Source: a virus | Virus record (IMG/VR): IMGVR_UViG_3300025671_000038 | DNA: 64,000 nucleotides | Strand: one strand, 5' to 3' | Part shown: one piece after another, positions 1-64,000 of the stretch | Numbering within the stretch: position 1 is the stretch's first letter | How the letters are laid out: each line of letters starts with the position of its first letter | The notes under the pieces: generated by a model | Databases searched by the model: none | What the model saw: only the letters and a program-made list of their open reading frames with translations | Told to the model about the DNA's origin: nothing | Position numbers and translations under genes: made by a program

Positions 1-1
1 G

Positions 2-1690
2 TATAACATTACTGTCTTTAATTCCGGAGATGATACTCTGTTTTATTACTGCGTAGAAATACCGGAATTTGACTTTGATGAATGCTTCGACGGTTATGAG
101 GTATCTCAATATTGGATACCACCCAGCGAGGGTCAATTTGTTACACAGATTATCGTGCCTGAAGGCATCGAGGAATTTACCGTTAACATATATCTCTCAG
201 AGGATGAATCAGAAGAAACCCTATCCAATAATACCATAACAGTACCAGTCGTATTCAATGGACCTGACCCATGTCCAATCCTAGGGTGTACAGATGAGGA
301 GGCAATAAACTACAACCCAGACGCAAACGAGGATGACGGCACCTGTGAATACCTGGATTTAACCTTAGATTTAGGTAATGATATCATATGGACTCCACAA
401 GGAACATGTGTTAATCCATTCTATAACCAATCTTTCCTCGTAAATAATACTGGGGAGGGAACTATAGATAACTTCAGTTTAGGAATTACAGTAATCACCT
501 GGGACGGGGATATAGTTTATAGTGGGACTCAAGATTATAACATATCAATCAACCCTGGTGAGAGTTATACAATATCTGACTTCCCCGATATTTTTACTGG
601 TGACTTGAACTACGTCAGTGCGACCCTTACTTGGATTAATGAGCTAGGTGAATTAGAAGAGGATATACAGACTTTTAATCTTATACTATACTGCTGGGGA
701 TGCACTGATCCGGAAGCCAGTAATTACACGGAGAGCGAATATATTTTCGACGAGATACAAGACTACTGGTTAGCCACATTTCCCGGTATAGCTCCGCCTA
801 CCCCAGAGCAGATCGAGTGTACATATGATATATTAGGATGTACCGATCCGGAGGCTGAAAACTACAACCCAGAAGCAAATATAGACGATGGGAGCTGTCA
901 GATCGGTGGATGTACCATTGTCGAGGCATGCAACTACGATCCAGAAGCAACTTACAATAACGGTAGTTGCGATTTTGAAAGCTGCGTTGGGTGTACTGAT
1001 TCGGAAGCAATCAATTATGATCCAGGAGCTACAGAGGATGATGGAAGCTGCATCTACCCAATTTATGGATGCACTGATCCGGATGCATTTAACTACAATC
1101 CCTTAGCCAATACCGACGACGGGAGCTGTGTTGATGTGGTTGTCGGGTGTATGATTCCTGAGGCAATCAACTACGACCCATTAGCAAATATCCAATGTAC
1201 GCCTTTGGATGAGTGCTGCATATTTACGGAAGGATGCACCGATCCGGAGGCTAATAATTATGATGACGAAGCAATTATTGATGATGGTAGCTGTGAGTAT
1301 GATATTTACGGTTGTAATGACCAGAATGCTATCAACTATAACCCAGAGGCAAACATCGACGATGGATCTTGCGTATATGATCCTTGTTCAGGGCTGATCG
1401 GGGCTACTTACTATGCTCCAAACACATTCACCCCTAATAACGACGGGGTAAATGACGGATGGACAGTGGTCACAGATCCAGATTGCTGGCTAAGATGGGA
1501 AGTTTTGGTTTATAACAGATGGGGACAACTCATATGGGAATCTAACTTACCGGGGGAGGTCTGGCCGGGATCGGTTTTCGATGGAGGATATTATGTAGCT
1601 GATGGGGTATACTTCTACAAAATTACAGGAATTGGGTATGACCCAGCCAATACCTTCGAGCAAAGCGGACACATTACAGTATTTAGATAA
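2..1690 (+). CDS. Cys-rich repeat surface protein with T9SS type-B (gliding-motility-associated) C-terminal sorting domain; 5'-truncated
   Basis: Frame is open from base 2 (YNITVFNSGDD...), so the start lies outside the window. Nine GCTDPxAxNYxPxAxxDDGSC-type repeats. C-terminus YAPNTFTPNNDGVNDGW...VYNRWGQLIWES...DGVYFYKI...SGHITVFR is a typical type-B CTD. Confidence 0.85.
   Translation, partial: YNITVFNSGDDTLFYYCVEIPEFDFDECFDGYEVSQYWIPPSEGQFVTQIIVPEGIEEFTVNIYLSEDESEETLSNNTITVPVVFNGPDPCPILGCTDEEAINYNPDANEDDGTCEYLDLTLDLGNDIIWTPQGTCVNPFYNQSFLVNNTGEGTIDNFSLGITVITWDGDIVYSGTQDYNISINPGESYTISDFPDIFTGDLNYVSATLTWINELGELEEDIQTFNLILYCWGCTDPEASNYTESEYIFDEIQDYWLATFPGIAPPTPEQIECTYDILGCTDPEAENYNPEANIDDGSCQIGGCTIVEACNYDPEATYNNGSCDFESCVGCTDSEAINYDPGATEDDGSCIYPIYGCTDPDAFNYNPLANTDDGSCVDVVVGCMIPEAINYDPLANIQCTPLDECCIFTEGCTDPEANNYDDEAIIDDGSCEYDIYGCNDQNAINYNPEANIDDGSCVYDPCSGLIGATYYAPNTFTPNNDGVNDGWTVVTDPDCWLRWEVLVYNRWGQLIWESNLPGEVWPGSVFDGGYYVADGVYFYKITGIGYDPANTFEQSGHITVFR
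284..1372 (+). repeat. Intragenic Cys-rich protein repeats (9 copies)
   Basis: GC(T/M/N)xxxAxNYxxxAxxxxGxC units visible in the translation. Confidence 0.85.
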
Positions 1691-1722
1691 GGCTATTCAA
1701 ATAAACATATAACATAGGCGAA

Positions 1723-3780
1723 ATGAAATCAGGTAAAATTTTATTAGCCGCATTACTTCTTATTCCAAATATATTTTTTTCACAGGAAGAATGCGGAACA
1801 GACGATCTAATACGTAGAAATCCATTTCTACAACAAATGCAAGAAGAGCGGGTTAGCTGTGCACCAGAAGTCAATTTAGATACTGCACAGGTTCTCGTAC
1901 TACCAATAGTATTCCACGTGATTCATCTCGGGGAAGCTATTGGGGAGGGTACAAACATATCAGATGAACAGATAATTAGCAGTGTAGAAAATTTGAATCA
2001 CAGGTTCAGAGGGGATGTGGAATCTCTATCCTCTTTAACCGATGAATATGACGAAGGAGAGCTATCTCTGGTTATTGATTCAAAGATCGAATTCTGTTTA
2101 GCTGTAAGAGATCCAGAGGGCAACCCAACGAATGGTATTAATAGGATTAATGGTAGTGGAATTGCACACAACGGGGAATCTTATGTAGAAGATGGAATCG
2201 CTATGGATGCTACGCAAAGTGGCGTTGTCGGGAGCTACCTAAAATCCGAAGTGGGGTGTTGGGACGTAGACAAGTACATAAATTTCTACGTCGTATCGGA
2301 GATAAACGGTAATAACGGTGGGAACGGTATTCAGGGATATGCTTATCTGGGTCCCACTAATAATTGTTTAGATGGTATTGTCTGCCTGTATAATGTGGTA
2401 GGTACAGAGGGAAATTTAAAACCCACACATAATCTGAATGCCACGGTAACACACGAGATGGGTCACCATTTATCATTATTACACACCTTCTGGTTATCCA
2501 ACGATTGTACACCAGAGACGAATCCATGTAGCCAGGGAGATCAATGTCCAGACACTCCAAAAACAACTTCCAATAACAGCTGCAACTCTCCAGATTGTCC
2601 CGAAGCTATGGTGGAAAATTACATGGATTATACTCCCCAATCGTGTAGGATAGCTTTCTCGCAAAACCAAATAGAGAGAATGAGGAATTCTATCTGGACC
2701 GAGAGGAGCCAGTACGTTTACGAAAATCTATCTTGCCAACCCTTGAATGGTTTTGACCTAGCAATCACCTCAGTTACCTTACCCTCGTCTTGGTGCAGAG
2801 AAGAGATAAGTTTTAATGTGAAGATAAACAATTTCGGGGGTAACACAGTTGCTGGTGCTCAGATACAAATAAATGGAGCAACTTATCCATTACCCCCGAT
2901 ACCAGGTAGTGATTTTATTAACCTGGGATTTACCGATTTTAACATCGGAGATGGAATTTTTGATATCGGGATAATTTATGACGAAGATCAATATCCTGAC
3001 AATAACTCATATTATCACGAGGTTGAAATTTCCGACCAACTATGGACCGAGGTTACTATTAACACTGATGTTTGGGCCACTGAAATAGACTGGGAAATAT
3101 TGGATGAATACGGAGAGGTCATTTTGTCAGGTGGTAACTATCCATTCGGACAAAATACCTACACATCGAGCTCTTGTTTACCTGGGGGGTGTTACACTTT
3201 TAGGATAACTGATTCAGCAGGCGATGGGATGTGCACCTTTGATACCAACAACGACGGAGTATGCGACCTAGGGGGTAGCTTCAGTGTAATTTCAAATGAC
3301 ATATTGGTATTGGAGCTATCAGATCCCTCAGAGATAGATTACGGATATGAAGGATTATTCGATTTTTGCATATTCAATTGTCCCCCGTCCGACTGCGAAG
3401 GGGACTTCAACGGAGATGGGCTGGTCACCATTAGGGATCTAATAGAGCTACTAGCAATCCCATCAGGTGAACTGACCGAATGTAGTCAATATGACCTAAA
3501 CAATGATTTGGTCATTGGGTCCACCGACGTTTTAGAATTTCTGAACATAATGGGATACAACTGCCAAACAGGGGAATACTACGAATTAGGAATGCCCCCG
3601 GCAGAATTATTAAGAAGTTTCGCTGATGCAGGTAAGGATGTTGTTAGCATAAAGTATTACACTCTGAGAGGAGAGCAGGTCGTATTGAACACTCATCTAA
3701 GCAAAGGTGTATATCTGAAAGAAACACTATATTCAGACGGGACAAAAGAGATTATTAAAATCTTCGTGTCAGGAATATAA
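1723..3780 (+). CDS. Secreted M43 (pappalysin/ulilysin-like) zinc metalloprotease with dockerin/EF-hand-like and T9SS type-A-like C-terminal region
   Basis: Signal peptide MKSGKILLAALLLIPNIFFSQ; zinc motif HEMGHHLSLLH; Met-turn ENYMDY; CEGDFNGDGLVTIRDL; C-terminus YYTLRGEQV...KGVYLKETLYSDGTKEIIKIF. Confidence 0.85.
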   Translation: MKSGKILLAALLLIPNIFFSQEECGTDDLIRRNPFLQQMQEERVSCAPEVNLDTAQVLVLPIVFHVIHLGEAIGEGTNISDEQIISSVENLNHRFRGDVESLSSLTDEYDEGELSLVIDSKIEFCLAVRDPEGNPTNGINRINGSGIAHNGESYVEDGIAMDATQSGVVGSYLKSEVGCWDVDKYINFYVVSEINGNNGGNGIQGYAYLGPTNNCLDGIVCLYNVVGTEGNLKPTHNLNATVTHEMGHHLSLLHTFWLSNDCTPETNPCSQGDQCPDTPKTTSNNSCNSPDCPEAMVENYMDYTPQSCRIAFSQNQIERMRNSIWTERSQYVYENLSCQPLNGFDLAITSVTLPSSWCREEISFNVKINNFGGNTVAGAQIQINGATYPLPPIPGSDFINLGFTDFNIGDGIFDIGIIYDEDQYPDNNSYYHEVEISDQLWTEVTINTDVWATEIDWEILDEYGEVILSGGNYPFGQNTYTSSSCLPGGCYTFRITDSAGDGMCTFDTNNDGVCDLGGSFSVISNDILVLELSDPSEIDYGYEGLFDFCIFNCPPSDCEGDFNGDGLVTIRDLIELLAIPSGELTECSQYDLNNDLVIGSTDVLEFLNIMGYNCQTGEYYELGMPPAELLRSFADAGKDVVSIKYYTLRGEQVVLNTHLSKGVYLKETLYSDGTKEIIKIFVSGI

Positions 3781-3816
3781 GGCACAGGCAAAAACGAATC
3801 CTATCAGTAATTTCGG

Positions 3817-3902
3817 TACTCGAAGCGGGACTCGAACCCGCACGGACCATTCGGTCCATTTGATTTTAAGTCAAACATGTCTACCGATTCCATCATTCGA
3901 GC
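3817..3902 (-). tRNA. tRNA-Leu(TAA)
   Basis: GCTCGAA/TTCGAGT acceptor stem; TTTGA-CT-TAA-AA-TCAAA anticodon arm; long variable arm; GGTTCGAGTCC T loop. Confidence 0.93.
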
Positions 3903-3965
3903 ATATTTCCCAATATAAGGTCAATCTTCATATTCACCGTTCCACATGGTCTTTTTTATACTTGT

Positions 3966-4241
3966 TTAATAGTCATATTCGTCATAGACATCCCCATAGT
4001 CATCGTCGGGAGTAAGATCTGGATTGTCATTGAGGCTGATCGTATTAGAAGATGGGTTTTTTAGAATCTCTTTGGATCTAGATTCTAGCCATTGATAAGG
4101 GTTACTTTTGAAATCCTTCCAGTTATCGAAATCCTGTAAGTCTTCCATTATTTCCAGGGGTAGTAGTATGAATCCCTCTGGAGCTATTCCTTGGTATTTA
4201 TAATAGCATGAGTACTCAATTCTATCTTTGATGTTGGACAA
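3966..4241 (-). CDS. Hypothetical protein
   Basis: 91-aa ORF filling the space between tRNAs; acidic C-terminus. Confidence 0.55.
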   Translation of the reverse strand: MSNIKDRIEYSCYYKYQGIAPEGFILLPLEIMEDLQDFDNWKDFKSNPYQWLESRSKEILKNPSSNTISLNDNPDLTPDDDYGDVYDEYDY

Positions 4242-4264
4242 TTTTTCTAAACGTTTCTTTGTTT

Positions 4265-4343
4265 TGGAGTCGAAGGCAGGAATCGAACCTATCGCGTCAC
4301 AACCAGTTTTAGCTGGTCTGCTCTACCACTGAGCTACTTCGAC
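4265..4343 (-). pseudogene. Aberrant tRNA-like gene (Phe-like body, 6-nt anticodon loop CTAAAA, 3-nt T-stem insertion)
   Basis: Perfect GTCGAAG/CTTCGAC acceptor, GCTC/GAGC D stem and encoded CCA; anticodon arm ACCAG-CTAAAA-CTGGT; T stem GC[GAT]AGG/CCTGC. Confidence 0.7.
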
Positions 4344-4375
4344 TTAACTACCGTTTCCGGGTTTTACTAATCTAT

Positions 4376-4702
4376 TTATTTACGCTCTGAAATAGCTTTT
4401 AATTCGCTATTTATATCGGCGATGTGCTTAGAAATGCCATCCGCCATTTTGTCTGTACGAGAATCAACATACTTGTAAAGTTCATTGAGATTATCCTCGT
4501 GATTTTTATACAGCTGATCTGTATAATCAATATGCTCGAAGTGTTGTTTACCTCGGGCTTCGTCCACATTTTCAATATTTTTTGAAAGAATGGACATTTG
4601 TTCTTTGAGTTGTTTTACACTCAGGTAATTCACAAACGTACCCACAACCATCATTAATAAGATGACTGCACATACACCTGCAAGAAAGTAGAATGTTTCC
4701 AT
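4376..4702 (-). CDS. Hypothetical membrane-anchored coiled-coil protein
   Basis: Start reassigned to METFYFLAG (4702) because the longer ORF overlaps tRNA-Gly; N-terminal hydrophobic helix. Confidence 0.7.
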   Translation of the reverse strand: METFYFLAGVCAVILLMMVVGTFVNYLSVKQLKEQMSILSKNIENVDEARGKQHFEHIDYTDQLYKNHEDNLNELYKYVDSRTDKMADGISKHIADINSELKAISERK

Positions 4703-4737
4703 AGTTGTTATTTTTTTAGAATGGAAACGGTAGTTAG

Positions 4738-4810
4738 AGCGGGTGACCGGATTCGAACCGGCTGCCCCCAGCTTGGAAGGCTGGTGCTCGACCACATGAG
4801 CTTCACCCGC
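4738..4810 (-). tRNA. tRNA-Gly(TCC)
   Basis: GCGGGTG/CACCCGC acceptor; CCAGC-CT-TCC-AA-GCTGG; GGTTCGAATCC. Confidence 0.95.
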
Positions 4811-4883
4811 TTAGAGTAGGAAAGAGTTAACCTACACTTCCAACCTAATTGCCGCGGAACAATTGTTGGTCTTTTTTTTATTG

Positions 4884-4995
4884 AGAGGTTTCGGGTCTTT
4901 CGGGGTTTCTGGTTAATGACTTGCTTACGCTCGGACTAATACAAACCCTTTTTCGTCCTTTTAACACCACCATTAACTACAGCTTCACTACCTCT
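4884..4995 (-). ncRNA. Candidate structured ncRNA in the tRNA-Asn/tRNA-Gly spacer
   Basis: Nested pairings AGAGG/CCTCT, GTTAATGG/TCATTAAC and GGAC/GTCC; possible pseudoknot GGGTTT/AAACCC; GTAA tetraloop. Confidence 0.35.
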
Positions 4996-4998
4996 TTG

Positions 4999-5072
4999 CT
5001 CCCCCACCTGGGCTCGAACCAGGGACCTATTGATTAACAGTCAACCGCTCTAACCAACTGAGCTATGGAGGA
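4999..5072 (-). tRNA. tRNA-Asn(GTT)
   Basis: TCCTCCA/TGGGGGA acceptor; GTTGA-CT-GTT-AA-TCAAT. Confidence 0.95.
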
Positions 5073-5115
5073 ATTGAAAAGGTCCGGGCCCAATGGTACC
5101 TTTTGAAGACCTTAG

Positions 5116-5188
5116 TTGCGGGAGAGGGAATCGAACCCCCGACCTCCAGGTTATGAGCCTGGCGAGCTACCGCTGCTGCTATCCCGCG
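5116..5188 (-). tRNA. Initiator tRNA-fMet(CAT)
   Basis: C1:A72 mismatch (CGCGGGA/TCCCGCA); CCAGG-CT-CAT-AA-CCTGG, with only two of the three usual initiator G-C pairs. Confidence 0.88.
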
Positions 5189-5304
5189 ATATGATGAAAG
5201 GAAGGAAGATCTGGCGAGTACTTGTATTTGCCCGTTCCACACCGGTACCAAGCCTCCCGTCTTTTTCCAAATCCGTGCCACTGTGAATTAGCATCCTTCC
5301 TTAG

Positions 5305-5378
5305 TGCTCCCTGTAGGGATCGAACCTACGACCTACTGATTATGAGTCAGTTGCTCTAACCGCCTGAGCTAAGAGAGC
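5305..5378 (-). tRNA. tRNA-Ile2 or elongator Met (CAT)
   Basis: GCTCTCT/AGGGAGC acceptor; ACTGA-CT-CAT-AA-TCAGT. Ile2 versus Met cannot be resolved by eye. Confidence 0.88.
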
Positions 5379-5395
5379 GGGATTGTTTCCTAGGG

Positions 5396-5472
5396 TAGGC
5401 ACGGCGGGGATTGAACCCACATGTAACCAATTACTCTTTCTACAAGGTATAAGCTTGAGGAGATACGTGCCC
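5396..5472 (-). ncRNA. Non-canonical tRNA-like RNA lacking a D arm, TAT anticodon-like loop
   Basis: GGGCACG/CGTGCCT acceptor; T arm GTGGG-TTCAATC-CCCGC; CAAG-CTTATAC-CTTG arm only 8 nt after the acceptor; GTAA-TTGG-TTAC hairpin in the variable position. Confidence 0.65.
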
Positions 5473-5482
5473 ATATGAAGAC

Positions 5483-5537
5483 GGGATGCTGTTTTATAGT
5501 TTACGAATCTATTGCTGAAAATTGCTGTAAGCATCCC
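5483..5537 (-). ncRNA. TACAGCAA stem-loop element, copy 1
   Basis: GGGATGCT...AGCATCCC terminal stem followed by TACAGCAA and a second CAGCAA in the loop. Confidence 0.5.
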
Positions 5538-5543
5538 TTTATT

Positions 5544-5993
5544 TTAGGATTTCCTTATACTGTAACTTTTTGTTTGTCCATGACAGTTTTTACAAAGGAT
5601 TTCCAAATTCTCTATACGATTATCAAATCGATCACCGTTTATATGATGCAAATCCAACGGAATTTCTTTACTGTTCCACGAAGATCTTCCGCATTCTTCA
5701 CACTTTTTTTCTTTAATGCCCGCCGAGATCAATCTATTTCTGATCTTGGAAGAAGATAGGGTTGTTCCTTTTCTACACCATTTCTCTACCCATTCAAGAT
5801 CATCCATCTTGTTAGAAGCTATTTTGTAGTCCTTGCCTCCCTGATTGCCCTTATATTCTATATCATTCTTTTTAAGGTAAGAATCTAAGGTTCTCGGTCT
5901 GCAATCGATCTTTTTACAGATCATATTCTTAGGCATCCCCTCTTCCACCCATTCTAGTATCTGAGGCATCTTTTCTTGTATGTCATTTCTCAT
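5544..5993 (-). mobile_element. HNH endonuclease (free-standing homing-type) inside the tRNA array
   Basis: CEECG...PLDLHHINGDRFDNRIENLEILCKNCH; N-terminal HTH-like segment. Confidence 0.85.
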
Positions 5994-6049
5994 AGTGTGT
6001 TATATATCAGACACGCTGAAAGAAAATAAAGAAAGTCTACTAATTCTAG

Positions 6050-6131
6050 TACCCCGGGTCGGACTCGAACCGACACGCACTATGGCATATGCTCCTAAGG
6101 CATACGTGGCTACCAATTACACCACCGAGGC
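6050..6131 (-). tRNA. tRNA-Leu(TAG)
   Basis: GCCTCGG/CCGGGGT acceptor; TATGC-CT-TAG-GA-GCATA; long variable arm. Confidence 0.93.
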
Positions 6132-6206
6132 ATTTGCAGGATATCGCTTAACCTGCGGTGAGTGTTCCTTTCACCTTGTTCCCTAACGGTACTACGATTT
6201 TTTTTG

Positions 6207-6291
6207 CGGAGAGGGAGGGATTCGAACCCCCGGTACCTTGCGGTACATCAGTTTTCAAGACTGGCGCATTCGACCACTCTGCCACCTCTCC
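6207..6291 (-). tRNA. tRNA-Ser(TGA)
   Basis: GGAGAGG/CCTCTCC acceptor; CCAGT-CT-TGA-AA-ACTGA; GTACC-GCAA-GGTAC variable arm; G73. Confidence 0.95.
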
Positions 6292-6400
6292 TAAAGCTCG
6301 TTTTTTCCCCCATTACCCCGAAGAGGAGTGGGACCCTCATTCGGATTTTGATTCAGGTAGTCTACCAAGGTAAACCGTTCCAACGAGCAAACCTAATCAG

Positions 6401-6473
6401 AGCCTCCAGACGGACTTGAACCGCCGACCATCTCATTACAAATGAGACGCTCTACCGGCTGAGCTATAGAGGC
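6401..6473 (-). tRNA. tRNA-Thr(TGT)
   Basis: GCCTCTA/TGGAGGC acceptor; TCTCA-TT-TGT-AA-TGAGA. Confidence 0.95.
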
Positions 6474-6489
6474 CTTTAGAATCCCAATA

Positions 6490-6500
6490 TGTCAAAGAAC
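6490..6500 (-). promoter_or_regulatory. boxA-like antitermination element at the head of the tRNA array
   Basis: GTTCTTTGACA, 17 nt upstream of tRNA-Thr. Confidence 0.5.
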
Positions 6501-6593
6501 TTGATGTTTTTTGTTCCTGATTTGTACTCCTTAAACATAAAGTGTTTCTCCTTTATGAAAAAAAATACCTGATGAAAAATCAGGAAAGATTTG

Positions 6594-7012
6594 TGGAGCT
6601 GGTGGGATTCGAACCCACGTCCAGCTAGGCAAATCCTAAGAACATCGTTCACAGGCTTAGATCATTTTTCTAAAAGATCAAAATAGAAAGGTTTCATATA
6701 TGTGGGAATCAAACCTATCAAAAGTACCTGGTCCCAGAGTTGGTTTAGACGGGCTCCGGCCTGTGACCCGCATACTCCATTTCCACCATAGGAAGATCTG
6801 GATTTCGACTTTCTGTTCCTAGGGAGTCGACCCCCGTTGCTTAGGCTGCAAGAGCAACTTCAGCTTCCTCAACAGGAGCTAGTCCTGCAAGGATGTAAAA
6901 TGGATTTTCGCCATTTAGAAAGTTACATAGGTTATTATAGAGTTTCCAATGCTAACTCTGCCTGCATCAATTCAAAGAACTTTCGGCCTCCTGTCGATTC
7001 CATTTCAGCCCC
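6594..7012 (-). ncRNA. ssrA: tmRNA (one-piece)
   Basis: 5' GGGGCTGAAATGGAATCGAC pairs with 3' CAGCTCC-A, giving G3:U70; GGTTCGAATCCC T loop; internal tag ORF at 6841-6912 encoding GENPFYILAGLAPVEEAEVALAA*. Confidence 0.95.
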
Positions 7013-7023
7013 TTATTGTTTGG

Positions 7024-7031
7024 CAAATTTA
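7024..7031 (-). promoter_or_regulatory. Bacteroidetes-type -7 promoter element for ssrA
   Basis: TAAATTTG (TAnnTTTG) 12 nt upstream of the tmRNA 5' end. Confidence 0.6.
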
Positions 7032-7066
7032 ATCCATGGGTGTGATTAAAAAAACCAGATCTACAT

Positions 7067-7098
7067 AAAAAACCCAGACTTTTTCATGGTCTGGGTTT
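7067..7098 (-). terminator. Intrinsic terminator
   Basis: AAACCCAGAC-loop-GTCTGGGTTT followed by a T tract. Confidence 0.6.
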
Positions 7099-7262
7099 GA
7101 TATGTCTAAAAATCTCTTCTGAGAACTTAACAACCAAACCCATGAATATTTAGGTTTATCGAGGATATACTCGATATTTCTAAATATGTTTTTATGATCG
7201 ATCGTGTCATTCCTGGATGAAATTTTCAATTGTTATATATCACACTTGCAAAAATGTTTCCC

Positions 7263-8429
7263 TCAGGATTCATCTTTTTCAAACCTTCTTAGCATCCAAA
7301 ATTTATCTATGCTACTCACGGGAACTTCCTGAACTATGTGGTGCTTATAATCGTCCAAATCACTTTGGACCTTAAATTCCAGATATAATGAACCCTCGGA
7401 CTCCGGAATATTTCCGATGTGACCTGAGTGGAAAGTCCTCCAATCTCCAGGACGGAAATCTACTTCAGCGGGGATTTCTATGACTTCTTCACCCACCCTC
7501 GCTTTACTTTCGGTAACCTTGAAGGAGATCTTATCGGACCAGTTATATGCAGCTAGAATAAATCCATATTCTTCGCCCTCCTTGTAGGGGAAAAAAGAGT
7601 ATTTGAGGTATTCTATGGCTGTAACCTTACTGGAATTCCTATTGGGAGGTCTATTTAGTACAGCGCTATATGAAGACACCTCTTTGCTGTTTTTTCCCCA
7701 ATATTTATTGAAGAATTCCTCTTCGTCAACATACACGATGGAATTATCCCCAGAAGAAAATGCTACGGACTCAATTATCTCTTCAAAAAACATATTCCTA
7801 AACGTGCTAAACCAGGAAAGACTATTCTTTTCCCATTGTGAAGAGAAGATCCCGTTTTCCCGGAATACCTTAGTTCGGTATATCATAAATCCCCCGCTCA
7901 CGAACCCCTCGTTTTTCCTCATGAGAAACAGGGAGTCTTTACCCGAAGAAATTATCTCACCTATCGAATCTTCAATAATCCTACTGAAGTCAACCTCAGG
8001 TTTAGAGTAGTCATATTCCATGTAAATCGACCACTCAAATGAATTCTGATAAGCTATTTGGGTACCATTTTTTATTAAACTCAAGGCGGACCTTTGGTGG
8101 GGAGTGGAGGCAAGAAAAGATTGTAATTTACCAAATCCTGATATGCTATACCAAGTGGACCACCTTTGAGAAATATCGCTCTCCCCGAAAAGGTGGCAGT
8201 AGTTTATTAGTTCATACTCATCGACAAATATATTATTAGAATCAAAAATGAGATAGTCACAAACCTCCGAAATTTTATCGAGACCATAACTACAGTGGGT
8301 ACTAAAACAAACCCGAACTCCGCTTTTTTTCAATGAAAGCAGAAGATCCAAAGTGTGAGCTAGTTTCCCAGGAGTATCCTGATGGGCACCTACTATGACT
8401 AGGGTTTTCGGCAGATAACTATTTTCCAT
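7263..8429 (-). CDS. Hypothetical protein, possibly glycan-modifying
   Basis: 388 aa; overlaps the upstream GNAT gene; N-terminus VIVGAH...VCFSTH...CDYLIFDSNN resembles phage glyco-cluster proteins. Confidence 0.5.
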   Translation of the reverse strand: MENSYLPKTLVIVGAHQDTPGKLAHTLDLLLSLKKSGVRVCFSTHCSYGLDKISEVCDYLIFDSNNIFVDEYELINYCHLFGESDISQRWSTWYSISGFGKLQSFLASTPHQRSALSLIKNGTQIAYQNSFEWSIYMEYDYSKPEVDFSRIIEDSIGEIISSGKDSLFLMRKNEGFVSGGFMIYRTKVFRENGIFSSQWEKNSLSWFSTFRNMFFEEIIESVAFSSGDNSIVYVDEEEFFNKYWGKNSKEVSSYSAVLNRPPNRNSSKVTAIEYLKYSFFPYKEGEEYGFILAAYNWSDKISFKVTESKARVGEEVIEIPAEVDFRPGDWRTFHSGHIGNIPESEGSLYLEFKVQSDLDDYKHHIVQEVPVSSIDKFWMLRRFEKDES

Positions 8430-8994
8430 CTTTTGGTGTATAAGATAAGTTACACAGCCCGAACATCCCCACGACCCTATCCAATTTGTTCCAGTCTTCT
8501 CTCAGAATTCCCAGAAATATGCTATCCAGATATTGACCACACTTATGTATGCATTTTTTCTTTATACCCTCCTGCTCAAATCCAACCCAAAGAGCACTTT
8601 TCAAGCTGGCTATATTGTTCTCCAGGACTTCGGTATCAATTCTATTCATATTTAGAACCTCAAACCCAAAATCTACCCCCGCCTCAAGAACGGGCTTGGA
8701 ATATCCCTTCCCTCTGTGATCACTTAATACATCATGGGCAGAATCATACCTTCGATTCACCCAATCTATATTTTGTATCTTGTATAAGCCAACCATATCC
8801 CCATGATTATTTATAGCTTTAAGAATCAATGATTTAGAACTGTCAAGTGAAGAAAACCATCTCTCCTGATCCTCAGAGTTAACAAAAGCAATATTATGAG
8901 TACCAAACCAGGACTCGTTCTTTAGATCCTTGAGAATCTGGAGATCCTCATGCTCTATCTTTGTTAGGGTTATCCCGTTCTTGTGTTTATACAT
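8419..8994 (-). CDS. GNAT acetyltransferase (PseH/RimJ-like, probable amino-sugar N-acetyltransferase)
   Basis: HRGKGYSK acetyl-CoA motif; VLENNIASLKSALWVGFEQEG; directly follows a DegT aminotransferase. Confidence 0.8.
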   Translation of the reverse strand: MYKHKNGITLTKIEHEDLQILKDLKNESWFGTHNIAFVNSEDQERWFSSLDSSKSLILKAINNHGDMVGLYKIQNIDWVNRRYDSAHDVLSDHRGKGYSKPVLEAGVDFGFEVLNMNRIDTEVLENNIASLKSALWVGFEQEGIKKKCIHKCGQYLDSIFLGILREDWNKLDRVVGMFGLCNLSYTPKDGK

Positions 8995-9053
8995 AATGAA
9001 AACCTAAATGAACTTATTGGTAATAGGGTTATCCGAACCTATGGAAACTATTT

Positions 9054-10241
9054 CTACCATCCCTTCTTGATGCAATCAGCAATATATTCTCTCTGTTCGC
9101 TTGTTACCCACCATCCTACCGGGATAGAAACGATATTTCCTATTGTTTTATCTAGTGTGGGTAAAGATGTCCGATATTCAGAAACGCATGTGTGTTTATC
9201 ATTCCTCTCGTGAACTTGTGATACAGAAATTCCACACTCATCCATCCATTTATAGAATCCGTCCCGGTCTTCCACAAGCATGGAATATATCCAGAAAGCA
9301 GAATCAAATCCAGGCTCTCTTTTAAGTAGACTAACCCCCTTAACCCCAGCCAGTTCATCGTCATAGTAGGAAGCATTCGATCTGTGCTTACCTATAATCT
9401 CATCAGCGTGCTTCAAGTTCTCCATTCCGACTGTTGCACAAACATCGTTCATATGGAATTTATATCCCCATTCCTCTATATCTGCCTCACACCTGAAGTC
9501 CTTTCTATCGCCATCTCGGTCTATACCATACCACCTTATTAGCTTAGCCCTTCTGTGAAGCTCATTGTGAGGAGATATTAGGATTCCTCCATCTATCGAA
9601 GTAACATGCTTAATGGCTTGCAGAGAAAACATTGTTAGATTGCCATGGTTACCTATTAGCTTGTTTTTGTACCTAGATCCAAATGAATGTGCCCCGTCTT
9701 CTATCACAACTGGTTTGAATCCTATCCTGTAATAGGCTTCCTCCTGTATCTTCCTGACCTTATCAAGATCATTTGGGTAACCTCCCCAGTGAACCAGCAT
9801 AATAGCCTTAGTCTTCGGCGTTATCTTCCTTGCCAGGTCGTCAAGATCCATATTTAAGGTGGTTGGATCTATATCGACCCATTTTATATTGAGTCCGTTA
9901 GCTAGAATAGGCCAATTGGAAGCAGTGCAAGTCATCGGAGTTGCTAAGACCTCATCACCTGGCTGTAACCCGGGCCAATCTTGGTCAGTTGACACAGCGC
10001 CATGATACACAACACTCGATGTCGCTGGCCTTTTAATTAAGTGCAAAGCTAAATGGAGAGCGGAGGTACCTGAATTTACGGTTGAGATATAATCATGGTT
10101 AAAATATCTCTTCAGGTCATTTTCAAATTCTTCTACCTTGGGTCCTTGACCTATATAGCCGCTGTTTAAAACATCAGCAACTTTCTCCCCAGCATCAGGG
10201 GACATAAAAACTTTAAATAAGGGGATGTTACTTTTTTCCAT
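9054..10241 (-). CDS. DegT/DnrJ/EryC1/StrS PLP-dependent sugar aminotransferase
   Basis: NSGTSALHLAL; VIEDGAHSFG; FSLQAIKHVTSIDGG (PLP Lys); GYKFHMND. Start set at MEKSNIPLFKV. Confidence 0.93.
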   Translation of the reverse strand: MEKSNIPLFKVFMSPDAGEKVADVLNSGYIGQGPKVEEFENDLKRYFNHDYISTVNSGTSALHLALHLIKRPATSSVVYHGAVSTDQDWPGLQPGDEVLATPMTCTASNWPILANGLNIKWVDIDPTTLNMDLDDLARKITPKTKAIMLVHWGGYPNDLDKVRKIQEEAYYRIGFKPVVIEDGAHSFGSRYKNKLIGNHGNLTMFSLQAIKHVTSIDGGILISPHNELHRRAKLIRWYGIDRDGDRKDFRCEADIEEWGYKFHMNDVCATVGMENLKHADEIIGKHRSNASYYDDELAGVKGVSLLKREPGFDSAFWIYSMLVEDRDGFYKWMDECGISVSQVHERNDKHTCVSEYRTSLPTLDKTIGNIVSIPVGWWVTSEQREYIADCIKKGW

Positions 10242-10302
10242 CTTGAGACCACATTTGTAATCTATACACGCCGGAGATTCGAAAGTTTCGTAGATATAAA
10301 AC

Positions 10303-10332
10303 AAAAATCCCTGACCTAAAAAGGCCAGGGAT
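10303..10332 (-). terminator. Intrinsic terminator
   Basis: ATCCCTGGCC-loop-GGTCAGGGAT then TTTT; closes the RNA elements upstream. Confidence 0.65.
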
Positions 10333-10343
10333 CATTAAAAAAC

Positions 10344-10509
10344 GGGATCGTGATTCGTGTTTTTCTTCCCGGCGGAATATCCCCTTTTACGTCAGGGAAA
10401 TTGGACGTGGGAACTTTTTTTAAAGTGGTTAATTCCCAATCATGTCCACTCTGAAGTCGGAATGAACCCGACATCTCTGCTAGTATTAGGTGATTGCTGC
10501 ACCGATCCC
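10344..10509 (-). ncRNA. Candidate Y-like structured RNA (about 165 nt)
   Basis: 5'/3' stem GGGATCG/CGATCCC; GCAGCAA; T-loop-like GTCGG-GTTCATT-CCGAC; GGAC/GTCC and TGGGAA/TTCCCA helices; downstream of the Ro-like gene. Confidence 0.45.
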
Positions 10510-10515
10510 CTTACC

Positions 10516-10572
10516 AGGCTTCATCTTTTTTCCAATATATTTGCTGTATAATGAATTTGCTGTAAGAAGCCT
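10516..10572 (-). ncRNA. TACAGCAA stem-loop element, copy 3
   Basis: AGGCTTC...GAAGCCT stem with two TACAGCAA copies. Confidence 0.5.
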
Positions 10573-10585
10573 ATGTTTTTATATT

Positions 10586-10879
10586 TCAAAGTACTCTTTT
10601 TTCCCTCAGGTCCCTAAAAATCTCATCGATATGTTTCTGCTCAATGAAAATTTTGCTATCCCAGATGGCATTAAATAACCTTACAATTTCTTGCTCTAGA
10701 TAACTCTCAGGTTCAAACAACGATGATCTGCTTCCCTTAACTACCTCATGAAGCAAGTCCGAAACATGACCCTCCTGAACTACCAATCTAGCCAGCTCGT
10801 CCCTTTCCCTCTCCGAGCAATTTAGCCAGTAATCTTCTGGATCTATATCAAGGGAATTGTTTAATTCAAATTCTGCCAT
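10586..10879 (-). CDS. Hypothetical protein
   Basis: 97 aa, starts 6 nt after the DUF2828 stop. Confidence 0.65.
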   Translation of the reverse strand: MAEFELNNSLDIDPEDYWLNCSERERDELARLVVQEGHVSDLLHEVVKGSRSSLFEPESYLEQEIVRLFNAIWDSKIFIEQKHIDEIFRDLREKRVL

Positions 10880-10885
10880 AATCTC

Positions 10886-12334
10886 TTAAGTTATAACATT
10901 CTTATACCTTTCCGAGAGAATAGTTTCGTCCATGATCTGCTGTGGGGAAATAATGTCACCCTTCAGAACACTCTTAAGGATAGAGGGGGAGAATCCAGAG
11001 ACCAGAGCAGTACCGGACTCATCAAAAGATACCGGAACGTTGTCTCCCCTAGAATGGATGTTCCAATAAACGATCTTAGGAACTTTGTATCCTGCTTCGT
11101 TAAACATTGTCTTCACCATCTCCTGCGCGGTTGGATTCCAGGTATCTTTGCTTTGCTCGCCCCATCCGAGAATCTCCTTCGTTTGATTCGTTGCCTGATT
11201 AAATTCCATGTCAGATAGAATCAATAGGGTAGAAGGCATCTCGCTCTCGGGGACTGAATTCTTTACTGCTTGATTAAGAATCAGTTCATAAACTGCCTGA
11301 AGGTTAGTGCTCATCCCCCAGTCAGACCTTCTCAATTGATGATATCTATCTTGGAGACTTCCGTTCAATACCTCTAGTTTAGGATCGGAAGAGAAAGTTA
11401 TGAAAGCATCTTTAAAGCTACCCTCGTTCCTCTCAGAGATATAAAGACCCAGAGATATGGCTACGGACATACAGGTGAGATTTGGGTTTCTACCTGCAGC
11501 ACACGACATAGAACCAGAGACGTCAACCACCGGAAGTATCATTCCGTTTCCACCTTCCATATAGTTAGGCAAAGCCTTCCATTGCTCGTTTGCAATTTCA
11601 GGATCACCAAAATCAAGGGACTTGGTTATGTCATAAGGATAAACGGCGGATGCGTTAATCTTAGCAGTTCCTTCTTTTAGTGCCTTCTTATATTCTAGGT
11701 ATTGTTCCTTAGCATTCTTAGTAAATGCGTTTTGGTATCTAGCGGAAGCTAGAGATGGCAATTTACCAAAATCAATGGATTCCCATTCACCCGAACACAT
11801 CTTAGTTTCAACCACGTCGGTTAGGGAAACTAAAAGCTTTCTGTATTCCTTGGGCGATAGCTTCATGTAATTCCTGAGTTTAGCCGCTACCCTTCCCTTC
11901 CTTGGCATCCATTTAGCACAAAGACCATCTTTATTAGAAAGAGCTTCAGCAATTAAAGCAAAGGCATCTTTTTCAACGCGGGTACCGCACAAGCTCAATA
12001 CATCGTCCCATCTGCCGTAAAAGGGTATGAGTGAGAGATTGGATTTAACAATCAGATCTTGAGTGTTACCCAAATAAGAAATAATATCTCGAAATATTTG
12101 TCTCTCTCCAGCTCCGCCTCTAACATCCCTAGCCCAGAAGAGAATTTTCATCGCTCTCTCCTGATCTTCATTGTAGGCGAGAGAAAAATTACGAAGCAAT
12201 CTTTCCTTGTCCTCCCCTCTCATAGCTCCTATCTTAAAGAAAAGATCCACACAGAAGTTCAGAGATGAAGAATTCGTTGCCATACCATTCTCGGTAACCG
12301 AATCCTTTGTTCTAAGGGCATTTACTAGTTTCAT
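10886..12334 (-). CDS. DUF2828 / TROVE (Ro60)-like protein with vWA domain
   Basis: TENG..T.SSS; FWARDVRGGAGER; YGRWDD; LCAKWMPR; MIDAS VVDVSGSM; ILSDMEFN; SGFSPS. Confidence 0.8.
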   Translation of the reverse strand: MKLVNALRTKDSVTENGMATNSSSLNFCVDLFFKIGAMRGEDKERLLRNFSLAYNEDQERAMKILFWARDVRGGAGERQIFRDIISYLGNTQDLIVKSNLSLIPFYGRWDDVLSLCGTRVEKDAFALIAEALSNKDGLCAKWMPRKGRVAAKLRNYMKLSPKEYRKLLVSLTDVVETKMCSGEWESIDFGKLPSLASARYQNAFTKNAKEQYLEYKKALKEGTAKINASAVYPYDITKSLDFGDPEIANEQWKALPNYMEGGNGMILPVVDVSGSMSCAAGRNPNLTCMSVAISLGLYISERNEGSFKDAFITFSSDPKLEVLNGSLQDRYHQLRRSDWGMSTNLQAVYELILNQAVKNSVPESEMPSTLLILSDMEFNQATNQTKEILGWGEQSKDTWNPTAQEMVKTMFNEAGYKVPKIVYWNIHSRGDNVPVSFDESGTALVSGFSPSILKSVLKGDIISPQQIMDETILSERYKNVIT

Positions 12335-12398
12335 AATTTCCTTTTTTCAGAATCTTCTATCGAAGGGAGGGATTTTTGTTCCTTTTTTAAAGACGGTG

Positions 12399-12406
12399 CA
12401 AATTTA
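12399..12406 (-). promoter_or_regulatory. Bacteroidetes-type -7 promoter element
   Basis: TAAATTTG upstream of the Ro-like gene. Confidence 0.55.
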
Positions 12407-12441
12407 GATAACCAGATCGTACTAAAAAAATTTCTACTAAT

Positions 12442-13113
12442 TTATTTCTTGCTAGAAATGACCTCATCAATGATTCCGTAATCTACCGCTTCCTTTGCGT
12501 CCAGCCAGAAATCCCTGGTAGCATCATTCTTTACTTCCTCTGGATCCTTGTCGCAGTATGATCCAAGAAGGTCGAATAGGATGTTGTTGTATTTGTCCCA
12601 TTCTTTGTAATCAATTTTAGCATCTTGTATATTTCCTCTAAATCCTCCGGATGATTGGTGAAGCATTACTTTCGAAAATCTGAGAGAATATCTTTTGCCC
12701 TTAGTTCCAGCCCCCAGCAATATGGATCCCATAGAAGCTGCCATACCGGTGTTAACTGTAGCTATGTCGGATTTGATATAATCCATCACATCGACCATCG
12801 ATAGTCCAGATTTGACTGACCCCCCGGGAGAATCAATGTGCATTGTAATGTCCTTTTGACCTACAGAATCAAGAAACATCAGCTGCGCTTGAACAATTGT
12901 TGACATCTTATCGTCAACCACGCCGGAGACCCACAGAAGCCTATCCATCATTAATCTGGAAAATATATCCATCTGCGTAGCTCTCAGCTCTCTTTCCTCC
13001 AGGATATATGGAGTAAGAGAAGACTCGATCATATTCTCATAGTACATCATATTCAATGAGCTAATTCCGTGATCGCTCATTGCATATCTTTTAAACTCTT
13101 CCTTGTGGTTCAT
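12442..13113 (-). CDS. clpP: ATP-dependent Clp protease proteolytic subunit
   Basis: IDSPGGSV; GMAASMGS (Ser); MLHQ (His); RDFWLDAKEAVDYGIID (Asp). Confidence 0.96.
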   Translation of the reverse strand: MNHKEEFKRYAMSDHGISSLNMMYYENMIESSLTPYILEERELRATQMDIFSRLMMDRLLWVSGVVDDKMSTIVQAQLMFLDSVGQKDITMHIDSPGGSVKSGLSMVDVMDYIKSDIATVNTGMAASMGSILLGAGTKGKRYSLRFSKVMLHQSSGGFRGNIQDAKIDYKEWDKYNNILFDLLGSYCDKDPEEVKNDATRDFWLDAKEAVDYGIIDEVISSKK

Positions 13114-13295
13114 TTATTTTGCTTTAGTGTTATACTAAGGGCTTCGTTCAGCATCTTCTGTGTTACCTTAATCTCCTCTACAACGTCTAGTATATTAATA
13201 CCCCTGTTCTTAGAGATTGCTAGATCCTCCATGTCGTTAACTACTGAGGTTAATTTGGAATCAGCCCCCTGGATTAATGATTTTAACTGTTTCAT
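13110..13295 (-). CDS. Hypothetical protein
   Basis: 61 aa, 4-nt overlap with clpP; TATTTTTG promoter-like motif at 13323-13330. Confidence 0.55.
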   Translation of the reverse strand: MKQLKSLIQGADSKLTSVVNDMEDLAISKNRGINILDVVEEIKVTQKMLNEALSITLKQNK

Positions 13296-13364
13296 ATTAA
13301 GTACTTTTTGTCTAACTTACTACAAAAATACCTGAAACAGACGTTTTGAAAAAATTTTTTGAGA

Positions 13365-13688
13365 TTAAATCAGTGAAGTATTTACAGATCTATTCGCTAC
13401 TCCATTAACCCCGGATATACCTGAATAAAGTGTAGCAACACTCTTAATCGTGCTATCCCACGGAGAGTAATTCTCAAAAAATCTCTTCATGGGAGTGAAT
13501 GAAGTAACCTGTGCCTTATCCATATTACGGGATACTCCGCATCTTATCCTACCCCTTCCGTGGTCAGGATGGTCAAGGTCCACATATATTACCCCTCTCC
13601 CGTCCAATCCCCATCTGATATTGGAGCAGCAAACCTGGGTTCCCCCAGATTCTTCAAAGAATTCCTTTAGCTTGTCAACTAGATTCAT
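13365..13688 (-). CDS. Hypothetical protein
   Basis: 107 aa, overlaps the thioredoxin stop. Confidence 0.6.
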   Translation of the reverse strand: MNLVDKLKEFFEESGGTQVCCSNIRWGLDGRGVIYVDLDHPDHGRGRIRCGVSRNMDKAQVTSFTPMKRFFENYSPWDSTIKSVATLYSGISGVNGVANRSVNTSLI

Positions 13689-13987
13689 GGAAGATTAGAG
13701 TCTATTATATCTTGGAGCTGACTCTTCTGTTTAAGACCTATTGCTCTTTGGACCTCTTCATCACCTTTGAAAAATACAACCGTAGGTATATTTCTCACAT
13801 TGAATTGTTTTGAAAGGTCCTGTGATTCGTCAACATTTACCTTGATTAATTTTACTCTAGGATTTTCTTCTTCCACGGAGTCCAGTATTGGACCCATCAT
13901 TTTACAAGGCCCACACCAGGGAGCCCAAAAATCAACCATAGTTAGGTCGGAACCTTCCATTTCTTTAATCAGCTCTAAAGCATTCAT
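13685..13987 (-). CDS. trxA: Thioredoxin
   Basis: DFWAPWCGPCK; cis-Pro NIPT. Confidence 0.96.
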   Translation of the reverse strand: MNALELIKEMEGSDLTMVDFWAPWCGPCKMMGPILDSVEEENPRVKLIKVNVDESQDLSKQFNVRNIPTVVFFKGDEEVQRAIGLKQKSQLQDIIDSNLP

Positions 13988-14070
13988 ATCTTTGGGTTTT
14001 TAATTTTCCAGATTTTAAGCATACTTATTAGACCTAAGTCAGGGTAATATTTCGACCAAGTCTTCAACAT

Positions 14071-14391
14071 TTACCCCATGATAGTTTGGACCATATCCGG
14101 TTGTGTCCTGTAAATGATTTGAGGATTCGGAGCCATTATGACAGATATACCATCAGAAAGATCCTGTAAACCCGAGATATAATCCTTAACTGCATCTTTC
14201 AAGGATGGATCCAATGAAAGCTGGCTCATAACATCATTAACTATCTCATCCAATGAGTTATTAAACTCCTCCGGATCATGGAATTTGAAGTACTTCTCAT
14301 ACTTCCTTACGAAATTCTTAATCATCTCCTGCTGGGGCAGGGATAAAGATAGGTTGGACATAAAGTCGTCAAATTCAAAAATTCTCCTCAT
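14071..14391 (-). CDS. Hypothetical late protein with capsid-targeting-like N-terminus
   Basis: MRRIFEFDDF; GATAAATA at 14416-14423. Confidence 0.65.
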   Translation of the reverse strand: MRRIFEFDDFMSNLSLSLPQQEMIKNFVRKYEKYFKFHDPEEFNNSLDEIVNDVMSQLSLDPSLKDAVKDYISGLQDLSDGISVIMAPNPQIIYRTQPDMVQTIMG

Positions 14392-14493
14392 TACATTAAA
14401 GTAGCATGCTTTATCTATTTATCCTACACTGAAACAAAAAAGGACATCAGTTCTATATTAATATATAGTGATATACATTAACACTAGAACAAT

Positions 14494-14817
14494 ATGACTG
14501 AAGAAGAAACGCCAGACGTACAAATTGAGGATACCCTTGATCTAGAGGGAATCGAAGAAGAAGGTATGGAGGAATCTCCAGTAAACCAAGAATTCCCCGA
14601 AGAAAGGGATGAAACGCAAAGTCAAGACTTCCAGGAGGATCCTCCGGCAGCAGACGGAGATTTTAATGAAGCCCCCTCTGATGTAAATTCACAAATGGAA
14701 TTACCAGACGATCAGGTAAACCCCGAACAGTCATATCAAGATCTTACACAACAAGAAACCTCACCAAGCCCAGGTAGGGTGATGAGGTTTGAGGATTTTA
14801 TAAAAAATCAGTCCTGA
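14494..14817 (+). CDS. Acidic disordered protein ending in RVMRFEDFIKNQS
   Basis: E/D/Q/P-rich; divergent from its neighbour. Confidence 0.65.
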   Translation: MTEEETPDVQIEDTLDLEGIEEEGMEESPVNQEFPEERDETQSQDFQEDPPAADGDFNEAPSDVNSQMELPDDQVNPEQSYQDLTQQETSPSPGRVMRFEDFIKNQS

Positions 14818-14997
14818 TCAATCGCCAGAACCAGACCTTCCAAGGTCCCTCCTAATCAATCTTCTCACATAGTGTGATATTGATTCGGGGGGTTCACCTT
14901 TTGTTAAAGCTTTTTTAGATATCTTCTTGCTTAACTCCTCTAGGTCTTCACTAGACAGTAGAACCTGGATTTTTTCAGTTTTTTCTTCTTTAGCCAT
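14818..14997 (-). CDS. Small ribbon-helix-helix-like DNA-binding protein (not in ORF track)
   Basis: MAKEEKTEKIQVLLSSEDLEELSKK...SISHYVRRLIRRDL; GATATATA at 15023-15030. Confidence 0.6.
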   Translation of the reverse strand: MAKEEKTEKIQVLLSSEDLEELSKKISKKALTKGEPPESISHYVRRLIRRDLGRSGSGD

Positions 14998-15039
14998 TGC
15001 TGATCAGTTTTTTTCTCGTAATTATATATCTAATAAGTT

Positions 15040-16518
15040 CTAGCTATCCGAGCTAAACTCTATCCCACCGTGACGTTTCCCCTTTGCTTTGAGCGGTGCG
15101 TATTCAGACATCGGCTCAGATATTACAAATGCTTTATGCGGATTTACCATAACTCCAAGTCTTTTCATAAGCTTCCTGTTGATTAAAAGCGGAGTAGATT
15201 TGGATATTCTATCGGTAGGAGCAATTCTTACATTAGGGATCTTTACATCATTGAAAACTAGATCAACCTCTATTATAGGTCTCTCGATGGTTTCACGGCC
15301 AACCTCGGTATTGGTGTAACCAACTATCTTATTCTCAAGCTCCACATCACCTATCTTCCAAAGGAGCTTATCGCCCTCTACACTAATTTCATCCGCGTGT
15401 ATGGAGCTCGCAGTAGAACCATTTCCGGTATCGAACTTGGCTACAAATTTTCCTATCTGTGGAATCTCTACTGTCTCCAAATAACCAACTTCCATCTTCG
15501 TGTATGACCAGTTGTTTTTGTCAACTATAAAATCTATCACATCACCGACGATAGGTTTTCCTATAGCCTCCGATATTCCCTCCGTGCCTGGCGAGGAGTT
15601 AACTTCCAGAACATATGGATTCCCAGATTGAGAATCTATCATAATATCAACACCACACCAGTGACAAGATACTGCATTAGCAGATTCGCAAGCTATCTTC
15701 TCAATCTCCTCAGTTAGCTCATACGCAGAAACGCTACCGCCTAATGAATAATTAGTTCTGAAGTCCTTTTCAACTGCCTCTCTTTTCATAGCGCCAAGAA
15801 TCTCGCAGTTGTCCTTTCCCGGATTCAGAGGATCGAATTTCTTGGTAATAACCTGAACTCTAACATCGAAATTGGAGTCAATCTTTTCTTGCAGCAGTAT
15901 CTCCCCGTCAGGATCAAGCTTTCTTATTGTCTGGTAAACCGACTTAAGTGAAGCATAAGAATCTACTATGGATACTCCTATACCTTGAGTCCCCGATAAT
16001 AGCTTCATGACTACTGGAAATTCTCCTCCTACTTCTTCAAGGGACCTATCCAAAGTCTCTTCTCCGCTTACGAGGGAATATCTAGGAACCGGTATACCGG
16101 CGTCTTCGAGAACCTGCGAAGTTAGGTATTTACTTTCACACACCTCGATGGATTCGAGAGAATTGAGACAAAAGTATCTGGAGTTCTCCAATTCGGACAT
16201 GATCCTCTTGGTGTAGGAATTGGTTATTACCCCTCTCCTTGGTACTACCGCTGTTGTTTCAGGACGTATCAAGATCTCAACTACCTCATCCCCGTTTTCT
16301 TCCCTAAGAAGATGTCCATTATAGACTTTTTCCAGTACACAATTATTAACATTAACTACTCTACACTCTATTCCCCGACTAGAGCATTCTTCGACGAAAG
16401 ATTTAGCAGTTTTACTAGGGGAAGATTGCCCGCTTAAGATAAGGATATCTACTGATTCCCTCTCTTCCGCTTCATTAAGAAAAGATTTATAGCTAAGTGC
16501 CGGGGATATTTTTCCCAT
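15040..16518 (-). CDS. RimK-family ATP-grasp ligase fused to a retropepsin-like (RimB/PF05618-type) protease
   Basis: FPVVMKLLSGTQGIGV; LLQEKI; GVDIM; LEVNSSPG; C-terminal AKFDTGNGS...RPIIEVDL...LLINRKLM. Confidence 0.88.
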   Translation of the reverse strand: MGKISPALSYKSFLNEAEERESVDILILSGQSSPSKTAKSFVEECSSRGIECRVVNVNNCVLEKVYNGHLLREENGDEVVEILIRPETTAVVPRRGVITNSYTKRIMSELENSRYFCLNSLESIEVCESKYLTSQVLEDAGIPVPRYSLVSGEETLDRSLEEVGGEFPVVMKLLSGTQGIGVSIVDSYASLKSVYQTIRKLDPDGEILLQEKIDSNFDVRVQVITKKFDPLNPGKDNCEILGAMKREAVEKDFRTNYSLGGSVSAYELTEEIEKIACESANAVSCHWCGVDIMIDSQSGNPYVLEVNSSPGTEGISEAIGKPIVGDVIDFIVDKNNWSYTKMEVGYLETVEIPQIGKFVAKFDTGNGSTASSIHADEISVEGDKLLWKIGDVELENKIVGYTNTEVGRETIERPIIEVDLVFNDVKIPNVRIAPTDRISKSTPLLINRKLMKRLGVMVNPHKAFVISEPMSEYAPLKAKGKRHGGIEFSSDS

Positions 16519-16597
16519 CTGGATTTTTGTTTTTTGTATATATCATACAATGGACAGGATAGATTTATCCTTCCACACATTCTTCTGAATGAGTGGA

Positions 16598-16876
16598 TCA
16601 ATGATCCATCTTTTCCTGATACAACTCAGAGATGATGTAACTTACCTCTAGTGCTGCCTTTATCTCCATTAGCTTCTCACATTTATCGTATCTCTCCTCG
16701 AGAAGGAAAAAATCCAACATCTCCTGGATACGTTCCAGCTTGTATTTTGGACTTAGACAATCCTCCCGTATAAACTCAAATGTATTAAGTTCTATAACAT
16801 CGAAATTCTGGTACATCGAATCACGATATGATTCGAATTCAGCATCCATGTCCTTATCTAAATAAGTCTCATTCAT
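16598..16876 (-). CDS. Hypothetical protein
   Basis: 92 aa; FLLEERYDKCEKL resembles a UVR-type helix. Confidence 0.55.
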   Translation of the reverse strand: MNETYLDKDMDAEFESYRDSMYQNFDVIELNTFEFIREDCLSPKYKLERIQEMLDFFLLEERYDKCEKLMEIKAALEVSYIISELYQEKMDH

Positions 16877-17051
16877 TTTCTAGACCCTTTTTCTTCTCTA
16901 TCTCCAGAACGTACTCGTTGGATTCTATGGAGCCAATTATAGCATCCGGTCCGTAAAGATACCTCTCTAAAAATTTATCGTCGTCACCCATACTTTCCCG
17001 GATTTTCTGAAGCTCCTCCACCTCCGGCAAAAATCTTTTGTTAAATCCCAT
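16869..17051 (-). CDS. Hypothetical protein
   Basis: 60 aa, abuts the polymerase stop. Confidence 0.55.
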   Translation of the reverse strand: MGFNKRFLPEVEELQKIRESMGDDDKFLERYLYGPDAIIGSIESNEYVLEIEKKKGLENE

Positions 17052-17052
17052 A

Positions 17053-18198
17053 TTAGAAAAGAGTATTAATCATGAATAAGTTGGGACTTATTGGGTTATG
17101 CCCCATAACCTCTATGAATCTATTAATTGGATCAAGGATGGTTTTTGTAAATTGTTCGTCGAAGTCAATCGGGGGAGCAAATTCGTGTGGAAATGTCCCC
17201 TGTGCATAGGCAAAAACATTATTCTCTTTGATGTTTTTGGTCTTTACGAAATAAAACCTAACCTTCTCTCCACTTCCCAAGAGTGGATACTTATCCTTAA
17301 ACCTTGTTGAATTTAGCAAGTAGTTGTGGTAAGCAGAAGCTCTTACGTGTATCGGACACCCTTTAGCTACTTCCAGAGCCGTGGTGTCATTCAGCACGAA
17401 CTTTTCATAGTTATTAACCATGATCGCAGCTGATATATTTTCAGGTTCCTGTGCCTTAAAATCTTTCTTTATGCTCTTGAGCTCCTGTACAAATTCTCTA
17501 AGTTCAAACTTATTACCTCTGCTGAAAATAAATTTAGTTAGGTAGATGAGCTTCTCCCTTACGAACGAAGGTGTCCCTCCCTTAACCATCTCCACCCCCG
17601 TGGTCTTAATAGAGGTGAGAGGATCCGAGTGAACTCCGTCAGAATAAACTATATTGGTTACGTACTTCTTCTTACCAAGAAATATTCCGTTAATAGAGAG
17701 AGTCTCCATTTCGAAATCTTGGTAGTTGTCAGTACCCCATTTCTCAGCGTAGATGTCAAAACACTTCTTGAGGTAACCGACCAATCTATTTTCGTTTATG
17801 GCTAGTATTAGATCTTTGTCGCTTCCTTCCCAACCCTCACAGGAGGCTACAACCTCCTGAAACGTGACATAATTAGAATCAGTGTCCCCGTAAACTACCA
17901 TTGGCTTGTGGATCTTCTTCACAGAGGTTAAACCCAGCTTATCGTGAAGTTCCTTGTCCTTGTGCCAAAACTCGTGGAAATATTTATGAAGAATCTTCTC
18001 CGAGTGCTTGATTAAACTCTGGCCCTGAAGGGTAACAGCCTCAGCTACTTCGGGATTGAAGCAGACGAACCAGCTGTTACCAATTGCTCCATAGATAGAG
18101 TTCATGGTAAGCTTTATCGCTTGTTCCTCGTTCTTAAGCTCGTTTTTTAGAGCTGTAAGGGTTTCAATCTTCTTTTTTAATTCCTCTGCTTCCGACAT
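17053..18198 (-). CDS. Family B DNA polymerase, C-terminal subunit (gp43B-like)
   Basis: Motif B KLTMNSIYG; motif C YGDTDS; KKKY; TGVE; no exonuclease domain or motif A. Confidence 0.92.
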   Translation of the reverse strand: MSEAEELKKKIETLTALKNELKNEEQAIKLTMNSIYGAIGNSWFVCFNPEVAEAVTLQGQSLIKHSEKILHKYFHEFWHKDKELHDKLGLTSVKKIHKPMVVYGDTDSNYVTFQEVVASCEGWEGSDKDLILAINENRLVGYLKKCFDIYAEKWGTDNYQDFEMETLSINGIFLGKKKYVTNIVYSDGVHSDPLTSIKTTGVEMVKGGTPSFVREKLIYLTKFIFSRGNKFELREFVQELKSIKKDFKAQEPENISAAIMVNNYEKFVLNDTTALEVAKGCPIHVRASAYHNYLLNSTRFKDKYPLLGSGEKVRFYFVKTKNIKENNVFAYAQGTFPHEFAPPIDFDEQFTKTILDPINRFIEVMGHNPISPNLFMINTLF

Positions 18199-18204
18199 GA
18201 TCTA

Positions 18205-18963
18205 TTATTTCTCTATGATACCGACTGCAGTCGAAGTGTCTGATTGCTCTGAGAAGAAGACAATTCTGTTCTCATGCAGGTAACACCCGCAAGTCTCAGT
18301 ATCTACATAGTTAAGGTGTGATTTATAGATCGATGATTCAGTACTTCCGTCAACTGAGATTTCGTCGGATCCTATGTTCAGCTTATAGTTAAACGAATCC
18401 CCGTTAATCTTCACGCTATTGTCTTCTACCTTGTAGACAAGCAGTTCCTCAGAATTACTCTCAAGACCGCACAAAGCCATAACTGACGAAAAATCCGAAC
18501 TGTAGATTTTAAAGTTGGAGAGGGCGTCTTCTTTCGAGTGAACTATGGAAAGTATATTGTCCTCAACATAGGATATAAGGGAGAGATCCGCACATCTGAT
18601 CTTGATCTGCAGGGAATTCGAAACGACTCGAAGCTGTGTAGCCACACACTCTCCCTCGACTTCAGAAACCTCCAGGTCGAGATGTATATCCTCCTCGGGT
18701 CTGAAATGCTTGAAGCAATCCATGAGTCTTGTGACATCAATTAAACCTATCTTTATTCTATCACAGGTCCCATCCAATTCAGGCATTTCATCAAATACCT
18801 GATCAACATCTACCGCTGAGTATTTCATCACGGACTTGTCGGGGGTGTGGACCTTACAAAAGAGCTTCTCGCTGTCCAATTCGAGGAGAACACTCTTATC
18901 AACAACCTTCAACTTTTTCAGAAAGGAAATGAGGTTGCTGGTACTGGTTACTCTAATTTGCAT
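18205..18963 (-). CDS. DNA polymerase sliding clamp (T4 gp45-like)
   Basis: 252 aa, acidic, alternating beta/alpha pattern; directly upstream of the polymerase subunit. Confidence 0.6.
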   Translation of the reverse strand: MQIRVTSTSNLISFLKKLKVVDKSVLLELDSEKLFCKVHTPDKSVMKYSAVDVDQVFDEMPELDGTCDRIKIGLIDVTRLMDCFKHFRPEEDIHLDLEVSEVEGECVATQLRVVSNSLQIKIRCADLSLISYVEDNILSIVHSKEDALSNFKIYSSDFSSVMALCGLESNSEELLVYKVEDNSVKINGDSFNYKLNIGSDEISVDGSTESSIYKSHLNYVDTETCGCYLHENRIVFFSEQSDTSTAVGIIEK

Positions 18964-19020
18964 CTCTTAATTATTTACACGTTGTATAGCGATTAAGAGA
19001 ATTGTTTTCGATTAACACAA

Positions 19021-19047
19021 AAAAATCCCGACAAATTGCCGGGATTT
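19021..19047. terminator. Intrinsic terminator
   Basis: AAAAATCCCG-ACAAATTGC-CGGGATTT. Confidence 0.6.
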
Positions 19048-19067
19048 GGATCCTATTATATTTTGGC

Positions 19068-19997
19068 TTATTTCATCCCGGTGGATCTAATCGTATCTAT
19101 GATGACTTGCTTAGTTGCTGGATCCAAGGTCTGAGCCCATTTTCTTATCGATTGGACATCGGTGCGTATTGGGGCTTGGTTACTAGATCCAGATCTACTG
19201 GAAGATTTAGATTTAGCAAGATCTGCGCTAAAAGAAGAAAGCTTCTTCTCTATTTCTGCGAAAGATCTCTTCGCATCGGGGGATTGTATATCAGATTGCA
19301 GATCCTCTATGTTTCCGTCCTCTACTTCATCTTTTTTAAGAAGCTGGAAATCTATCTTCTCCCCGCTAAGTCTAGAATTAAGATCAGTAAATAAGTCAGA
19401 TAGCATCTTATTGAATACCTCAACTTTTTTACCACCAAAAAGTTTAGAGAATGAGTTACCCATTAGCTCCACAAGCATATTGGCCTGTTCCTCTACAACA
19501 GGTTTATAAACAGAATAAGTATCCAGTGCATCAGCTAATCCTTCCATTGCTTCATCATAGGAGGTCTCAGAGGATAGGGTGACGTATTTTTTTAGAAGTA
19601 GTCTTTCGGGAGAACTGAATTCCTCCCATATTTTGGGCCAAGCTTCTTTCCAGAACTGCTGTGGAGTTATATCTTTCACCTCTACAACATCCTGTCCCTC
19701 ATATTTAATTTCTGGTAATACGTAAGGGATCAGTGCGGGAAATATCTTTTTAGCCATCCTATTAAAGGCTACATCAAAGATCTTCTTATGTGCATCCTTT
19801 TCTATGTCTTCTTTCGAAACCTCCCTAATGTTTTCCAACCAGGTATCAACAACATCCATGGCAAGCTCGTATGGCTTTATGGGCTGTTTATTTATCTTGA
19901 TCTCCTTATCCAGAGGGAGTCCTGATTTACCCCAGTCTACCTGAAGTTCCTCGTTGATTGCGGTCAAAAAATAATGGTCGACGTAATCGTTTATCAT
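19068..19997 (-). CDS. Hypothetical late protein
   Basis: 309 aa; MINDYVDHYFLTAINEE; GATATATA at 20020-20027. Confidence 0.7.
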   Translation of the reverse strand: MINDYVDHYFLTAINEELQVDWGKSGLPLDKEIKINKQPIKPYELAMDVVDTWLENIREVSKEDIEKDAHKKIFDVAFNRMAKKIFPALIPYVLPEIKYEGQDVVEVKDITPQQFWKEAWPKIWEEFSSPERLLLKKYVTLSSETSYDEAMEGLADALDTYSVYKPVVEEQANMLVELMGNSFSKLFGGKKVEVFNKMLSDLFTDLNSRLSGEKIDFQLLKKDEVEDGNIEDLQSDIQSPDAKRSFAEIEKKLSSFSADLAKSKSSSRSGSSNQAPIRTDVQSIRKWAQTLDPATKQVIIDTIRSTGMK

Positions 19998-20018
19998 ATC
20001 GGAGTGATATATTTTGAC

Positions 20019-21428
20019 TTATATATCATCCTCTTCGTCCACTAATTCAAAGATCTCCACATCAGGATCTATCTCCTTCGGGGTTCTAACATTCGATTTG
20101 GGAAGGAGTGAAGCCGCCTTAGTCTTTTTGAGAAGAGCAGTTACCTTTTTAACCACAGTCTCCTGCTTTTTAATTAGGGCTCTAGTTTTCTTAATTTCCC
20201 CCTTGATCCTCTTTATCTCGTTTTCGGTTTCCTTGATGTGATCCGATGAAAGTTTTACTATCTGTATAGCTGATAGTTTTTGTGATATCCACTTTTTGAA
20301 TTTGGACAAGAAATCCAGGATCTCGCTATTTTTCCTTTTCTTCTCGCTCATATAAATGAGGAACTTCAATTTAGCTTCTAGGAATTCCAGATCAAGGTTC
20401 AGATTAACCTCGTCTCTTATTAACCTCTTCAGGCGTACATTTTCAAGGTGAGCCCTGAAGGCATCAAGATATTCTTTCACAGAATCAAACTGAGCCACAA
20501 GTCCATCCTTTATGAAAACGACATCCTCCTTTACTACTATCTTGGTTTGTTTTTTAATTAGCTCAACTGCTGAATCAAAATCCTTAGTTGGGACCTTGTT
20601 TAGATGGACAGTCACATCACATGTACTTTGTGAGTTGTTGTTAACTCTAAATTCCCAGTCGGTAAGATCCAGTTTAGATAGTAGCTTCTTCATGAACGAG
20701 TCGTACCTCATTACCGGAGGCAGATCGAAGATTCTAACCGTCTTTCTGGTTTTATTTACCTCAAATCCGCTTTCTAGGATCCATATATTGTCCTCTGGAC
20801 CTACCTTATAGATCTTACCATTAAAGTCCTTGAAATATGGCTTTAAAAGCTTGTTTTTTCCCTCTAGATACTCCACTATATCTTCCATCTTCCGCGGTAG
20901 GATATTGCTTCTATACCCAACAGCAATTCCCACTACATGGGTGAGAAGTCCTATCGGTATTTCTAGATGTATCCAGTCGTGCCCACCTTCCTCGTTTTTT
21001 TCATTAAGGTCTTCGTGACGCTTAACTATTTCCTTGATGTTACGATTTATTCTAACCGAGGTATATCGGGGAGCTGAAGGGTTAGGGTTAACTGGGGATC
21101 CAAAAAATCCATCACCCTCCAGTATTGTATGCGAGCATCCGAACGGGCGAGCTAGCTTTGATATAGCACCGGCTAAGGAAGAATCACCATGGTGATAAAG
21201 CCCTGTCCTTATTACCTCCCCCACTAGTCCTACCGTCTTGTTAAAGGAGTTTGGAGAATTCTCTATAATTATTCTCTGTACCGGAGTAAGGGAGTCATAG
21301 AAATTAGGTATTCCACGAGCTTGCAAGACGTATAATGCATATTCCCTATACTTCTGATTTATCTGGTCTGTTATGGTTAAAGTAGAACTCAAATCTAATC
21401 TATTTTGTAACTTCTTTACTTTGAGCAA
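20019..21428 (-). CDS. DNA topoisomerase II, GyrA/ParC-like subunit (T4 gp52-like)
   Basis: RGIPNFYDSLTPVQR; YHHGDSS; APRYT catalytic Tyr. Confidence 0.9.
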   Translation of the reverse strand: MLKVKKLQNRLDLSSTLTITDQINQKYREYALYVLQARGIPNFYDSLTPVQRIIIENSPNSFNKTVGLVGEVIRTGLYHHGDSSLAGAISKLARPFGCSHTILEGDGFFGSPVNPNPSAPRYTSVRINRNIKEIVKRHEDLNEKNEEGGHDWIHLEIPIGLLTHVVGIAVGYRSNILPRKMEDIVEYLEGKNKLLKPYFKDFNGKIYKVGPEDNIWILESGFEVNKTRKTVRIFDLPPVMRYDSFMKKLLSKLDLTDWEFRVNNNSQSTCDVTVHLNKVPTKDFDSAVELIKKQTKIVVKEDVVFIKDGLVAQFDSVKEYLDAFRAHLENVRLKRLIRDEVNLNLDLEFLEAKLKFLIYMSEKKRKNSEILDFLSKFKKWISQKLSAIQIVKLSSDHIKETENEIKRIKGEIKKTRALIKKQETVVKKVTALLKKTKAASLLPKSNVRTPKEIDPDVEIFELVDEEDDI

Positions 21429-21536
21429 AGGATTTTGTTTCTACAATACACGGACAAAACCCTGCGGAATACTTTCACGGGTAACCCCGACCTGCGAAGA
21501 TCAATTAGAAAAGAGATGTGGACTAATGAAAGAATC

Positions 21537-22766
21537 TTACCCCCTGGAGGCAATTACTGACTCTACCTTATTACGTGCATCCGACTTTAGATCGTCAAGT
21601 TCTAAGACGTAAACATCAACCTTCTTCTGGTTATTATCGCTAAGAGCATTAAGTGTATCTCTGAGCCCGTCGGGATTTTGAAAAACCAGACATCCTGCGG
21701 AATAACTATCTATTCTTTCCGATCCAGAGCTTCCAGCTTTGTGTATATTAATACCAAACTTGCCTGACTCAGCATTACCTGGGGAATACGTGGTGAACTT
21801 AGCATCCTTAGGATCCAAAACAGGGATATATCTCTGCACTGTTACACTTCCGTCTTGGACCAACGCTTTATATCCCTTATGATTACCAACCTTATATGAA
21901 TATTTTCCAGGCTGAAGTATGGCGAGACCCTTAGGGTTTATCGAAGAATTTGGGTTAGCAGCAACATACCAGTTCCTGAAAGGAACCGCTAAGTAAAGTG
22001 GACTAGGCGTAGTTGTGGCCCTGAAGACATCAACTTCCTTATCGTCCTCCGGGTTCATTACCATTATCCAATCCGTGAAGTGGTTTTGGTGTCCATTTTT
22101 CTCGGATATTTTATTACGGACTGCAATGATATTCACTTCGTCAGTATCTACCTTATATCCTTCATCCTCCAATGCTTTATTAATAGCATCCCACCTTTCT
22201 TCCGAATTACCAACCCGGTAACTCCTTTTGTCTTTTAATGATCCATAATCATATGGGGAGCTAGATGGCAAAAGATTATAATCTGGCTGAAGAACCATGC
22301 TATCATCTTCAGCTGCCTTCTTTATAGTCTCGACGTTTGTTTCAAATTCCTCCTTACTCTTCCGGGATCTATTGAGCTTGTTTAAGATTGATCCTACCGT
22401 TAAGGGAGAGTCTGAAATAGCTTCCTGCGATATCCCCTGTTGTGCAATATAGTCTGGGTTGTCTGCTAGAAATTTACCAAGACTAGCACCAGCCGAAGTA
22501 GCTAATAAGAGATCTATAGCCTTTATTTTCCCGATATCCGTAACCCCGGGTGCATCGACCTCTTGCTGATTTACACTAGAGCCACCTGATCTCCCACCTG
22601 GTGAAGTTGCTTGATTTAACCCTTTGTTGATTCTATCGGTACTCTGCTGAATTTGATTCAGAAAAGATCCAAGCTGGGCATCCCCTGGGTTAATCTCGGA
22701 ACCTGGTCCTCCTTCGTTTAGAACATCCTCAGTAAACTCTCTAAAATTAAATATCTTACCTCCCAT
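21537..22766 (-). CDS. Probable virion protein with C-terminal L,D-transpeptidase (YkuD)-like domain
   Basis: FGINIHKAG...IDSYSAGCLVF (His...Cys); capsid-targeting-like MGGKIFNFREFTEDVLNE. Confidence 0.7.
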   Translation of the reverse strand: MGGKIFNFREFTEDVLNEGGPGSEINPGDAQLGSFLNQIQQSTDRINKGLNQATSPGGRSGGSSVNQQEVDAPGVTDIGKIKAIDLLLATSAGASLGKFLADNPDYIAQQGISQEAISDSPLTVGSILNKLNRSRKSKEEFETNVETIKKAAEDDSMVLQPDYNLLPSSSPYDYGSLKDKRSYRVGNSEERWDAINKALEDEGYKVDTDEVNIIAVRNKISEKNGHQNHFTDWIMVMNPEDDKEVDVFRATTTPSPLYLAVPFRNWYVAANPNSSINPKGLAILQPGKYSYKVGNHKGYKALVQDGSVTVQRYIPVLDPKDAKFTTYSPGNAESGKFGINIHKAGSSGSERIDSYSAGCLVFQNPDGLRDTLNALSDNNQKKVDVYVLELDDLKSDARNKVESVIASRG

Positions 22767-22813
22767 TAAAAGATCAATCTATTTAATCTATTTATCTAAC
22801 CCACGGGATTTTT

Positions 22814-23143
22814 CTATTCCTTTATTAGATAAACTATCAGAGAATCCAACAAGACACTAATCCCGCTATTTAGAAACCCGTAAGCCAAGCAGATCACAAA
22901 ATCCGTAGCCAATCCATAATCCACCAAGAACCAAGGATCCATAGGGTTTCTAACAAATCCGATAACAGTAAGAAGACCCAAGAAAACCCCAACCCAAAAA
23001 CCACTACACTGTATGCAGGTTAACAATTTGGAAAGGCTTGGATGCTTAACTTGCAAATAAGCCCGGGGTCGGTCGAATATCGTCCCATTTACAAGTATAC
23101 TAGTAATTGACCAGCCAACGATTAGTAGAGTTATAGATTCCAT
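22814..23143 (-). CDS. DUF1360-like membrane protein
   Basis: LLTCIQCSGFWVG flanked by hydrophobic helices. Confidence 0.6.
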   Translation of the reverse strand: MESITLLIVGWSITSILVNGTIFDRPRAYLQVKHPSLSKLLTCIQCSGFWVGVFLGLLTVIGFVRNPMDPWFLVDYGLATDFVICLAYGFLNSGISVLLDSLIVYLIKE

Positions 23144-24169
23144 CTAGAATATGTCTTTATATTGTTCTAAGAATTGTTTCTGCTCTTCTGAAAGGACTGC
23201 AGGTACTGAAACGTCTATCCTAACCAATATATCACCCCGGTAATTGTTACCGAATTCGGGCACCCCCTTTCCCGCTAATCTGAATATCTTCCCTGGACTA
23301 GTCCCCGGGGGTATGGTTATCTTGTATTCACCGCCAGCTGAAATATTGGGTATATTGATCTCTTTACCTAGACAAACCTCGGGAAAGGTCAAGGTCTCAG
23401 AGCAGATGAGATTTAGTCCATCTCTTTTATAATATGGATGAGGTTGATCGAAAACGCTAATAATCAAATCACCAGGGTCGGATGGAGATTTAGCCATATC
23501 TCCCTTACCTGGTAAGGTAAAGCTTATCCCAGAAACCGATCCCTTCGGAATATTGATCTCCACCTGGTCTTGTCTTCTCTCCGTCCCCTGTCCGTGGCAG
23601 GAAGGGCAGGTAGTTTTTGGTATCTTCCCTGTTCCCGAGCAAGAATAGCAGGTCTCGTCCATAGCTATCTGCCCAAAATTGCTATTAACTATCTTTCTCT
23701 TTACCCCAACACCACCACAAACGTGGCAAGTATCCATGTTTCCATCTTTAGCTCCCGTTCCCTGACAGGGCTTGCACTGCATTCTCCTAAAAACATTCGC
23801 GGATTTCTTTGAGCCGTTTATAACCTCCTCAAGGGTTATCTCCACTCTAGCGTTAATGTTTTTACCTCTTTTGATTATCTCCTGTTCGGAGAATCCACCA
23901 AATGGGTTAAACCCTCCAGTGAAAGGATTACCGGAGGTAAATGGATTACCTGAAGTAAATGGATTTGGTCTGTCGTAATCCCTCCTCTTTTGGGGATTTC
24001 CTAAAGTCTCGTAAGCCTCAGCTATTTCCTTAAACTTGCTCTCAGATTCCTTGTCGTTACCAGTTTTATCTGGGTGATATTTCTGGACAAGCTTTCGGTA
24101 GGATTTTTTTATTTCCTCCTGAGTGGCTCCTCTCTGAACATTTAAAATCTTGTAGTAGTCCTTTCCCAT
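23144..24169 (-). CDS. dnaJ: DnaJ chaperone
   Basis: J domain with HPD; four CxxCxGxG repeats; C-terminal GKGVP...GDILV. Confidence 0.95.
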   Translation of the reverse strand: MGKDYYKILNVQRGATQEEIKKSYRKLVQKYHPDKTGNDKESESKFKEIAEAYETLGNPQKRRDYDRPNPFTSGNPFTSGNPFTGGFNPFGGFSEQEIIKRGKNINARVEITLEEVINGSKKSANVFRRMQCKPCQGTGAKDGNMDTCHVCGGVGVKRKIVNSNFGQIAMDETCYSCSGTGKIPKTTCPSCHGQGTERRQDQVEINIPKGSVSGISFTLPGKGDMAKSPSDPGDLIISVFDQPHPYYKRDGLNLICSETLTFPEVCLGKEINIPNISAGGEYKITIPPGTSPGKIFRLAGKGVPEFGNNYRGDILVRIDVSVPAVLSEEQKQFLEQYKDIF

Positions 24170-24176
24170 TATGTAA

Positions 24177-24524
24177 CTAGAAAGATGACTTAAGCCACTC
24201 TCTAATTACCATCTCTTTCCCTCGATCTGAATCCGGCACATTTTGCCACTTGGAAACGAGCTCCTCCTTTAGCGATAAGATCTCACCACAAATCTCGTAG
24301 CTCTCTTCATTTTCCCAGTATTTACACATCTTGCTACAAAAATCCGAAATCTGATCCTTGCTCGAAAAGATGTATACAAATTCCTGGCTTTGCCCTCTTA
24401 GTGCTTCCAAAAAAAGATCCTGGACAGCTCTTTCGACGTGGCATTTTAGTACGGAAAGTTGTGGATGGTCTTCGAAAGAAGATCTCCAATCGGGGAAATG
24501 CTGGTTGTCGAAAGATAGATTCAT
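24177..24524 (-). CDS. Hypothetical protein
   Basis: 115 aa, operon-spaced. Confidence 0.6.
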   Translation of the reverse strand: MNLSFDNQHFPDWRSSFEDHPQLSVLKCHVERAVQDLFLEALRGQSQEFVYIFSSKDQISDFCSKMCKYWENEESYEICGEILSLKEELVSKWQNVPDSDRGKEMVIREWLKSSF

Positions 24525-24531
24525 GCCGGTT

Positions 24532-24795
24532 TTATTTAAGGGTGTCTAGAAATGTATATATCTCTATATAAATTTCCTGTTCGCTCAAATCTAGATAATT
24601 TATGTTTAGTTTTTCTAATGCCCAATCAGTTTTTTTTGAACCGAACCTTTCAAATAAAACTTCCTTCTTGATCTGAGCCTCCATCTTAGAATCCCTATGG
24701 TATGTAACACCGGATTCTTTCAAGGAGAGAATCCTCTCCTCGAATTCCCTTAACCTTTCATAATCTTCTTTCTTTAGCTCTACCTTTCCTGACAT
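24532..24795 (-). CDS. Hypothetical protein
   Basis: 87 aa, overlaps the uvsE stop. Confidence 0.55.
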   Translation of the reverse strand: MSGKVELKKEDYERLREFEERILSLKESGVTYHRDSKMEAQIKKEVLFERFGSKKTDWALEKLNINYLDLSEQEIYIEIYTFLDTLK

Positions 24796-25727
24796 ATGAT
24801 TTCCTCGATATTAGAATGGTAATGAAGAAGTGCTTTGTCCTTCATTTTAACCTCTAATTCTATATCGAAGTTGTGTCCATATGTTTCGATCCTTTCGTGG
24901 ATCCAATCTGAGTGTGCTAGCTCTTTCGCAGAATCATCTTCGAACAGAGCTCTAGACTCGGAAAAATGGGTTAATGGAGTTATATCTACGGGCCAGGTTG
25001 ACAGACAAACTAGAAGTGATTCCTCCTCCGATAAACCTTCCGGGGGATTACATTGGTTGTGGAGATAATCGAATGTAACAGGTATCCCTATAACATCATG
25101 TACCATTTTCTTCAAGTCAACCGAGGTATATTGAGATCTTTTATCGTCCACCTCAACAACCAGTCTTTTTTTGACAGATTCTGGCAGGAGGGAGAAATTC
25201 TGACAGAACCTGGCAGCAGCCTCCTCCTTGCTTGGCTTGGTAGTGTTAACATGGATGTTTATGGGATAGTTTAGATTTCTCTCCAGTCCCATCAGATCCA
25301 TGATTTCTCCGTGTTGGCTTAACTCCTTAACAGCGTTGCGAACTACGTCATCTCTGAGAGAAGCAAGAACACCATAAGGGGAAGGGTGAAATGTTATTCT
25401 CTGGTTTCCCCGCATAGCTATTTCTCCAGCAAGTACGAGGTAGGACTTGATTTCTTCAAAATCTGGTAGATCCTCCAACTCATACTCGGAGCACCAAGGG
25501 AACATATCAGAACTCATTCTATACATCTTTATCCCCTGTTCATTATTCCAGGAAATTATTGTACAAAGGTCCTTCACATTGAGCAATGCCAGCTCCGAAA
25601 CATAGTCCAACCCTCTTGACAAGAATGTCTTTTTGGTCATGGATCGATTTGTAGTAATCCTATCCTTCTTCCCTTTACCCTCTGACAAGCTTAAATTAAT
25701 GCAACAATATCCATATCTTCTCTCCAT
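24780..25727 (-). CDS. uvsE: UV-damage endonuclease UvsE/UVDE
   Basis: GYCCIN; MYRMSSDMFP; RITFHP; INIHV; FDYLHN; HFSES; HSD; LEVKMKD. TATGTTTG promoter at 25732-25739. Confidence 0.92.
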   Translation of the reverse strand: MERRYGYCCINLSLSEGKGKKDRITTNRSMTKKTFLSRGLDYVSELALLNVKDLCTIISWNNEQGIKMYRMSSDMFPWCSEYELEDLPDFEEIKSYLVLAGEIAMRGNQRITFHPSPYGVLASLRDDVVRNAVKELSQHGEIMDLMGLERNLNYPINIHVNTTKPSKEEAAARFCQNFSLLPESVKKRLVVEVDDKRSQYTSVDLKKMVHDVIGIPVTFDYLHNQCNPPEGLSEEESLLVCLSTWPVDITPLTHFSESRALFEDDSAKELAHSDWIHERIETYGHNFDIELEVKMKDKALLHYHSNIEEIICQER

Positions 25728-25765
25728 ACGACAAACATAAGATTACTAACCGGGCTAAAAAAATA

Positions 25766-27550
25766 TCAAGCGAGGGAAGACAGCCAAGCTTTCCTTGCTT
25801 CCGAGGATTTACCAAAAGCCATCTCTAACATCGCGGAAGATTTTCTGTCCTTCACGATATTGGTTAGCTTCTTATTCTTCATCACATAGTCCCAATCGTC
25901 CAAAGACAATGAACCGAGTCCCTTAAGATATCTTACACCGGAAACACGGGAACTCTTTGACTCCTTCTTAAAATCATCCAGAGAGTAGAAATATTTTTTG
26001 GACCTCTCCCCGATAGAAACCAGCGGAGTTTCCAGAAAATACAACATTCTCTTTTCTACAATCCAGGGGAACCATCTGAAGAACAGGCTAATGAGAAGAG
26101 ATGTAATGTGAGCTCCATCCGGATCCTGATCTGTCGCTATCACGATGTTCTGATATGGACATCTGAGATTCGAATTTTCCGGATCCAAGTTGAGTATCTG
26201 CATCAATTCCAGGATCTCCTTATTCTCTGCCAAATCCGACAGGCTCCTGGCATTCTTAATTTTACCCTTCAAAGCATATACTCCATCACGGGAAGGGTTT
26301 CTTTTTTGCAATATAGAACCCATAGCGCTAAGACCCTCCACAATAAATAGATTCTGAGCTGCCCTTGATGCAGGTGGGAAGTACTTATGCGAGTACTTCA
26401 CATTTACGCTTTTCTTTTCCCTTCTGATTTTCTTAAGGTTTGATTCCTTTTTTCTTTTTTCTACTTTGTCCCTTACCTTCTTATACAGAGGGGTGGTAAA
26501 GAATTTCTTTAGGGATCCACTAAAAGAATTCAATATTATATCCTCAACCTCTTCCCTCCTTGAGACGAATTTGGTCTTATTTTGATCACCAAACTTTACC
26601 CTCCCGGGAGGCAAATTCAATATCAAGCAGAAGTCATAGAAATGGTGAGCCAGAGAATCGTCCAGGGTTCCGTTAATCTGATCCATAATAATCTTCTGGT
26701 GTATCCCAGTACAGGTAGCTGAATTTACAAAGGACACAGATCCCGAATCGTCCACCTTTTCCCAGATGAGAAGTTCACCAATCTTAGTCTTGTAAGAAAG
26801 CTGCTGGAAAACTCTAGTATCGATGGGTATATCGTTACCATCCCAGATGAAGTGTATCTTTATTCCCTTAGTGTTGTCCTCTGTCTCTAACACTCTCTTC
26901 TTCAGTAGTAGCAGAGACCTTAAAATGTCTTTGTTCCATTTGCAATTATCAAATATCTTTGATAACGGAGTAAAGCTTACAGTGGTCCCCAGCTTTTTCC
27001 TTCCTCTCTTAAGAACCTTGGGTTGTGTTGGCTTAAAGTTGTTCCATTCCTGAAAATAATACTCCTTAGGACTGGTAGTTTCTATGGAGAAATAGCTAGA
27101 CATGGCGTTAACTAAGCTAACCCCCATTCCGTTGGTCCCTATTAGTGTTTCCGAGATGTCCTCATTATCAAAGTTAGAGCCAGCTCTCAACATAGAGACT
27201 GCAGTAGCAACATTGGACATGCCGCTTTTCTTGTTAATTGCAGATGCGTTGATAAAACCCTCACCCGAATCAGTTATGCGAATGGTGTTAGCCTTCGAGT
27301 CAACCTCCACGCTGATGTGATCCATTGATTTTTTCATCCTCTTTGCTTCGTCGACGGAGTTAGAAAAAACTTCATCGAAGAGCTTGTACATACCGACTGA
27401 TATGTTATAGGGGACCAGTCTTATTTTATCCTTATCAACTATCGGAATTTGTTCTTCCGTTACCTTCACGGAGCCAACGTAGATAGTGGGCCTTTTTAAT
27501 ATGTGCTCAAAATCTGAAAGAACCTGTATGCTTTTATTAGCATTCTTCAT
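25766..27550 (-). CDS. DNA topoisomerase II, GyrB/ParE-like subunit (T4 gp39+60-like)
   Basis: EHILKRPTIYVGS; FDEVFSNSVDE; NGMGVS; Toprim LFIVEGLSA and TDQDPDG; YLKGLGS. Confidence 0.93.
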   Translation of the reverse strand: MKNANKSIQVLSDFEHILKRPTIYVGSVKVTEEQIPIVDKDKIRLVPYNISVGMYKLFDEVFSNSVDEAKRMKKSMDHISVEVDSKANTIRITDSGEGFINASAINKKSGMSNVATAVSMLRAGSNFDNEDISETLIGTNGMGVSLVNAMSSYFSIETTSPKEYYFQEWNNFKPTQPKVLKRGRKKLGTTVSFTPLSKIFDNCKWNKDILRSLLLLKKRVLETEDNTKGIKIHFIWDGNDIPIDTRVFQQLSYKTKIGELLIWEKVDDSGSVSFVNSATCTGIHQKIIMDQINGTLDDSLAHHFYDFCLILNLPPGRVKFGDQNKTKFVSRREEVEDIILNSFSGSLKKFFTTPLYKKVRDKVEKRKKESNLKKIRREKKSVNVKYSHKYFPPASRAAQNLFIVEGLSAMGSILQKRNPSRDGVYALKGKIKNARSLSDLAENKEILELMQILNLDPENSNLRCPYQNIVIATDQDPDGAHITSLLISLFFRWFPWIVEKRMLYFLETPLVSIGERSKKYFYSLDDFKKESKSSRVSGVRYLKGLGSLSLDDWDYVMKNKKLTNIVKDRKSSAMLEMAFGKSSEARKAWLSSLA

Positions 27551-27659
27551 ACTTCATCTATATTTGTCCCAAGTTATACGGTTACCCTTAATTATTATTT
27601 CGACAAAAAAAGGGGATACAATCTGTATCCCCTTCGGTGTTAATCTAATAAATCAGCTA

Positions 27660-27872
27660 TTATTTCTCCAGAAGTCCTTTAACCCAGTTTTTAAATAGGT
27701 CCCAGTTTCTAGTTGCAAATACGCCGAATGCGAATCCTGCATATACCTTATAGCCGAGTGTCCATAGTGCAGCTCCTGCGATTAAGCCAGCAACTCCTTC
27801 TACTCCGTTTGCTATAATCCATCCCTTTACGAGGGAATAAACGTTTTTGATAAAGTCCAATACTTTTTTCAT
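27660..27872 (-). CDS. Small membrane protein (holin-like possible)
   Basis: 70 aa with a hydrophobic core. Confidence 0.5.
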   Translation of the reverse strand: MKKVLDFIKNVYSLVKGWIIANGVEGVAGLIAGAALWTLGYKVYAGFAFGVFATRNWDLFKNWVKGLLEK

Positions 27873-27881
27873 TTGTTCTTA

Positions 27882-28415
27882 TTAATTATTTTCGATTGGT
27901 GTGTAATATATCTCGTCGACCTTAAGAGGCGATATTTTAGCTTCGTATCCCTTATCCGGTAGGGAGGCAGGTATTCCTATGATCATATCCGTTCCTCCGA
28001 CATTTTCAATCCTATCAACAATAAACTCAGAGTCAAAGAAGATTGTTCTCTGATCTCCGAATCGATTGACATCAAAATCGAAATCCTCAACCTCTGCGTC
28101 AACATCATCTTTTTTACCTATCGATGATTTATGAATCCTGGCTAATCTTTCTCTCTCCTGAGCTATAATGTCCTTAATGTAATCTGGAGCGCCTTTACCT
28201 TGTGTAGGAACCTCAGCAATTACATTAATGTTTTCAACAGTTCCCATTTCCTTCTGGGCTAGTAGATCCCTTAACTTTGGTACAATCTCAGAATATTTTA
28301 GCTCCTCGACAGGAGCAGCATTTATATTCTTCTTGAAGTCAAGCTCATTATACAGAGGGGTTGATCCTTCGTTGATTTTGTTTGAGTAATCCTCAAATAA
28401 ACTTATGTGCTTCAT
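27882..28415 (-). CDS. Hypothetical late protein with capsid-targeting-like N-terminus
   Basis: MKHISLFEDYSNKINE; GATATATA at 28437-28444. Confidence 0.7.
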   Translation of the reverse strand: MKHISLFEDYSNKINEGSTPLYNELDFKKNINAAPVEELKYSEIVPKLRDLLAQKEMGTVENINVIAEVPTQGKGAPDYIKDIIAQERERLARIHKSSIGKKDDVDAEVEDFDFDVNRFGDQRTIFFDSEFIVDRIENVGGTDMIIGIPASLPDKGYEAKISPLKVDEIYYTPIENN

Positions 28416-28444
28416 CTATTTAAACTTAGATTTATCTATATATC

Positions 28445-28720
28445 CTACCGATCTCGGTGTTTTGTAACCAGAACTTCTAATTCTGATCTTCCCTTTATGA
28501 GTCTATGCCACTCTCCGGCTTTTATATTAATAGTACCTGAACAAGGTATGGGAAGCTGGTTATCAAATTGGAAAAACCAGTCGTTAGTGGATAAAAACTC
28601 TATAGTTCTGTCCTCCTCGTCCCAATGCCACTTCAGATCTTCTTCAGACACTTCGGGATTGAATATTCTTAAATACTTATCCTCTGATTTCCGGATTTCT
28701 TTGTATGGATAGCTTACCAA
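28445..28720 (-). CDS. Small cupin-like protein
   Basis: LKWHWDEEDR...GEWHRLIKG. Confidence 0.65.
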   Translation of the reverse strand: MVSYPYKEIRKSEDKYLRIFNPEVSEEDLKWHWDEEDRTIEFLSTNDWFFQFDNQLPIPCSGTINIKAGEWHRLIKGRSELEVLVTKHRDR

Positions 28721-29265
28721 GGGTTGCTAGATTTAAGGCCTAGGAGCTTATGATACCTATGTACATTACAAGACCACCATCTAGGTTTCCACCTGGGACC
28801 GGGATCGTTACACCTATGTCTAGCTCTAAAGGATTTTGAGGCTTCCTTATCTGAGTTTTTTATTCTCATCCCCGGCTGACCGAATCTAACCATAATGACC
28901 TTCCCCTCTCCGTTCTTCGTATAAACAGCGAACTTTCTTGGTGCTTTAGGCGTCCTGAATGGCTTATCTAGTTCTACCTCCCGACCTTTATATTCGGCCT
29001 CGTTAATTTCAAACGGTACATCTAACAAAACCTCTGCACCGCGATACTTATCTTTTTTCCCTGCGTCGGTACTTATAAGAAAAACATCATCGAAAGAAAG
29101 GTCTAGCTTATCATTCATCCACATTTCCCTGGATTCATTGATTAAATCGAGCCAAGATTCTGACTCTATCCTATAGACACTTTCCATTAGGGAAACTTCG
29201 TTCTGTATATGGTAGTTTAAGCCTTCGCTTAGTGAATCGAAATCTGAAAATCCTTTTATCCTCAT
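28714..29265 (-). CDS. Phage protein with DUF6321-like C-terminus
   Basis: KFAVYTKN...VRFGQPGMRIK...SFRARHRC...RWWSC; MRIKGFSDFDSLSE N-terminus. Confidence 0.7.
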   Translation of the reverse strand: MRIKGFSDFDSLSEGLNYHIQNEVSLMESVYRIESESWLDLINESREMWMNDKLDLSFDDVFLISTDAGKKDKYRGAEVLLDVPFEINEAEYKGREVELDKPFRTPKAPRKFAVYTKNGEGKVIMVRFGQPGMRIKNSDKEASKSFRARHRCNDPGPRWKPRWWSCNVHRYHKLLGLKSSNPW

Positions 29266-29300
29266 ACCTTATATATCAAGAACAGAACCTCCAGTTATTA

Positions 29301-30575
29301 CTAAGCTTCCTGCTTACTAGCTTTATTTCTCTCCTCTATAGATTGAGCTTTCTTTAGAGCAGCTTCCCTAAAGTATTCGTAATTTTTACGTATTCTGGTT
29401 TTTTCGTTTTCATTCATCGATACGAAGAAGGGCATTCTCATAATGGCTTCCATCTTCTCAGCTGATATCTCCGGATTACCAGTGTGGTAAGCAGCTAGTG
29501 CAAATTCGTCAAGTAATCTCCACTGCCAAATTTCGGGTTCGACGAACAGTATATCGGAGGTTCCGTGATTTTTTACTGCCATGTTGCCATATGTAAATGA
29601 GAGGACCCATCTATTCTGCTCTCTCAGCTTTCTCATAGCGTGAAATACAGCCTCAAGTCTCTCTGGTCTATATTCCCAAGCTTTGGAATAAGCAGCAATA
29701 ACCTCGTCGGGATGCCTTCCCAACTGCTCTTTAAGTCTCCCTATCATATAAAGAGAATAATAAACCTCCTCTTCCCATCCACCAGCTTCAGCTCTTTTCT
29801 GATATGCATCTATCGCTTTTACCTTCTGCTGGGAATCTCTATAGCTCTGAGCAAGGTAGAACATATATCTAGCATTATCAGGCTCCTTTTCTAGCGCCTC
29901 TTCAAGGATTTCAGCGTCCTTTGCATATTTTTCTTCTAGCGAGTTAGCCCTTTTGAGCGGGCTAATATCAGCATCTACCCTACACCTGTCTCCGGGAATT
30001 TGGTATTGTATAAGAGGCTCCTTCCCAGGCAAATCCAGATATTCGTGCAGAACTCCTTTGTATATCCAATCTTGGTCTGATCTTACTATCTGAGCCCTAT
30101 GGTACTGGAGATTGTTGAGCCTATACATTATCTGGAAGCAATCCACATCCGGGGGTAGATTTGAGAATGGGTTTACATTGGGATTTAAAACCTCGAACGT
30201 GTCGTCCGCATCTATTACCCAGAGATAATCACATTTTCCCCTAGCTAATTCTAAACTTTCAGTTCGGTTAACTTCGAAGTTAACCCAAGGTCTCTCGTGG
30301 ATTTCCCCGTCTATTCCAAGATCACCCATGGTGGATCTTATCTCCTCTATAGTATTATCGCTGGATCCGGTATCACATATTACGTAATAGGATATGTAAG
30401 GAGCACATTTGGTTAAACACTTCCTGATTGTGTCCTCCTCATCCTTTACAATCATCACCAGACAAAGGCTAATTGACTGCTCGTTATTGAAATCCGCCTT
30501 CTGCGGATTCGCAATCTGTTTTTTATTAGATCTAGGTTTGGATTTAGTTCTAGTCCTGGATTTTTTAGATGCCAT
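29301..30575 (-). CDS. GT2-family glycosyltransferase with TPR repeats
   Basis: LCLVMIVKDEE; CDTGSSDNT; IDADD; WIYKGVLHE; TPR-like FYLAQSYRD. Confidence 0.9.
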   Translation of the reverse strand: MASKKSRTRTKSKPRSNKKQIANPQKADFNNEQSISLCLVMIVKDEEDTIRKCLTKCAPYISYYVICDTGSSDNTIEEIRSTMGDLGIDGEIHERPWVNFEVNRTESLELARGKCDYLWVIDADDTFEVLNPNVNPFSNLPPDVDCFQIMYRLNNLQYHRAQIVRSDQDWIYKGVLHEYLDLPGKEPLIQYQIPGDRCRVDADISPLKRANSLEEKYAKDAEILEEALEKEPDNARYMFYLAQSYRDSQQKVKAIDAYQKRAEAGGWEEEVYYSLYMIGRLKEQLGRHPDEVIAAYSKAWEYRPERLEAVFHAMRKLREQNRWVLSFTYGNMAVKNHGTSDILFVEPEIWQWRLLDEFALAAYHTGNPEISAEKMEAIMRMPFFVSMNENEKTRIRKNYEYFREAALKKAQSIEERNKASKQEA

Positions 30576-30631
30576 CTTTTATGTGAATGTATTTCCCATT
30601 TATATGGGACATCCGCTAAAAGATTTCATCC

Positions 30632-31384
30632 TTATCCCCTATCTATGGAGGTTATCCTTTCGAGGATAAGTCCATCATTAAGTGTTCTCGTAAATTCACC
30701 TCTAGCGACAACTCTTTTCCTGCTGGTTGAGACCAGGTCTACATTAAGTAATCCGGTATCCTCGCAGATATCAACTTCCCCAGTGAGAGAATTCACATCG
30801 GGCATAAATGTCGATCTACTCATTCCCCTACCATTCCAATAAACCAGAGTAAGGTTATCAATCTTGCCGTCTAGGATTTTCACAACCTGATTCTCTCTTA
30901 AACATTCTATTTTGACTGAAGGTCCTCTAGATTTGAATCCAGCCGAGAATGAGGTCAAGAAATACCCTCTCCCCTCCAAAAGACCGGGCACAGTGTCATT
31001 CTTGCAAGAGAACATATTTAAGGAACCAGAAAACCTATGTTGCTTAAATCTTACCCCCAATTCCATAAAGGACCTCCGTAGAGACTCCATTATATCGTCC
31101 ACATTCTCGGATTTATAAAAATCCATGATGTAATGAGGATTAGCCCCTTTTATAGTCTTAGACGATCGTATCTTAAGGTCCGAGTAATACCTTACGTAGT
31201 TTTCAAAAACATTACCTATGAAAACAACCTGCTCCTCCTCGGATTTATGCATTTTCTTACGCAGGTTCATCTCATGCTCGAATCTTTCTACAAATTCGGC
31301 GAGTATATTATTCTGGCCCATTGATATTTTATATTCTTTTCCAGGAGTAGTCCGTATCAAGTTTAAATCTCCCCAGACACTCAA
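30632..31384 (-). CDS. Hypothetical protein
   Basis: 250 aa ORF. Confidence 0.6.
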   Translation of the reverse strand: MSVWGDLNLIRTTPGKEYKISMGQNNILAEFVERFEHEMNLRKKMHKSEEEQVVFIGNVFENYVRYYSDLKIRSSKTIKGANPHYIMDFYKSENVDDIMESLRRSFMELGVRFKQHRFSGSLNMFSCKNDTVPGLLEGRGYFLTSFSAGFKSRGPSVKIECLRENQVVKILDGKIDNLTLVYWNGRGMSRSTFMPDVNSLTGEVDICEDTGLLNVDLVSTSRKRVVARGEFTRTLNDGLILERITSIDRG

Positions 31385-31742
31385 ATTTGTTATCCCATTC
31401 TTCGGGAGAGATTATACTAGCAAAAGTCTTCTCGCTGTCGTTAACATATAGATATATCTCTATTCCTATATAAGGCTCAAAGGAAATTTTAGATGACCAT
31501 ATCATCTGGTTGTCTGCGTATTCACTATAGAGATCACTGATTTGCTCCCTAATTTCCTCAGCTCTCTTATTGAATTTTTTTGCTGCTTTAGATACAGCAC
31601 CACCTTTAAATTTGGAGATATCATCTATCTGGAAGCTGGGAGCTCCCAGAGAAGTTGGATATGGTTTAGAGAAAGCATCAAAAATTCCAGTATCCGGGTT
31701 AAAAACTACTGAATCTGGAAGTTTACGATTTTTCTTCTCCAC
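31329..31742 (-). CDS. DUF2452-like protein
   Basis: PYPTSLGAPSF...FEPYIG..YLY...SIISPEEW. Confidence 0.65.
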   Translation of the reverse strand: MEKKNRKLPDSVVFNPDTGIFDAFSKPYPTSLGAPSFQIDDISKFKGGAVSKAAKKFNKRAEEIREQISDLYSEYADNQMIWSSKISFEPYIGIEIYLYVNDSEKTFASIISPEEWDNKFECLGRFKLDTDYSWKRI

Positions 31743-32364
31743 CGGATTCCTGATTTATCCCTATTTTTTTGAGAACATCCTTATAAACCTCATCGGGTTT
31801 AAGAGAAGCGTCGATTTTAACTAGTTTTCTGCTTTTTCTGTACTTATCCAGGAGAGGTTTAGTTTTGCTTTCGTATTTGTCGAACCTCTTATTTATTACT
31901 TCCTCGTTTTTATCGTCTTCCCTATTTTCCTTTTCTGCCCTTTTCAGTATCCTTTCCCTAGATTTCTTTCTGCTCAGATCCAAGTAGACGCAGTGGCTTA
32001 GGCCTACCCCTAATTTTCCCAGAATGGAATCAAGCATTTTGGTTTGCTTTAATGTTCTTGGAAATCCGTCTATGACTACCCCCTTCTCAAGATCCGCCTT
32101 TCCTAGCTCCTTTCTTAACATTCTAGCCATGATTCGATCCGGTATGTAATCACCACCGGCTACAATTTTCTTCAGTTCTTCGTCTTTTGAATTTCGTATG
32201 AGCTCTCCGGTGGAGATATGAGTAAATCCATTACCGGACTCCAATTTTTTAGAAATTGTTCCCTTACCAGATCCGGGAGGACCCATTATGATCAGGATTT
32301 CCCCCTGCTTGTCCGGGATTTCTCTCTCGTTGATGAAATATTCGTAGCTTTTAACCTTATCCAT
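31723..32364 (-). CDS. adk: Adenylate kinase (short LID)
   Basis: GPPGSGKGT; HISTGELIR; DGFPRT; REDD; N-terminal extension MDKVKSYEYFINE. Confidence 0.93.
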   Translation of the reverse strand: MDKVKSYEYFINEREIPDKQGEILIIMGPPGSGKGTISKKLESGNGFTHISTGELIRNSKDEELKKIVAGGDYIPDRIMARMLRKELGKADLEKGVVIDGFPRTLKQTKMLDSILGKLGVGLSHCVYLDLSRKKSRERILKRAEKENREDDKNEEVINKRFDKYESKTKPLLDKYRKSRKLVKIDASLKPDEVYKDVLKKIGINQESGGEEKS

Positions 32365-32404
32365 ACTAGAATAGTTGTTTTTTTATCTATATAGTCAAAT
32401 TAGA

Positions 32405-33010
32405 CTATTTCTTTTCAAAATACCAGGTTCCGTACCATTCATTAGTTTTTGACACCTGGTATCCTCTGGATTCACAAAATTCATCTACCGCAGGATTTAC
32501 CCCAAATACCCCGGAATAGCCATATTCATCATAAATATGCTTATCCTTCCCGTTCGGTAAAAATAATGGATCGTTATACCAGTCCATGTCGAGATAATCA
32601 TGTCCCATGACCAATCCTCCCTTTCTTACCTTGGGGTACCAGAGATTTATATCCTCCTTGACAGAATCGTATGAGTGGTTAGCATCAATAAAAACAAAAT
32701 CTAGGCTCTCGTCGGGAAATAGCTTATATGCCTGATCAGAAAATGCCCTTATCATAATAGCTCTCCTGCCGAATGGGGCCATTCTATCTACACATTCACT
32801 GAGAATCATATAGGGTGAATGCTTACCGTGATTAGAAGAATCCGGATAATCTTCCTCGTCTAAACTCCTCCACACATCCACCATGTAGAGTTCACCTTCC
32901 CACCTTTTCAGTATCTCCGCAGAGAATTCACCCTTAAGAGATCCGATCTCAGCTCCTACCTTATAACCCCTTTTTACGAAATACTCGTCTATTAAATCTT
33001 CCCTCTCCAT
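32405..33010 (-). CDS. Class I SAM methyltransferase (Methyltransf_24-like)
   Basis: GAEIGSLKG; LDFVFIDANHSY; GHDY. Confidence 0.88.
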   Translation of the reverse strand: MEREDLIDEYFVKRGYKVGAEIGSLKGEFSAEILKRWEGELYMVDVWRSLDEEDYPDSSNHGKHSPYMILSECVDRMAPFGRRAIMIRAFSDQAYKLFPDESLDFVFIDANHSYDSVKEDINLWYPKVRKGGLVMGHDYLDMDWYNDPLFLPNGKDKHIYDEYGYSGVFGVNPAVDEFCESRGYQVSKTNEWYGTWYFEKK

Positions 33011-33019
33011 TTACTCGTA

Positions 33020-33808
33020 TTATTTGAAAAACCCGCTATCGTAGACCTGTCGACGGGACTCCCACTTCTCCCGGTTGGAATATCCCTTTCTGGTCGATGA
33101 TATTTCATTGAGACCCAGTATATCCCGAGCTATTTCATAACTTTCCAGTGTTCCCCAATCCCTAGGATTTTTAAAGCTCTTATAATATCTCCATCCAGAT
33201 TTACAGATCCAACCGGAATAAAGATCCTGGTACCCCTGGGGGGTTCCGGTCGCAGATATTCCATTATTTTCCATGTCAAATCTTCCTATCTCAAAATGGG
33301 CATAAGTTTCAAGATCTTCCTCTTGGGAATTTATTAGCATCCCACTGTGCTTAAATATCCTTTCGATTTTGGACGAAAATTCTCCTTCAATCCCAAGATA
33401 AACCTGGCATTGCTTCTCCCTCATGTAAACCAAAGCTTGCTCAGCCCAACATTTGGCATCAGATAGAGATTCCGCGTGTAGATCTATTTTAACCTTCTTG
33501 CCACGAGGATCGTAAGATTCTTCACCTACCTTCATCATACCAAACTCTGAATCGCAGTAGTAAACCTCCACCTTTATATCACCAGCGAAGGACCGGAAAA
33601 AAGAGAACCACGTGTGTTGATGCATAACAACGCTTTCTAGTATTCCATATTCCTTCATGCCATGCATTCTTTCGCTAATTGTACATAGCAAAGTTTCCCC
33701 CGGAGGCACACCAGGGAAAGATCCTAGTGTTATTCTAAATCCTTTATTAAAATCTAAAGCTAGTCCCATTATCTTATTTTTTTCTAAGTACCCTATTCCC
33801 AATAACAA
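33020..33808 (-). CDS. Protein resembling the N-terminal half of Aah/TibC autotransporter heptosyltransferases
   Basis: LDFNKGFRI...GKKVKIDLHAESLSDAKCW...KQCQVY; no C-terminal GT-B half recognisable. Confidence 0.45.
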   Translation of the reverse strand: MLLGIGYLEKNKIMGLALDFNKGFRITLGSFPGVPPGETLLCTISERMHGMKEYGILESVVMHQHTWFSFFRSFAGDIKVEVYYCDSEFGMMKVGEESYDPRGKKVKIDLHAESLSDAKCWAEQALVYMREKQCQVYLGIEGEFSSKIERIFKHSGMLINSQEEDLETYAHFEIGRFDMENNGISATGTPQGYQDLYSGWICKSGWRYYKSFKNPRDWGTLESYEIARDILGLNEISSTRKGYSNREKWESRRQVYDSGFFK

Positions 33809-35360
33809 GAATATCTATCGTACCGTTTCTCAGATGACGAATGGCATGATGAGGATTATCTATTATGGGTTCCCCGTGACCGTTGAAAGAAGTATTTAGG
33901 ACCGCAGGTATACCAGTTTTTTTGTAGAATGCATTAATAACTTCCCAGAAGTACCCATTTGTTTCCTTATTAACCAATTGAGGTCTGGAAGTCTTATCCT
34001 CCCTATGGTAGCAAGCGGATATTTTATCCCTCCATTCGCTCTTAACAGTATAGCAAATAGTCATGAATTCAGAGGAATACTTAGACTTCCACCCGAATTC
34101 AAATAAATCTTCTGAAAACTCAGAGAGAACAGCAGGTGCAAAAGGCATAACCTGATTCCTTCCCAACCTTTCATTAAGTTTTGCGTGCATTTCTGGATCT
34201 GAGGGATTAACCAAGATGGACCTTGCACCCAGAGCTCTAGCACCATATTCGAATTTACCGTTGAATAGACCCACTATATCGCCCCGAACTATATGTGAAG
34301 CCAAATCATCCAGCGAAAGATCACTTTCATCCAAGTCGTCGTATTGGGAGATAGCTTCCGATATCTCTTCTTGGTTGTAGTCCAATCCATAAAAACAGTT
34401 ATCAAGCTTAAATGGATGTTTAATTTCGCCAAGGTCCCTGGCCATACATATAGCGGAACCTAGAGAAACCCCCTCGTCTCCCATTACCGGGACGACATAT
34501 ATCTCGTCTATAAGGTCTATCTCATTTATCTTCTGGTTCATCTTAACATTATGGAAAAGACCACCAGATAGCCCTATTTTTTTAGAATGCTCCGGATATT
34601 TATAACAAAGGTCCTTTATAAAGCGAACCATTATATTCTCAGTAACATCCTGTACAGCTCTAGCAAAATTCTGTCTACCTTCTTCAGAATCCAATATTCC
34701 TCTTTCTCTTACCTTGTTAAAAGCATAATTAGCAAAAAGATCCGTTCCAGCATTTTTTATTGAGAGAGAACCTGGCTCTTCATAAAAAATTATCTGGTTC
34801 ATTAGCGACTGAAGATACTCGTCATATCTTCCGTTAGCAGACATACCCATGACTTTGCCCTCATCTTGATGAGGTTTCCATCCAAGGATAGATGTTGCTT
34901 GAGTCCATAAGTTAGCTAACGATCCGAAAATATGGGAGGGCATAGAAAAAACCTGTTCCATTTTGCCATCCTCACATAACCAGACGTCTCCGTAGTTACC
35001 GTCCCCTCCACCATCGTAAGAAACCATCATACATTTTCCAGAAAATCCTGAAGTAAAATAAGTGGAAGCAGCGTGACATTCGTGATGTGGAAATTCTCTC
35101 ACTTGTCTGTCCCCGAGGTTATCTTTTATGAAGACATACGAGGTTGGAGTAGCAGTAGTCAGATAGTCTGCCTCGTCTATAGGCACTCCTGTAAAATCCT
35201 GTATTTTTTCCAAAGAAAGAGCGGGATAAGAAAAATCCGTATCCCCGCTCTTAACTCTGGTTATTCTCTCCTCCTGGATAGCTATCTTGATCTTCCCGTC
35301 TTCTATATAAACTATGGAAGCATCGTGAGCACCACCGTAAAAGCCATATATTTTGCTCAT
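33774..35360 (-). CDS. Carbamoyltransferase (CmcH/NodU family)
   Basis: HDAS...EERITRVK; HHECHAAS; DGGGD; EGKVMGM; GDEGVSLG; GARALGARSIL; LNTSFNGHGEPI. Confidence 0.95.
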   Translation of the reverse strand: MSKIYGFYGGAHDASIVYIEDGKIKIAIQEERITRVKSGDTDFSYPALSLEKIQDFTGVPIDEADYLTTATPTSYVFIKDNLGDRQVREFPHHECHAASTYFTSGFSGKCMMVSYDGGGDGNYGDVWLCEDGKMEQVFSMPSHIFGSLANLWTQATSILGWKPHQDEGKVMGMSANGRYDEYLQSLMNQIIFYEEPGSLSIKNAGTDLFANYAFNKVRERGILDSEEGRQNFARAVQDVTENIMVRFIKDLCYKYPEHSKKIGLSGGLFHNVKMNQKINEIDLIDEIYVVPVMGDEGVSLGSAICMARDLGEIKHPFKLDNCFYGLDYNQEEISEAISQYDDLDESDLSLDDLASHIVRGDIVGLFNGKFEYGARALGARSILVNPSDPEMHAKLNERLGRNQVMPFAPAVLSEFSEDLFEFGWKSKYSSEFMTICYTVKSEWRDKISACYHREDKTSRPQLVNKETNGYFWEVINAFYKKTGIPAVLNTSFNGHGEPIIDNPHHAIRHLRNGTIDILVIGNRVLRKK

Positions 35361-35370
35361 TGTCTGATTT

Positions 35371-37863
35371 TTAAGATCCGCAAGCTAAACAATCATCCGG
35401 GTTGTCTAAACTGCAGGATAAGTCCGTTATAGTCTGGTTAGCAAGTTCCTTTAGCTCCTCGCTAGATTCGGAAGATAGTTTAGTAGCTTCCGAAGCTTCT
35501 TTTACCTGGATCTCTTTTTTCAATGTTTCGGTTGGGTTAGGTTTATTATACTTACTAGCATCAATACCAAGTCCAGAAAGAGCATCTACTGCAGCCTTAG
35601 TCCTTAAGTAATACATGCCTGTTTTGAGACCCAACTTCCAAGAATGGAAATGTGCAGCGGTTAGTTTAGCTGCATTCACACCCTCTATAAAGAGATTGAG
35701 AGACTGAGACTGGCAGATAAATTTACCTCTCTCCGCAGACATCTCGATTAGATCCTTCTGCTTTATCTCCCAAACCGTCTTGTAGATTTCTTTTATATCT
35801 TCAGGTATATTAGGTATATTCTGGATAGACCCCTTATGGATGATGATCATATTCTTCATATCCTCGTCCCAGAGATTGAGAGAAATTAAATCACTTACCA
35901 GATGCTTGTTTATTACTATGAATTCACCGCTTAAAGTTCTTCTCGTATAGATATTGGAAGTGAATGGTTCAAAAGCCTCATTGTTACCCATAATCTGAGC
36001 AGTAGATGCTGTTGGCATCGGAGCTAAGAGCAATGAATTTCTAGCTCCGTGCTTCATCACATCCTTTCGTAGCTTTTTCCAATCCCACCTTCCTGATAAC
36101 TCCTCATCCGTAAAATTCCAAAGATTAAACTGGAATTTTCCCTCGCTTAAAGGCGAACCTTCGAAGGTCTCATACGGACCAAGTTTTTTAGCAAGCGACA
36201 CAGAAGCAGACATAGCTGCGTAGTATATGGTTTCAAATATATCCGAGTTAATAGTTCTAGCCTCATCCGAAGAGAACGGTATTCCCATAAGAGCATAAAG
36301 ATCAGCCAGACCTTGTATACCTATACCTATAGGCCTATGTCTCATGTTGGATTTTTTAGTCTCTGGGGTCGGATAGAAATTAACATCTATAACCTTGTTT
36401 AGGTTAATAGCAGTTTGATAAGCTACATCATAAAGTAGATCGTGGTCTACCTCACACTTACCCCTAATAATCTTAGAAGTTCGGGCGTCCGTGGATTTAA
36501 GGAATTTATTTACCGCGATAGATGCAAGGTTACAAACAGCCTGCTCGTCCTTATCAGTGTATTCTATTATCTCAGTACAGAGATTAGAGGATTTTATGGT
36601 ACCAAGATTCTGCTGGTTAGACTTCCTGTTTGCAGCATCCTTGTAAAGTATATAGGGAGTGCCTGTTTCTATCTGAGACTCAACTATTTTTCCCCAAAGC
36701 TCGCGAGCACGAACAGTCTTTCTAGCCTTACCTGCTTTTTCGGCAGCTATGTATTTTTTGTTAAACTCTTCTCCGTAGACTTCATGTAGTCCAGGAACTT
36801 CTGATGGTGAAATCAAGGACCAGTTCTCATCCTTCTCCACCCTCTCCATGAATAGATCAGGAACCCAAAGGGCCAAGAACAAATCTCTGGCTCTTCTCTC
36901 TTCCTTTCCCGTGTTCTTTCTCAGCTCTAGAAAATCCTCAACATCAGCGTGCCAGGGTTCAAGGTAAATAGCGAAAGATCCTTTCCTTTTACCACCTCCT
37001 TGGTCAACGTATCTTGCGGTCTCGTTATAAACCTTGAGCATCGGAACAATTCCATTGGACTTTCCATTTGTCCCACGAATATAAGATCCGGTAGATCTTA
37101 CGTTGTGTATGGCTAATCCGATTCCACCAGCATTTTGGGAGATTAGAGCAACGTCTGATAATGTCTTATAAATCCCTGGGATTGAATCCTCACTCATGGT
37201 AAGTAGGAAACAAGAGGAAAGCTGGGGCTTCTTAGTCCCGGCATTAAATAAGGTCGGGGTTGCATGAGTCATCATATGGGTCGATAGGAGCTCATATGTT
37301 TTAATGGCATTTTTTATGTCACTACCCCATATCCCAACTGCAACTCTCATGTACATGTGTTGAGGTGTTTCCGAAGGGTTCCCGTGCATTTTCAAAAGGT
37401 AACTCTTCTCAAGAGTTTTAAATCCGAAGTATTCGAAGTTAAAATCTCGGTCGTGTATGATCGCAGAATCCAGCTTATTCTTATTTTTCTTGACAACCTC
37501 ATAGGTTTCGTCGCTGATCAGACCAGCAGGCTTGCCCGTTTCAGGATCTATGTAAGAATAAAGATCCTCTATCGTATCAGAGAATTTCTTTTTAGTTGTT
37601 TTGTGTAACCTTGAGACGGCTATTCTAGAAGCTAAGATGGAGTGATCTGGGTGGACCGGAATAAGAGAAGCAGCAGTTTCAGCTGCTAAGTTATCTAGTT
37701 CTCCCGTTGTAATACCATCATAAATCCCGGCGATAACCTTCTGGGATATCCCCATGGAATCCACAAAATCTGTATTTAGCCCATATGTCATTTTTCTTAC
37801 GCGATTAGATACCTTATCAAATCTAACCGCTTCGCTCGATCCGTCTCTTTTAGTTACGTACAT
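35371..37863 (-). CDS. nrdA: Ribonucleotide reductase class Ia alpha subunit
   Basis: ATP cone VTKRDG; TPTLFNAG; QLSSCF; SNLCTEI; C-terminal CLACGS. Confidence 0.97.
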
Positions 37864-37880
37864 TCTCTAATTTATTTTTT

Positions 37881-38870
37881 TTAAAAGTCCACATCCATAT
37901 CGAATGCGTTCTCCGAGGAATTCATGACCCCCGCTTTTTGATATTCACCAACTCTCTTCTCGAAAAAGTTAGTCTTTCCCTGTAGTGATATGTTTGTCAT
38001 AAAGTCAAATGGGTTATCGACATTAAAGACCTTAGAACATTTCAGATCAACCAGGAGCCTATCTGCAACAAATTCCAGATATTGCTTCATAAGATCCGAA
38101 TTCATACCGATCAATTTAACTGGCAAAGACTCAGTGATGAATTCTTTTTCTATCTCAAGTGCACTTAGGATAATCTCTTTTATTCTCTCCTCAGAAACCC
38201 TGTTATTCACGAAGTTATTATGGAGCATAACAGCAAAATCACAATGCATTCCTTCGTCCCTAGAAATCAGCTCGTTAGAGAAACTAAGTCCTGGCATTAA
38301 CCCTCTTTTCTTAAGCCAGAAAATGGAGCAGAAGGAGCCGGAAAAGAATATTCCCTCCACAGCAGCAAAGGCAATCAGTCTCTCCTGGAAATACTCGGAG
38401 TCTACCCACTTAAGTGCCCATTCAGCTTTCTTCTTTACCGCGGGAATAGTATCTATAGCATTGAAAAGCTTGGTCTTCTCCGCTGGATCTGTAATGTAGG
38501 TGTCTATTAGCAAAGAATAGGTTTCGGAATGGATGTTCTCCATCATTATCTGAAACCCATAGAAAAATTTAGCCTCCGTATATTGAACTTCACCAACAAA
38601 ATTCTCAGCGAGGTTCTCGTTAACTATCCCATCAGAAGCAGCAAAAAAGGCTAAAACATGCTTTATGAAGTGCCTCTCATTATCGTTCAGCTTATTTCTC
38701 CAATCATCTATGTCACTGGATAGATCAATCTCTTCAGCAGTCCAGATGCATGCTTGCTGTTTTTTATACATATCCCATATCTCCGGGTGCTCTATTGGAA
38801 AAATCACAAATCGATTTGGATTTTCCTGTAATATCGGTTCAGGCAACGAATATCCCTCCATTGGTATCAA
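37881..38870 (-). CDS. nrdB: Ribonucleotide reductase class Ia beta subunit
   Basis: [11 protein letters not shown]; ENIHSETY; EGIFFSGSF; RDEGMH. Confidence 0.97.
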
Positions 38871-38901
38871 TTTTTAAGTTTTGTTTAATTGTTATTTGTT
38901 A

Positions 38902-39369
38902 TCAATAATTGTTCTGCTGTCTCCTTCTATTCTCCTCGTTTTTACTCATGTACATATTGTACATCTCCTGAGAAGTCATTCCAATGGATGCAGCATAGTT
39001 CATAAAGAAATGAAGCATATCAATTATTTCAAACTTACATTCAAGCTGGTCCGATTCGGACAGATCCTTGAATCGGATCTCTGAGTAATTTTTATACGCC
39101 TGCTTCCATCTTTTCCAGATTGCATTTCCGTCACCTTGTTTAATTCCTCCCAAGGCATCAGTAGCTTCGTGGATTTCATCAATCATCGCATGATTGTTCA
39201 TATGCCAAAAATCCATCAGCTCCCTGAGGGTCATGTCCTGAAAATTGTAGCCATAAACGTTCTTCTGTGTATCTGCTTGAAGTTCAAGAATTTCACCCAG
39301 AGTGTCGGAAGATTCGGAGTACAGATCCTTGATTTCTAGTTCTGCGCATGTGTTATCGATGTTTGCCAT
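38902..39369 (-). CDS. All-alpha dUTPase/dCTPase (T4 gp56/MazG-like)
   Basis: DEIHEATDAL; WKRWK; FEIIDMLHFFMN; YMSKNEENRRRQ. Confidence 0.85.
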   Translation of the reverse strand: MANIDNTCAELEIKDLYSESSDTLGEILELQADTQKNVYGYNFQDMTLRELMDFWHMNNHAMIDEIHEATDALGGIKQGDGNAIWKRWKQAYKNYSEIRFKDLSESDQLECKFEIIDMLHFFMNYAASIGMTSQEMYNMYMSKNEENRRRQQNNY

Positions 39370-39460
39370 ATTTTTTTATTTGCTCTATTTTAAGCCCTTC
39401 CGACACCAGGTTTTTTATATATCAAGTGGGTCTTCGGAGTGCGAGTATTTTTGAGATTTT

Positions 39461-40876
39461 CTACCCTAATTTTTTCAATTGTTTCTCCATCTGGTCGATT
39501 TCGATCTGGAGTTTTAACATCCGGTCCTTAGTTGCCTTTCTTTTGGCATAAAGATCCTTAATTATGGTCTTCAGAACTGGACTTTCTGAGTCTCCTCCAA
39601 AAACGGCTTTAGACGAGGTTCTAACCCAGCCATCCTTAACTTCCGATATGTTAACCCCCTCTTTACCTTTATAGACCTCCGGAGATATTCCCCATTGTAC
39701 AATAGTGTTTGGATACAGTGAAGCGAAGTCATAACAGGCTACCCATTCGTGAAGGCCCTTTATAGGCTCCTTCACATATCCACCTATAAATTTGACGTGA
39801 CTTTCCTCTTTCCTCTCGTTTACAAAAACCTGACCTCTCTCAAGGAATTTTCGAAGCATCATTACTTCAGTTGCCCACACCGGAGAAAGAGCCCTACTGA
39901 TCTCGACCCCATTGAGATTAGCAATCTTAAAGTACGTAAGCATGGTCTTGAGCTTTACGTCGATGTAATGGACAAGAGCACAGTCAATAACATTATAGAG
40001 GATAAATTTCGGAAAATCCGATTGGTACAAATCCCTCAGAGATCCATTATACACTATCTTTTTAAGACCTGTGGCTTTCTCTGCGACATAGTCAAGTCTA
40101 TTACTTTCTTTTATCTTTATTACCCTATCCCACTTCTTGTATATTTCCAGGTAGTCGACCATCAGGAGATGCATCGGAAGGTTATTCTTACCTATCAACC
40201 AATTAGCGGGGGATATTATCTTAGGATCTATGCCCAGTCTTTTGGCCCTGTTAACCAAATAAGGCCAGTCATAACCAAACCAGTTCCAACCTGTGATCAA
40301 AGACATCTTAGGTGCTAGGTTTTTGAAAAAAGTATAGAGCATATCATATTCGCTCTCGAATTGATGATATTTAAAGCTCCATTCGTCACCCATAGGAGCT
40401 AGATATTCATTCGTCCTCTTGTGTATATCCGCTTGCTGTTCGGATGTCAGAGGATCCAAAGCCAACATGATCGCATGACATTTATCAGTAGCTATACCTA
40501 TAGAAAGAACTCTATTTTTAGCTGAAGCCGTATCCAGGGAATCCCTCATTTCATCGGTCATCTCGACCTCAATATCGACAAAGTATTTCTTGGGGGTCTG
40601 GAATGAAAAGAGAGGCTTGGTTATTTCGGGGTCAGCTTCTTCCAATATCTGAACCATCCTATATTTGTCATATTTCTGGGATTTAACCTTTCTAACCGGA
40701 AATCCATCCCAGCTAACCCAATCCTCCTCTTTTCTCCTATCAGAGGGTGAGCATTTTTCCCAGATGAACCTTTCCTTTTCGGGAACAGGTACATCAACAA
40801 AAATAAGGCTCCCATCCTCAGAAAAGGTTGAAACCTTTAAGTAAGTTCCTTTATTTTCAACATCAACTATCATCAA
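39461..40876 (-). CDS. Family B DNA polymerase, N-terminal subunit (3'-5' exonuclease plus palm motif A; gp43A-like)
   Basis: FVDIEV; TGWNWFGYDWPY; YNVIDC; motif A DFASLYPN; ends in the fingers helix KRKATK...KQLKKLG. Confidence 0.92.
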   Translation of the reverse strand: MMIVDVENKGTYLKVSTFSEDGSLIFVDVPVPEKERFIWEKCSPSDRRKEEDWVSWDGFPVRKVKSQKYDKYRMVQILEEADPEITKPLFSFQTPKKYFVDIEVEMTDEMRDSLDTASAKNRVLSIGIATDKCHAIMLALDPLTSEQQADIHKRTNEYLAPMGDEWSFKYHQFESEYDMLYTFFKNLAPKMSLITGWNWFGYDWPYLVNRAKRLGIDPKIISPANWLIGKNNLPMHLLMVDYLEIYKKWDRVIKIKESNRLDYVAEKATGLKKIVYNGSLRDLYQSDFPKFILYNVIDCALVHYIDVKLKTMLTYFKIANLNGVEISRALSPVWATEVMMLRKFLERGQVFVNERKEESHVKFIGGYVKEPIKGLHEWVACYDFASLYPNTIVQWGISPEVYKGKEGVNISEVKDGWVRTSSKAVFGGDSESPVLKTIIKDLYAKRKATKDRMLKLQIEIDQMEKQLKKLG

Positions 40877-40915
40877 ATATTAGATTTATTATCAGCCAAC
40901 CAGAATCGGTTAGAG

Positions 40916-40923
40916 GATATATA
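40916..40923 (+). promoter_or_regulatory. T4-late-like promoter GATATATA (representative of about 17 copies)
   Basis: 7 nt before the ATG at 40931; GATATATA/GATAAATA recurs upstream of many genes (see finding). Confidence 0.6.
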
Positions 40924-40930
40924 GAAGTAT

Positions 40931-41254
40931 ATGAAAGCTAACATCAAAAGTTTCGAAGATTTCCTTCTCGAATATTACGTTTCAGAAGCTCCTGGAAGCG
41001 TTGTTGTCCCAGGAGAATGGTATAAGGATAGCGTTAACTCAAGGAACTATAGGCCTGCATATACGCAAATGCCCCAGGTAGTGGACGCAATGTTTCAAAC
41101 AACCGATCTATACAACTATCTGGACACGCTATCCGAGGAGGAAGAATTCAGCAAAATTGTAAAAGAAAACAATGGAAAGCCCAAACAGATAATCAAGTAC
41201 CTTAAGAGGAGGATAAACGAGGAGTTACTTCCGCAGCAAAAAGGAGAAAAATAA
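40931..41254 (+). CDS. Hypothetical late protein with capsid-targeting-like N-terminus
   Basis: MKANIKSFEDFLLE. Confidence 0.7.
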   Translation: MKANIKSFEDFLLEYYVSEAPGSVVVPGEWYKDSVNSRNYRPAYTQMPQVVDAMFQTTDLYNYLDTLSEEEEFSKIVKENNGKPKQIIKYLKRRINEELLPQQKGEK

Positions 41255-41267
41255 GGACTGATCTAAA

Positions 41268-42101
41268 TTGGACATAATAAAACACCCGCTCGACCCCGGA
41301 GCATATTACCCGGATCCCAACTTCAAAGATTCTATTTTTATACACCACTCACGGAGTTATTATAGACCCGATTGGGTAATAGATAGCTGGGGTAGGGATA
41401 GGAAAGCATCAACGAATAAGATTCGCTCCGGTGCCTCTTATGTGATAGGGGGATTGGATCCGATCAATCGGAAAAATACACAGCATGACGGCAAAATACT
41501 AGAAGCATTCGGATCCGAGTATTGGGCACACCATCTATTTGTAAAAAACAAGAGTAACACCTTTCTAAACCAGAAAAGTATAGCTATAGAGCTATGCAAC
41601 TATGGGGAGCTTACAAGAACGGCCACCGGTGAATTCTTTACCAAGACAAGCGTAAAAATACCAGAAACCCAGGTGGAGACTTTAAAGGACCCGTTCAAGG
41701 GGGAAAGATATTTTCACGCATATAGTGAAAAACAGATTGAATCTCTTAGGTCATTAATACTATTCCTAGCTAAGAAGCACGAAATAGATATAAAGAGAGG
41801 ATTAATAAAGGAGATTGAGAGAAGCAACCTAGAACTACCGGATGGATTGTCCGTTATAGAGACTAAGAAGTGGCTAAATAAAAACGGAATAACCGACGTC
41901 AAGGGAAAAAAGCTTACCGAGAATAACTCCGATGACAGCAAATACTCACAGGCAATAGATTATCTACTTAGTAATCCATTCGATTTATCACCGCAAGCAA
42001 TGCAGGGATTCCAGGGTCTTTGGTCACATTCGAATATAAGGCCCGACATCAAAGATGCTTATCCCTCTACTATAATGTTGGAGATGCTCCGTTCCTTATA
42101 G
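41268..42101 (+). CDS. N-acetylmuramoyl-L-alanine amidase (Amidase_2; endolysin candidate)
   Basis: IFIHHS; SIAIELCN; QIESLRSLI; WSHSNIRPD. Confidence 0.8.
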   Translation: MDIIKHPLDPGAYYPDPNFKDSIFIHHSRSYYRPDWVIDSWGRDRKASTNKIRSGASYVIGGLDPINRKNTQHDGKILEAFGSEYWAHHLFVKNKSNTFLNQKSIAIELCNYGELTRTATGEFFTKTSVKIPETQVETLKDPFKGERYFHAYSEKQIESLRSLILFLAKKHEIDIKRGLIKEIERSNLELPDGLSVIETKKWLNKNGITDVKGKKLTENNSDDSKYSQAIDYLLSNPFDLSPQAMQGFQGLWSHSNIRPDIKDAYPSTIMLEMLRSL

Positions 42102-42483
42102 GATCACTTCTTCTTTCCAAATAGCCCCGGAGCTTTTTGTCAGTGGGTGATATCTCTAAATTTCCATTTACGAAAATTTCCCAGGACTCAATAGCATATT
42201 TACCTACCCCGGGGAGATCGGAGGGGTCGTCAAAACCTTCCAACCAAACTTTAGACATGTTAACTATCCTCTTAGCCTTTATGTTGTAAAATCCGGTAGG
42301 CCTTATCACATCAGCAATTAGGTCAGGATCCATTTGTGAGCAGGTAAGAGGATCTTTTATTAGATTCAAGAGATTGGGTAAAACCTTTCTAACCTGCATA
42401 TTGGTTGTTTGGTTGAGCAATATGCAGACCACTACCATTTCCCAAGGCCTATTTGGATAATCTTCCTGAATCAATCTTTCCAT
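42070..42483 (-). CDS. Minimal HhH-GPD DNA glycosylase (MBD4-like)
   Basis: VVCILLNQT; PTGFYNIKA; HhH LPGVGKYA; D in SPTDKK. Confidence 0.8.
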   Translation of the reverse strand: MERLIQEDYPNRPWEMVVVCILLNQTTNMQVRKVLPNLLNLIKDPLTCSQMDPDLIADVIRPTGFYNIKAKRIVNMSKVWLEGFDDPSDLPGVGKYAIESWEIFVNGNLEISPTDKKLRGYLERRSDPIRNGASPTL

Positions 42484-42484
42484 T

Positions 42485-42703
42485 CTAAAAATTACTTCTT
42501 CGCAATATGTTACGATATCTGTTTACCTCCTTGTCGAAGAGAGACGTTGTATCGGAATAGGAAGAATCCATAATTACAGAAAGCTTCCTTATGCACTCAT
42601 CTCTATCTAGGATCATCTTGTATTCAGGATTCTTGCTCTTTTCTTCAAGTTCTGAGGCGTGCTCTTTGGCTATCCTCTGCAACATCTCGGTTTCTCTAGA
42701 CAT
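42485..42703 (-). CDS. Hypothetical protein
   Basis: 72 aa. Confidence 0.5.
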   Translation of the reverse strand: MSRETEMLQRIAKEHASELEEKSKNPEYKMILDRDECIRKLSVIMDSSYSDTTSLFDKEVNRYRNILRRSNF

Positions 42704-42725
42704 ATAAAATTAATTCACATTTAAT

Positions 42726-42752
42726 AAAAAAGCCCGCTTGAGGGCGAGCTTT
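42726..42752 (-). terminator. Intrinsic terminator after hsp20
   Basis: AAGCTCGCC-CTCAA-GCGGGCTTTTTT. Confidence 0.7.
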
Positions 42753-42782
42753 CTATTAGAGTGGGTATGGAAAATTTCGGTC

Positions 42783-43139
42783 TTAAGAGATCTTAATCTT
42801 TCTGGGTAATGATTCCTCCCTTTTATCGAGGGATATTTCTAAAACCCCGTCATTAATAACAGCTTTGATCTTATCAGAATTTACTGAATTTGGTATTTTA
42901 AATCTCTTAATAAAATCTTGGGTCCAGTGAGAATCGTTTCCGGTTCCCTCTATAACCAAAGTGTTACCCTCAAGCTCCACACTTACATCCTTATTTTTAT
43001 ACCCAGGAACGGGTATTTCTATGGAGTAATATTTGTCCTCTTCCCTGATAAAATATTCTCTGGTGGGAACTAGGCTATTCTGATTTGACAGGATTCTTTC
43101 CATCATTTCCAGCGGTGAGTAAATGGTTGTGTTTAGCAT
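42783..43139 (-). CDS. Hsp20/alpha-crystallin small heat shock protein
   Basis: IEIPVPGYKNKDVSVE; FIKRFKIP; AVINDGVLEI. Start set at MLNTT. Confidence 0.92.
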   Translation of the reverse strand: MLNTTIYSPLEMMERILSNQNSLVPTREYFIREEDKYYSIEIPVPGYKNKDVSVELEGNTLVIEGTGNDSHWTQDFIKRFKIPNSVNSDKIKAVINDGVLEISLDKREESLPRKIKIS

Positions 43140-43197
43140 GTTTTTTTTATTTTTTTGTTTAGCAATATTCGAAAATTGTTCCAATACACAAGGACAC

Positions 43198-43228
43198 AAA
43201 AAAAGGCGACTTTGTGTCACCTTTTTTC
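43198..43228 (-). terminator. Intrinsic terminator
   Basis: GGTGAC-ACAAA-GTCGCC followed by T7. Confidence 0.6.
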
Positions 43229-43253
43229 CGAAATATATGAAATTTTGTCTCCC

Positions 43254-43745
43254 TTACTTTTTAAGTTGGAGCTTTTTCATAGCTTCAACAAAAGTCCCAA
43301 AATCTTTTACCACTCTTTCTCTCTTCTTCTTGGATTTTTTTCTTGCAGCAGGAGTTCCGACGGTTAATGTGTCGAACTTATCTCCAGACCCAACGGGTCC
43401 ATTATAAAAATCCGCGTTGGTGCCTCCGGAGCCAGGCGCTTCTACCGCTCCCATCCCAGAAACCGTATTAAGGGTAGCAAAGGATCCTCCCATGTCGCCA
43501 GCAGGTGCTCCGCCTTCCATCTCCTTCAATGAGTAGGAGTCACAGTCGCACTTCTGCAATATCTCATTTTCCATCTGCCATTTTTCTACGCAGTAATTAT
43601 TCTCATCTAGCCAAGATTTGTATGCAGATTCTACAGTTTCTGGGGAGCACCCAGATTCCATAACCGGAGTATCGTCCTCACAGCAGAGACAAACCAAGGT
43701 CCTTCCCTGTGGTGATTTTCCTGTGGGGTAATATAAATTTTCCAT
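43254..43745 (-). CDS. Hypothetical protein with Gly-rich C-terminal half
   Basis: CLCC and CDC Cys pairs; ends VKDFGTFVEAMKK. Confidence 0.65.
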   Translation of the reverse strand: MENLYYPTGKSPQGRTLVCLCCEDDTPVMESGCSPETVESAYKSWLDENNYCVEKWQMENEILQKCDCDSYSLKEMEGGAPAGDMGGSFATLNTVSGMGAVEAPGSGGTNADFYNGPVGSGDKFDTLTVGTPAARKKSKKKRERVVKDFGTFVEAMKKLQLKK

Positions 43746-43750
43746 ATTGC

Positions 43751-43984
43751 TTATGCTGTTGCTTTTATATTTTTAGAAAATATCCTTACCGTATTCTGGG
43801 ATTGGTCCTTTGTGATGTAGCCTATTATATCATTATAAGAATCATAGATAGGATCAGTAACTAATAACTTCCTATCGTGATTATCGATCACCCAGCTACC
43901 GACTAAAGAAGTGGATTCCTTCTCCGCAGCAGTTCTAGTCTTAGAAGCCGCTAAATTTTTTCTTTTGCTACAACCGCATCCCAT
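43751..43984 (-). CDS. Hypothetical protein (MGCGC start)
   Basis: 77 aa; GATAAATA at 44010-44017. Confidence 0.6.
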   Translation of the reverse strand: MGCGCSKRKNLAASKTRTAAEKESTSLVGSWVIDNHDRKLLVTDPIYDSYNDIIGYITKDQSQNTVRIFSKNIKATA

Positions 43985-44012
43985 GGTAAAATTGTTTCTA
44001 TTTCTATTCTAT

Positions 44013-44432
44013 TTATCTGTAGTTTCCTCTTAATTCCTTCCTCCTTAAATAATTGAAGAGATATCTGAGTCCCTTCTTGTATTCAGCGGAATTTCTAAAT
44101 GGAGAAGGATAGGTTCGGATTGGGTTACCTTGACCCTCAGGGGTTTCCTCACTTCCCCTTACCTCTACAGGGTTATATCTTCTAACTACCCCTGTTGGAT
44201 GTATAGTATAAAACACTTCTCCATATCCATCAATAGAAGGCTGTGATTTTCTCTGGAACTTTAGAGTATTATTTAACTCCTGCTGGTGTGAGGTAACGTC
44301 CTCAAATCCGAGATCGAGAATATCGAGATATTCAATCTCCTTACGGATTTTTTCCAGATCTATATTTCTCCTGTTATCCTCCTGATACTCTTCCCTAGGT
44401 TCGTAATCTTTGTAAGACTTAATAGGCGACAT
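44013..44432 (-). CDS. Hypothetical late protein
   Basis: MSPIKSYKDYEPRE. Confidence 0.65.
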   Translation of the reverse strand: MSPIKSYKDYEPREEYQEDNRRNIDLEKIRKEIEYLDILDLGFEDVTSHQQELNNTLKFQRKSQPSIDGYGEVFYTIHPTGVVRRYNPVEVRGSEETPEGQGNPIRTYPSPFRNSAEYKKGLRYLFNYLRRKELRGNYR

Positions 44433-44854
44433 TACTTCTTATTAGATTTTATCCAGTCCCTGTAATCCTTCAGGTTAGCGAGATTTTTGTTACCTGCTTT
44501 CTTCTTGGCGTCAGGATTCAAATAGGGAATAATTGGCTTTATCCCTTCACCGAAATTCATCATGGGTGTGAAAGAAGGCAAATCCTTGGATTTTATAACC
44601 TTAAGATTTTCCCCTACCGGTTCCCCGTCCTCCACTTTATCTGGGAGATCACTGGATTTTGTTTTTGCAAACTTTTTTAGCTCCTTGTCTGTCATAGGGG
44701 CTATAAATCTACCACCATCGTCCTTGTACCCGAAAGCTATCTTTTTAATCTCATCCCTCCATTTGGGGTTAATATCCTTAAGCTTCAGATCTCCCTGTCT
44801 TACCGCCCAGGCCTGACCCATTATAGCTTGTTGTGCTTTACTAACAGAAGGCAT
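44432..44854 (-). CDS. DUF3008-like phage protein
   Basis: MPSVSKAQQAIMGQAWAVRQG...ELKKFAKTK..DLPDKV. Confidence 0.6.
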   Translation of the reverse strand: MPSVSKAQQAIMGQAWAVRQGDLKLKDINPKWRDEIKKIAFGYKDDGGRFIAPMTDKELKKFAKTKSSDLPDKVEDGEPVGENLKVIKSKDLPSFTPMMNFGEGIKPIIPYLNPDAKKKAGNKNLANLKDYRDWIKSNKK

Positions 44855-44864
44855 TTGATATTTC

Positions 44865-45401
44865 TTATTTTATGAAGGAATCGTATGCAGTCACATACTT
44901 CATAGATTCCTCTATCTTTTTTAGCTTAGTATAATAGTCGGGATCTTCCATTAGATGATCTTTAGCAATTTCGGATGCTATAAGCTCGTCACCGGTGTGC
45001 TCCATTTCAACACTAATCCCAATTGCTAATTGGCCTTCCAGATGTGATAGCATCTTTTCTATTTCCTCTCTATCAACATGATCCTTAGAGTCATCATAGG
45101 TGTGCAGGATGGCAATGTCACGAAGATTCTTTCCCGATGAAATTCCACCCTCAATTCTTTCATCAGAATCCTCTTGAAGATATAGACCCTTCATCTTCTT
45201 TTTTATCTCGCTGGGAGACATGGGTTTAGCATTAAGCCCCCAATTTGCATTAGGATCTATGATCTTCTTCTTGCTTTTCTTCCACTCAGGATACATCCAA
45301 AGCCACCTGTTATAGCCCTTCCCTACTATCTCAAATCCCTTGTCACCGGGCTGGATGGCTATAGGAGATTGCGGTGGTATGTAACTTCCGGTATCAGCCA
45401 T
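44865..45401 (-). CDS. DUF5661-like phage protein
   Basis: GISVEMEHT...EIAKDHLMEDPDYYTKL. Confidence 0.7.
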   Translation of the reverse strand: MADTGSYIPPQSPIAIQPGDKGFEIVGKGYNRWLWMYPEWKKSKKKIIDPNANWGLNAKPMSPSEIKKKMKGLYLQEDSDERIEGGISSGKNLRDIAILHTYDDSKDHVDREEIEKMLSHLEGQLAIGISVEMEHTGDELIASEIAKDHLMEDPDYYTKLKKIEESMKYVTAYDSFIK

Positions 45402-45607
45402 TATTCTATCACTGCTTCTATTTTTGATTTTGAAATCTGAGTGGTCTCAAAAAATCCAGTTGTCCCTTCAAGGAATCCTGCTACCTTTGTTTCTACCTCC
45501 AAAACAGATTCTGCAGCAACCAGGAATTCCGATTTATGAATTACAGGGTCACCATTTCTTTTAGTTTCGGTAGACTCAAAGCTTACTTTTGCAACGTAAT
45601 ATCCCAT
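45401..45607 (-). CDS. DUF4494-like protein
   Basis: YYVAKVSFE...FLVAAESVLEVETKV...ISKSKIEAV. Confidence 0.7.
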   Translation of the reverse strand: MGYYVAKVSFESTETKRNGDPVIHKSEFLVAAESVLEVETKVAGFLEGTTGFFETTQISKSKIEAVIE

Positions 45608-45646
45608 TTTCTAATAATTTACTGTTTATATATCCATCTAATACAA

Positions 45647-45673
45647 GAAAGGCAACCTCTCTGGTTGCCTTTC
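45647..45673 (-). terminator. Intrinsic terminator
   Basis: GAAAGGCAACC-AGAGA-GGTTGCCTTTC. Confidence 0.7.
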
Positions 45674-45692
45674 AATGTTTTCTTTTGGGAAA

Positions 45693-45869
45693 TCAGGAAT
45701 TGTTCTTCATATCCTGAACATCCAGTCTAACTTGCTGTGCTAGCTTTTTAACTTCTTGCATAGCTTGTCTTACTCTAGTACCAGCTGCCTTGTTTCCTTT
45801 CTCAGTAAACTTAGCAACATCAGCTTCAGCAGATTCTAGAACTGCTTTAATTTGTTCAAATGTCTCCAT
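45693..45869 (-). CDS. Histone H1-like nucleoid protein (Hc1 family, Bacteroidetes type; not in ORF track)
   Basis: METFEQIKAVLESAEADVAKFTEKGNKAAGTRVRQAMQEVKKLAQQVRLDVQDMKNNS*. Confidence 0.85.
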   Translation of the reverse strand: METFEQIKAVLESAEADVAKFTEKGNKAAGTRVRQAMQEVKKLAQQVRLDVQDMKNNS

Positions 45870-45924
45870 TTTTTTTCTATTAAGATTTAAAATTTATACT
45901 GGTCAATGTGTTTTTGTTTCACCT

Positions 45925-46458
45925 TTATCTGCTAATTATGAAAGTTCCCTCGTGTGATCCTTCCTGTATAGACCATTCAGGACCGATGAATGATAGCAAT
46001 ATGGACTTCATGTTTTCTCCGTAATTGTCTACCTCCAGATGGTCTTGCATCTCGTCGAACATTCTAATCACCTTAGGGTTCTTTTCCAGGTAGCTTAGGA
46101 TGGCCTTAGCTATTTGCTCAAAGAACCTAGACATATCATTATCTTTCAACCTGAATTTACCCTCGCTAAGTTCGGGGATTTCAGCTTTACCCATTGCAAT
46201 ATCTTCTATTATTTCGGGTGCGATTTCATTGACATTCAAAACAGCATAGGAATTTTTAGGACCCTCCATAGTTTCGTATTGAGAGTATTTACCTATCATG
46301 AACATGATTCCTTTTTGCCCGCCATTTTCTAATTCCAGCTGGAAAAAGTAGTAGAAGAGATCTCCATCTCTCTTTTGCAAGAACGGCAATGTTCCAAAAC
46401 CGTCACCTTCATTTAGAGATCCCACGAAATCCTTAAAGTTCCTTATTCTTTTTTCCAC
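45925..46458 (-). CDS. Hypothetical late protein with capsid-targeting-like N-terminus
   Basis: MEKRIRNFKDFVGSLNE; GATATATA at 46478-46485. Confidence 0.7.
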   Translation of the reverse strand: MEKRIRNFKDFVGSLNEGDGFGTLPFLQKRDGDLFYYFFQLELENGGQKGIMFMIGKYSQYETMEGPKNSYAVLNVNEIAPEIIEDIAMGKAEIPELSEGKFRLKDNDMSRFFEQIAKAILSYLEKNPKVIRMFDEMQDHLEVDNYGENMKSILLSFIGPEWSIQEGSHEGTFIISR

Positions 46459-46490
46459 TTTATTAAGCTTATTTTTTTATATATCCAACT

Positions 46491-48416
46491 TTACACTCCC
46501 TTTATTAGATCATTATAAAGGTTGGAAACCTCCCTTGGAACCAATTTCTTGAATTTAGAAAAGTCCCTATCCGAAAGTGTTTGTCTAACCTTAGTTCCGG
46601 AGGTACCCCTTGGGGTCTCTTCCAGTGAGAAGCCTGGACTTAATTTGTCCTTTATGTCGGATACCTTTATGTAATCCATCTGTTTAGAGTAATCGTCGAT
46701 ACGATCCTCCCCAGCACCTACTAGCTGAGGGTCATATCCCATGGAGATCAATTTTGCTACGCCAGACCCTAAAAGACCCCTAGTTACCATCTCATATCCG
46801 GCTATTTCGTCGTTGTTTTGAACAACAGCTTCCATATATCTCCTAACAGTTTCGGGGTCGAATGGGGATTTACCCGATTTATTATGTCCAGGATGAACAA
46901 CCAGTAGGTAAGATGGGTACCCATTTTTATCCATCATATGTTTGGCCATTTTTAAATGCCCTGAATGAAATGGCTGAAATCTCCCCATGATGATATTAAC
47001 CTTCTGTGAATTATTCTCATCCTCATCTTCCTCAATCACTTGGATTTCTTCAGGAGCTGAAGAATTAGCATCTATGGTTTCCAAAGTATTTATAAACTCA
47101 TCATAAGAATGGAAATGGTCCTCGTCGCTATCTGAGACATCATCTTCCTCCTTGATATAATTAACCGGCTGAACAAACTCCCTTCTAAACTCATCGAATG
47201 AGAAAAAGTGTGATTCATTAACCTTACTCTTAGGCTTTTTGATGTACTCCTTTATGTCCTTAATCAGGGAATTAAGTTGGTCCATCATACCAACCGTTAT
47301 GATTCCACCAGCTCTGGTCTTGATTTTCCGGAACGAATTAAGCATCAACTTAAATAAAGACTCGAAAGATTCATCCTGCTTAACTAGTTTGAGAACCCTG
47401 CTATCTCTAACCATATCCATATTTAACCTAAAGTCATCTCTCTTTAAATATTCGGGCTCTTCGAAATCAGTACCAGCATATTTTTTGGAATAACGATCTA
47501 GGAATTTCACGAAAACATCGGACATGAATGAGATGTATCTTTCGTCGTCGCTTTCACCCTGTACATCAAAGGAGTCAATTCCTTCCTCCAGAATGAAGTT
47601 CATAACATCCATTATAGTTATCCCCAAGAAATCACTAGGTTTTTTAGTCTTTCGATTCTGAGCTTTCTGTTTAGCCATCTCTGTAAAAACCGGATCAACC
47701 ATTTTGGCAAGCACGGTATCACTCTCTTTATCCGGCTCGCCGAACCTGAAAACTACACCCTCCACGTCCTTGTCCAGATCATCATTCAGTGCTGTTTTAG
47801 TTAATTCAGGATTTAGAGTCTTTATAATGAATCTCACGAAGCTATTAGTCCGGAACTTTTCAACCAACTCCTTGAAGGGGGTTTCCATAAATTCCATTAA
47901 GTCGGATTTCTGATCCTCACTTAATCTACCCTGAAATATAATGGGGGGTTTCTCTACCCCCAGTAAGTCCGCCCAGTCATCCAATTTTTCTTTGTCCTGT
48001 ACGGTCTTCTTTATCTTACCCCCGTCTCCCATTTGGTGTACGTAGGAAAGTATCAGGTTATTTTTCGGGATCCTATCATATACAATTTCAACCGGAGCCT
48101 TGTTAGCAAAATACTCAAGTCCAAATCTCCATCCTCTAGGGATTCTCTCAAGTATATGTGGGGGTAGTGATTCTATATACTGGATTGGTTTCTCGTAGTA
48201 TTTCATCAAGGTACGATCTACCAGGGTAATAGGATTTCTTTGGTCCCTCCGATAAAATCTAAATTTACCGCTTTCTCTATCTCTCTCGAAAGAAAAGGCA
48301 GATCCATCCATCTTTTCATTAATCGTTACAAACTGATTAAAGAGCTGATTTATAAAATCTGCTCCTTTTTTGTTGTACATGTCATATAGATGATTAATCC
48401 CCGCCATTCTTATCAA
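46491..48416 (-). CDS. ATP-dependent ligase-like (KxDG) domain fused to an HxGH nucleotidyltransferase (NadM/cytidylyltransferase-like)
   Basis: INEKMDGS (motif I); FGLEYF; VEGVVFR; LAKMVD; C-terminal GRFQPFHSGH...GAGEDR...TSGTKVR. Confidence 0.7.
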   Translation of the reverse strand: MIRMAGINHLYDMYNKKGADFINQLFNQFVTINEKMDGSAFSFERDRESGKFRFYRRDQRNPITLVDRTLMKYYEKPIQYIESLPPHILERIPRGWRFGLEYFANKAPVEIVYDRIPKNNLILSYVHQMGDGGKIKKTVQDKEKLDDWADLLGVEKPPIIFQGRLSEDQKSDLMEFMETPFKELVEKFRTNSFVRFIIKTLNPELTKTALNDDLDKDVEGVVFRFGEPDKESDTVLAKMVDPVFTEMAKQKAQNRKTKKPSDFLGITIMDVMNFILEEGIDSFDVQGESDDERYISFMSDVFVKFLDRYSKKYAGTDFEEPEYLKRDDFRLNMDMVRDSRVLKLVKQDESFESLFKLMLNSFRKIKTRAGGIITVGMMDQLNSLIKDIKEYIKKPKSKVNESHFFSFDEFRREFVQPVNYIKEEDDVSDSDEDHFHSYDEFINTLETIDANSSAPEEIQVIEEDEDENNSQKVNIIMGRFQPFHSGHLKMAKHMMDKNGYPSYLLVVHPGHNKSGKSPFDPETVRRYMEAVVQNNDEIAGYEMVTRGLLGSGVAKLISMGYDPQLVGAGEDRIDDYSKQMDYIKVSDIKDKLSPGFSLEETPRGTSGTKVRQTLSDRDFSKFKKLVPREVSNLYNDLIKGV

Positions 48417-48853
48417 TTATAGTTTATATCGTTATTCGAACCGGCTTTAATGAAGTGAGAACCAAACTGAAGATCCATTTCAGACTTAGCCTTCCCATTT
48501 ACTATTAAATAACCTATACCTTTTATGATAGTTTCCAATAGAATTTTCGATTTATCTCTCAAATCTTTCTGGTATAGCTCAGATAACTCCAGTAAAAGAT
48601 CATCCAGGTCGGGGGCACTATCTTCCTTAGTTATAAGGTCAAATATTTCTTTCTCCATGGTATAAACAACATCATCCTCCAATAAAATATCCCAGTCTCC
48701 ATTCTTATTCTCGGATAAGCTGCCGTGGTTACCGAGTACCGTGGAAAATTCTATATTGTCACCTTCTCTTCCTACCAAGAGCGGGGAATCATTCTCCAAG
48801 AAAACCTCCAGAGCACCGTACATTAGGTCGTTATGTCTATTAGTAAAATCCAT
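48413..48853 (-). CDS. Hypothetical protein
   Basis: 146 aa, overlaps both neighbours. Confidence 0.65.
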   Translation of the reverse strand: MDFTNRHNDLMYGALEVFLENDSPLLVGREGDNIEFSTVLGNHGSLSENKNGDWDILLEDDVVYTMEKEIFDLITKEDSAPDLDDLLLELSELYQKDLRDKSKILLETIIKGIGYLIVNGKAKSEMDLQFGSHFIKAGSNNDINYN

Positions 48854-49764
48854 TATCTAACTTCAACTGGTATTTCATATCCGCCATTCTCCAAATATCT
48901 GAGAAGATCCTTCTTTATATCTTCAAACTTATCTGAATGTATAAAATCTGGAGATGACACTATAGACCAAACATCCTCGAATGTTTTCACGTCATTCTCG
49001 CCAAATCCCTTACCCAAGATCATCTCTATAAATTCATCGGGTTCCCTCGTTATGAACTCAGTACTTCCACTTACGGTTTTGGGATTTTTTAATCTCTTTG
49101 TAGCCCCCTTGAAGCTCTTCTTGTTCTTAAAAATACCGTCGCTAAGTCTGAGAGCGTAAGAATAAAAATCCTCCATCTCGCCATCCGGATCTTCAGTTAT
49201 GACCTCCTTCAAGGAGGATAATATAGCTTGGAAGAGCCAATTTCTATGTGCTGATTTGTATCTACTCTCATTCTTCCTATAGTCCGGGGAATAAAAAATA
49301 AATTTAGCCCAATCCATATCCGAGAGAGGAATAAGATCTAGCTGAACAATACCATTATTCGGATCACCCTCTATTGGCCACCCAATCGAAATAACGTTTA
49401 TTCCCTTCATCAGCTTTATGTCAGGTACAAACCCAATCCTATCTGGGAGCTCCTTAGTAAGCTTATCGTAGATAAATTCCAGCACGTTATCTGCATTTGT
49501 ACTGTATTTCCTAGCTATGAAGCTCTTGTCTATCCCAAGATCTATGTCACCTGAGGTTTCTTCTGCTCCCTTCTTTTTACCAACGCTTCCTATGACAAGA
49601 TAGTCCTTATCAATCTCGCCATCACCTATAAGGGGGAAAAGTATTTCCTTTATGGAATCCAAAGTACCGGGAACCTCTCTTTCCTTTATTCTCCTGGATG
49701 TCTTTATAGCTGCCCCACCTTCGAAGAGTGCTATGTAATTTTTATAAGAATGTATCCTTCCCAT
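48853..49764 (-). CDS. Pol-beta superfamily nucleotidyltransferase
   Basis: IGSVG...SGDIDLGID; VQLDLIP; N-terminus MGRIHSYKNYIALFEGG. Confidence 0.75.
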   Translation of the reverse strand: MGRIHSYKNYIALFEGGAAIKTSRRIKEREVPGTLDSIKEILFPLIGDGEIDKDYLVIGSVGKKKGAEETSGDIDLGIDKSFIARKYSTNADNVLEFIYDKLTKELPDRIGFVPDIKLMKGINVISIGWPIEGDPNNGIVQLDLIPLSDMDWAKFIFYSPDYRKNESRYKSAHRNWLFQAILSSLKEVITEDPDGEMEDFYSYALRLSDGIFKNKKSFKGATKRLKNPKTVSGSTEFITREPDEFIEMILGKGFGENDVKTFEDVWSIVSSPDFIHSDKFEDIKKDLLRYLENGGYEIPVEVR

Positions 49765-50247
49765 TTAGATCTCGAAATATTTCTCAGCCCCATAAATGTA
49801 GTCGGAGTATATTCTTTCCTCCCTATTCTTCGGGTTGTTTATGTCATATTTACCACCGAAGGTTTTCTTACCCTTAATTATAGCGTCTGTGTAAAATTCC
49901 TCGTAATCCTTCTGTTTGTTTTTACCAGAAGCTCTAATGCCATCCCCCCATTTAGAGAGTATCTCATCCTTTCCCCTTTCGAGAGATCCATCATCCATTC
50001 TGGCAATATCCTCCTTTTTAAAGACATCAGCAATACCCCTGCTGACCCCAGTAATGGCATTTATAGTTCTGGAAAGGAGTCTTCCTGCTGCTCCACCCTC
50101 ATCATAAACAGTCTGATATATCTTCTCCTCCGGGGTTTGAGCCTCGATCCTTTTTCTAATCGCCTTAATGCGATCTTCAGCTGAGATAGAAGAGTATGAA
50201 TAGTCCTCCTCATTTAGAAACGAGCGGAATCCCTTTAAGTTATTCAT
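49765..50247 (-). CDS. Hypothetical late protein with capsid-targeting-like N-terminus
   Basis: Start reassigned to MNNLKGFRSFLNEE; GATATATA at 50269-50276. Confidence 0.65.
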   Translation of the reverse strand: MNNLKGFRSFLNEEDYSYSSISAEDRIKAIRKRIEAQTPEEKIYQTVYDEGGAAGRLLSRTINAITGVSRGIADVFKKEDIARMDDGSLERGKDEILSKWGDGIRASGKNKQKDYEEFYTDAIIKGKKTFGGKYDINNPKNREERIYSDYIYGAEKYFEI

Positions 50248-50287
50248 GGTAGTGCATTTTTTGTACACTATATATCGTACGACGAGG

Positions 50288-51811
50288 TTAAAGCTTTACC
50301 TTGAATATCTTGTACTTGAAATTCTCGTTCTTATAAATCTGGATTCTTGCCTCTCCGTGCTTCACAAGGTAGTTCTTGTACTTGGGAGTACTGAAATCGT
50401 CGACGAAATCAATAACGTTAACCTTCTCCTTGCCTTCCATTTTTCTCATCCCTCTACCTAAGCTCTGTTTTATCAGAACCTCGCTTTTATATGATTCAAC
50501 CAGGAATATGTTATGAAGGTTATTAATAGAGATACCAGTGGAGAATGTACCATAAGTAGCAACCAGAACCTTATTTTCTCCGGAGGACATTCGATTTTTA
50601 TATTCTTCTCTTAAAGACTCGTCGGTATCCCCGTCCACGTAAAATACCTCCTTATTATTTGTGATGTCTCTAAGCCTATTCCATATCTGCTTCCCGTACT
50701 CGTCTTTGACAGATTGGAAAAGAACAAGGGAATTCTTAGAGGTTCTACCTATAAAATCCACTATGTAATTAAGCCTCTTTTCACTTTCTATTACAAGCTT
50801 CCTCTCGATATTGTAAAGCTCGTTACCCTCCAAATTCTGAGAATTTGCTTTAAGGTTAGCCAGTTTCTCTTTTATAGAGGCATCAAGCCAGTTTAGCATG
50901 ACAACCTTTATCTCCACCGGTGTAGCATGCTTGTTCTTGAATAGAAAATCAGGGGATATCTCCACTATCACGGGTCCTAGGAATTGCTGTATAGTGAGGT
51001 GATCAGCAGAACCTCTTTTAGTAAGAGTCCCGGTAAGGCCGAATCTCCATCCGCAGTGCATACACTTAGATACAATTTTCTTAATGGACATCGAGTTGGT
51101 GTGGTGTGCCTCATCAACGAAAACCGCATCCACGTCCTCGAAGAATTCCTTATCCTTCTTAACTAAAGACTGAAAGGTACCTATTATAAGATCGCACCCT
51201 TCCCTTAGTTTACTTCCCCCACCTATCTGCTGTATTTTAACACCCAGATCATCAATCCCATAGTCTATGAAATCATCATTTCCCTGGAACACCAGGTTGG
51301 TGTTCGGAACTATAACCATAAACTTCTTGATTAGACCCATCTGCTTAAGATAGGCGAATATCATGAAGGAGATAAGGGTTTTACCAGAAGATGTAGCAAT
51401 CTCGGAAACGGAGTATCTATACTTCACTATCTTCCATGCAGCTTCCACCTGATAGTCCCTAGGTTCTATTTCTTTATCTTTAAAAAAATCATCAACCCAG
51501 GACTGGAAATCTTCTAATGTTAGATCGCTTAGCAAAAGGTCTGATAGCCCCTCTATTTCTATGTCTATATTGAACTCCTTGCCAATCTCAAGAACTTCTC
51601 TCCAAAGACCTATCGGGACCTTCCAGAAAGCGCCCTTCTTTTCTACAAAGCATATATTCCCATCCCAGATTTTTTTCTTCACCAGGGGATGAAAGTACCA
51701 ATTGTGTATTTTCTTGGTTAGTGAAAGCTCTATCTGTCTCTTTTCAACCTCATCGGGCGAATGAACCAGAATAAGCCATTGTCTGTCTTCAGAGACGTTG
51801 AATTTCAGCAT
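50288..51811 (-). CDS. uvsW: UvsW-like SF2 DNA helicase
   Basis: PRDYQ; ATSSGKT; DEAHH; GLTGT; QSLGRGMR. Confidence 0.92.
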   Translation of the reverse strand: MLKFNVSEDRQWLILVHSPDEVEKRQIELSLTKKIHNWYFHPLVKKKIWDGNICFVEKKGAFWKVPIGLWREVLEIGKEFNIDIEIEGLSDLLLSDLTLEDFQSWVDDFFKDKEIEPRDYQVEAAWKIVKYRYSVSEIATSSGKTLISFMIFAYLKQMGLIKKFMVIVPNTNLVFQGNDDFIDYGIDDLGVKIQQIGGGSKLREGCDLIIGTFQSLVKKDKEFFEDVDAVFVDEAHHTNSMSIKKIVSKCMHCGWRFGLTGTLTKRGSADHLTIQQFLGPVIVEISPDFLFKNKHATPVEIKVVMLNWLDASIKEKLANLKANSQNLEGNELYNIERKLVIESEKRLNYIVDFIGRTSKNSLVLFQSVKDEYGKQIWNRLRDITNNKEVFYVDGDTDESLREEYKNRMSSGENKVLVATYGTFSTGISINNLHNIFLVESYKSEVLIKQSLGRGMRKMEGKEKVNVIDFVDDFSTPKYKNYLVKHGEARIQIYKNENFKYKIFKVKL

Positions 51812-51820
51812 GCATCTAAG

Positions 51821-52273
51821 TTATTTTATAGTACTACCCCTCAGGTAGTCCTCCAGAGCTATCCTGGATTTTATTCCATATAGCATGTGGTCTACCGTTT
51901 GAATAGTCTGGTCTATAAACTTCCTATGACCCTCCACCATCTCGATTTTACCGACGATTTCAGCTACATCGCCCTCTATGAGAACTTTCGTTTCGTTAGA
52001 TCCATATCTAACGTCGCTGTTTTGATTGTAATCCTTAAGCCTAGCTGCACGAGTCTGTCTTTCTCTGGCGCTAAGTTTGCTAACTATCTGTGCTAACTTA
52101 AAACTATATTCCAATAATATTTGCCTAGTGGAGAAAAGCTCAACCTGGGCTTCAGCCACAGTTTTAATGTTTTTGAGATTCAAAGATATGACTTGGATCT
52201 TCTCCTTCCATTCGAACCTCTCCTTCTCGAACAGTTTAGCGTAATCAACCTTATCTGTCTGTTGTTCCGGCAT
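51821..52273 (-). CDS. UvsY-like recombination mediator
   Basis: Helical 150-aa protein next to uvsW; terminal YGIKSRIALEDY resembles the T4 UvsY C-terminus. Confidence 0.55.
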   Translation of the reverse strand: MPEQQTDKVDYAKLFEKERFEWKEKIQVISLNLKNIKTVAEAQVELFSTRQILLEYSFKLAQIVSKLSARERQTRAARLKDYNQNSDVRYGSNETKVLIEGDVAEIVGKIEMVEGHRKFIDQTIQTVDHMLYGIKSRIALEDYLRGSTIK

Positions 52274-52274
52274 C

Positions 52275-52517
52275 CTAAAAAAGTTTATTTCCCTTGTTTT
52301 TACTTATACGGGGTTTACCCAGTTTAATTTCCCTCATCACAGAATTTACCATTTTCGGGGAGGATACACTGATGGTGCCTTCTACTTCCCCTATGTTGGC
52401 TATCACATCCCTATCTAACATAGATATGGGGAATTTGACGCTACCCACATTATCCCGATCCAGCGACTCCTCCCATTCCTCCGTTTTGTCTATTGTGGGC
52501 ATTTCTAATTTAACCAT
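52275..52517 (-). CDS. Hypothetical protein
   Basis: 80 aa, overlaps the primase stop. Confidence 0.5.
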   Translation of the reverse strand: MVKLEMPTIDKTEEWEESLDRDNVGSVKFPISMLDRDVIANIGEVEGTISVSSPKMVNSVMREIKLGKPRISKNKGNKLF

Positions 52518-53571
52518 CGATAAAATCTATTAAGTCCAGGACTTCCCCAGTAAAATAGTTATCGAATCTTCTTATTTTTATCCTCTTGGCCCTCAGATAA
52601 TTTACTATATCGTTTAGGTCCCATTTCTTATTTATCGGAAGCTCATGATCGGTTAAAAATTTCTTCCAGTTAAAAACACTAAATCCCTTGGTTAGTAGCT
52701 CTGAGTTCTTAGCCCTTCCCGCACGGTCCCAGTCGTACCAGTATCTAATGTTCTCCATTTCAAACGGGAATTTATTTTCCACCGAACACAGTGCAACCGA
52801 ATTTTTCCATAGCCAGGAATCCATTGGTCCTTCGAATATAGTTATAGTGTGGTCAAACGAGACCATCCCTATATTAAAAACGCTAGAGATGGGATCTATT
52901 TTTCTCGCCTCATCCAGAAATTCAGGATCGGTAACACCAAGCATTTTTTCCCATATGCCGCTGAGTTTATACGTATAGTATTTAGAACCATAGCTAGAAG
53001 ACATGTTTCTAAACTGTAAGCCCAATATCTCATTATCCTTCGTGAGGTTAAAGAGATAAAGCTTCTTGTCAGACTCGCTCCAGGCAAATTTTTGGTCAGG
53101 TATCTGGTTTCTTTTCCTTAAATACCTCTCCATCTTGCTACCCGCCACTTCGGATAATCCCATTTTCTCCATAAAGAGAGATCGAGGGATTACAACCTTG
53201 CTGAAGTCTGTATCGAAGAAGAGAGATATATCAACATCACCATAAATTTTCCTCCTTTTCTCCTTCCCGCTTTTTATAACATCAAGTATGTCGACCTTTT
53301 CGTTTTTTTCAAGCTTCGACAGTTCCCCAAAATCCTTAAATAGTGAAAACGCATCCTTAAATATTCCGCACCCTCCGTTATAACACTTGTATGTGAGCGT
53401 ATCCAGGTAAAAGTTGCCCCTCTTTTTACGGTAATTGCTACTATCACCACAATATGGACAGGAAAAATTGAGTCTATTTCCTGCTTTGTAAATCTTCCTT
53501 CTATTGGGGTCGTTTGGGAATCCCTTGACCAACACCCCATTAATAAGCTCTTCAATTCTCCCTAAATCCAT
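52510..53571 (-). CDS. DNA primase (T4 gp61-like)
   Basis: Zn finger NFSCPYCGD...YKCYNGGC; Toprim IFEGPMDS; YWYDWD. Confidence 0.9.
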   Translation of the reverse strand: MDLGRIEELINGVLVKGFPNDPNRRKIYKAGNRLNFSCPYCGDSSNYRKKRGNFYLDTLTYKCYNGGCGIFKDAFSLFKDFGELSKLEKNEKVDILDVIKSGKEKRRKIYGDVDISLFFDTDFSKVVIPRSLFMEKMGLSEVAGSKMERYLRKRNQIPDQKFAWSESDKKLYLFNLTKDNEILGLQFRNMSSSYGSKYYTYKLSGIWEKMLGVTDPEFLDEARKIDPISSVFNIGMVSFDHTITIFEGPMDSWLWKNSVALCSVENKFPFEMENIRYWYDWDRAGRAKNSELLTKGFSVFNWKKFLTDHELPINKKWDLNDIVNYLRAKRIKIRRFDNYFTGEVLDLIDFIDG

Positions 53572-53627
53572 CGTTTACCAATTTAAATTCTTCATTTCCT
53601 TTACTTAGATAACTTCAGTTTAACACT

Positions 53628-53663
53628 AAAAAGGGAGGAACAGCTCTGGTAACTGTTCCTCCC
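53628..53663 (-). terminator. Intrinsic terminator after SSB
   Basis: GGGAGGAACAG-TTACCAGAG-CTGTTCCTCCC-TTTTT. Confidence 0.75.
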
Positions 53664-53677
53664 AGTGTTATAACCTA

Positions 53678-54631
53678 TTAAAGGTCAGAATAGAGATCAT
53701 CCAAAGAAGAAGCTGTCTCTGGACTAGATGGTTGCTTCAGGGGTTGTTCCTCTTGTGGGGTGTTTCCAACCTTCGTCGAAGATACCTCGTTGTAGATATC
53801 GTCTGCGGTTCTAGAGGTGGAAGGTGCAGGGGTAGACGAAACGTTAGCTCCGGACATAACTTCATTAACCATTCTGCCATCCGGTACTGTGTTCCTGATG
53901 ATGTTCATCACCCTTTCCGTGGTATTCTCGTCCCAATCCTTGTATTCAAAATTGGTAAGGTTATCCGGTCCCGTTTTAAGATACTCCAGAATAGTATCCA
54001 TGTCCTTCTTGTTCTTACCCATCTTCTTTCCGTCTATCTCTATGGGTGTATTGTTACCCACGAATTGACAGAGATCGTAATTGTTCCATTCACCAACCTT
54101 TCTAGAATGTATAGAGAATAGCTTACCCTCGAACAGATCATATGGGTTGCAAGGGTCACCGTATTCTGGCTTCAGTTGAGATTCCAGCATATCGTTGATC
54201 TTACGACCAAATTTAAAGGTCATGATCTTCCCTTCTAGCTCGGGGTTGTTTTTATCCTGTACGATCTGGATGAGAGAGTAATAATCCTCCTTTCTGGAGA
54301 AGTTTCTAGCCAGATCCTGATCTGCAGCAGAATTGGAGTTCTTAAGCTTCCAAAAGATGTCTTTAAGAACTGATTTTTTACCTACTGTGGACGGACAATC
54401 TACAGGGAATCCATCTCCTGTTGTAGGATCATTAAGATATACGTAGTATTTCTGAATTTTGGATTTGGCCGGATCTACGTGGTTTGGTAAAAACCTAATT
54501 AGAGACTTGTAAACCCCATCCTTTCCGTTTTCCGGGTACGGCTTGTAAAATTCTAAATCTCTCGAATCTTCCTTCTTGCTCTTCGTTACGAAGTTATCAA
54601 CATCTAAGTTGAAAATGTCTAAATTACTCAT
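53678..54631 (-). CDS. ssDNA-binding protein (T4 gp32-like)
   Basis: IRFLP; CPSTVG; FKFGRKI; NPYDLFEG; NYD; acidic tail DDLYSDL. Confidence 0.88.
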   Translation of the reverse strand: MSNLDIFNLDVDNFVTKSKKEDSRDLEFYKPYPENGKDGVYKSLIRFLPNHVDPAKSKIQKYYVYLNDPTTGDGFPVDCPSTVGKKSVLKDIFWKLKNSNSAADQDLARNFSRKEDYYSLIQIVQDKNNPELEGKIMTFKFGRKINDMLESQLKPEYGDPCNPYDLFEGKLFSIHSRKVGEWNNYDLCQFVGNNTPIEIDGKKMGKNKKDMDTILEYLKTGPDNLTNFEYKDWDENTTERVMNIIRNTVPDGRMVNEVMSGANVSSTPAPSTSRTADDIYNEVSSTKVGNTPQEEQPLKQPSSPETASSLDDLYSDL

Positions 54632-54670
54632 TGTTCCTTTAATTAATTTTTAAAATCCTTTATTTAATCT

Positions 54671-55456
54671 CTAAGTGTCCCAAAAGTTTCCCCTAGACTG
54701 TATATATCCCGAACTTTTTTTTATATCGTTACCCTTTCTTACTTGCTCCGTGGGTAACATGATCCCTCGGAGTGAAACCTGAAGGTCACTTCTCACAACA
54801 CCATATTCCGATGTGAGTAAATGGTTTCTTAAAAGAGTCTCGGGGTGAAAGAATATCGCATCCCTTGTAAGATAGTTCTCAAGATTTTCATAGAGGCTAC
54901 AATAGTGACCCATTGCATCCCTAGCTCCATAAGCTATCACATCGTTAATACCTCCCCTCCAATCAAATCCCTGAGGGATAGCGATCATATTTTTTCCAAA
55001 ATTGAAAAAAAGATCGTTGTGCACCTTTATATCAAATCTTCCCTTTATAATATAGTCATATCTCCTACCCACGGATCTCTCATACTTCTGCATAAGATGG
55101 TATGAGGAATTGATTTTATACCACATACAAAAAACAGACTGCGGATTAATCTCGCCATTCAGTGGGGAATAACCCTCATAAATCATCGATCTCTCCCTTA
55201 TTTTGGTTATAGTCTCCGATTCAAAATCCTCCATCAGGATGGATTTTGGCTTATAGAGGGAAATAGCATCACCAACGCTAAGACTATCTCTCAGGTTACC
55301 CGTATAGGGCTGAACGGTTTCTCTTATCTCGTCAGAGGGATTCCAGGATGAGATGAAAACATCCGGGGAGTACTTGTCAAGTATCCTGCTTTTTATATAG
55401 GGGTAACATTCCAGACCTTCCCTAAATTGACCCGAAAGAAGTAAAGCTACTCTCAT
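54671..55456 (-). CDS. Hypothetical glycan-associated protein (MRVALLLSGQFR family; putative transferase)
   Basis: RVALLLSGQFR; DVFISSW; MWYKI; YDYIIKGRFD; INDVIAYG; HPETLL. Last gene of the RLP operon. Confidence 0.6.
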   Translation of the reverse strand: MRVALLLSGQFREGLECYPYIKSRILDKYSPDVFISSWNPSDEIRETVQPYTGNLRDSLSVGDAISLYKPKSILMEDFESETITKIRERSMIYEGYSPLNGEINPQSVFCMWYKINSSYHLMQKYERSVGRRYDYIIKGRFDIKVHNDLFFNFGKNMIAIPQGFDWRGGINDVIAYGARDAMGHYCSLYENLENYLTRDAIFFHPETLLRNHLLTSEYGVVRSDLQVSLRGIMLPTEQVRKGNDIKKSSGYIQSRGNFWDT

Positions 55457-55896
55457 CTATACTTTCCTATATAGTCACTGCAAATTCCTGAGCAGACCGC
55501 GATATCCTCATCATTAACTTCAGGCATAACGGCTATGCTATTTTCTATTGGTTGCTTTCCTACTAAGGCCCAGCGATAACCCTTACTAGTAAAAACCACA
55601 TCGTCGGATTCATGAACAAAATAATTTAGAAAATCCCCCGCCGGATCTATTCTGGAAAGCTCACGAAAAGCTAGCAAATTTTTACAATGGATCCAAAGCT
55701 TCCTGGAGTTCTTCAAAAGGAATTCGTATTGAATCTCGTGTTGTGGCTCATCGTGTCCAAGTTTAAACATCCCGTCAATGAACCAGAGATCTATTTCAAC
55801 TTCGTAATTGTATAAAGCTTCAACTATATAATCAGGATCGTTCTCCCTTTTGGAATTAGGACCATCAATATTTCCGCGATGTGATATTAATATCAT
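55453..55896 (-). CDS. Small PI-PLC/glycerophosphodiesterase-like protein
   Basis: ISHRGN; VEIDLW; LGHD; WIHCKN; ICSD. Confidence 0.7.
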   Translation of the reverse strand: MILISHRGNIDGPNSKRENDPDYIVEALYNYEVEIDLWFIDGMFKLGHDEPQHEIQYEFLLKNSRKLWIHCKNLLAFRELSRIDPAGDFLNYFVHESDDVVFTSKGYRWALVGKQPIENSIAVMPEVNDEDIAVCSGICSDYIGKYR

Positions 55897-55902
55897 CTGC
55901 TC

Positions 55903-57093
55903 TCAAGAATTCACAAACTTATAGATAGCTTCTCTATACTCTTTTCCCCTCTCACCATCGATTGCCTGCCTCATAGCAATCGCACCACTTTTAGTTCCGC
56001 TTGGGTGACCGTGCATTGCTCCTCCTACATTTGCTAGGTAATCAACACCAACCTGCTCGTTTATCTGGTCCACAAGACCAGGGTGGAATCCACAGCTTAA
56101 AGCAGGGAGAGTTCCTTGATTTCTTGATTGCTCTATAGCGGCTAAAACCTCCTCCTCGTCAGCAGGATAATATCCGCCAATCATTCCCGAGTGAATAAAG
56201 TCCACCCCCATCATTCCAGCAAGCTTGCACATGAAAGGCCAAGAGATGCTAAATTGGTGATCCGGGTTTGTTATAACTCTATCTCCGCTCTTTTGGAAAT
56301 GCATAAAAAGCGGGAGATCGAGCTCCCTTATGTTTTTATAAACTCCCAGCCCGCACCAAAAGTTAACGTGTATCCCATTACCTCCTAGTTCGTAAACCTG
56401 TTTTACTCTCTCCAGTATATAGGCAGGATCTGAATGGATAGAAACACAATAAACCACATTCTTATCTTTCAAATAATCCATGATAAGTGGAACCCGGTCC
56501 TCTATCTTACAGAATGATGGGCTGGAAAGTATTTCATCCTCCTTGATGAAATTCACTCCTCCCTCAACCATTTCCTTAACCATCTCCAGCATGACTTGTG
56601 GCGAGACCCCAGTTTTTGGCTTTAGTATTCCTCCGAGGAGTGGCTTGTTGTAGACACCGGTAAATTTTCTTATACCATCAATCCCATATTTAGGTCCCAT
56701 AAAACAATCAGAAACACATTCCGGAAAATCTATGTCAATCAACTTGCATTTTTTTATTTCGGCTATATCCATCTGACCTCCCATTACATTCACCAACAAG
56801 TGAGCAACCCCGTCAGTTTTAAAGTCAATGTTTATCACAGGGAAAGCAATAGTGACCTCCCCCGTTTTTTCATTGCTCATATCTCCCATATCACCGACGA
56901 TCAAACAAGAGTGATTCTCAAAGAGCTCATCAGTTTCCCAGACACTCCTGGATGATGGGTTACCCACACTTTGACCTATTGCTATATTCCAAGCAGCAGA
57001 TGCTAAATTCTTAGAACATTCAACATAATACTTAGCAAAGAAGTACTTGTCAGCATCTATTTGATTTCTCGATTTAAATAATTCAGATTTCAT
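55903..57093 (-). CDS. RuBisCO-like protein (form IV RLP)
   Basis: GPKYGIDGIR; GILKPKTG; NFIKEDE; DFIHSG; PALSCG; NVGGAMHGHPSG..GA.AMRQA. Confidence 0.93.
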   Translation of the reverse strand: MKSELFKSRNQIDADKYFFAKYYVECSKNLASAAWNIAIGQSVGNPSSRSVWETDELFENHSCLIVGDMGDMSNEKTGEVTIAFPVINIDFKTDGVAHLLVNVMGGQMDIAEIKKCKLIDIDFPECVSDCFMGPKYGIDGIRKFTGVYNKPLLGGILKPKTGVSPQVMLEMVKEMVEGGVNFIKEDEILSSPSFCKIEDRVPLIMDYLKDKNVVYCVSIHSDPAYILERVKQVYELGGNGIHVNFWCGLGVYKNIRELDLPLFMHFQKSGDRVITNPDHQFSISWPFMCKLAGMMGVDFIHSGMIGGYYPADEEEVLAAIEQSRNQGTLPALSCGFHPGLVDQINEQVGVDYLANVGGAMHGHPSGTKSGAIAMRQAIDGERGKEYREAIYKFVNS

Positions 57094-57403
57094 ACTTATC
57101 TCCCGGTTTAGAGGGTGTCTTAACTATAAAAACCTCGCAGTCTTCGAGGAAAACAGGATTAGCTATCTCGTATTTCCTGATAACGAAAACATCACCAGCT
57201 TTGAGTATTTTGTCCTGTATAATCATTCTACCCTTGTGGAGGTAGTTTATTTCGTCAGCTTCTTTGTGATAGTGTGCTGGCCAATCCTCTCCTTTCTTAT
57301 GCCTTTTAAAGCATATCTCAAATTGATCGGTTTTATAAGCGGAGGGAAGGAAGTCTCCAACGAACCATCCACCCTGGTAATCATCTATTTTAGATACTTC
57401 CAT
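57083..57403 (-). CDS. Small cupin
   Basis: GWFVGDF; HYHKEADEINY; VKTPS..GDKY. Confidence 0.8.
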   Translation of the reverse strand: MEVSKIDDYQGGWFVGDFLPSAYKTDQFEICFKRHKKGEDWPAHYHKEADEINYLHKGRMIIQDKILKAGDVFVIRKYEIANPVFLEDCEVFIVKTPSKPGDKYEI

Positions 57404-58136
57404 TGGCTATTTTATTTTTATAAATCTCAAGATCTTCCGGGGTACCTATCGGGAAATGAAGGTTGAAGAAATATGGCAATATCTTTTTACCCCTCTTTAT
57501 CAAATAGTTATATGAGGGAGCAACGTAAAACTCACTGTTATACCGGTCATTAGCTTCTATCATCTCCATCGAGGATTCTACGAAATCGGACCCTCTCTTC
57601 CAGTAGTGCAATCCGTTAGTAGCTATATTTGATATAACTATTTTTTCCTTCACGTCACAAACTTCCCCGTTTGGATCCAATTTGACGTAACTATTCTTTT
57701 TAGAGGAAGATAAAAAGCATCCTAAGAACCCATCACAAGCCGTATTTGAAGCAAACTTGGATAAAACATTAAGATCATAGTCCAATATAATCTGATCACA
57801 GTTTACTATGATCAAAGGATCATTGGTATTAATGATAGACTGGGCCAGTAGAGCAGTACAGGCTGGTCCTTCTGTTAATTTCGGGGTGGAAATAACGTCA
57901 TGTGAAATAGGCATATCGGATATGTGCCTCTTAAACTCATCGACAGATATGTGCTCCTCGTTGATCACGAATATAAAATGGGCAGACTCATTGTGGAGGT
58001 TTCCGACTACGGTCCGTATCATAGAATCGTCGATGACCTTGATATAAGGTTTAATCTCGTTATACCCAGCATCGGAAAATCTTTTTCCCATCCCGCCTAG
58101 GGGTATCAGTATATTAATCCTCCTTAAGTCTTCCAT
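57390..58136 (-). CDS. Sugar-phosphate nucleotidyltransferase-like (GT-A fold NTP transferase)
   Basis: LIPLGGMGKRF...KPYI; TEGPACT; IVNCDQ; EFYVAPSYN; GTPEDL. Confidence 0.85.
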   Translation of the reverse strand: MEDLRRINILIPLGGMGKRFSDAGYNEIKPYIKVIDDSMIRTVVGNLHNESAHFIFVINEEHISVDEFKRHISDMPISHDVISTPKLTEGPACTALLAQSIINTNDPLIIVNCDQIILDYDLNVLSKFASNTACDGFLGCFLSSSKKNSYVKLDPNGEVCDVKEKIVISNIATNGLHYWKRGSDFVESSMEMIEANDRYNSEFYVAPSYNYLIKRGKKILPYFFNLHFPIGTPEDLEIYKNKIANGSI

Positions 58137-58782
58137 CTAAAAAAATACAAATCCAGGTAGCATCAATAAGATCATCCAGAGGTTTATTTACATTTCCGCT
58201 GGGCGTTATCCATTCTCCCCTATTACTTTCAAGTATATTAGTGAAATAGCTCAGATTGGTTTCAGCTCTTTTACAATTAACTAGGGAATCATAGAGCTGA
58301 TGTTTTTTTGCATTCCCTTTAATAGCGAATTTCTTAATGGAGGTCGGGGAAAAAACATAAAAATTCGAACTACCCACCTCGTCAACTATTTTTTTTCTAA
58401 GTAGGGCAGTAGCCATAGAGATGTCAATTAGGGCATTACCATTGGATGCAAAACTTAAACCCTCCATAGCTATATAGATCTCGTCACCCTCTTGGGTGTG
58501 AGATATGACTGAATCCCAGAATCGGTCGACTAGGTCGGAAAAGTAATCAATCTTAAGCCTCTCCCTTTCGGAGTATTCCTCAGGCATTTTCTCTTTTCCC
58601 ATAAACATGAGATCAAACCCATCCATTTCGGAGAGGAATGCGAATGGTTTTGCTTTAGATCTTTTTAGTGATTCTTCTGTGCGATCACTTCGGGTAAGTG
58701 ATCCCCATTTAAATTGATTATCCCTAAGCAAACAAAAAGCTGGCGAGTTCAGAGAAAAATCTATTCCGATAAGAGTTCTCAA
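58114..58782 (-). CDS. RuvC-like RNase H-fold nuclease / Holliday junction resolvase
   Basis: IGIDFSLNSPA; AMEGLSF; PTSIKKFA..GNAKK; DDLIDA. GATATATA at 58810-58817. Confidence 0.8.
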   Translation of the reverse strand: MRTLIGIDFSLNSPAFCLLRDNQFKWGSLTRSDRTEESLKRSKAKPFAFLSEMDGFDLMFMGKEKMPEEYSERERLKIDYFSDLVDRFWDSVISHTQEGDEIYIAMEGLSFASNGNALIDISMATALLRKKIVDEVGSSNFYVFSPTSIKKFAIKGNAKKHQLYDSLVNCKRAETNLSYFTNILESNRGEWITPSGNVNKPLDDLIDATWICIFLDGRLKED

Positions 58783-58822
58783 AATATTGAGTGTTTAAAA
58801 GTTTCACTCTATATATCCTCAC

Positions 58823-58849
58823 AAAAAACCCCCGAATTAAGGGGGTTTT
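58823..58849. terminator. Bidirectional intrinsic terminator
   Basis: AAAAAACCCCC-GAATTAA-GGGGGTTTT. Confidence 0.7.
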
Positions 58850-58870
58850 ATAGATATGTACTTAATGTGA

Positions 58871-59236
58871 TTAAACCTTTACCAGTCTTTTAGAAACTAG
58901 CCCCGGAATCTCTATTTCAGAATCCCCTTTCGTAACCGCTTTCTCTATGTTATCCACTATCTTCTTGTCGATAGCGCTTTCAAGTTCGGTAGGTTCCACT
59001 ATTTTAACTTTTAAACTCTCTCCTGAAGGTTTGAGATCGACTACTTCAACTCTATTCCATTTTTTTCCAAATGGATTTAGATAATTACCTGGATTAAATT
59101 CGGCCTCGAGTTGATATTCATTGCCGTTTAAAATTATATTGCCATTACTGCTCTTCTTCACTTCCAATTTTTCATTGATCTGTATAGAACCTTTAGAAGG
59201 GTTAGTAAAGGATTCGTAGGTAAGTATCGTTTCCAT
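58871..59236 (-). CDS. Hypothetical late protein
   Basis: METILTYESF. Confidence 0.6.
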   Translation of the reverse strand: METILTYESFTNPSKGSIQINEKLEVKKSSNGNIILNGNEYQLEAEFNPGNYLNPFGKKWNRVEVVDLKPSGESLKVKIVEPTELESAIDKKIVDNIEKAVTKGDSEIEIPGLVSKRLVKV

Positions 59237-59484
59237 TAGTCCATTGATGGTTTAACTACATTTCCCTTCTTGCCAGTGTAATTATAGACATTAACAAGCT
59301 TGTCGTAGCATTTTTTCATCTGGTCATCTGTCAAGCAAGAGACCAGGTCATTAAGAACCCTTTGGTCGTTACCTGAAGCAGCAACCAATAGATCTTTCAT
59401 ATGTTGCTTTAGGTCATCCTCGCCATACATGGGCTGACCATATTTCATTTCGTTTAACTGAGTTAGTTCAGAGAATTTTTTCAT
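59236..59484 (-). CDS. Hypothetical late protein
   Basis: Start reassigned to MKKFSELTQLNE; GATATATA at 59506-59513. Confidence 0.6.
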   Translation of the reverse strand: MKKFSELTQLNEMKYGQPMYGEDDLKQHMKDLLVAASGNDQRVLNDLVSCLTDDQMKKCYDKLVNVYNYTGKKGNVVKPSMD

Positions 59485-59513
59485 CTTCTTCGATTTTTTC
59501 TGTTTTATATATC

Positions 59514-60074
59514 TTACCTCTCCCTGCCAATTTCTAGCGATATATCCAAATAATTGCACTTAAAGCCTACAGAGAACGTATAAACACTGGGAGCATTTTG
59601 GGTGTAATTGAGATTCAGGTTGTTCATCGATGTTAGGGTTACTTCCTTAAAAGTTACCGTAGTAACTATATTCCCATCGTTATCAAGTATTCTTAATGGC
59701 AGGTTCTGAATAAAGACCTGCGGGTTTTTAAAATTAAGCTTGTCCAAAACCGTCTCCAGCATTATGAAGTAGTTTATGAAACCCTCAGATATGCGGAAAG
59801 AGACCTCAAATTCTCTGCTAAATAGGTCTTGTACTGGGGTCGCACTTTGGTAATTTACCCGCTTACCCAGATTTCTTGTCTGCTCCACTAGATCCATACT
59901 CATCCCAGGGAATCCCACGGATTGAATGGAGCTATTCATGAAGGAAGTTATAGTGTCGTAAGGGGTAGGCTGTCTTTTAATGTAGTCTAGGTACTTCTCC
60001 TGTACGATATCAGGGAAAAATCCTCTTGGAAAGACGAAGTAAAAGCTATTAGCCCTTGCGTTTAACATGCTCAT
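59514..60074 (-). CDS. Tail tube-like protein (T4 gp3/gp19 fold)
   Basis: SIQSVGFPG; FEVSF...FINY; LRILDNDG; LNLNY...TFSVGFK. Confidence 0.55.
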   Translation of the reverse strand: MSMLNARANSFYFVFPRGFFPDIVQEKYLDYIKRQPTPYDTITSFMNSSIQSVGFPGMSMDLVEQTRNLGKRVNYQSATPVQDLFSREFEVSFRISEGFINYFIMLETVLDKLNFKNPQVFIQNLPLRILDNDGNIVTTVTFKEVTLTSMNNLNLNYTQNAPSVYTFSVGFKCNYLDISLEIGRER

Positions 60075-60579
60075 AGTCTATCTTAACGTGGTTTATTTTA
60101 TAGTTATTTCTTTCAGATTTCTCCAGAGCTTGACTAGTATCAAAATTAGAATACATGTAAAGACCCGGGATCAATTCCTTGCAATCTCCTTCCACTATAT
60201 ATTCAAACCTATTATCACCATCAAAAAACTCAAGATCCGTGTAGTTGGTTATCTTTCTTCCTTTATAGAACGAACCAGCATTTTCTCTCCATAGGATATC
60301 AACCAAAATTCCCATTTCCATCCCTATTGAAACCCCTGAATCTAGGAGGTCCTTTAACTCGGCATATCTGAATTTATTACCAGATAAGATCACGTCGATG
60401 TCTGTTGTATCGATATCAGTATCTAGAAAGTAGTTTGAGCAAAAAGCTCCACAAAGATACAGATCAACAGTAGGAGTGCCATTAAAGTCTATCCATGAAG
60501 AAATCCAATTATCGAAAAGATCCTTAGTTGGGGATTTAAAAGGTCCCTTATGAATAAACTCACCTCTTCTAAATTCCAA
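60049..60579 (-). CDS. Small Pol-beta-like nucleotidyltransferase
   Basis: LYLCGAF...TTDIDVIL; LVDI. Confidence 0.5.
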   Translation of the reverse strand: MEFRRGEFIHKGPFKSPTKDLFDNWISSWIDFNGTPTVDLYLCGAFCSNYFLDTDIDTTDIDVILSGNKFRYAELKDLLDSGVSIGMEMGILVDILWRENAGSFYKGRKITNYTDLEFFDGDNRFEYIVEGDCKELIPGLYMYSNFDTSQALEKSERNNYKINHVKIDYEHVKRKG

Positions 60580-60591
60580 AACGTATTGTGA

Positions 60592-63033
60592 TTAGCTTCT
60601 GCCACCGAAACCGAAATCAGGGTCAAAGTTTGCAGAACCGCTATCGCTACCGGATTGGTTAGCAGTAGATCCATTGGAAGAAGCAGATCCGCCAGTAGCT
60701 CTTCCCGCACTGGTGTTTCCATAAGCAAGAACTAGCTCCATATCTCCACTTCCGAATATCCCGTCAACTGCATCTACAAAAAGATTTTTCGTAATTCCAA
60801 CATAAAGCTTGTAGCCGGTTGAACTTGGGTCCAGGAAATATGCTATTATTTCCTGAGTAGTCCACCCGGTAGCTATTTTACCCTGCACGTCGGAGGAGAT
60901 TGCAGATTTCAGCTGAACTGGGGTTAGCTTAGGTTGGTTATTTCGGTTTACATTACCAGCTTTTCTGCCTAATCCACTAGTTCCAGAAGTTCCGTTTTGT
61001 ACTCCCGAAACCTGCCAGGAACTTTTTCCAACTCTTTTTGATACAGGTTTAGTCCTAGGTGAGGTTGGAGCTACCACCACTTCAGCTGCTACAGCTGTTT
61101 GAACTGGCTCAGTCTCTCCGTCCTTTAGCCAATTACCCCAGTAAAGAGTAGAAAAAGAATTTCCACCTATTTTTGCAGTATTGACGGCTCTACTAGTATT
61201 AGAATCCCTTTTGGATGCAATTACAACATCACGGGAAGAATCTCTTAAACTAATAGCTTTCTTAGCTAGCAGAGATTTAACCTTATTAACCTTAGAAATT
61301 CCCCTCGTATCAACATTATCGCCATCGGGATCTGGCGGTTTATTAGTGATATAAAATCTTCGGTCTGTAAACTGAAGGATCTGTGTAGAGATCGACTCAT
61401 CCACTTTGAAAGCAAGCTCCCCCTTAGAAGGCTTTGCTATAGTAGCGTCAGCAATTGAAGGTGCATAAACTTTTTTACCCTTGTTGTCTATGAAAACCAT
61501 ATTGTAAGTTCCAGAGGAGCTAAGGTCTATCTCCTGGGTTGTATTTCCTTGTCCTTTCTTAAAGAAGGAAAATTTGTAGTAGTTATCAAACGGGCTGATC
61601 TTTATATAAGCTTTGCCTACCCCATACGAAACTGAAGGTGTACTAGACTCATTGGTTTCAGTTAGTGTAGTTCCATTTACTTCCAGATTTGTCAGAGAAG
61701 TGTTTACTAGATTTCTATCAAAGAACACGTTAGAAAATTTGGTAATCTCTCTGGGCGATATTTGATTAACCGGTACTGAAATATCAGTTTTACCTCCTAG
61801 CTTATTGTATATCTTCTGTTGCTGAGGTAAAACGGAAAGTTGCAGAGGAGCAATGGTAGTACCATATTTACCAGGATCAGTTGAAGTATAAGTAGCAACC
61901 CTCATGGTTCTTGTCTGATTCTTACTGTTAATGAGTGTCATTGTATACCTCAATGAAAAGCTCGTAGCAACATTAGAATACCTAACAATAGGTCTAAATA
62001 AATTCGGGACGTCGTATGCTGAAGTCTGAATACTAGTAAAATTAGATGTTTCAAGCCAAGCTGCACCAACCTGCTCAAGAACCTCTATCCTATTCTCTAT
62101 ATAGTAGCTGTTTCCTATAGAATTCTGAAACAGTATGAAATCCTCTATAAAACCCCCATCATCTGTTCCGAAATATTCAAAGAAATCTCCAGTATCTGCT
62201 GGAGCAATATAAGCTCCTATGTTACTGAATGGATCAGTGGGTTCGAGAGATAATGCTGCTAAAAGTTGAGTACCATAGGTTTCATATCCGCTAACAATCG
62301 TAGTATCAGTTATGGAATAGGCACTTATTCTTAGAGGCTGAGAAGCTAAAAATCCTCTCCCACTTTTCGAAGTTTTAGCGGCAAGGGTTAAAGGTCGATT
62401 GGATACACTAGCAGCATTGTATTTATTGACCATATCTGAGAGTGAAGGTATCTTCACCTCGAAATACTTATCATATATGTTAGCACCTATTGTTAAAGGA
62501 CTAGGATTCAACGTATACTGCTGGGAATTACCCTTTGAGAGTTTAATCTGCGAAAAGGTAACATAAGATCCGTCTACATCCGGGTACTTAACATTTAGTA
62601 TCAATCCATCCAGGTTATCCAAATTATACCCGGATAGGATGTGGTACCTCACGGAGTCATACACAACACTGAGATTCGATGGAAAAGATATAGGAAGATC
62701 AGCGGTGTTGGTAAGCTCAGATTTAAAGTCGTTATAAGGGACTATTAAATTAGGGTTTAGAGTTACGAAGGTCGTGGAATTAGTTTGCACCACACTATTG
62801 TTGGACGTGTTCTGTGTAATTGAAGCATTCTCGTCCAGATTGAATATTTGAACGTCATTAGAGGGCTGTCCGTCCGAATCTTCCAGTAAGCCATTTACGA
62901 GCTTATTATAACCCACTGTGGGGCTGCCAATATTGACAAAGTACTTCTCCGGGGTAGGTGGGCTGGCATACATATATTCCATGACCAGATACGGGGAAAG
63001 TTGTACATATTTAGAGGTTGTCGTAAAAGCCAT
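60592..63033 (-). CDS. Large hypothetical (probably structural) protein
   Basis: 813 aa, S/T/N-rich beta-type composition, low-complexity tail; AATAAATA upstream. Confidence 0.6.
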   Translation of the reverse strand: MAFTTTSKYVQLSPYLVMEYMYASPPTPEKYFVNIGSPTVGYNKLVNGLLEDSDGQPSNDVQIFNLDENASITQNTSNNSVVQTNSTTFVTLNPNLIVPYNDFKSELTNTADLPISFPSNLSVVYDSVRYHILSGYNLDNLDGLILNVKYPDVDGSYVTFSQIKLSKGNSQQYTLNPSPLTIGANIYDKYFEVKIPSLSDMVNKYNAASVSNRPLTLAAKTSKSGRGFLASQPLRISAYSITDTTIVSGYETYGTQLLAALSLEPTDPFSNIGAYIAPADTGDFFEYFGTDDGGFIEDFILFQNSIGNSYYIENRIEVLEQVGAAWLETSNFTSIQTSAYDVPNLFRPIVRYSNVATSFSLRYTMTLINSKNQTRTMRVATYTSTDPGKYGTTIAPLQLSVLPQQQKIYNKLGGKTDISVPVNQISPREITKFSNVFFDRNLVNTSLTNLEVNGTTLTETNESSTPSVSYGVGKAYIKISPFDNYYKFSFFKKGQGNTTQEIDLSSSGTYNMVFIDNKGKKVYAPSIADATIAKPSKGELAFKVDESISTQILQFTDRRFYITNKPPDPDGDNVDTRGISKVNKVKSLLAKKAISLRDSSRDVVIASKRDSNTSRAVNTAKIGGNSFSTLYWGNWLKDGETEPVQTAVAAEVVVAPTSPRTKPVSKRVGKSSWQVSGVQNGTSGTSGLGRKAGNVNRNNQPKLTPVQLKSAISSDVQGKIATGWTTQEIIAYFLDPSSTGYKLYVGITKNLFVDAVDGIFGSGDMELVLAYGNTSAGRATGGSASSNGSTANQSGSDSGSANFDPDFGFGGRS

Positions 63034-63045
63034 TCTATCTATTTA

Positions 63046-63837
63046 TTATTTTCCAAACTGAAGCCACTTGGGGGAATAACTTAGTCCAATTCCTAGGAAA
63101 GGACCAACTGTATATCCGCCGTTGTCTAAAGAAATACCATAGCCTGCGGATACACCAACACCAAAAGTCCTTCTTGCCGACTTCAGAGCCCTTTTAGTCT
63201 CCGGGTCGTCTATCATGTTAAGAGCTTGTAATTCTCTGAACTTTAAACCAGGAAAATCAGTAGAGGCCCTGATGTATAACAAGCCATCATCAGGATTACT
63301 ATATAAACCAGTGACCAGGTCTATTCTCTGCTCTATACTTAAAGAGGCATCCCCAGGAAATATAGTACTGTCGCTATCAAAAGTGTAAGGTATTGTACCG
63401 TCAATTAAGAGACGATTAGTACCGGGTAATACCGGGTTGTAAGAGAAAGCTATATAAGATGAGTCACCCTCGTTGTGATTCGTAGATGAGACCACGATAG
63501 TTGTGTCACGATAAACAATCTCCGTTTTAATTATGACTCCAGGTTTCCTTTTTCTCTCTAATTCTAGCCTTTTTATAAGATCTTCCTGCTCGTCAGAGAG
63601 CTCATTATATTTTAGTTTAAAAGCAGACCTCTCCGCTAAAGCACCGCTTAATCTAGTTTCCAAATGCCTAACAGAATCCTGTTGGGCTAGTAAATTGCCC
63701 AAATTTCTATTAGCTTCCTCTCTTGCTCTTTCCGTTATGCCGCACTGTCTAAATAACAAGAGCATAAGCAATATGGACAGCAGGATCGGGAAAATCCTTC
63801 CGGTTAAAAAAGATACTGTGTCCTTATAAAGTTTCAT
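63046..63837 (-). CDS. Membrane-anchored coiled-coil protein (spanin-like)
   Basis: N-terminal TM, coiled coil, C-terminal FGVGVSAGYG...FLGIGLSY. Confidence 0.5.
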   Translation of the reverse strand: MKLYKDTVSFLTGRIFPILLSILLMLLLFRQCGITERAREEANRNLGNLLAQQDSVRHLETRLSGALAERSAFKLKYNELSDEQEDLIKRLELERKRKPGVIIKTEIVYRDTTIVVSSTNHNEGDSSYIAFSYNPVLPGTNRLLIDGTIPYTFDSDSTIFPGDASLSIEQRIDLVTGLYSNPDDGLLYIRASTDFPGLKFRELQALNMIDDPETKRALKSARRTFGVGVSAGYGISLDNGGYTVGPFLGIGLSYSPKWLQFGK

Positions 63838-64000
63838 ATGTCATTTCGAAGGGATCGAGTCTTCCCTCACCATATTTTTCGCCCAGAGAACTGATAAAAT
63901 CCTGCTCTGAATCTCTCAAGTCTTCTAGTTCCCGGATTAGAGTACCAGCTTTCATGTTTAGCCTTTCCATCTCCGACTGAACTTTCTCTATCTCGCCTCT
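63824..64000 (-). CDS. Hypothetical coiled-coil protein, 5'-truncated
   Basis: ...RGEIEKVQSEMERL...LGEKYGEGRLDPFEMTYETL*. Confidence 0.6.
   Translation of the reverse strand, partial: RGEIEKVQSEMERLNMKAGTLIRELEDLRDSEQDFISSLGEKYGEGRLDPFEMTYETL

Follow-up and report, generated by a model that had tools for sequence, protein, structure and literature searches.

A phage RuBisCO-like protein in a gene cassette that probably builds a nucleotide-activated unit for a glycan

Phage-encoded RuBisCO-like proteins (RLPs) have been published before, with their function left open (Jaffe, Castelle, Dupont & Banfield, 2019; bioRxiv 10.1101/386292, PMC6389311). The RLPs of that study come from many environments, are encoded on large phage contigs of the myovirus type, group with Beckwithbacteria and miss key RuBisCO residues (PMC6389311). 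The RLP described here is tentatively assigned to the "form IV-like" viral/CPR clade, and we infer that its family is probably the clade of that study, since the descriptions match (both comprise divergent RLPs, large contigs of myovirus-type phages and Beckwithbacteria kin) and a Beckwithbacteria homologue is 55% identical. The published account of the clade does not describe the gene neighborhood; the association with an NTP-transferase (NTPt), a cupin, a mini-GDPD and a GT-A-fold protein, the gene fusions, and the members in SAR11, Verrucomicrobia and DPANN are shown here. The preliminary description of this DNA had presented the locus as the best candidate for an undescribed system, and because phage RLPs were already published (PMC6389311), this holds only for the pathway reading.

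Among the characterized relatives, the DK-MTP-1-P enolase MtnW/YkrW (form IV-YkrW; structures 2zvi and 2oek) shares with the phage RLP the fold, the Mg/carbamate triad, the P1 glycines, an enolisation-type chemistry and the absence of carboxylation residues, whereas the phage protein lacks the lysine at the N123/K98 position, has other partners and appears to serve glycan biosynthesis rather than methionine salvage. The Rhodospirillum rubrum RLP (MTRu-1-P 1,3-isomerase) and OiaX/OiaC of the apiose pathway likewise follow an enediolate route, with a carbonyl shift or the processing of a keto-acid phosphate, and the R. rubrum pathway pairs its RLP with a cupin methylsulfurylase. However, these pathways are salvage or catabolic and, unlike the cassette, contain no nucleotidyltransferase. 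With RmlA-D and the GDP-heptose enzymes (GmhA/HddA/GmhB/HddC), the cassette shares the logic that leads from a sugar phosphate via a PF00483 enzyme and cupin or SDR tailoring to a GT-A transferase. It differs from these classical NDP-sugar pathways in having no kinase or mutase and in containing an RLP and a GDPD-type diesterase; we know of no such pathway with a RuBisCO-fold enzyme or a diesterase of this type.

Layout and conservation of the cassette

The cassette comprises five minus-strand genes (54671-58136) in a large tailed phage and was analyzed within a window of 64,000 nucleotides (IMG/VR record IMGVR_UViG_3300025671_000038). Neighboring genes overlap or nearly abut (Table 1): going from NTPt to the GT-A-fold protein (p261), the genes overlap by 14 and then 11 nt, stand 6 nt apart and overlap again by 4 nt when recomputed from the ORF coordinates, exactly the values initially given. 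The proposed insertion between a RuvC-like and a gp32 gene is confirmed by the profile matches of both flanks (phrog_159 and PF08804). The RuvC-like gene overlaps the start of NTPt by 23 nt, which suggests that the two are probably on the same transcript, and 39 nt separate p261 from gp32. A terminator scan found one terminator-like hairpin just upstream of the RuvC-like gene and a strong one 3' of gp32. A T9SS-domain protein, a pointer newly found in the present analysis, indicates that the phage host is probably a member of the Bacteroidota.

Table 1. Features of the cassette and its flanks, with coordinates in the window
Feature	Coordinates	Strand	Length	Profile matches
Terminator-like hairpin	58844-58829			
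RuvC-like resolvase, upstream flank	58114..58782	-		phrog_159 at 5.5e-14
NTP-transferase (NTPt)	57390..58136	-	248 aa	phrog_3980 at 9e-53
Small cupin	57083..57403	-	106 aa	phrog_24762 at 1e-30
RuBisCO-like protein (RLP)	55903..57093	-	396 aa	
Mini-GDPD phosphodiesterase	55453..55896	-	147 aa	phrog_34507 at 4e-27
GT-A-fold protein (p261)	54671..55456	-	261 aa	phrog_13607 at 2e-15
gp32 single-strand DNA-binding protein, downstream flank	53678..54631	-		PF08804 1.8e-11, phrog_224 9e-35
Strong terminator-like hairpin	53663-53633			

We compared 35 loci, 16 from IMG/VR and 19 cellular or from MAGs, that derive from phages, SAR11, Verrucomicrobia, CPR bacteria and DPANN archaea and lie nearly always within glycan gene clusters. 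NTPt adjoins the RLP gene in 33 of them (16/16 viral, 17/19 cellular), with permuted gene order, and this co-occurrence is far from chance. In two proteins of 813 and 817 aa (P0150/P0151), RLP, NTPt and a C-terminal cupin are fused into one chain; these fusions sit on giant-virus contigs, one of which carries Pox_VLTF3. A further locus (L045) has an NTPt-cupin fusion beside the RLP gene. The conserved neighborhood and the fusions thus bear out the functional linkage of the cassette genes. As for the suggestion that the five-gene operon is the unit, the linkage stands, but an obligate set of five does not, since only the pair of RLP and NTPt is conserved nearly throughout; genes for the cupin, mini-GDPD and GT-A protein are common but can be dispensed with. 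Similarly, the RLP pathway is indeed on a phage, but it is not virus-specific: relatives with 43-60% identity and the same neighbors occur in cells, namely in Pelagibacter (in a complete genome), Verrucomicrobiae (on a chromosome), CPR bacteria and Woesearchaeota. In a family tree composed without classical form I-IV references, the IMG/VR phage homologues (59-86% identical to the window RLP) form one family with the homologue from the Beckwithbacteria MAG (L027).

The glycan context postulated for the cassette was recovered at other loci. Phage neighbors are SDR epimerases, FkbM methyltransferases, glycosyltransferases of families GT1/2/4/7/25, UDP-GlcNAc 2-epimerase and UDP-glucose dehydrogenase, and in SAR11 they are an SDR epimerase/dehydratase, a DegT aminotransferase and a CMP-sugar cytidylyltransferase. 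The window cassette itself sits in the replication module, outside any glycan cluster. Since it is apparently cotranscribed with the RuvC-like gene and gp32, all lying between the two hairpins, the activated sugar might instead be put on phage DNA bases, in line with T-even phages, whose DNA-metabolism genes include those for DNA glycosyltransferases. Against such a hypermodification, which we regard as very unlikely, the same cassette is found in phage clusters with multiple glycosyltransferases and in O-antigen-type loci of SAR11, Verrucomicrobia, CPR bacteria and archaea, no thymidylate-synthase-like hydroxymethylase was detected in the subset of 31 further window ORFs scanned, and placement in the replication module is limited to the closest relatives, L004/L005 and L030 (the latter flanked by gp32 and a primase, with no RuvC-like gene detected). 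Of the initial proposal that the last gene transfers the unit to a glycan or to DNA, the GT-A fold is supported, whereas a DNA acceptor has nothing in its favor beyond genome position.

Family and active-site residues of the RuBisCO-like protein

Both Pfam domains of the RLP score above their gathering thresholds (PF00016, RuBisCO_large, 2e-33 and 116 bits, cutoff 30; N-terminal PF02788, 21.8 bits, cutoff 20.7), which places the protein in the RuBisCO large-subunit superfamily. For the active site, we aligned it to 8dht, which is a true RuBisCO, and to two structures of MtnW. Against 8dht, K175/K177 (K158/K160 in the RLP, within K158-P-K160) and the Mg/carbamate site K201-x-D203-E204 (K184-E-D186-E187) are retained as previously read, and so are H327 (H301), S379 (S333) and the P1 glycines G403/G404 (G357/G358). 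The alignment equally confirms H294Q (Q267), R295K (K268) and the missing K334 of loop 6, a loop that is shorter by about 7 residues relative to 8dht, and adds the changes H298D (D271), G380C (C334) and D198N (N181). E60 and N123 are lost as well, although a one-position shift of the alignment decides whether glutamine replaces them (HMMER puts G40 and G106 at these sites, next to Q41 and Q107). Hence, the residues E60, N123, H294, R295, H298 and K334 of carboxylating RuBisCO (forms I-III) are all absent from the RLP. Across 21 family members (58-86% identity to the window RLP), no variation occurs in the Mg/carbamate triad, K175/K177, H327, S379 or the P1 glycines, and Q267-K268 uniformly replaces H294-R295. 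Judged by these residues, the RLP is intact but unable to fix CO2.

On the RLP, every NCBIfam equivalog falls far short of its cutoff; the best is the form III model (182 bits, cutoff 497), and OiaX, a 3-oxo-isoapionate-4-P decarboxylase, reaches 142 bits with a cutoff of 700. RLP and cupin pairs exist in sulfur and methionine salvage pathways, so that the RLP could be an MtnW enolase or a Rhodospirillum-type MTRu-1-P isomerase, and the cupin the counterpart of an acireductone dioxygenase or methylsulfurylase in an auxiliary metabolic gene pair. Indeed, 2zvi and 2oek are among the best PDB matches in phmmer (124-125 bits). However, 8dht, a true RuBisCO, is matched just as well, both MtnW equivalogs remain below cutoff (NF007095, 157 against 409; TIGR03332, 129 against 514), and the column of K98 in Geobacillus MtnW, which we take to be the catalytic lysine at the N123-equivalent position, reads G-G-Q in the RLP (aligned to 2oek) and in every family member. 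Moreover, the near-constant and even fused partner is NTPt, in a context of glycan synthesis, and mtnA, mtnB, mtnK and mtnX were not seen among the neighbors. Both halves of the salvage assignment, enolase or isomerase and cupin, are therefore highly improbable. The residue losses and the equivalog scores agree with the initial view that the RLP is neither a carboxylase nor MtnW; on its aligned residues, it retains the Mg/carbamate and enolisation functions and lacks those for carboxylation or MtnW activity.

CPR bacteria and DPANN archaea use form III RuBisCO for nucleoside salvage (Jaffe et al., PMC6389311). Relatives of the RLP in both groups, together with form III being the best NCBIfam score, are compatible with a related role in pentose or nucleoside salvage, in which the module would divert host carbon and the RLP would process bisphosphates of ribulose or ribose to supply energy or nucleotides (the archaeal/CPR AMP-RuBisCO-like route). 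We give this barely any credence, given the missing carboxylation residues, the NTPt partnership in glycan loci and the neighborhoods, in which neither AMP phosphorylase nor R15P isomerase was seen.

Partner enzymes and their cyanophage variants

NTPt matches PF00483 (5e-11, 43 bits, cutoff 21.2) and carries the nucleotide-binding motif G-x-G-x-R...K-P (N-terminally IPLGGMGKRF), of which G15, G17, R19, K29 and P30 are invariant. Also invariant across the family is an EK motif, presumably typical of sugar-1-P enzymes. By profile, the closest solved relative is the uncharacterized Vibrio cholerae protein 4evw (129 bits), followed by the sugar-1-P nucleotidyltransferases ManC/RmlA/HddC (41-51 bits) and, below these, inositol-1-P cytidylyltransferase and LicC (27-35 bits); no NCBIfam equivalog was approached. 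NTPt is presumably the activating enzyme that yields an NDP-linked unit. We regard the cupin as a candidate metal-dependent modifying enzyme, such as an isomerase or epimerase: it scores weakly on Cupin_2 (3e-4, 20.9 bits, under the cutoff of 27.2), and its profile has weak matches to metal cupins, namely YxaG, KdgF and one of the Man6P-isomerase type. Motif 1 (H44-x-H46-x4-E51-x6-G58) is intact and, like H35, invariant in 11 orthologues, and no conserved histidine was seen in motif 2.

Pfam recognized neither the 147-aa protein, even with its GDPD model, nor the 261-aa protein, and both were approached through predicted structures. The model of the former (pLDDT 96) shows a complete but stripped-down GDPD barrel, about 40% shorter than known members of the superfamily. 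While Foldseek alone was weak (E 4.5e-3), GDPD or PLD-type phosphodiesterases account for 21 of the 22 top VIA-align matches (Z 10.2-7.5) and are aligned across whole chains with about 140 of the 147 residues, and solved relatives include the teichoic-acid-degrading GlpQ and a domain of phage K gp155. Together with the invariant catalytic and metal motifs HRG (H6 R7 G8), E-x-D (E34, D36) and HD (H48 D49), the modeled barrel identifies this protein as a member of the GDPD superfamily; its role in the cassette is a guess.

For p261 (pLDDT 87), which is loosely related to DUF7796 (some homologues carry PF25072), the suggested Foldseek search with the model retrieved GT6/GT8 enzymes (BoGT6a, glycogenin, ABO transferases) at E ~1e-6, and VIA gave Z 11.4 to Mnn9, ColGalT1, WrtF and SpsA. 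D32, W38, Y133-D134 and R140 are invariant, with D142 and D172 present in at least 90% of sequences, and D134, R140 and D142 lie where an acidic (DxD-type) motif is expected after strand 4. The GT-A fold of the last cassette gene is a new result of the present analysis. Since nucleotidyltransferases have the same fold at slightly lower scores (Z ~9.5), p261 is a putative transferase for the activated unit.

Cyanophage homologues of NTPt (26-41% identity) occur in three other arrangements, each beside genes for mini-GDPD (37-42% identity), p261-like proteins or both. NTPt is fused to a beta-PGM-family HAD domain in S-CAM9, S-PRM1 and DSL-LC03, fused to a RibB domain in S-SKS1 (TIGR00506, 188 against a cutoff of 177 bits), and placed among class II aldolase, RfaE-type kinase and SIS genes in S-SM2. 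These cyanomyovirus clusters, likewise uncharacterized, resemble the cassette in NTPt, mini-GDPD and p261-like (DUF7796-like) paralogues and adjoin glycosyltransferases, but have no RLP and instead a HAD, genuine RibB or aldolase/kinase/SIS feeder.

A proposed route to an activated glycan unit

We consider it probable that the cassette builds and delivers an unusual nucleotide-activated carbohydrate, a nucleotide-sugar or ketol, for a glycan on either the infected cell surface or the virion. Gene linkage and families are supported by tools; every chemical step below, and the order of steps, we infer. The RLP dimer, carbamylated at K184 and with Mg2+ on D186/E187, would bind a phosphorylated 2-ketose from the pentose-phosphate or ribulose-phosphate pool and form an enediolate, which, in the absence of K334, E60, N123 and H294, we propose is reprotonated instead of carboxylated, with epimerisation or a carbonyl shift as the net reaction. 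NTPt would then couple the resulting phosphate ester to an NMP, the cupin would modify the NDP-linked unit, p261 would pass it to the acceptor, and mini-GDPD would cleave or edit a phosphodiester within the pathway. The order put forward initially, with RLP and cupin before NTPt, is unproven; the fusion order RLP-NTPt-cupin favors a cupin acting at the NDP level and fits this at least equally well. The cassette contains neither a kinase nor a mutase, and known RLP chemistry yields primary phosphate esters. As NTPt is nearest to sugar-1-P enzymes, the hand-over from RLP to NTPt is chemically unexplained.

A teichoic-acid-like variant of the main proposal would start from exactly this point: it is possible, though we lean against it, that the RLP gives a ketopentose or ketol primary phosphate that NTPt converts to an NDP-ketose or NDP-polyol. 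That the unit is installed via a phosphodiester, trimmed or edited by mini-GDPD, is to be viewed just as tentatively. CDP-ribitol, CDP-xylulose and CDP-6-fructose are precedents for such products. The variant accommodates the lack of a kinase or mutase, the GDPD-type diesterase in the conserved core with its relatives GlpQ and the phage K gp155 domain, the scores of homologous NTPts on NTP_transf_3/IspD models, and the alternative fused feeder RibB, which makes a ketol with a primary phosphate. On the other hand, the NTPt profile ranks sugar-1-P enzymes over inositol-1-P cytidylyltransferase and LicC and the EK motif is kept, p261 is glycosyltransferase-like, unlike TagF- or LicD-type phosphotransferases, and the beta-PGM-type HAD fusions suggest a sugar-1-phosphate supplied by a mutase.

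The occurrence in cyanophages of the NTPt/mini-GDPD/GT-A core with other feeder enzymes is new in the present analysis, and from these gene arrangements the RLP may be one of several interchangeable feeders for that core. Although activated-sugar biosynthesis has, to our knowledge, not been demonstrated so far for the RuBisCO enzyme family, the tight linkage of an RLP that does not appear to fix CO2 to sugar-activating and GT-fold genes suggests that it most likely helps to build an activated sugar for surface glycans.

The cassette and its phage setting

The preliminary description had reported five tightly packed genes between a RuvC-like gene and gp32, and these ORFs, all on the minus strand, are present as described, with junctions of −14, −11, +6, and −4 nt. 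The first cassette gene is overlapped by 23 nt by the RuvC-like gene. Terminator-like hairpins were found only upstream of the RuvC-like gene and after gp32, so that a single transcript spanning the RuvC-like gene through gp32 is plausible. At 3.5 kb and five soluble proteins, the cassette is compact and directly testable in vitro.

The window encodes T4-type topoisomerase II subunits, a class I ribonucleotide reductase, a helicase, a primase, gp32, a RuvC-like resolvase, and a tail-tube protein. Because of these replication and tail-tube genes, we reject a cellular origin, which the preliminary description had named as fatal to its reading, and assign the window to a large tailed phage. A RuBisCO-like protein (RLP) identical to the window's is recorded on contigs of up to 184,870 bp. 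The window's gp32 shares at most 38% identity with that of any deposited phage, and its lineage is thus uncultured. Regarding the host, one protein, in a frame that stays open back to base 2 of the window, carries a C-terminal CHU_C sorting domain of the type IX secretion system (PF13585, 5e-15). This domain is typical of Bacteroidota and serves as an export signal specific to that phylum. Binning placed a related phage contig (L030; 80% identity in gp32, 73% in primase) in a Saprospirales MAG. The domain and this binning weakly point to a Bacteroidota host.

Elsewhere, the window encodes carbohydrate-type proteins (table), a GNAT acetyltransferase, ClpP, a full-length DnaJ (J, CXXCXGXG, and C-terminal domains), and a UvdE UV endonuclease. 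DNA_pol_B matches fall in two separate ORFs, with an exonuclease domain in one ORF, so more than one gene may encode parts of the family B polymerase.

Coordinates of the cassette, of other window features, and of features at compared loci
Feature	Sequence	Position	Strand	Length	Remarks
NTP-transferase	window	57390-58136	-	248 aa	PF00483 match
Cupin	window	57083-57403	-	106 aa	invariant H-x-H-x4-E-x6-G motif and one extra invariant His
RLP	window	55903-57093	-	396 aa	both RuBisCO domains present
mini-GDPD (phosphodiesterase)	window	55453-55896	-	147 aa	invariant HRG, E-x-D, and HD motifs; no Pfam match
p261	window	54671-55456	-	261 aa	model with GT-A fold, pLDDT 87
Terminator-like hairpin	window	58844-58829			upstream of RuvC-like gene
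Terminator-like hairpin	window	53663-53633			after gp32
CHU_C protein	window	155-1690	+		domain at C-terminal end
DegT-type aminotransferase	window	9054-10304	-		BLAST match to compared locus L035; outside cassette
DNA_pol_B ORF	window	17053-18198	-		one of two
GT2-TPR protein	window	29301-30575	-		carbohydrate-type, outside cassette
Adenylate kinase	window	31723-32364			
Methyltransf_24 protein	window	32405-33010	-		carbohydrate-type, outside cassette
NodU/CmcH-like carbamoyltransferase	window	33774-35360	-		carbohydrate-type, outside cassette
RNA ligase/cytidylyltransferase protein	window	46491-48416	-	641 aa	unusual fusion; weak N-terminal RNA-ligase and C-terminal cytidylyltransferase matches (phrog_3041/395)
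Cassette	L030 (CALAZP010000190.1)	6612-12581			region with the cassette, in the window's slot
RLP, then ATP-dependent DNA ligase	L029 (Phycisphaerales MAG contig)	311-3270			
gp42	L041 (Synechococcus phage S-SKS1)	6001-7428			NTP-transferase-RibB fusion
"Phosphoheptose isomerase"	L041	8377-8733			TIGR01689, 93 bits, under cutoff

Active site of the RLP and folds of its partners

Residues of the RLP were mapped by HMMER alignment to a true RuBisCO structure (8dht) and two MtnW structures (2zvi and 2oek), with positions confirmed by script. In spinach numbering, the RLP keeps K175/K177 (its K158/K160), K201-D203-E204 (K184-E-D186-E187), H327 (H301), S379 (S333), and G403/G404 (G357/G358), while H294, R295, and H298 are replaced by Q267, K268, and D271, and loop 6 is about seven residues shorter and lacks K334. 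The loops at E60 and N123 read IGQSVGNP and MGGQ. The earlier manual alignment was thus essentially right, and only its E60Q and N123Q assignments hinge on a one-residue shift. All of these identities are invariant in 21 family members that are 58 to 86% identical to the window's RLP, and this invariance of kept and replaced residues alike argues for a catalytic function that is conserved yet non-carboxylating. Identity as a carboxylase is rejected on the loss of H294, R295, H298, and K334. We classified the RLP by its scores against HMM cutoffs, by its mapped residues, and by its place in an unrooted tree of the family. Clustering with MtnW, which the preliminary description had set against its own reading, was judged from residues and equivalog scores: the RLP lacks the lysine that MtnW carries at the N123 position, and it scores far under the cutoffs of the NCBIfam equivalogs for form III, MtnW, OiaX, and form II. 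On these grounds, we reject an MtnW identity, and methionine-salvage-type chemistry has low odds as the role of the RLP.

Of the partner proteins, the NTP-transferase has its closest solved structure in 4evw, an uncharacterized protein of V. cholerae, followed in the family profile by the sugar-1-phosphate nucleotidyltransferases ManC, RmlA, and HddC, which rank ahead of inositol-1-P cytidylyltransferase and LicC. The cupin profile gave weak matches, to metal cupins. The mini-GDPD model (pLDDT 96) was placed unconvincingly by Foldseek alone but was placed by VIA-align, where 21 of the 22 best matches are GDPD or PLD-type phosphodiesterases (Z 10.2-7.5); as these alignments run end to end, the protein is predicted to be a complete, stripped-down GDPD barrel. 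For p261, the structure prediction and Foldseek search that the preliminary description had proposed returned a GT-A fold with matches to GT6/GT8 enzymes (E ~1e-6), and VIA-align gave Z 11.4 against Mnn9 and ColGalT1. Some p261 homologues contain DUF7796, and the clusters resembling p261 are mostly viral. A complex prediction of RLP with NTP-transferase (score 0.23, mark 0.32) counts neither for nor against their pairing.

Conservation and exchange of the gene set

In IMG/VR, 16 loci carry RLPs that are 59 to 86% identical. The NTP-transferase adjoins the RLP in all 16, the mini-GDPD is present in all 13 that have a downstream flank, the cupin in 13 of 16, and a p261-like gene in about half, with gene order permuted. 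A further 20 loci are cellular or from MAGs (RLPs 43 to 60% identical), and in 17 of the 19 with flanks sufficient to judge, the NTP-transferase again adjoins the RLP. The suggestion that the five genes travel together therefore holds for their linkage, above all that of RLP and NTP-transferase, but what is conserved is a smaller, more mobile unit than the preliminary description supposed. RLP carriers include a complete Pelagibacter chromosome, a Verrucomicrobiae chromosome, Patescibacteria, Beckwithbacteria, Saccharibacteria, and Woesearchaeota; the RLP occurs in 2 of 301 sampled Pelagibacterales species, a prevalence that fits a hypervariable-island gene in SAR11. Neighbors at other loci are glycan genes, namely SDR epimerases, FkbM methyltransferases, several glycosyltransferase families, UDP-GlcNAc 2-epimerase, UDP-glucose dehydrogenase, DegT aminotransferase, and CMP-sugar synthetase. 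DNA hypermodification, the other destination that the preliminary description had allowed for the product, has low odds.

RLP, NTP-transferase, and cupin are fused in two proteins from metagenomes (813 and 817 aa). One shares its contig with a poxvirus-type VLTF3 gene and is therefore assigned to a giant virus, and on another giant-virus-like contig an NTP-transferase-cupin fusion adjoins the RLP. The unrooted family tree places the window's RLP within a clade of ten viral sequences (support 98/97), while in other parts of the tree sequences from bacteria, archaea, and giant viruses intermingle, which indicates lateral transfer. Public metagenomes hold more than 2,600 RLP-family proteins at E ≤ 0.001, the best 120 listed being at least 63% identical. 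Searches with the RLP (tblastn) and the cassette (blastn) against 50,697 deposited phage genomes, and a tblastn search with p261, gave no matches; at this search sensitivity, the cassette is missing from cultured and deposited phages, yet it is common in IMG/VR.

The cassette on L030 lies upstream of gp32 and primase, and no RuvC-like gene was detected upstream of it. It is far more diverged (RLP 53%, GDPD 49%, p261 50%) than the flanking gp32 (80%) and primase (73%), and its RLP branches outside the window's clade in the unrooted tree, a pattern that suggests replacement or fast evolution. No NTP-transferase is found on the short L029 contig, which probably represents a further piece of phage DNA that ended up in a MAG bin.

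Homologues of the NTP-transferase (26 to 41% identity) also occur in cyanomyoviruses, at loci where a mini-GDPD (37 to 42% identity) and from one to three paralogues resembling p261 lie beside glycosyltransferases. These clusters share three homologous genes with the cassette but lack the RLP and its cupin. S-CAM9, S-PRM1, and DSL-LC03 encode the NTP-transferase as a fusion with a beta-phosphoglucomutase-family HAD domain, and S-SKS1 as a fusion with a RibB domain that passes the equivalog-domain cutoff (188 versus 177 bits). In S-SM2 it is tandem-duplicated amid genes for a ribulose-phosphate-type class II aldolase, an RfaE-type kinase, SIS proteins, and a distant cupin. The deposited annotation of S-SKS1 gp42 covers the RibB half only, and the nearby "phosphoheptose isomerase" matches the EcbF/BcbF capsule-biosynthesis HAD phosphatase subfamily. 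RibB, AraD-type aldolases, and RuBisCO-fold enzymes all process ribulose-type phosphates via metal-bound enediolates. By this analogy, the RLP can be read as one among several interchangeable feeders, which would convert a ketose of the pentose-phosphate pool into a phosphate ester for this NTP-transferase subfamily. Nucleoside salvage as the role of the cassette also has low odds.

Proposed chemistry and significance

Retention of the Mg/carbamate site and P1 glycines, with all carboxylation-specific residues lost, predicts that the RLP step would be an enolization followed by reprotonation, amounting to an epimerization or a carbonyl shift. The weak point of this mechanism is the hand-over from RLP to NTP-transferase: the latter is nearest to sugar-1-phosphate enzymes, known RLP chemistry leaves a primary phosphate, and the cassette encodes no kinase or mutase. 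The product may be a genuine NDP-glycosyl donor, which the GT-A protein would use. Alternatively, it may resemble CDP-ribitol or CDP-xylulose in being an NDP-ketose or NDP-polyol and be installed through a phosphodiester; the constant presence of a GDPD-type diesterase would then make sense. The interpretation given in the preliminary description, which envisaged a viral biosynthetic pathway of sugar-phosphate rearrangement, activation, and transfer, is supported in part. Taken together, we tentatively propose, at somewhat less than even likelihood, a biosynthetic RLP clade in phages, giant viruses, and a few streamlined cells, in which a ribulose-type phosphate undergoes a new kind of enediolate rearrangement to give a product that is nucleotide-activated and installed on glycans, and in which the RLP is swappable with RibB, beta-PGM-type HAD, and aldolase feeders of one activation and transfer core containing a GDPD-type diesterase.

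Jaffe et al. described about 90 "IV-like" RLPs on phage contigs, grouped with Beckwithbacteria and of unclear function (PMC6389311). In the published literature on RLPs with nucleotidyltransferases, giant-virus RLPs, DUF7796, and 4EVW, we found no functional study or pathway assignment. Added here are the GT-A fold of p261, the assignment of the mini-GDPD by structure comparison, the RibB/HAD feeder-exchange pattern, the SAR11 prevalence, and the host lead. To our knowledge, all characterized RLPs act in salvage or catabolism, and a biosynthetic, nucleotide-sugar-linked RLP would, if true, be a new reaction class for one of the most studied enzyme folds. Interchangeable feeders on one shared core would imply that the surface glycans of aquatic microbes and viruses contain a family of as yet undescribed building blocks of the NDP-ketose or ketol kind. 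Since the large RLP family ranges across phages, giant viruses, SAR11, CPR bacteria, and DPANN archaea, the product of the RLP module could be widespread in aquatic surface glycans and could matter for phage adsorption, superinfection exclusion, and grazing.
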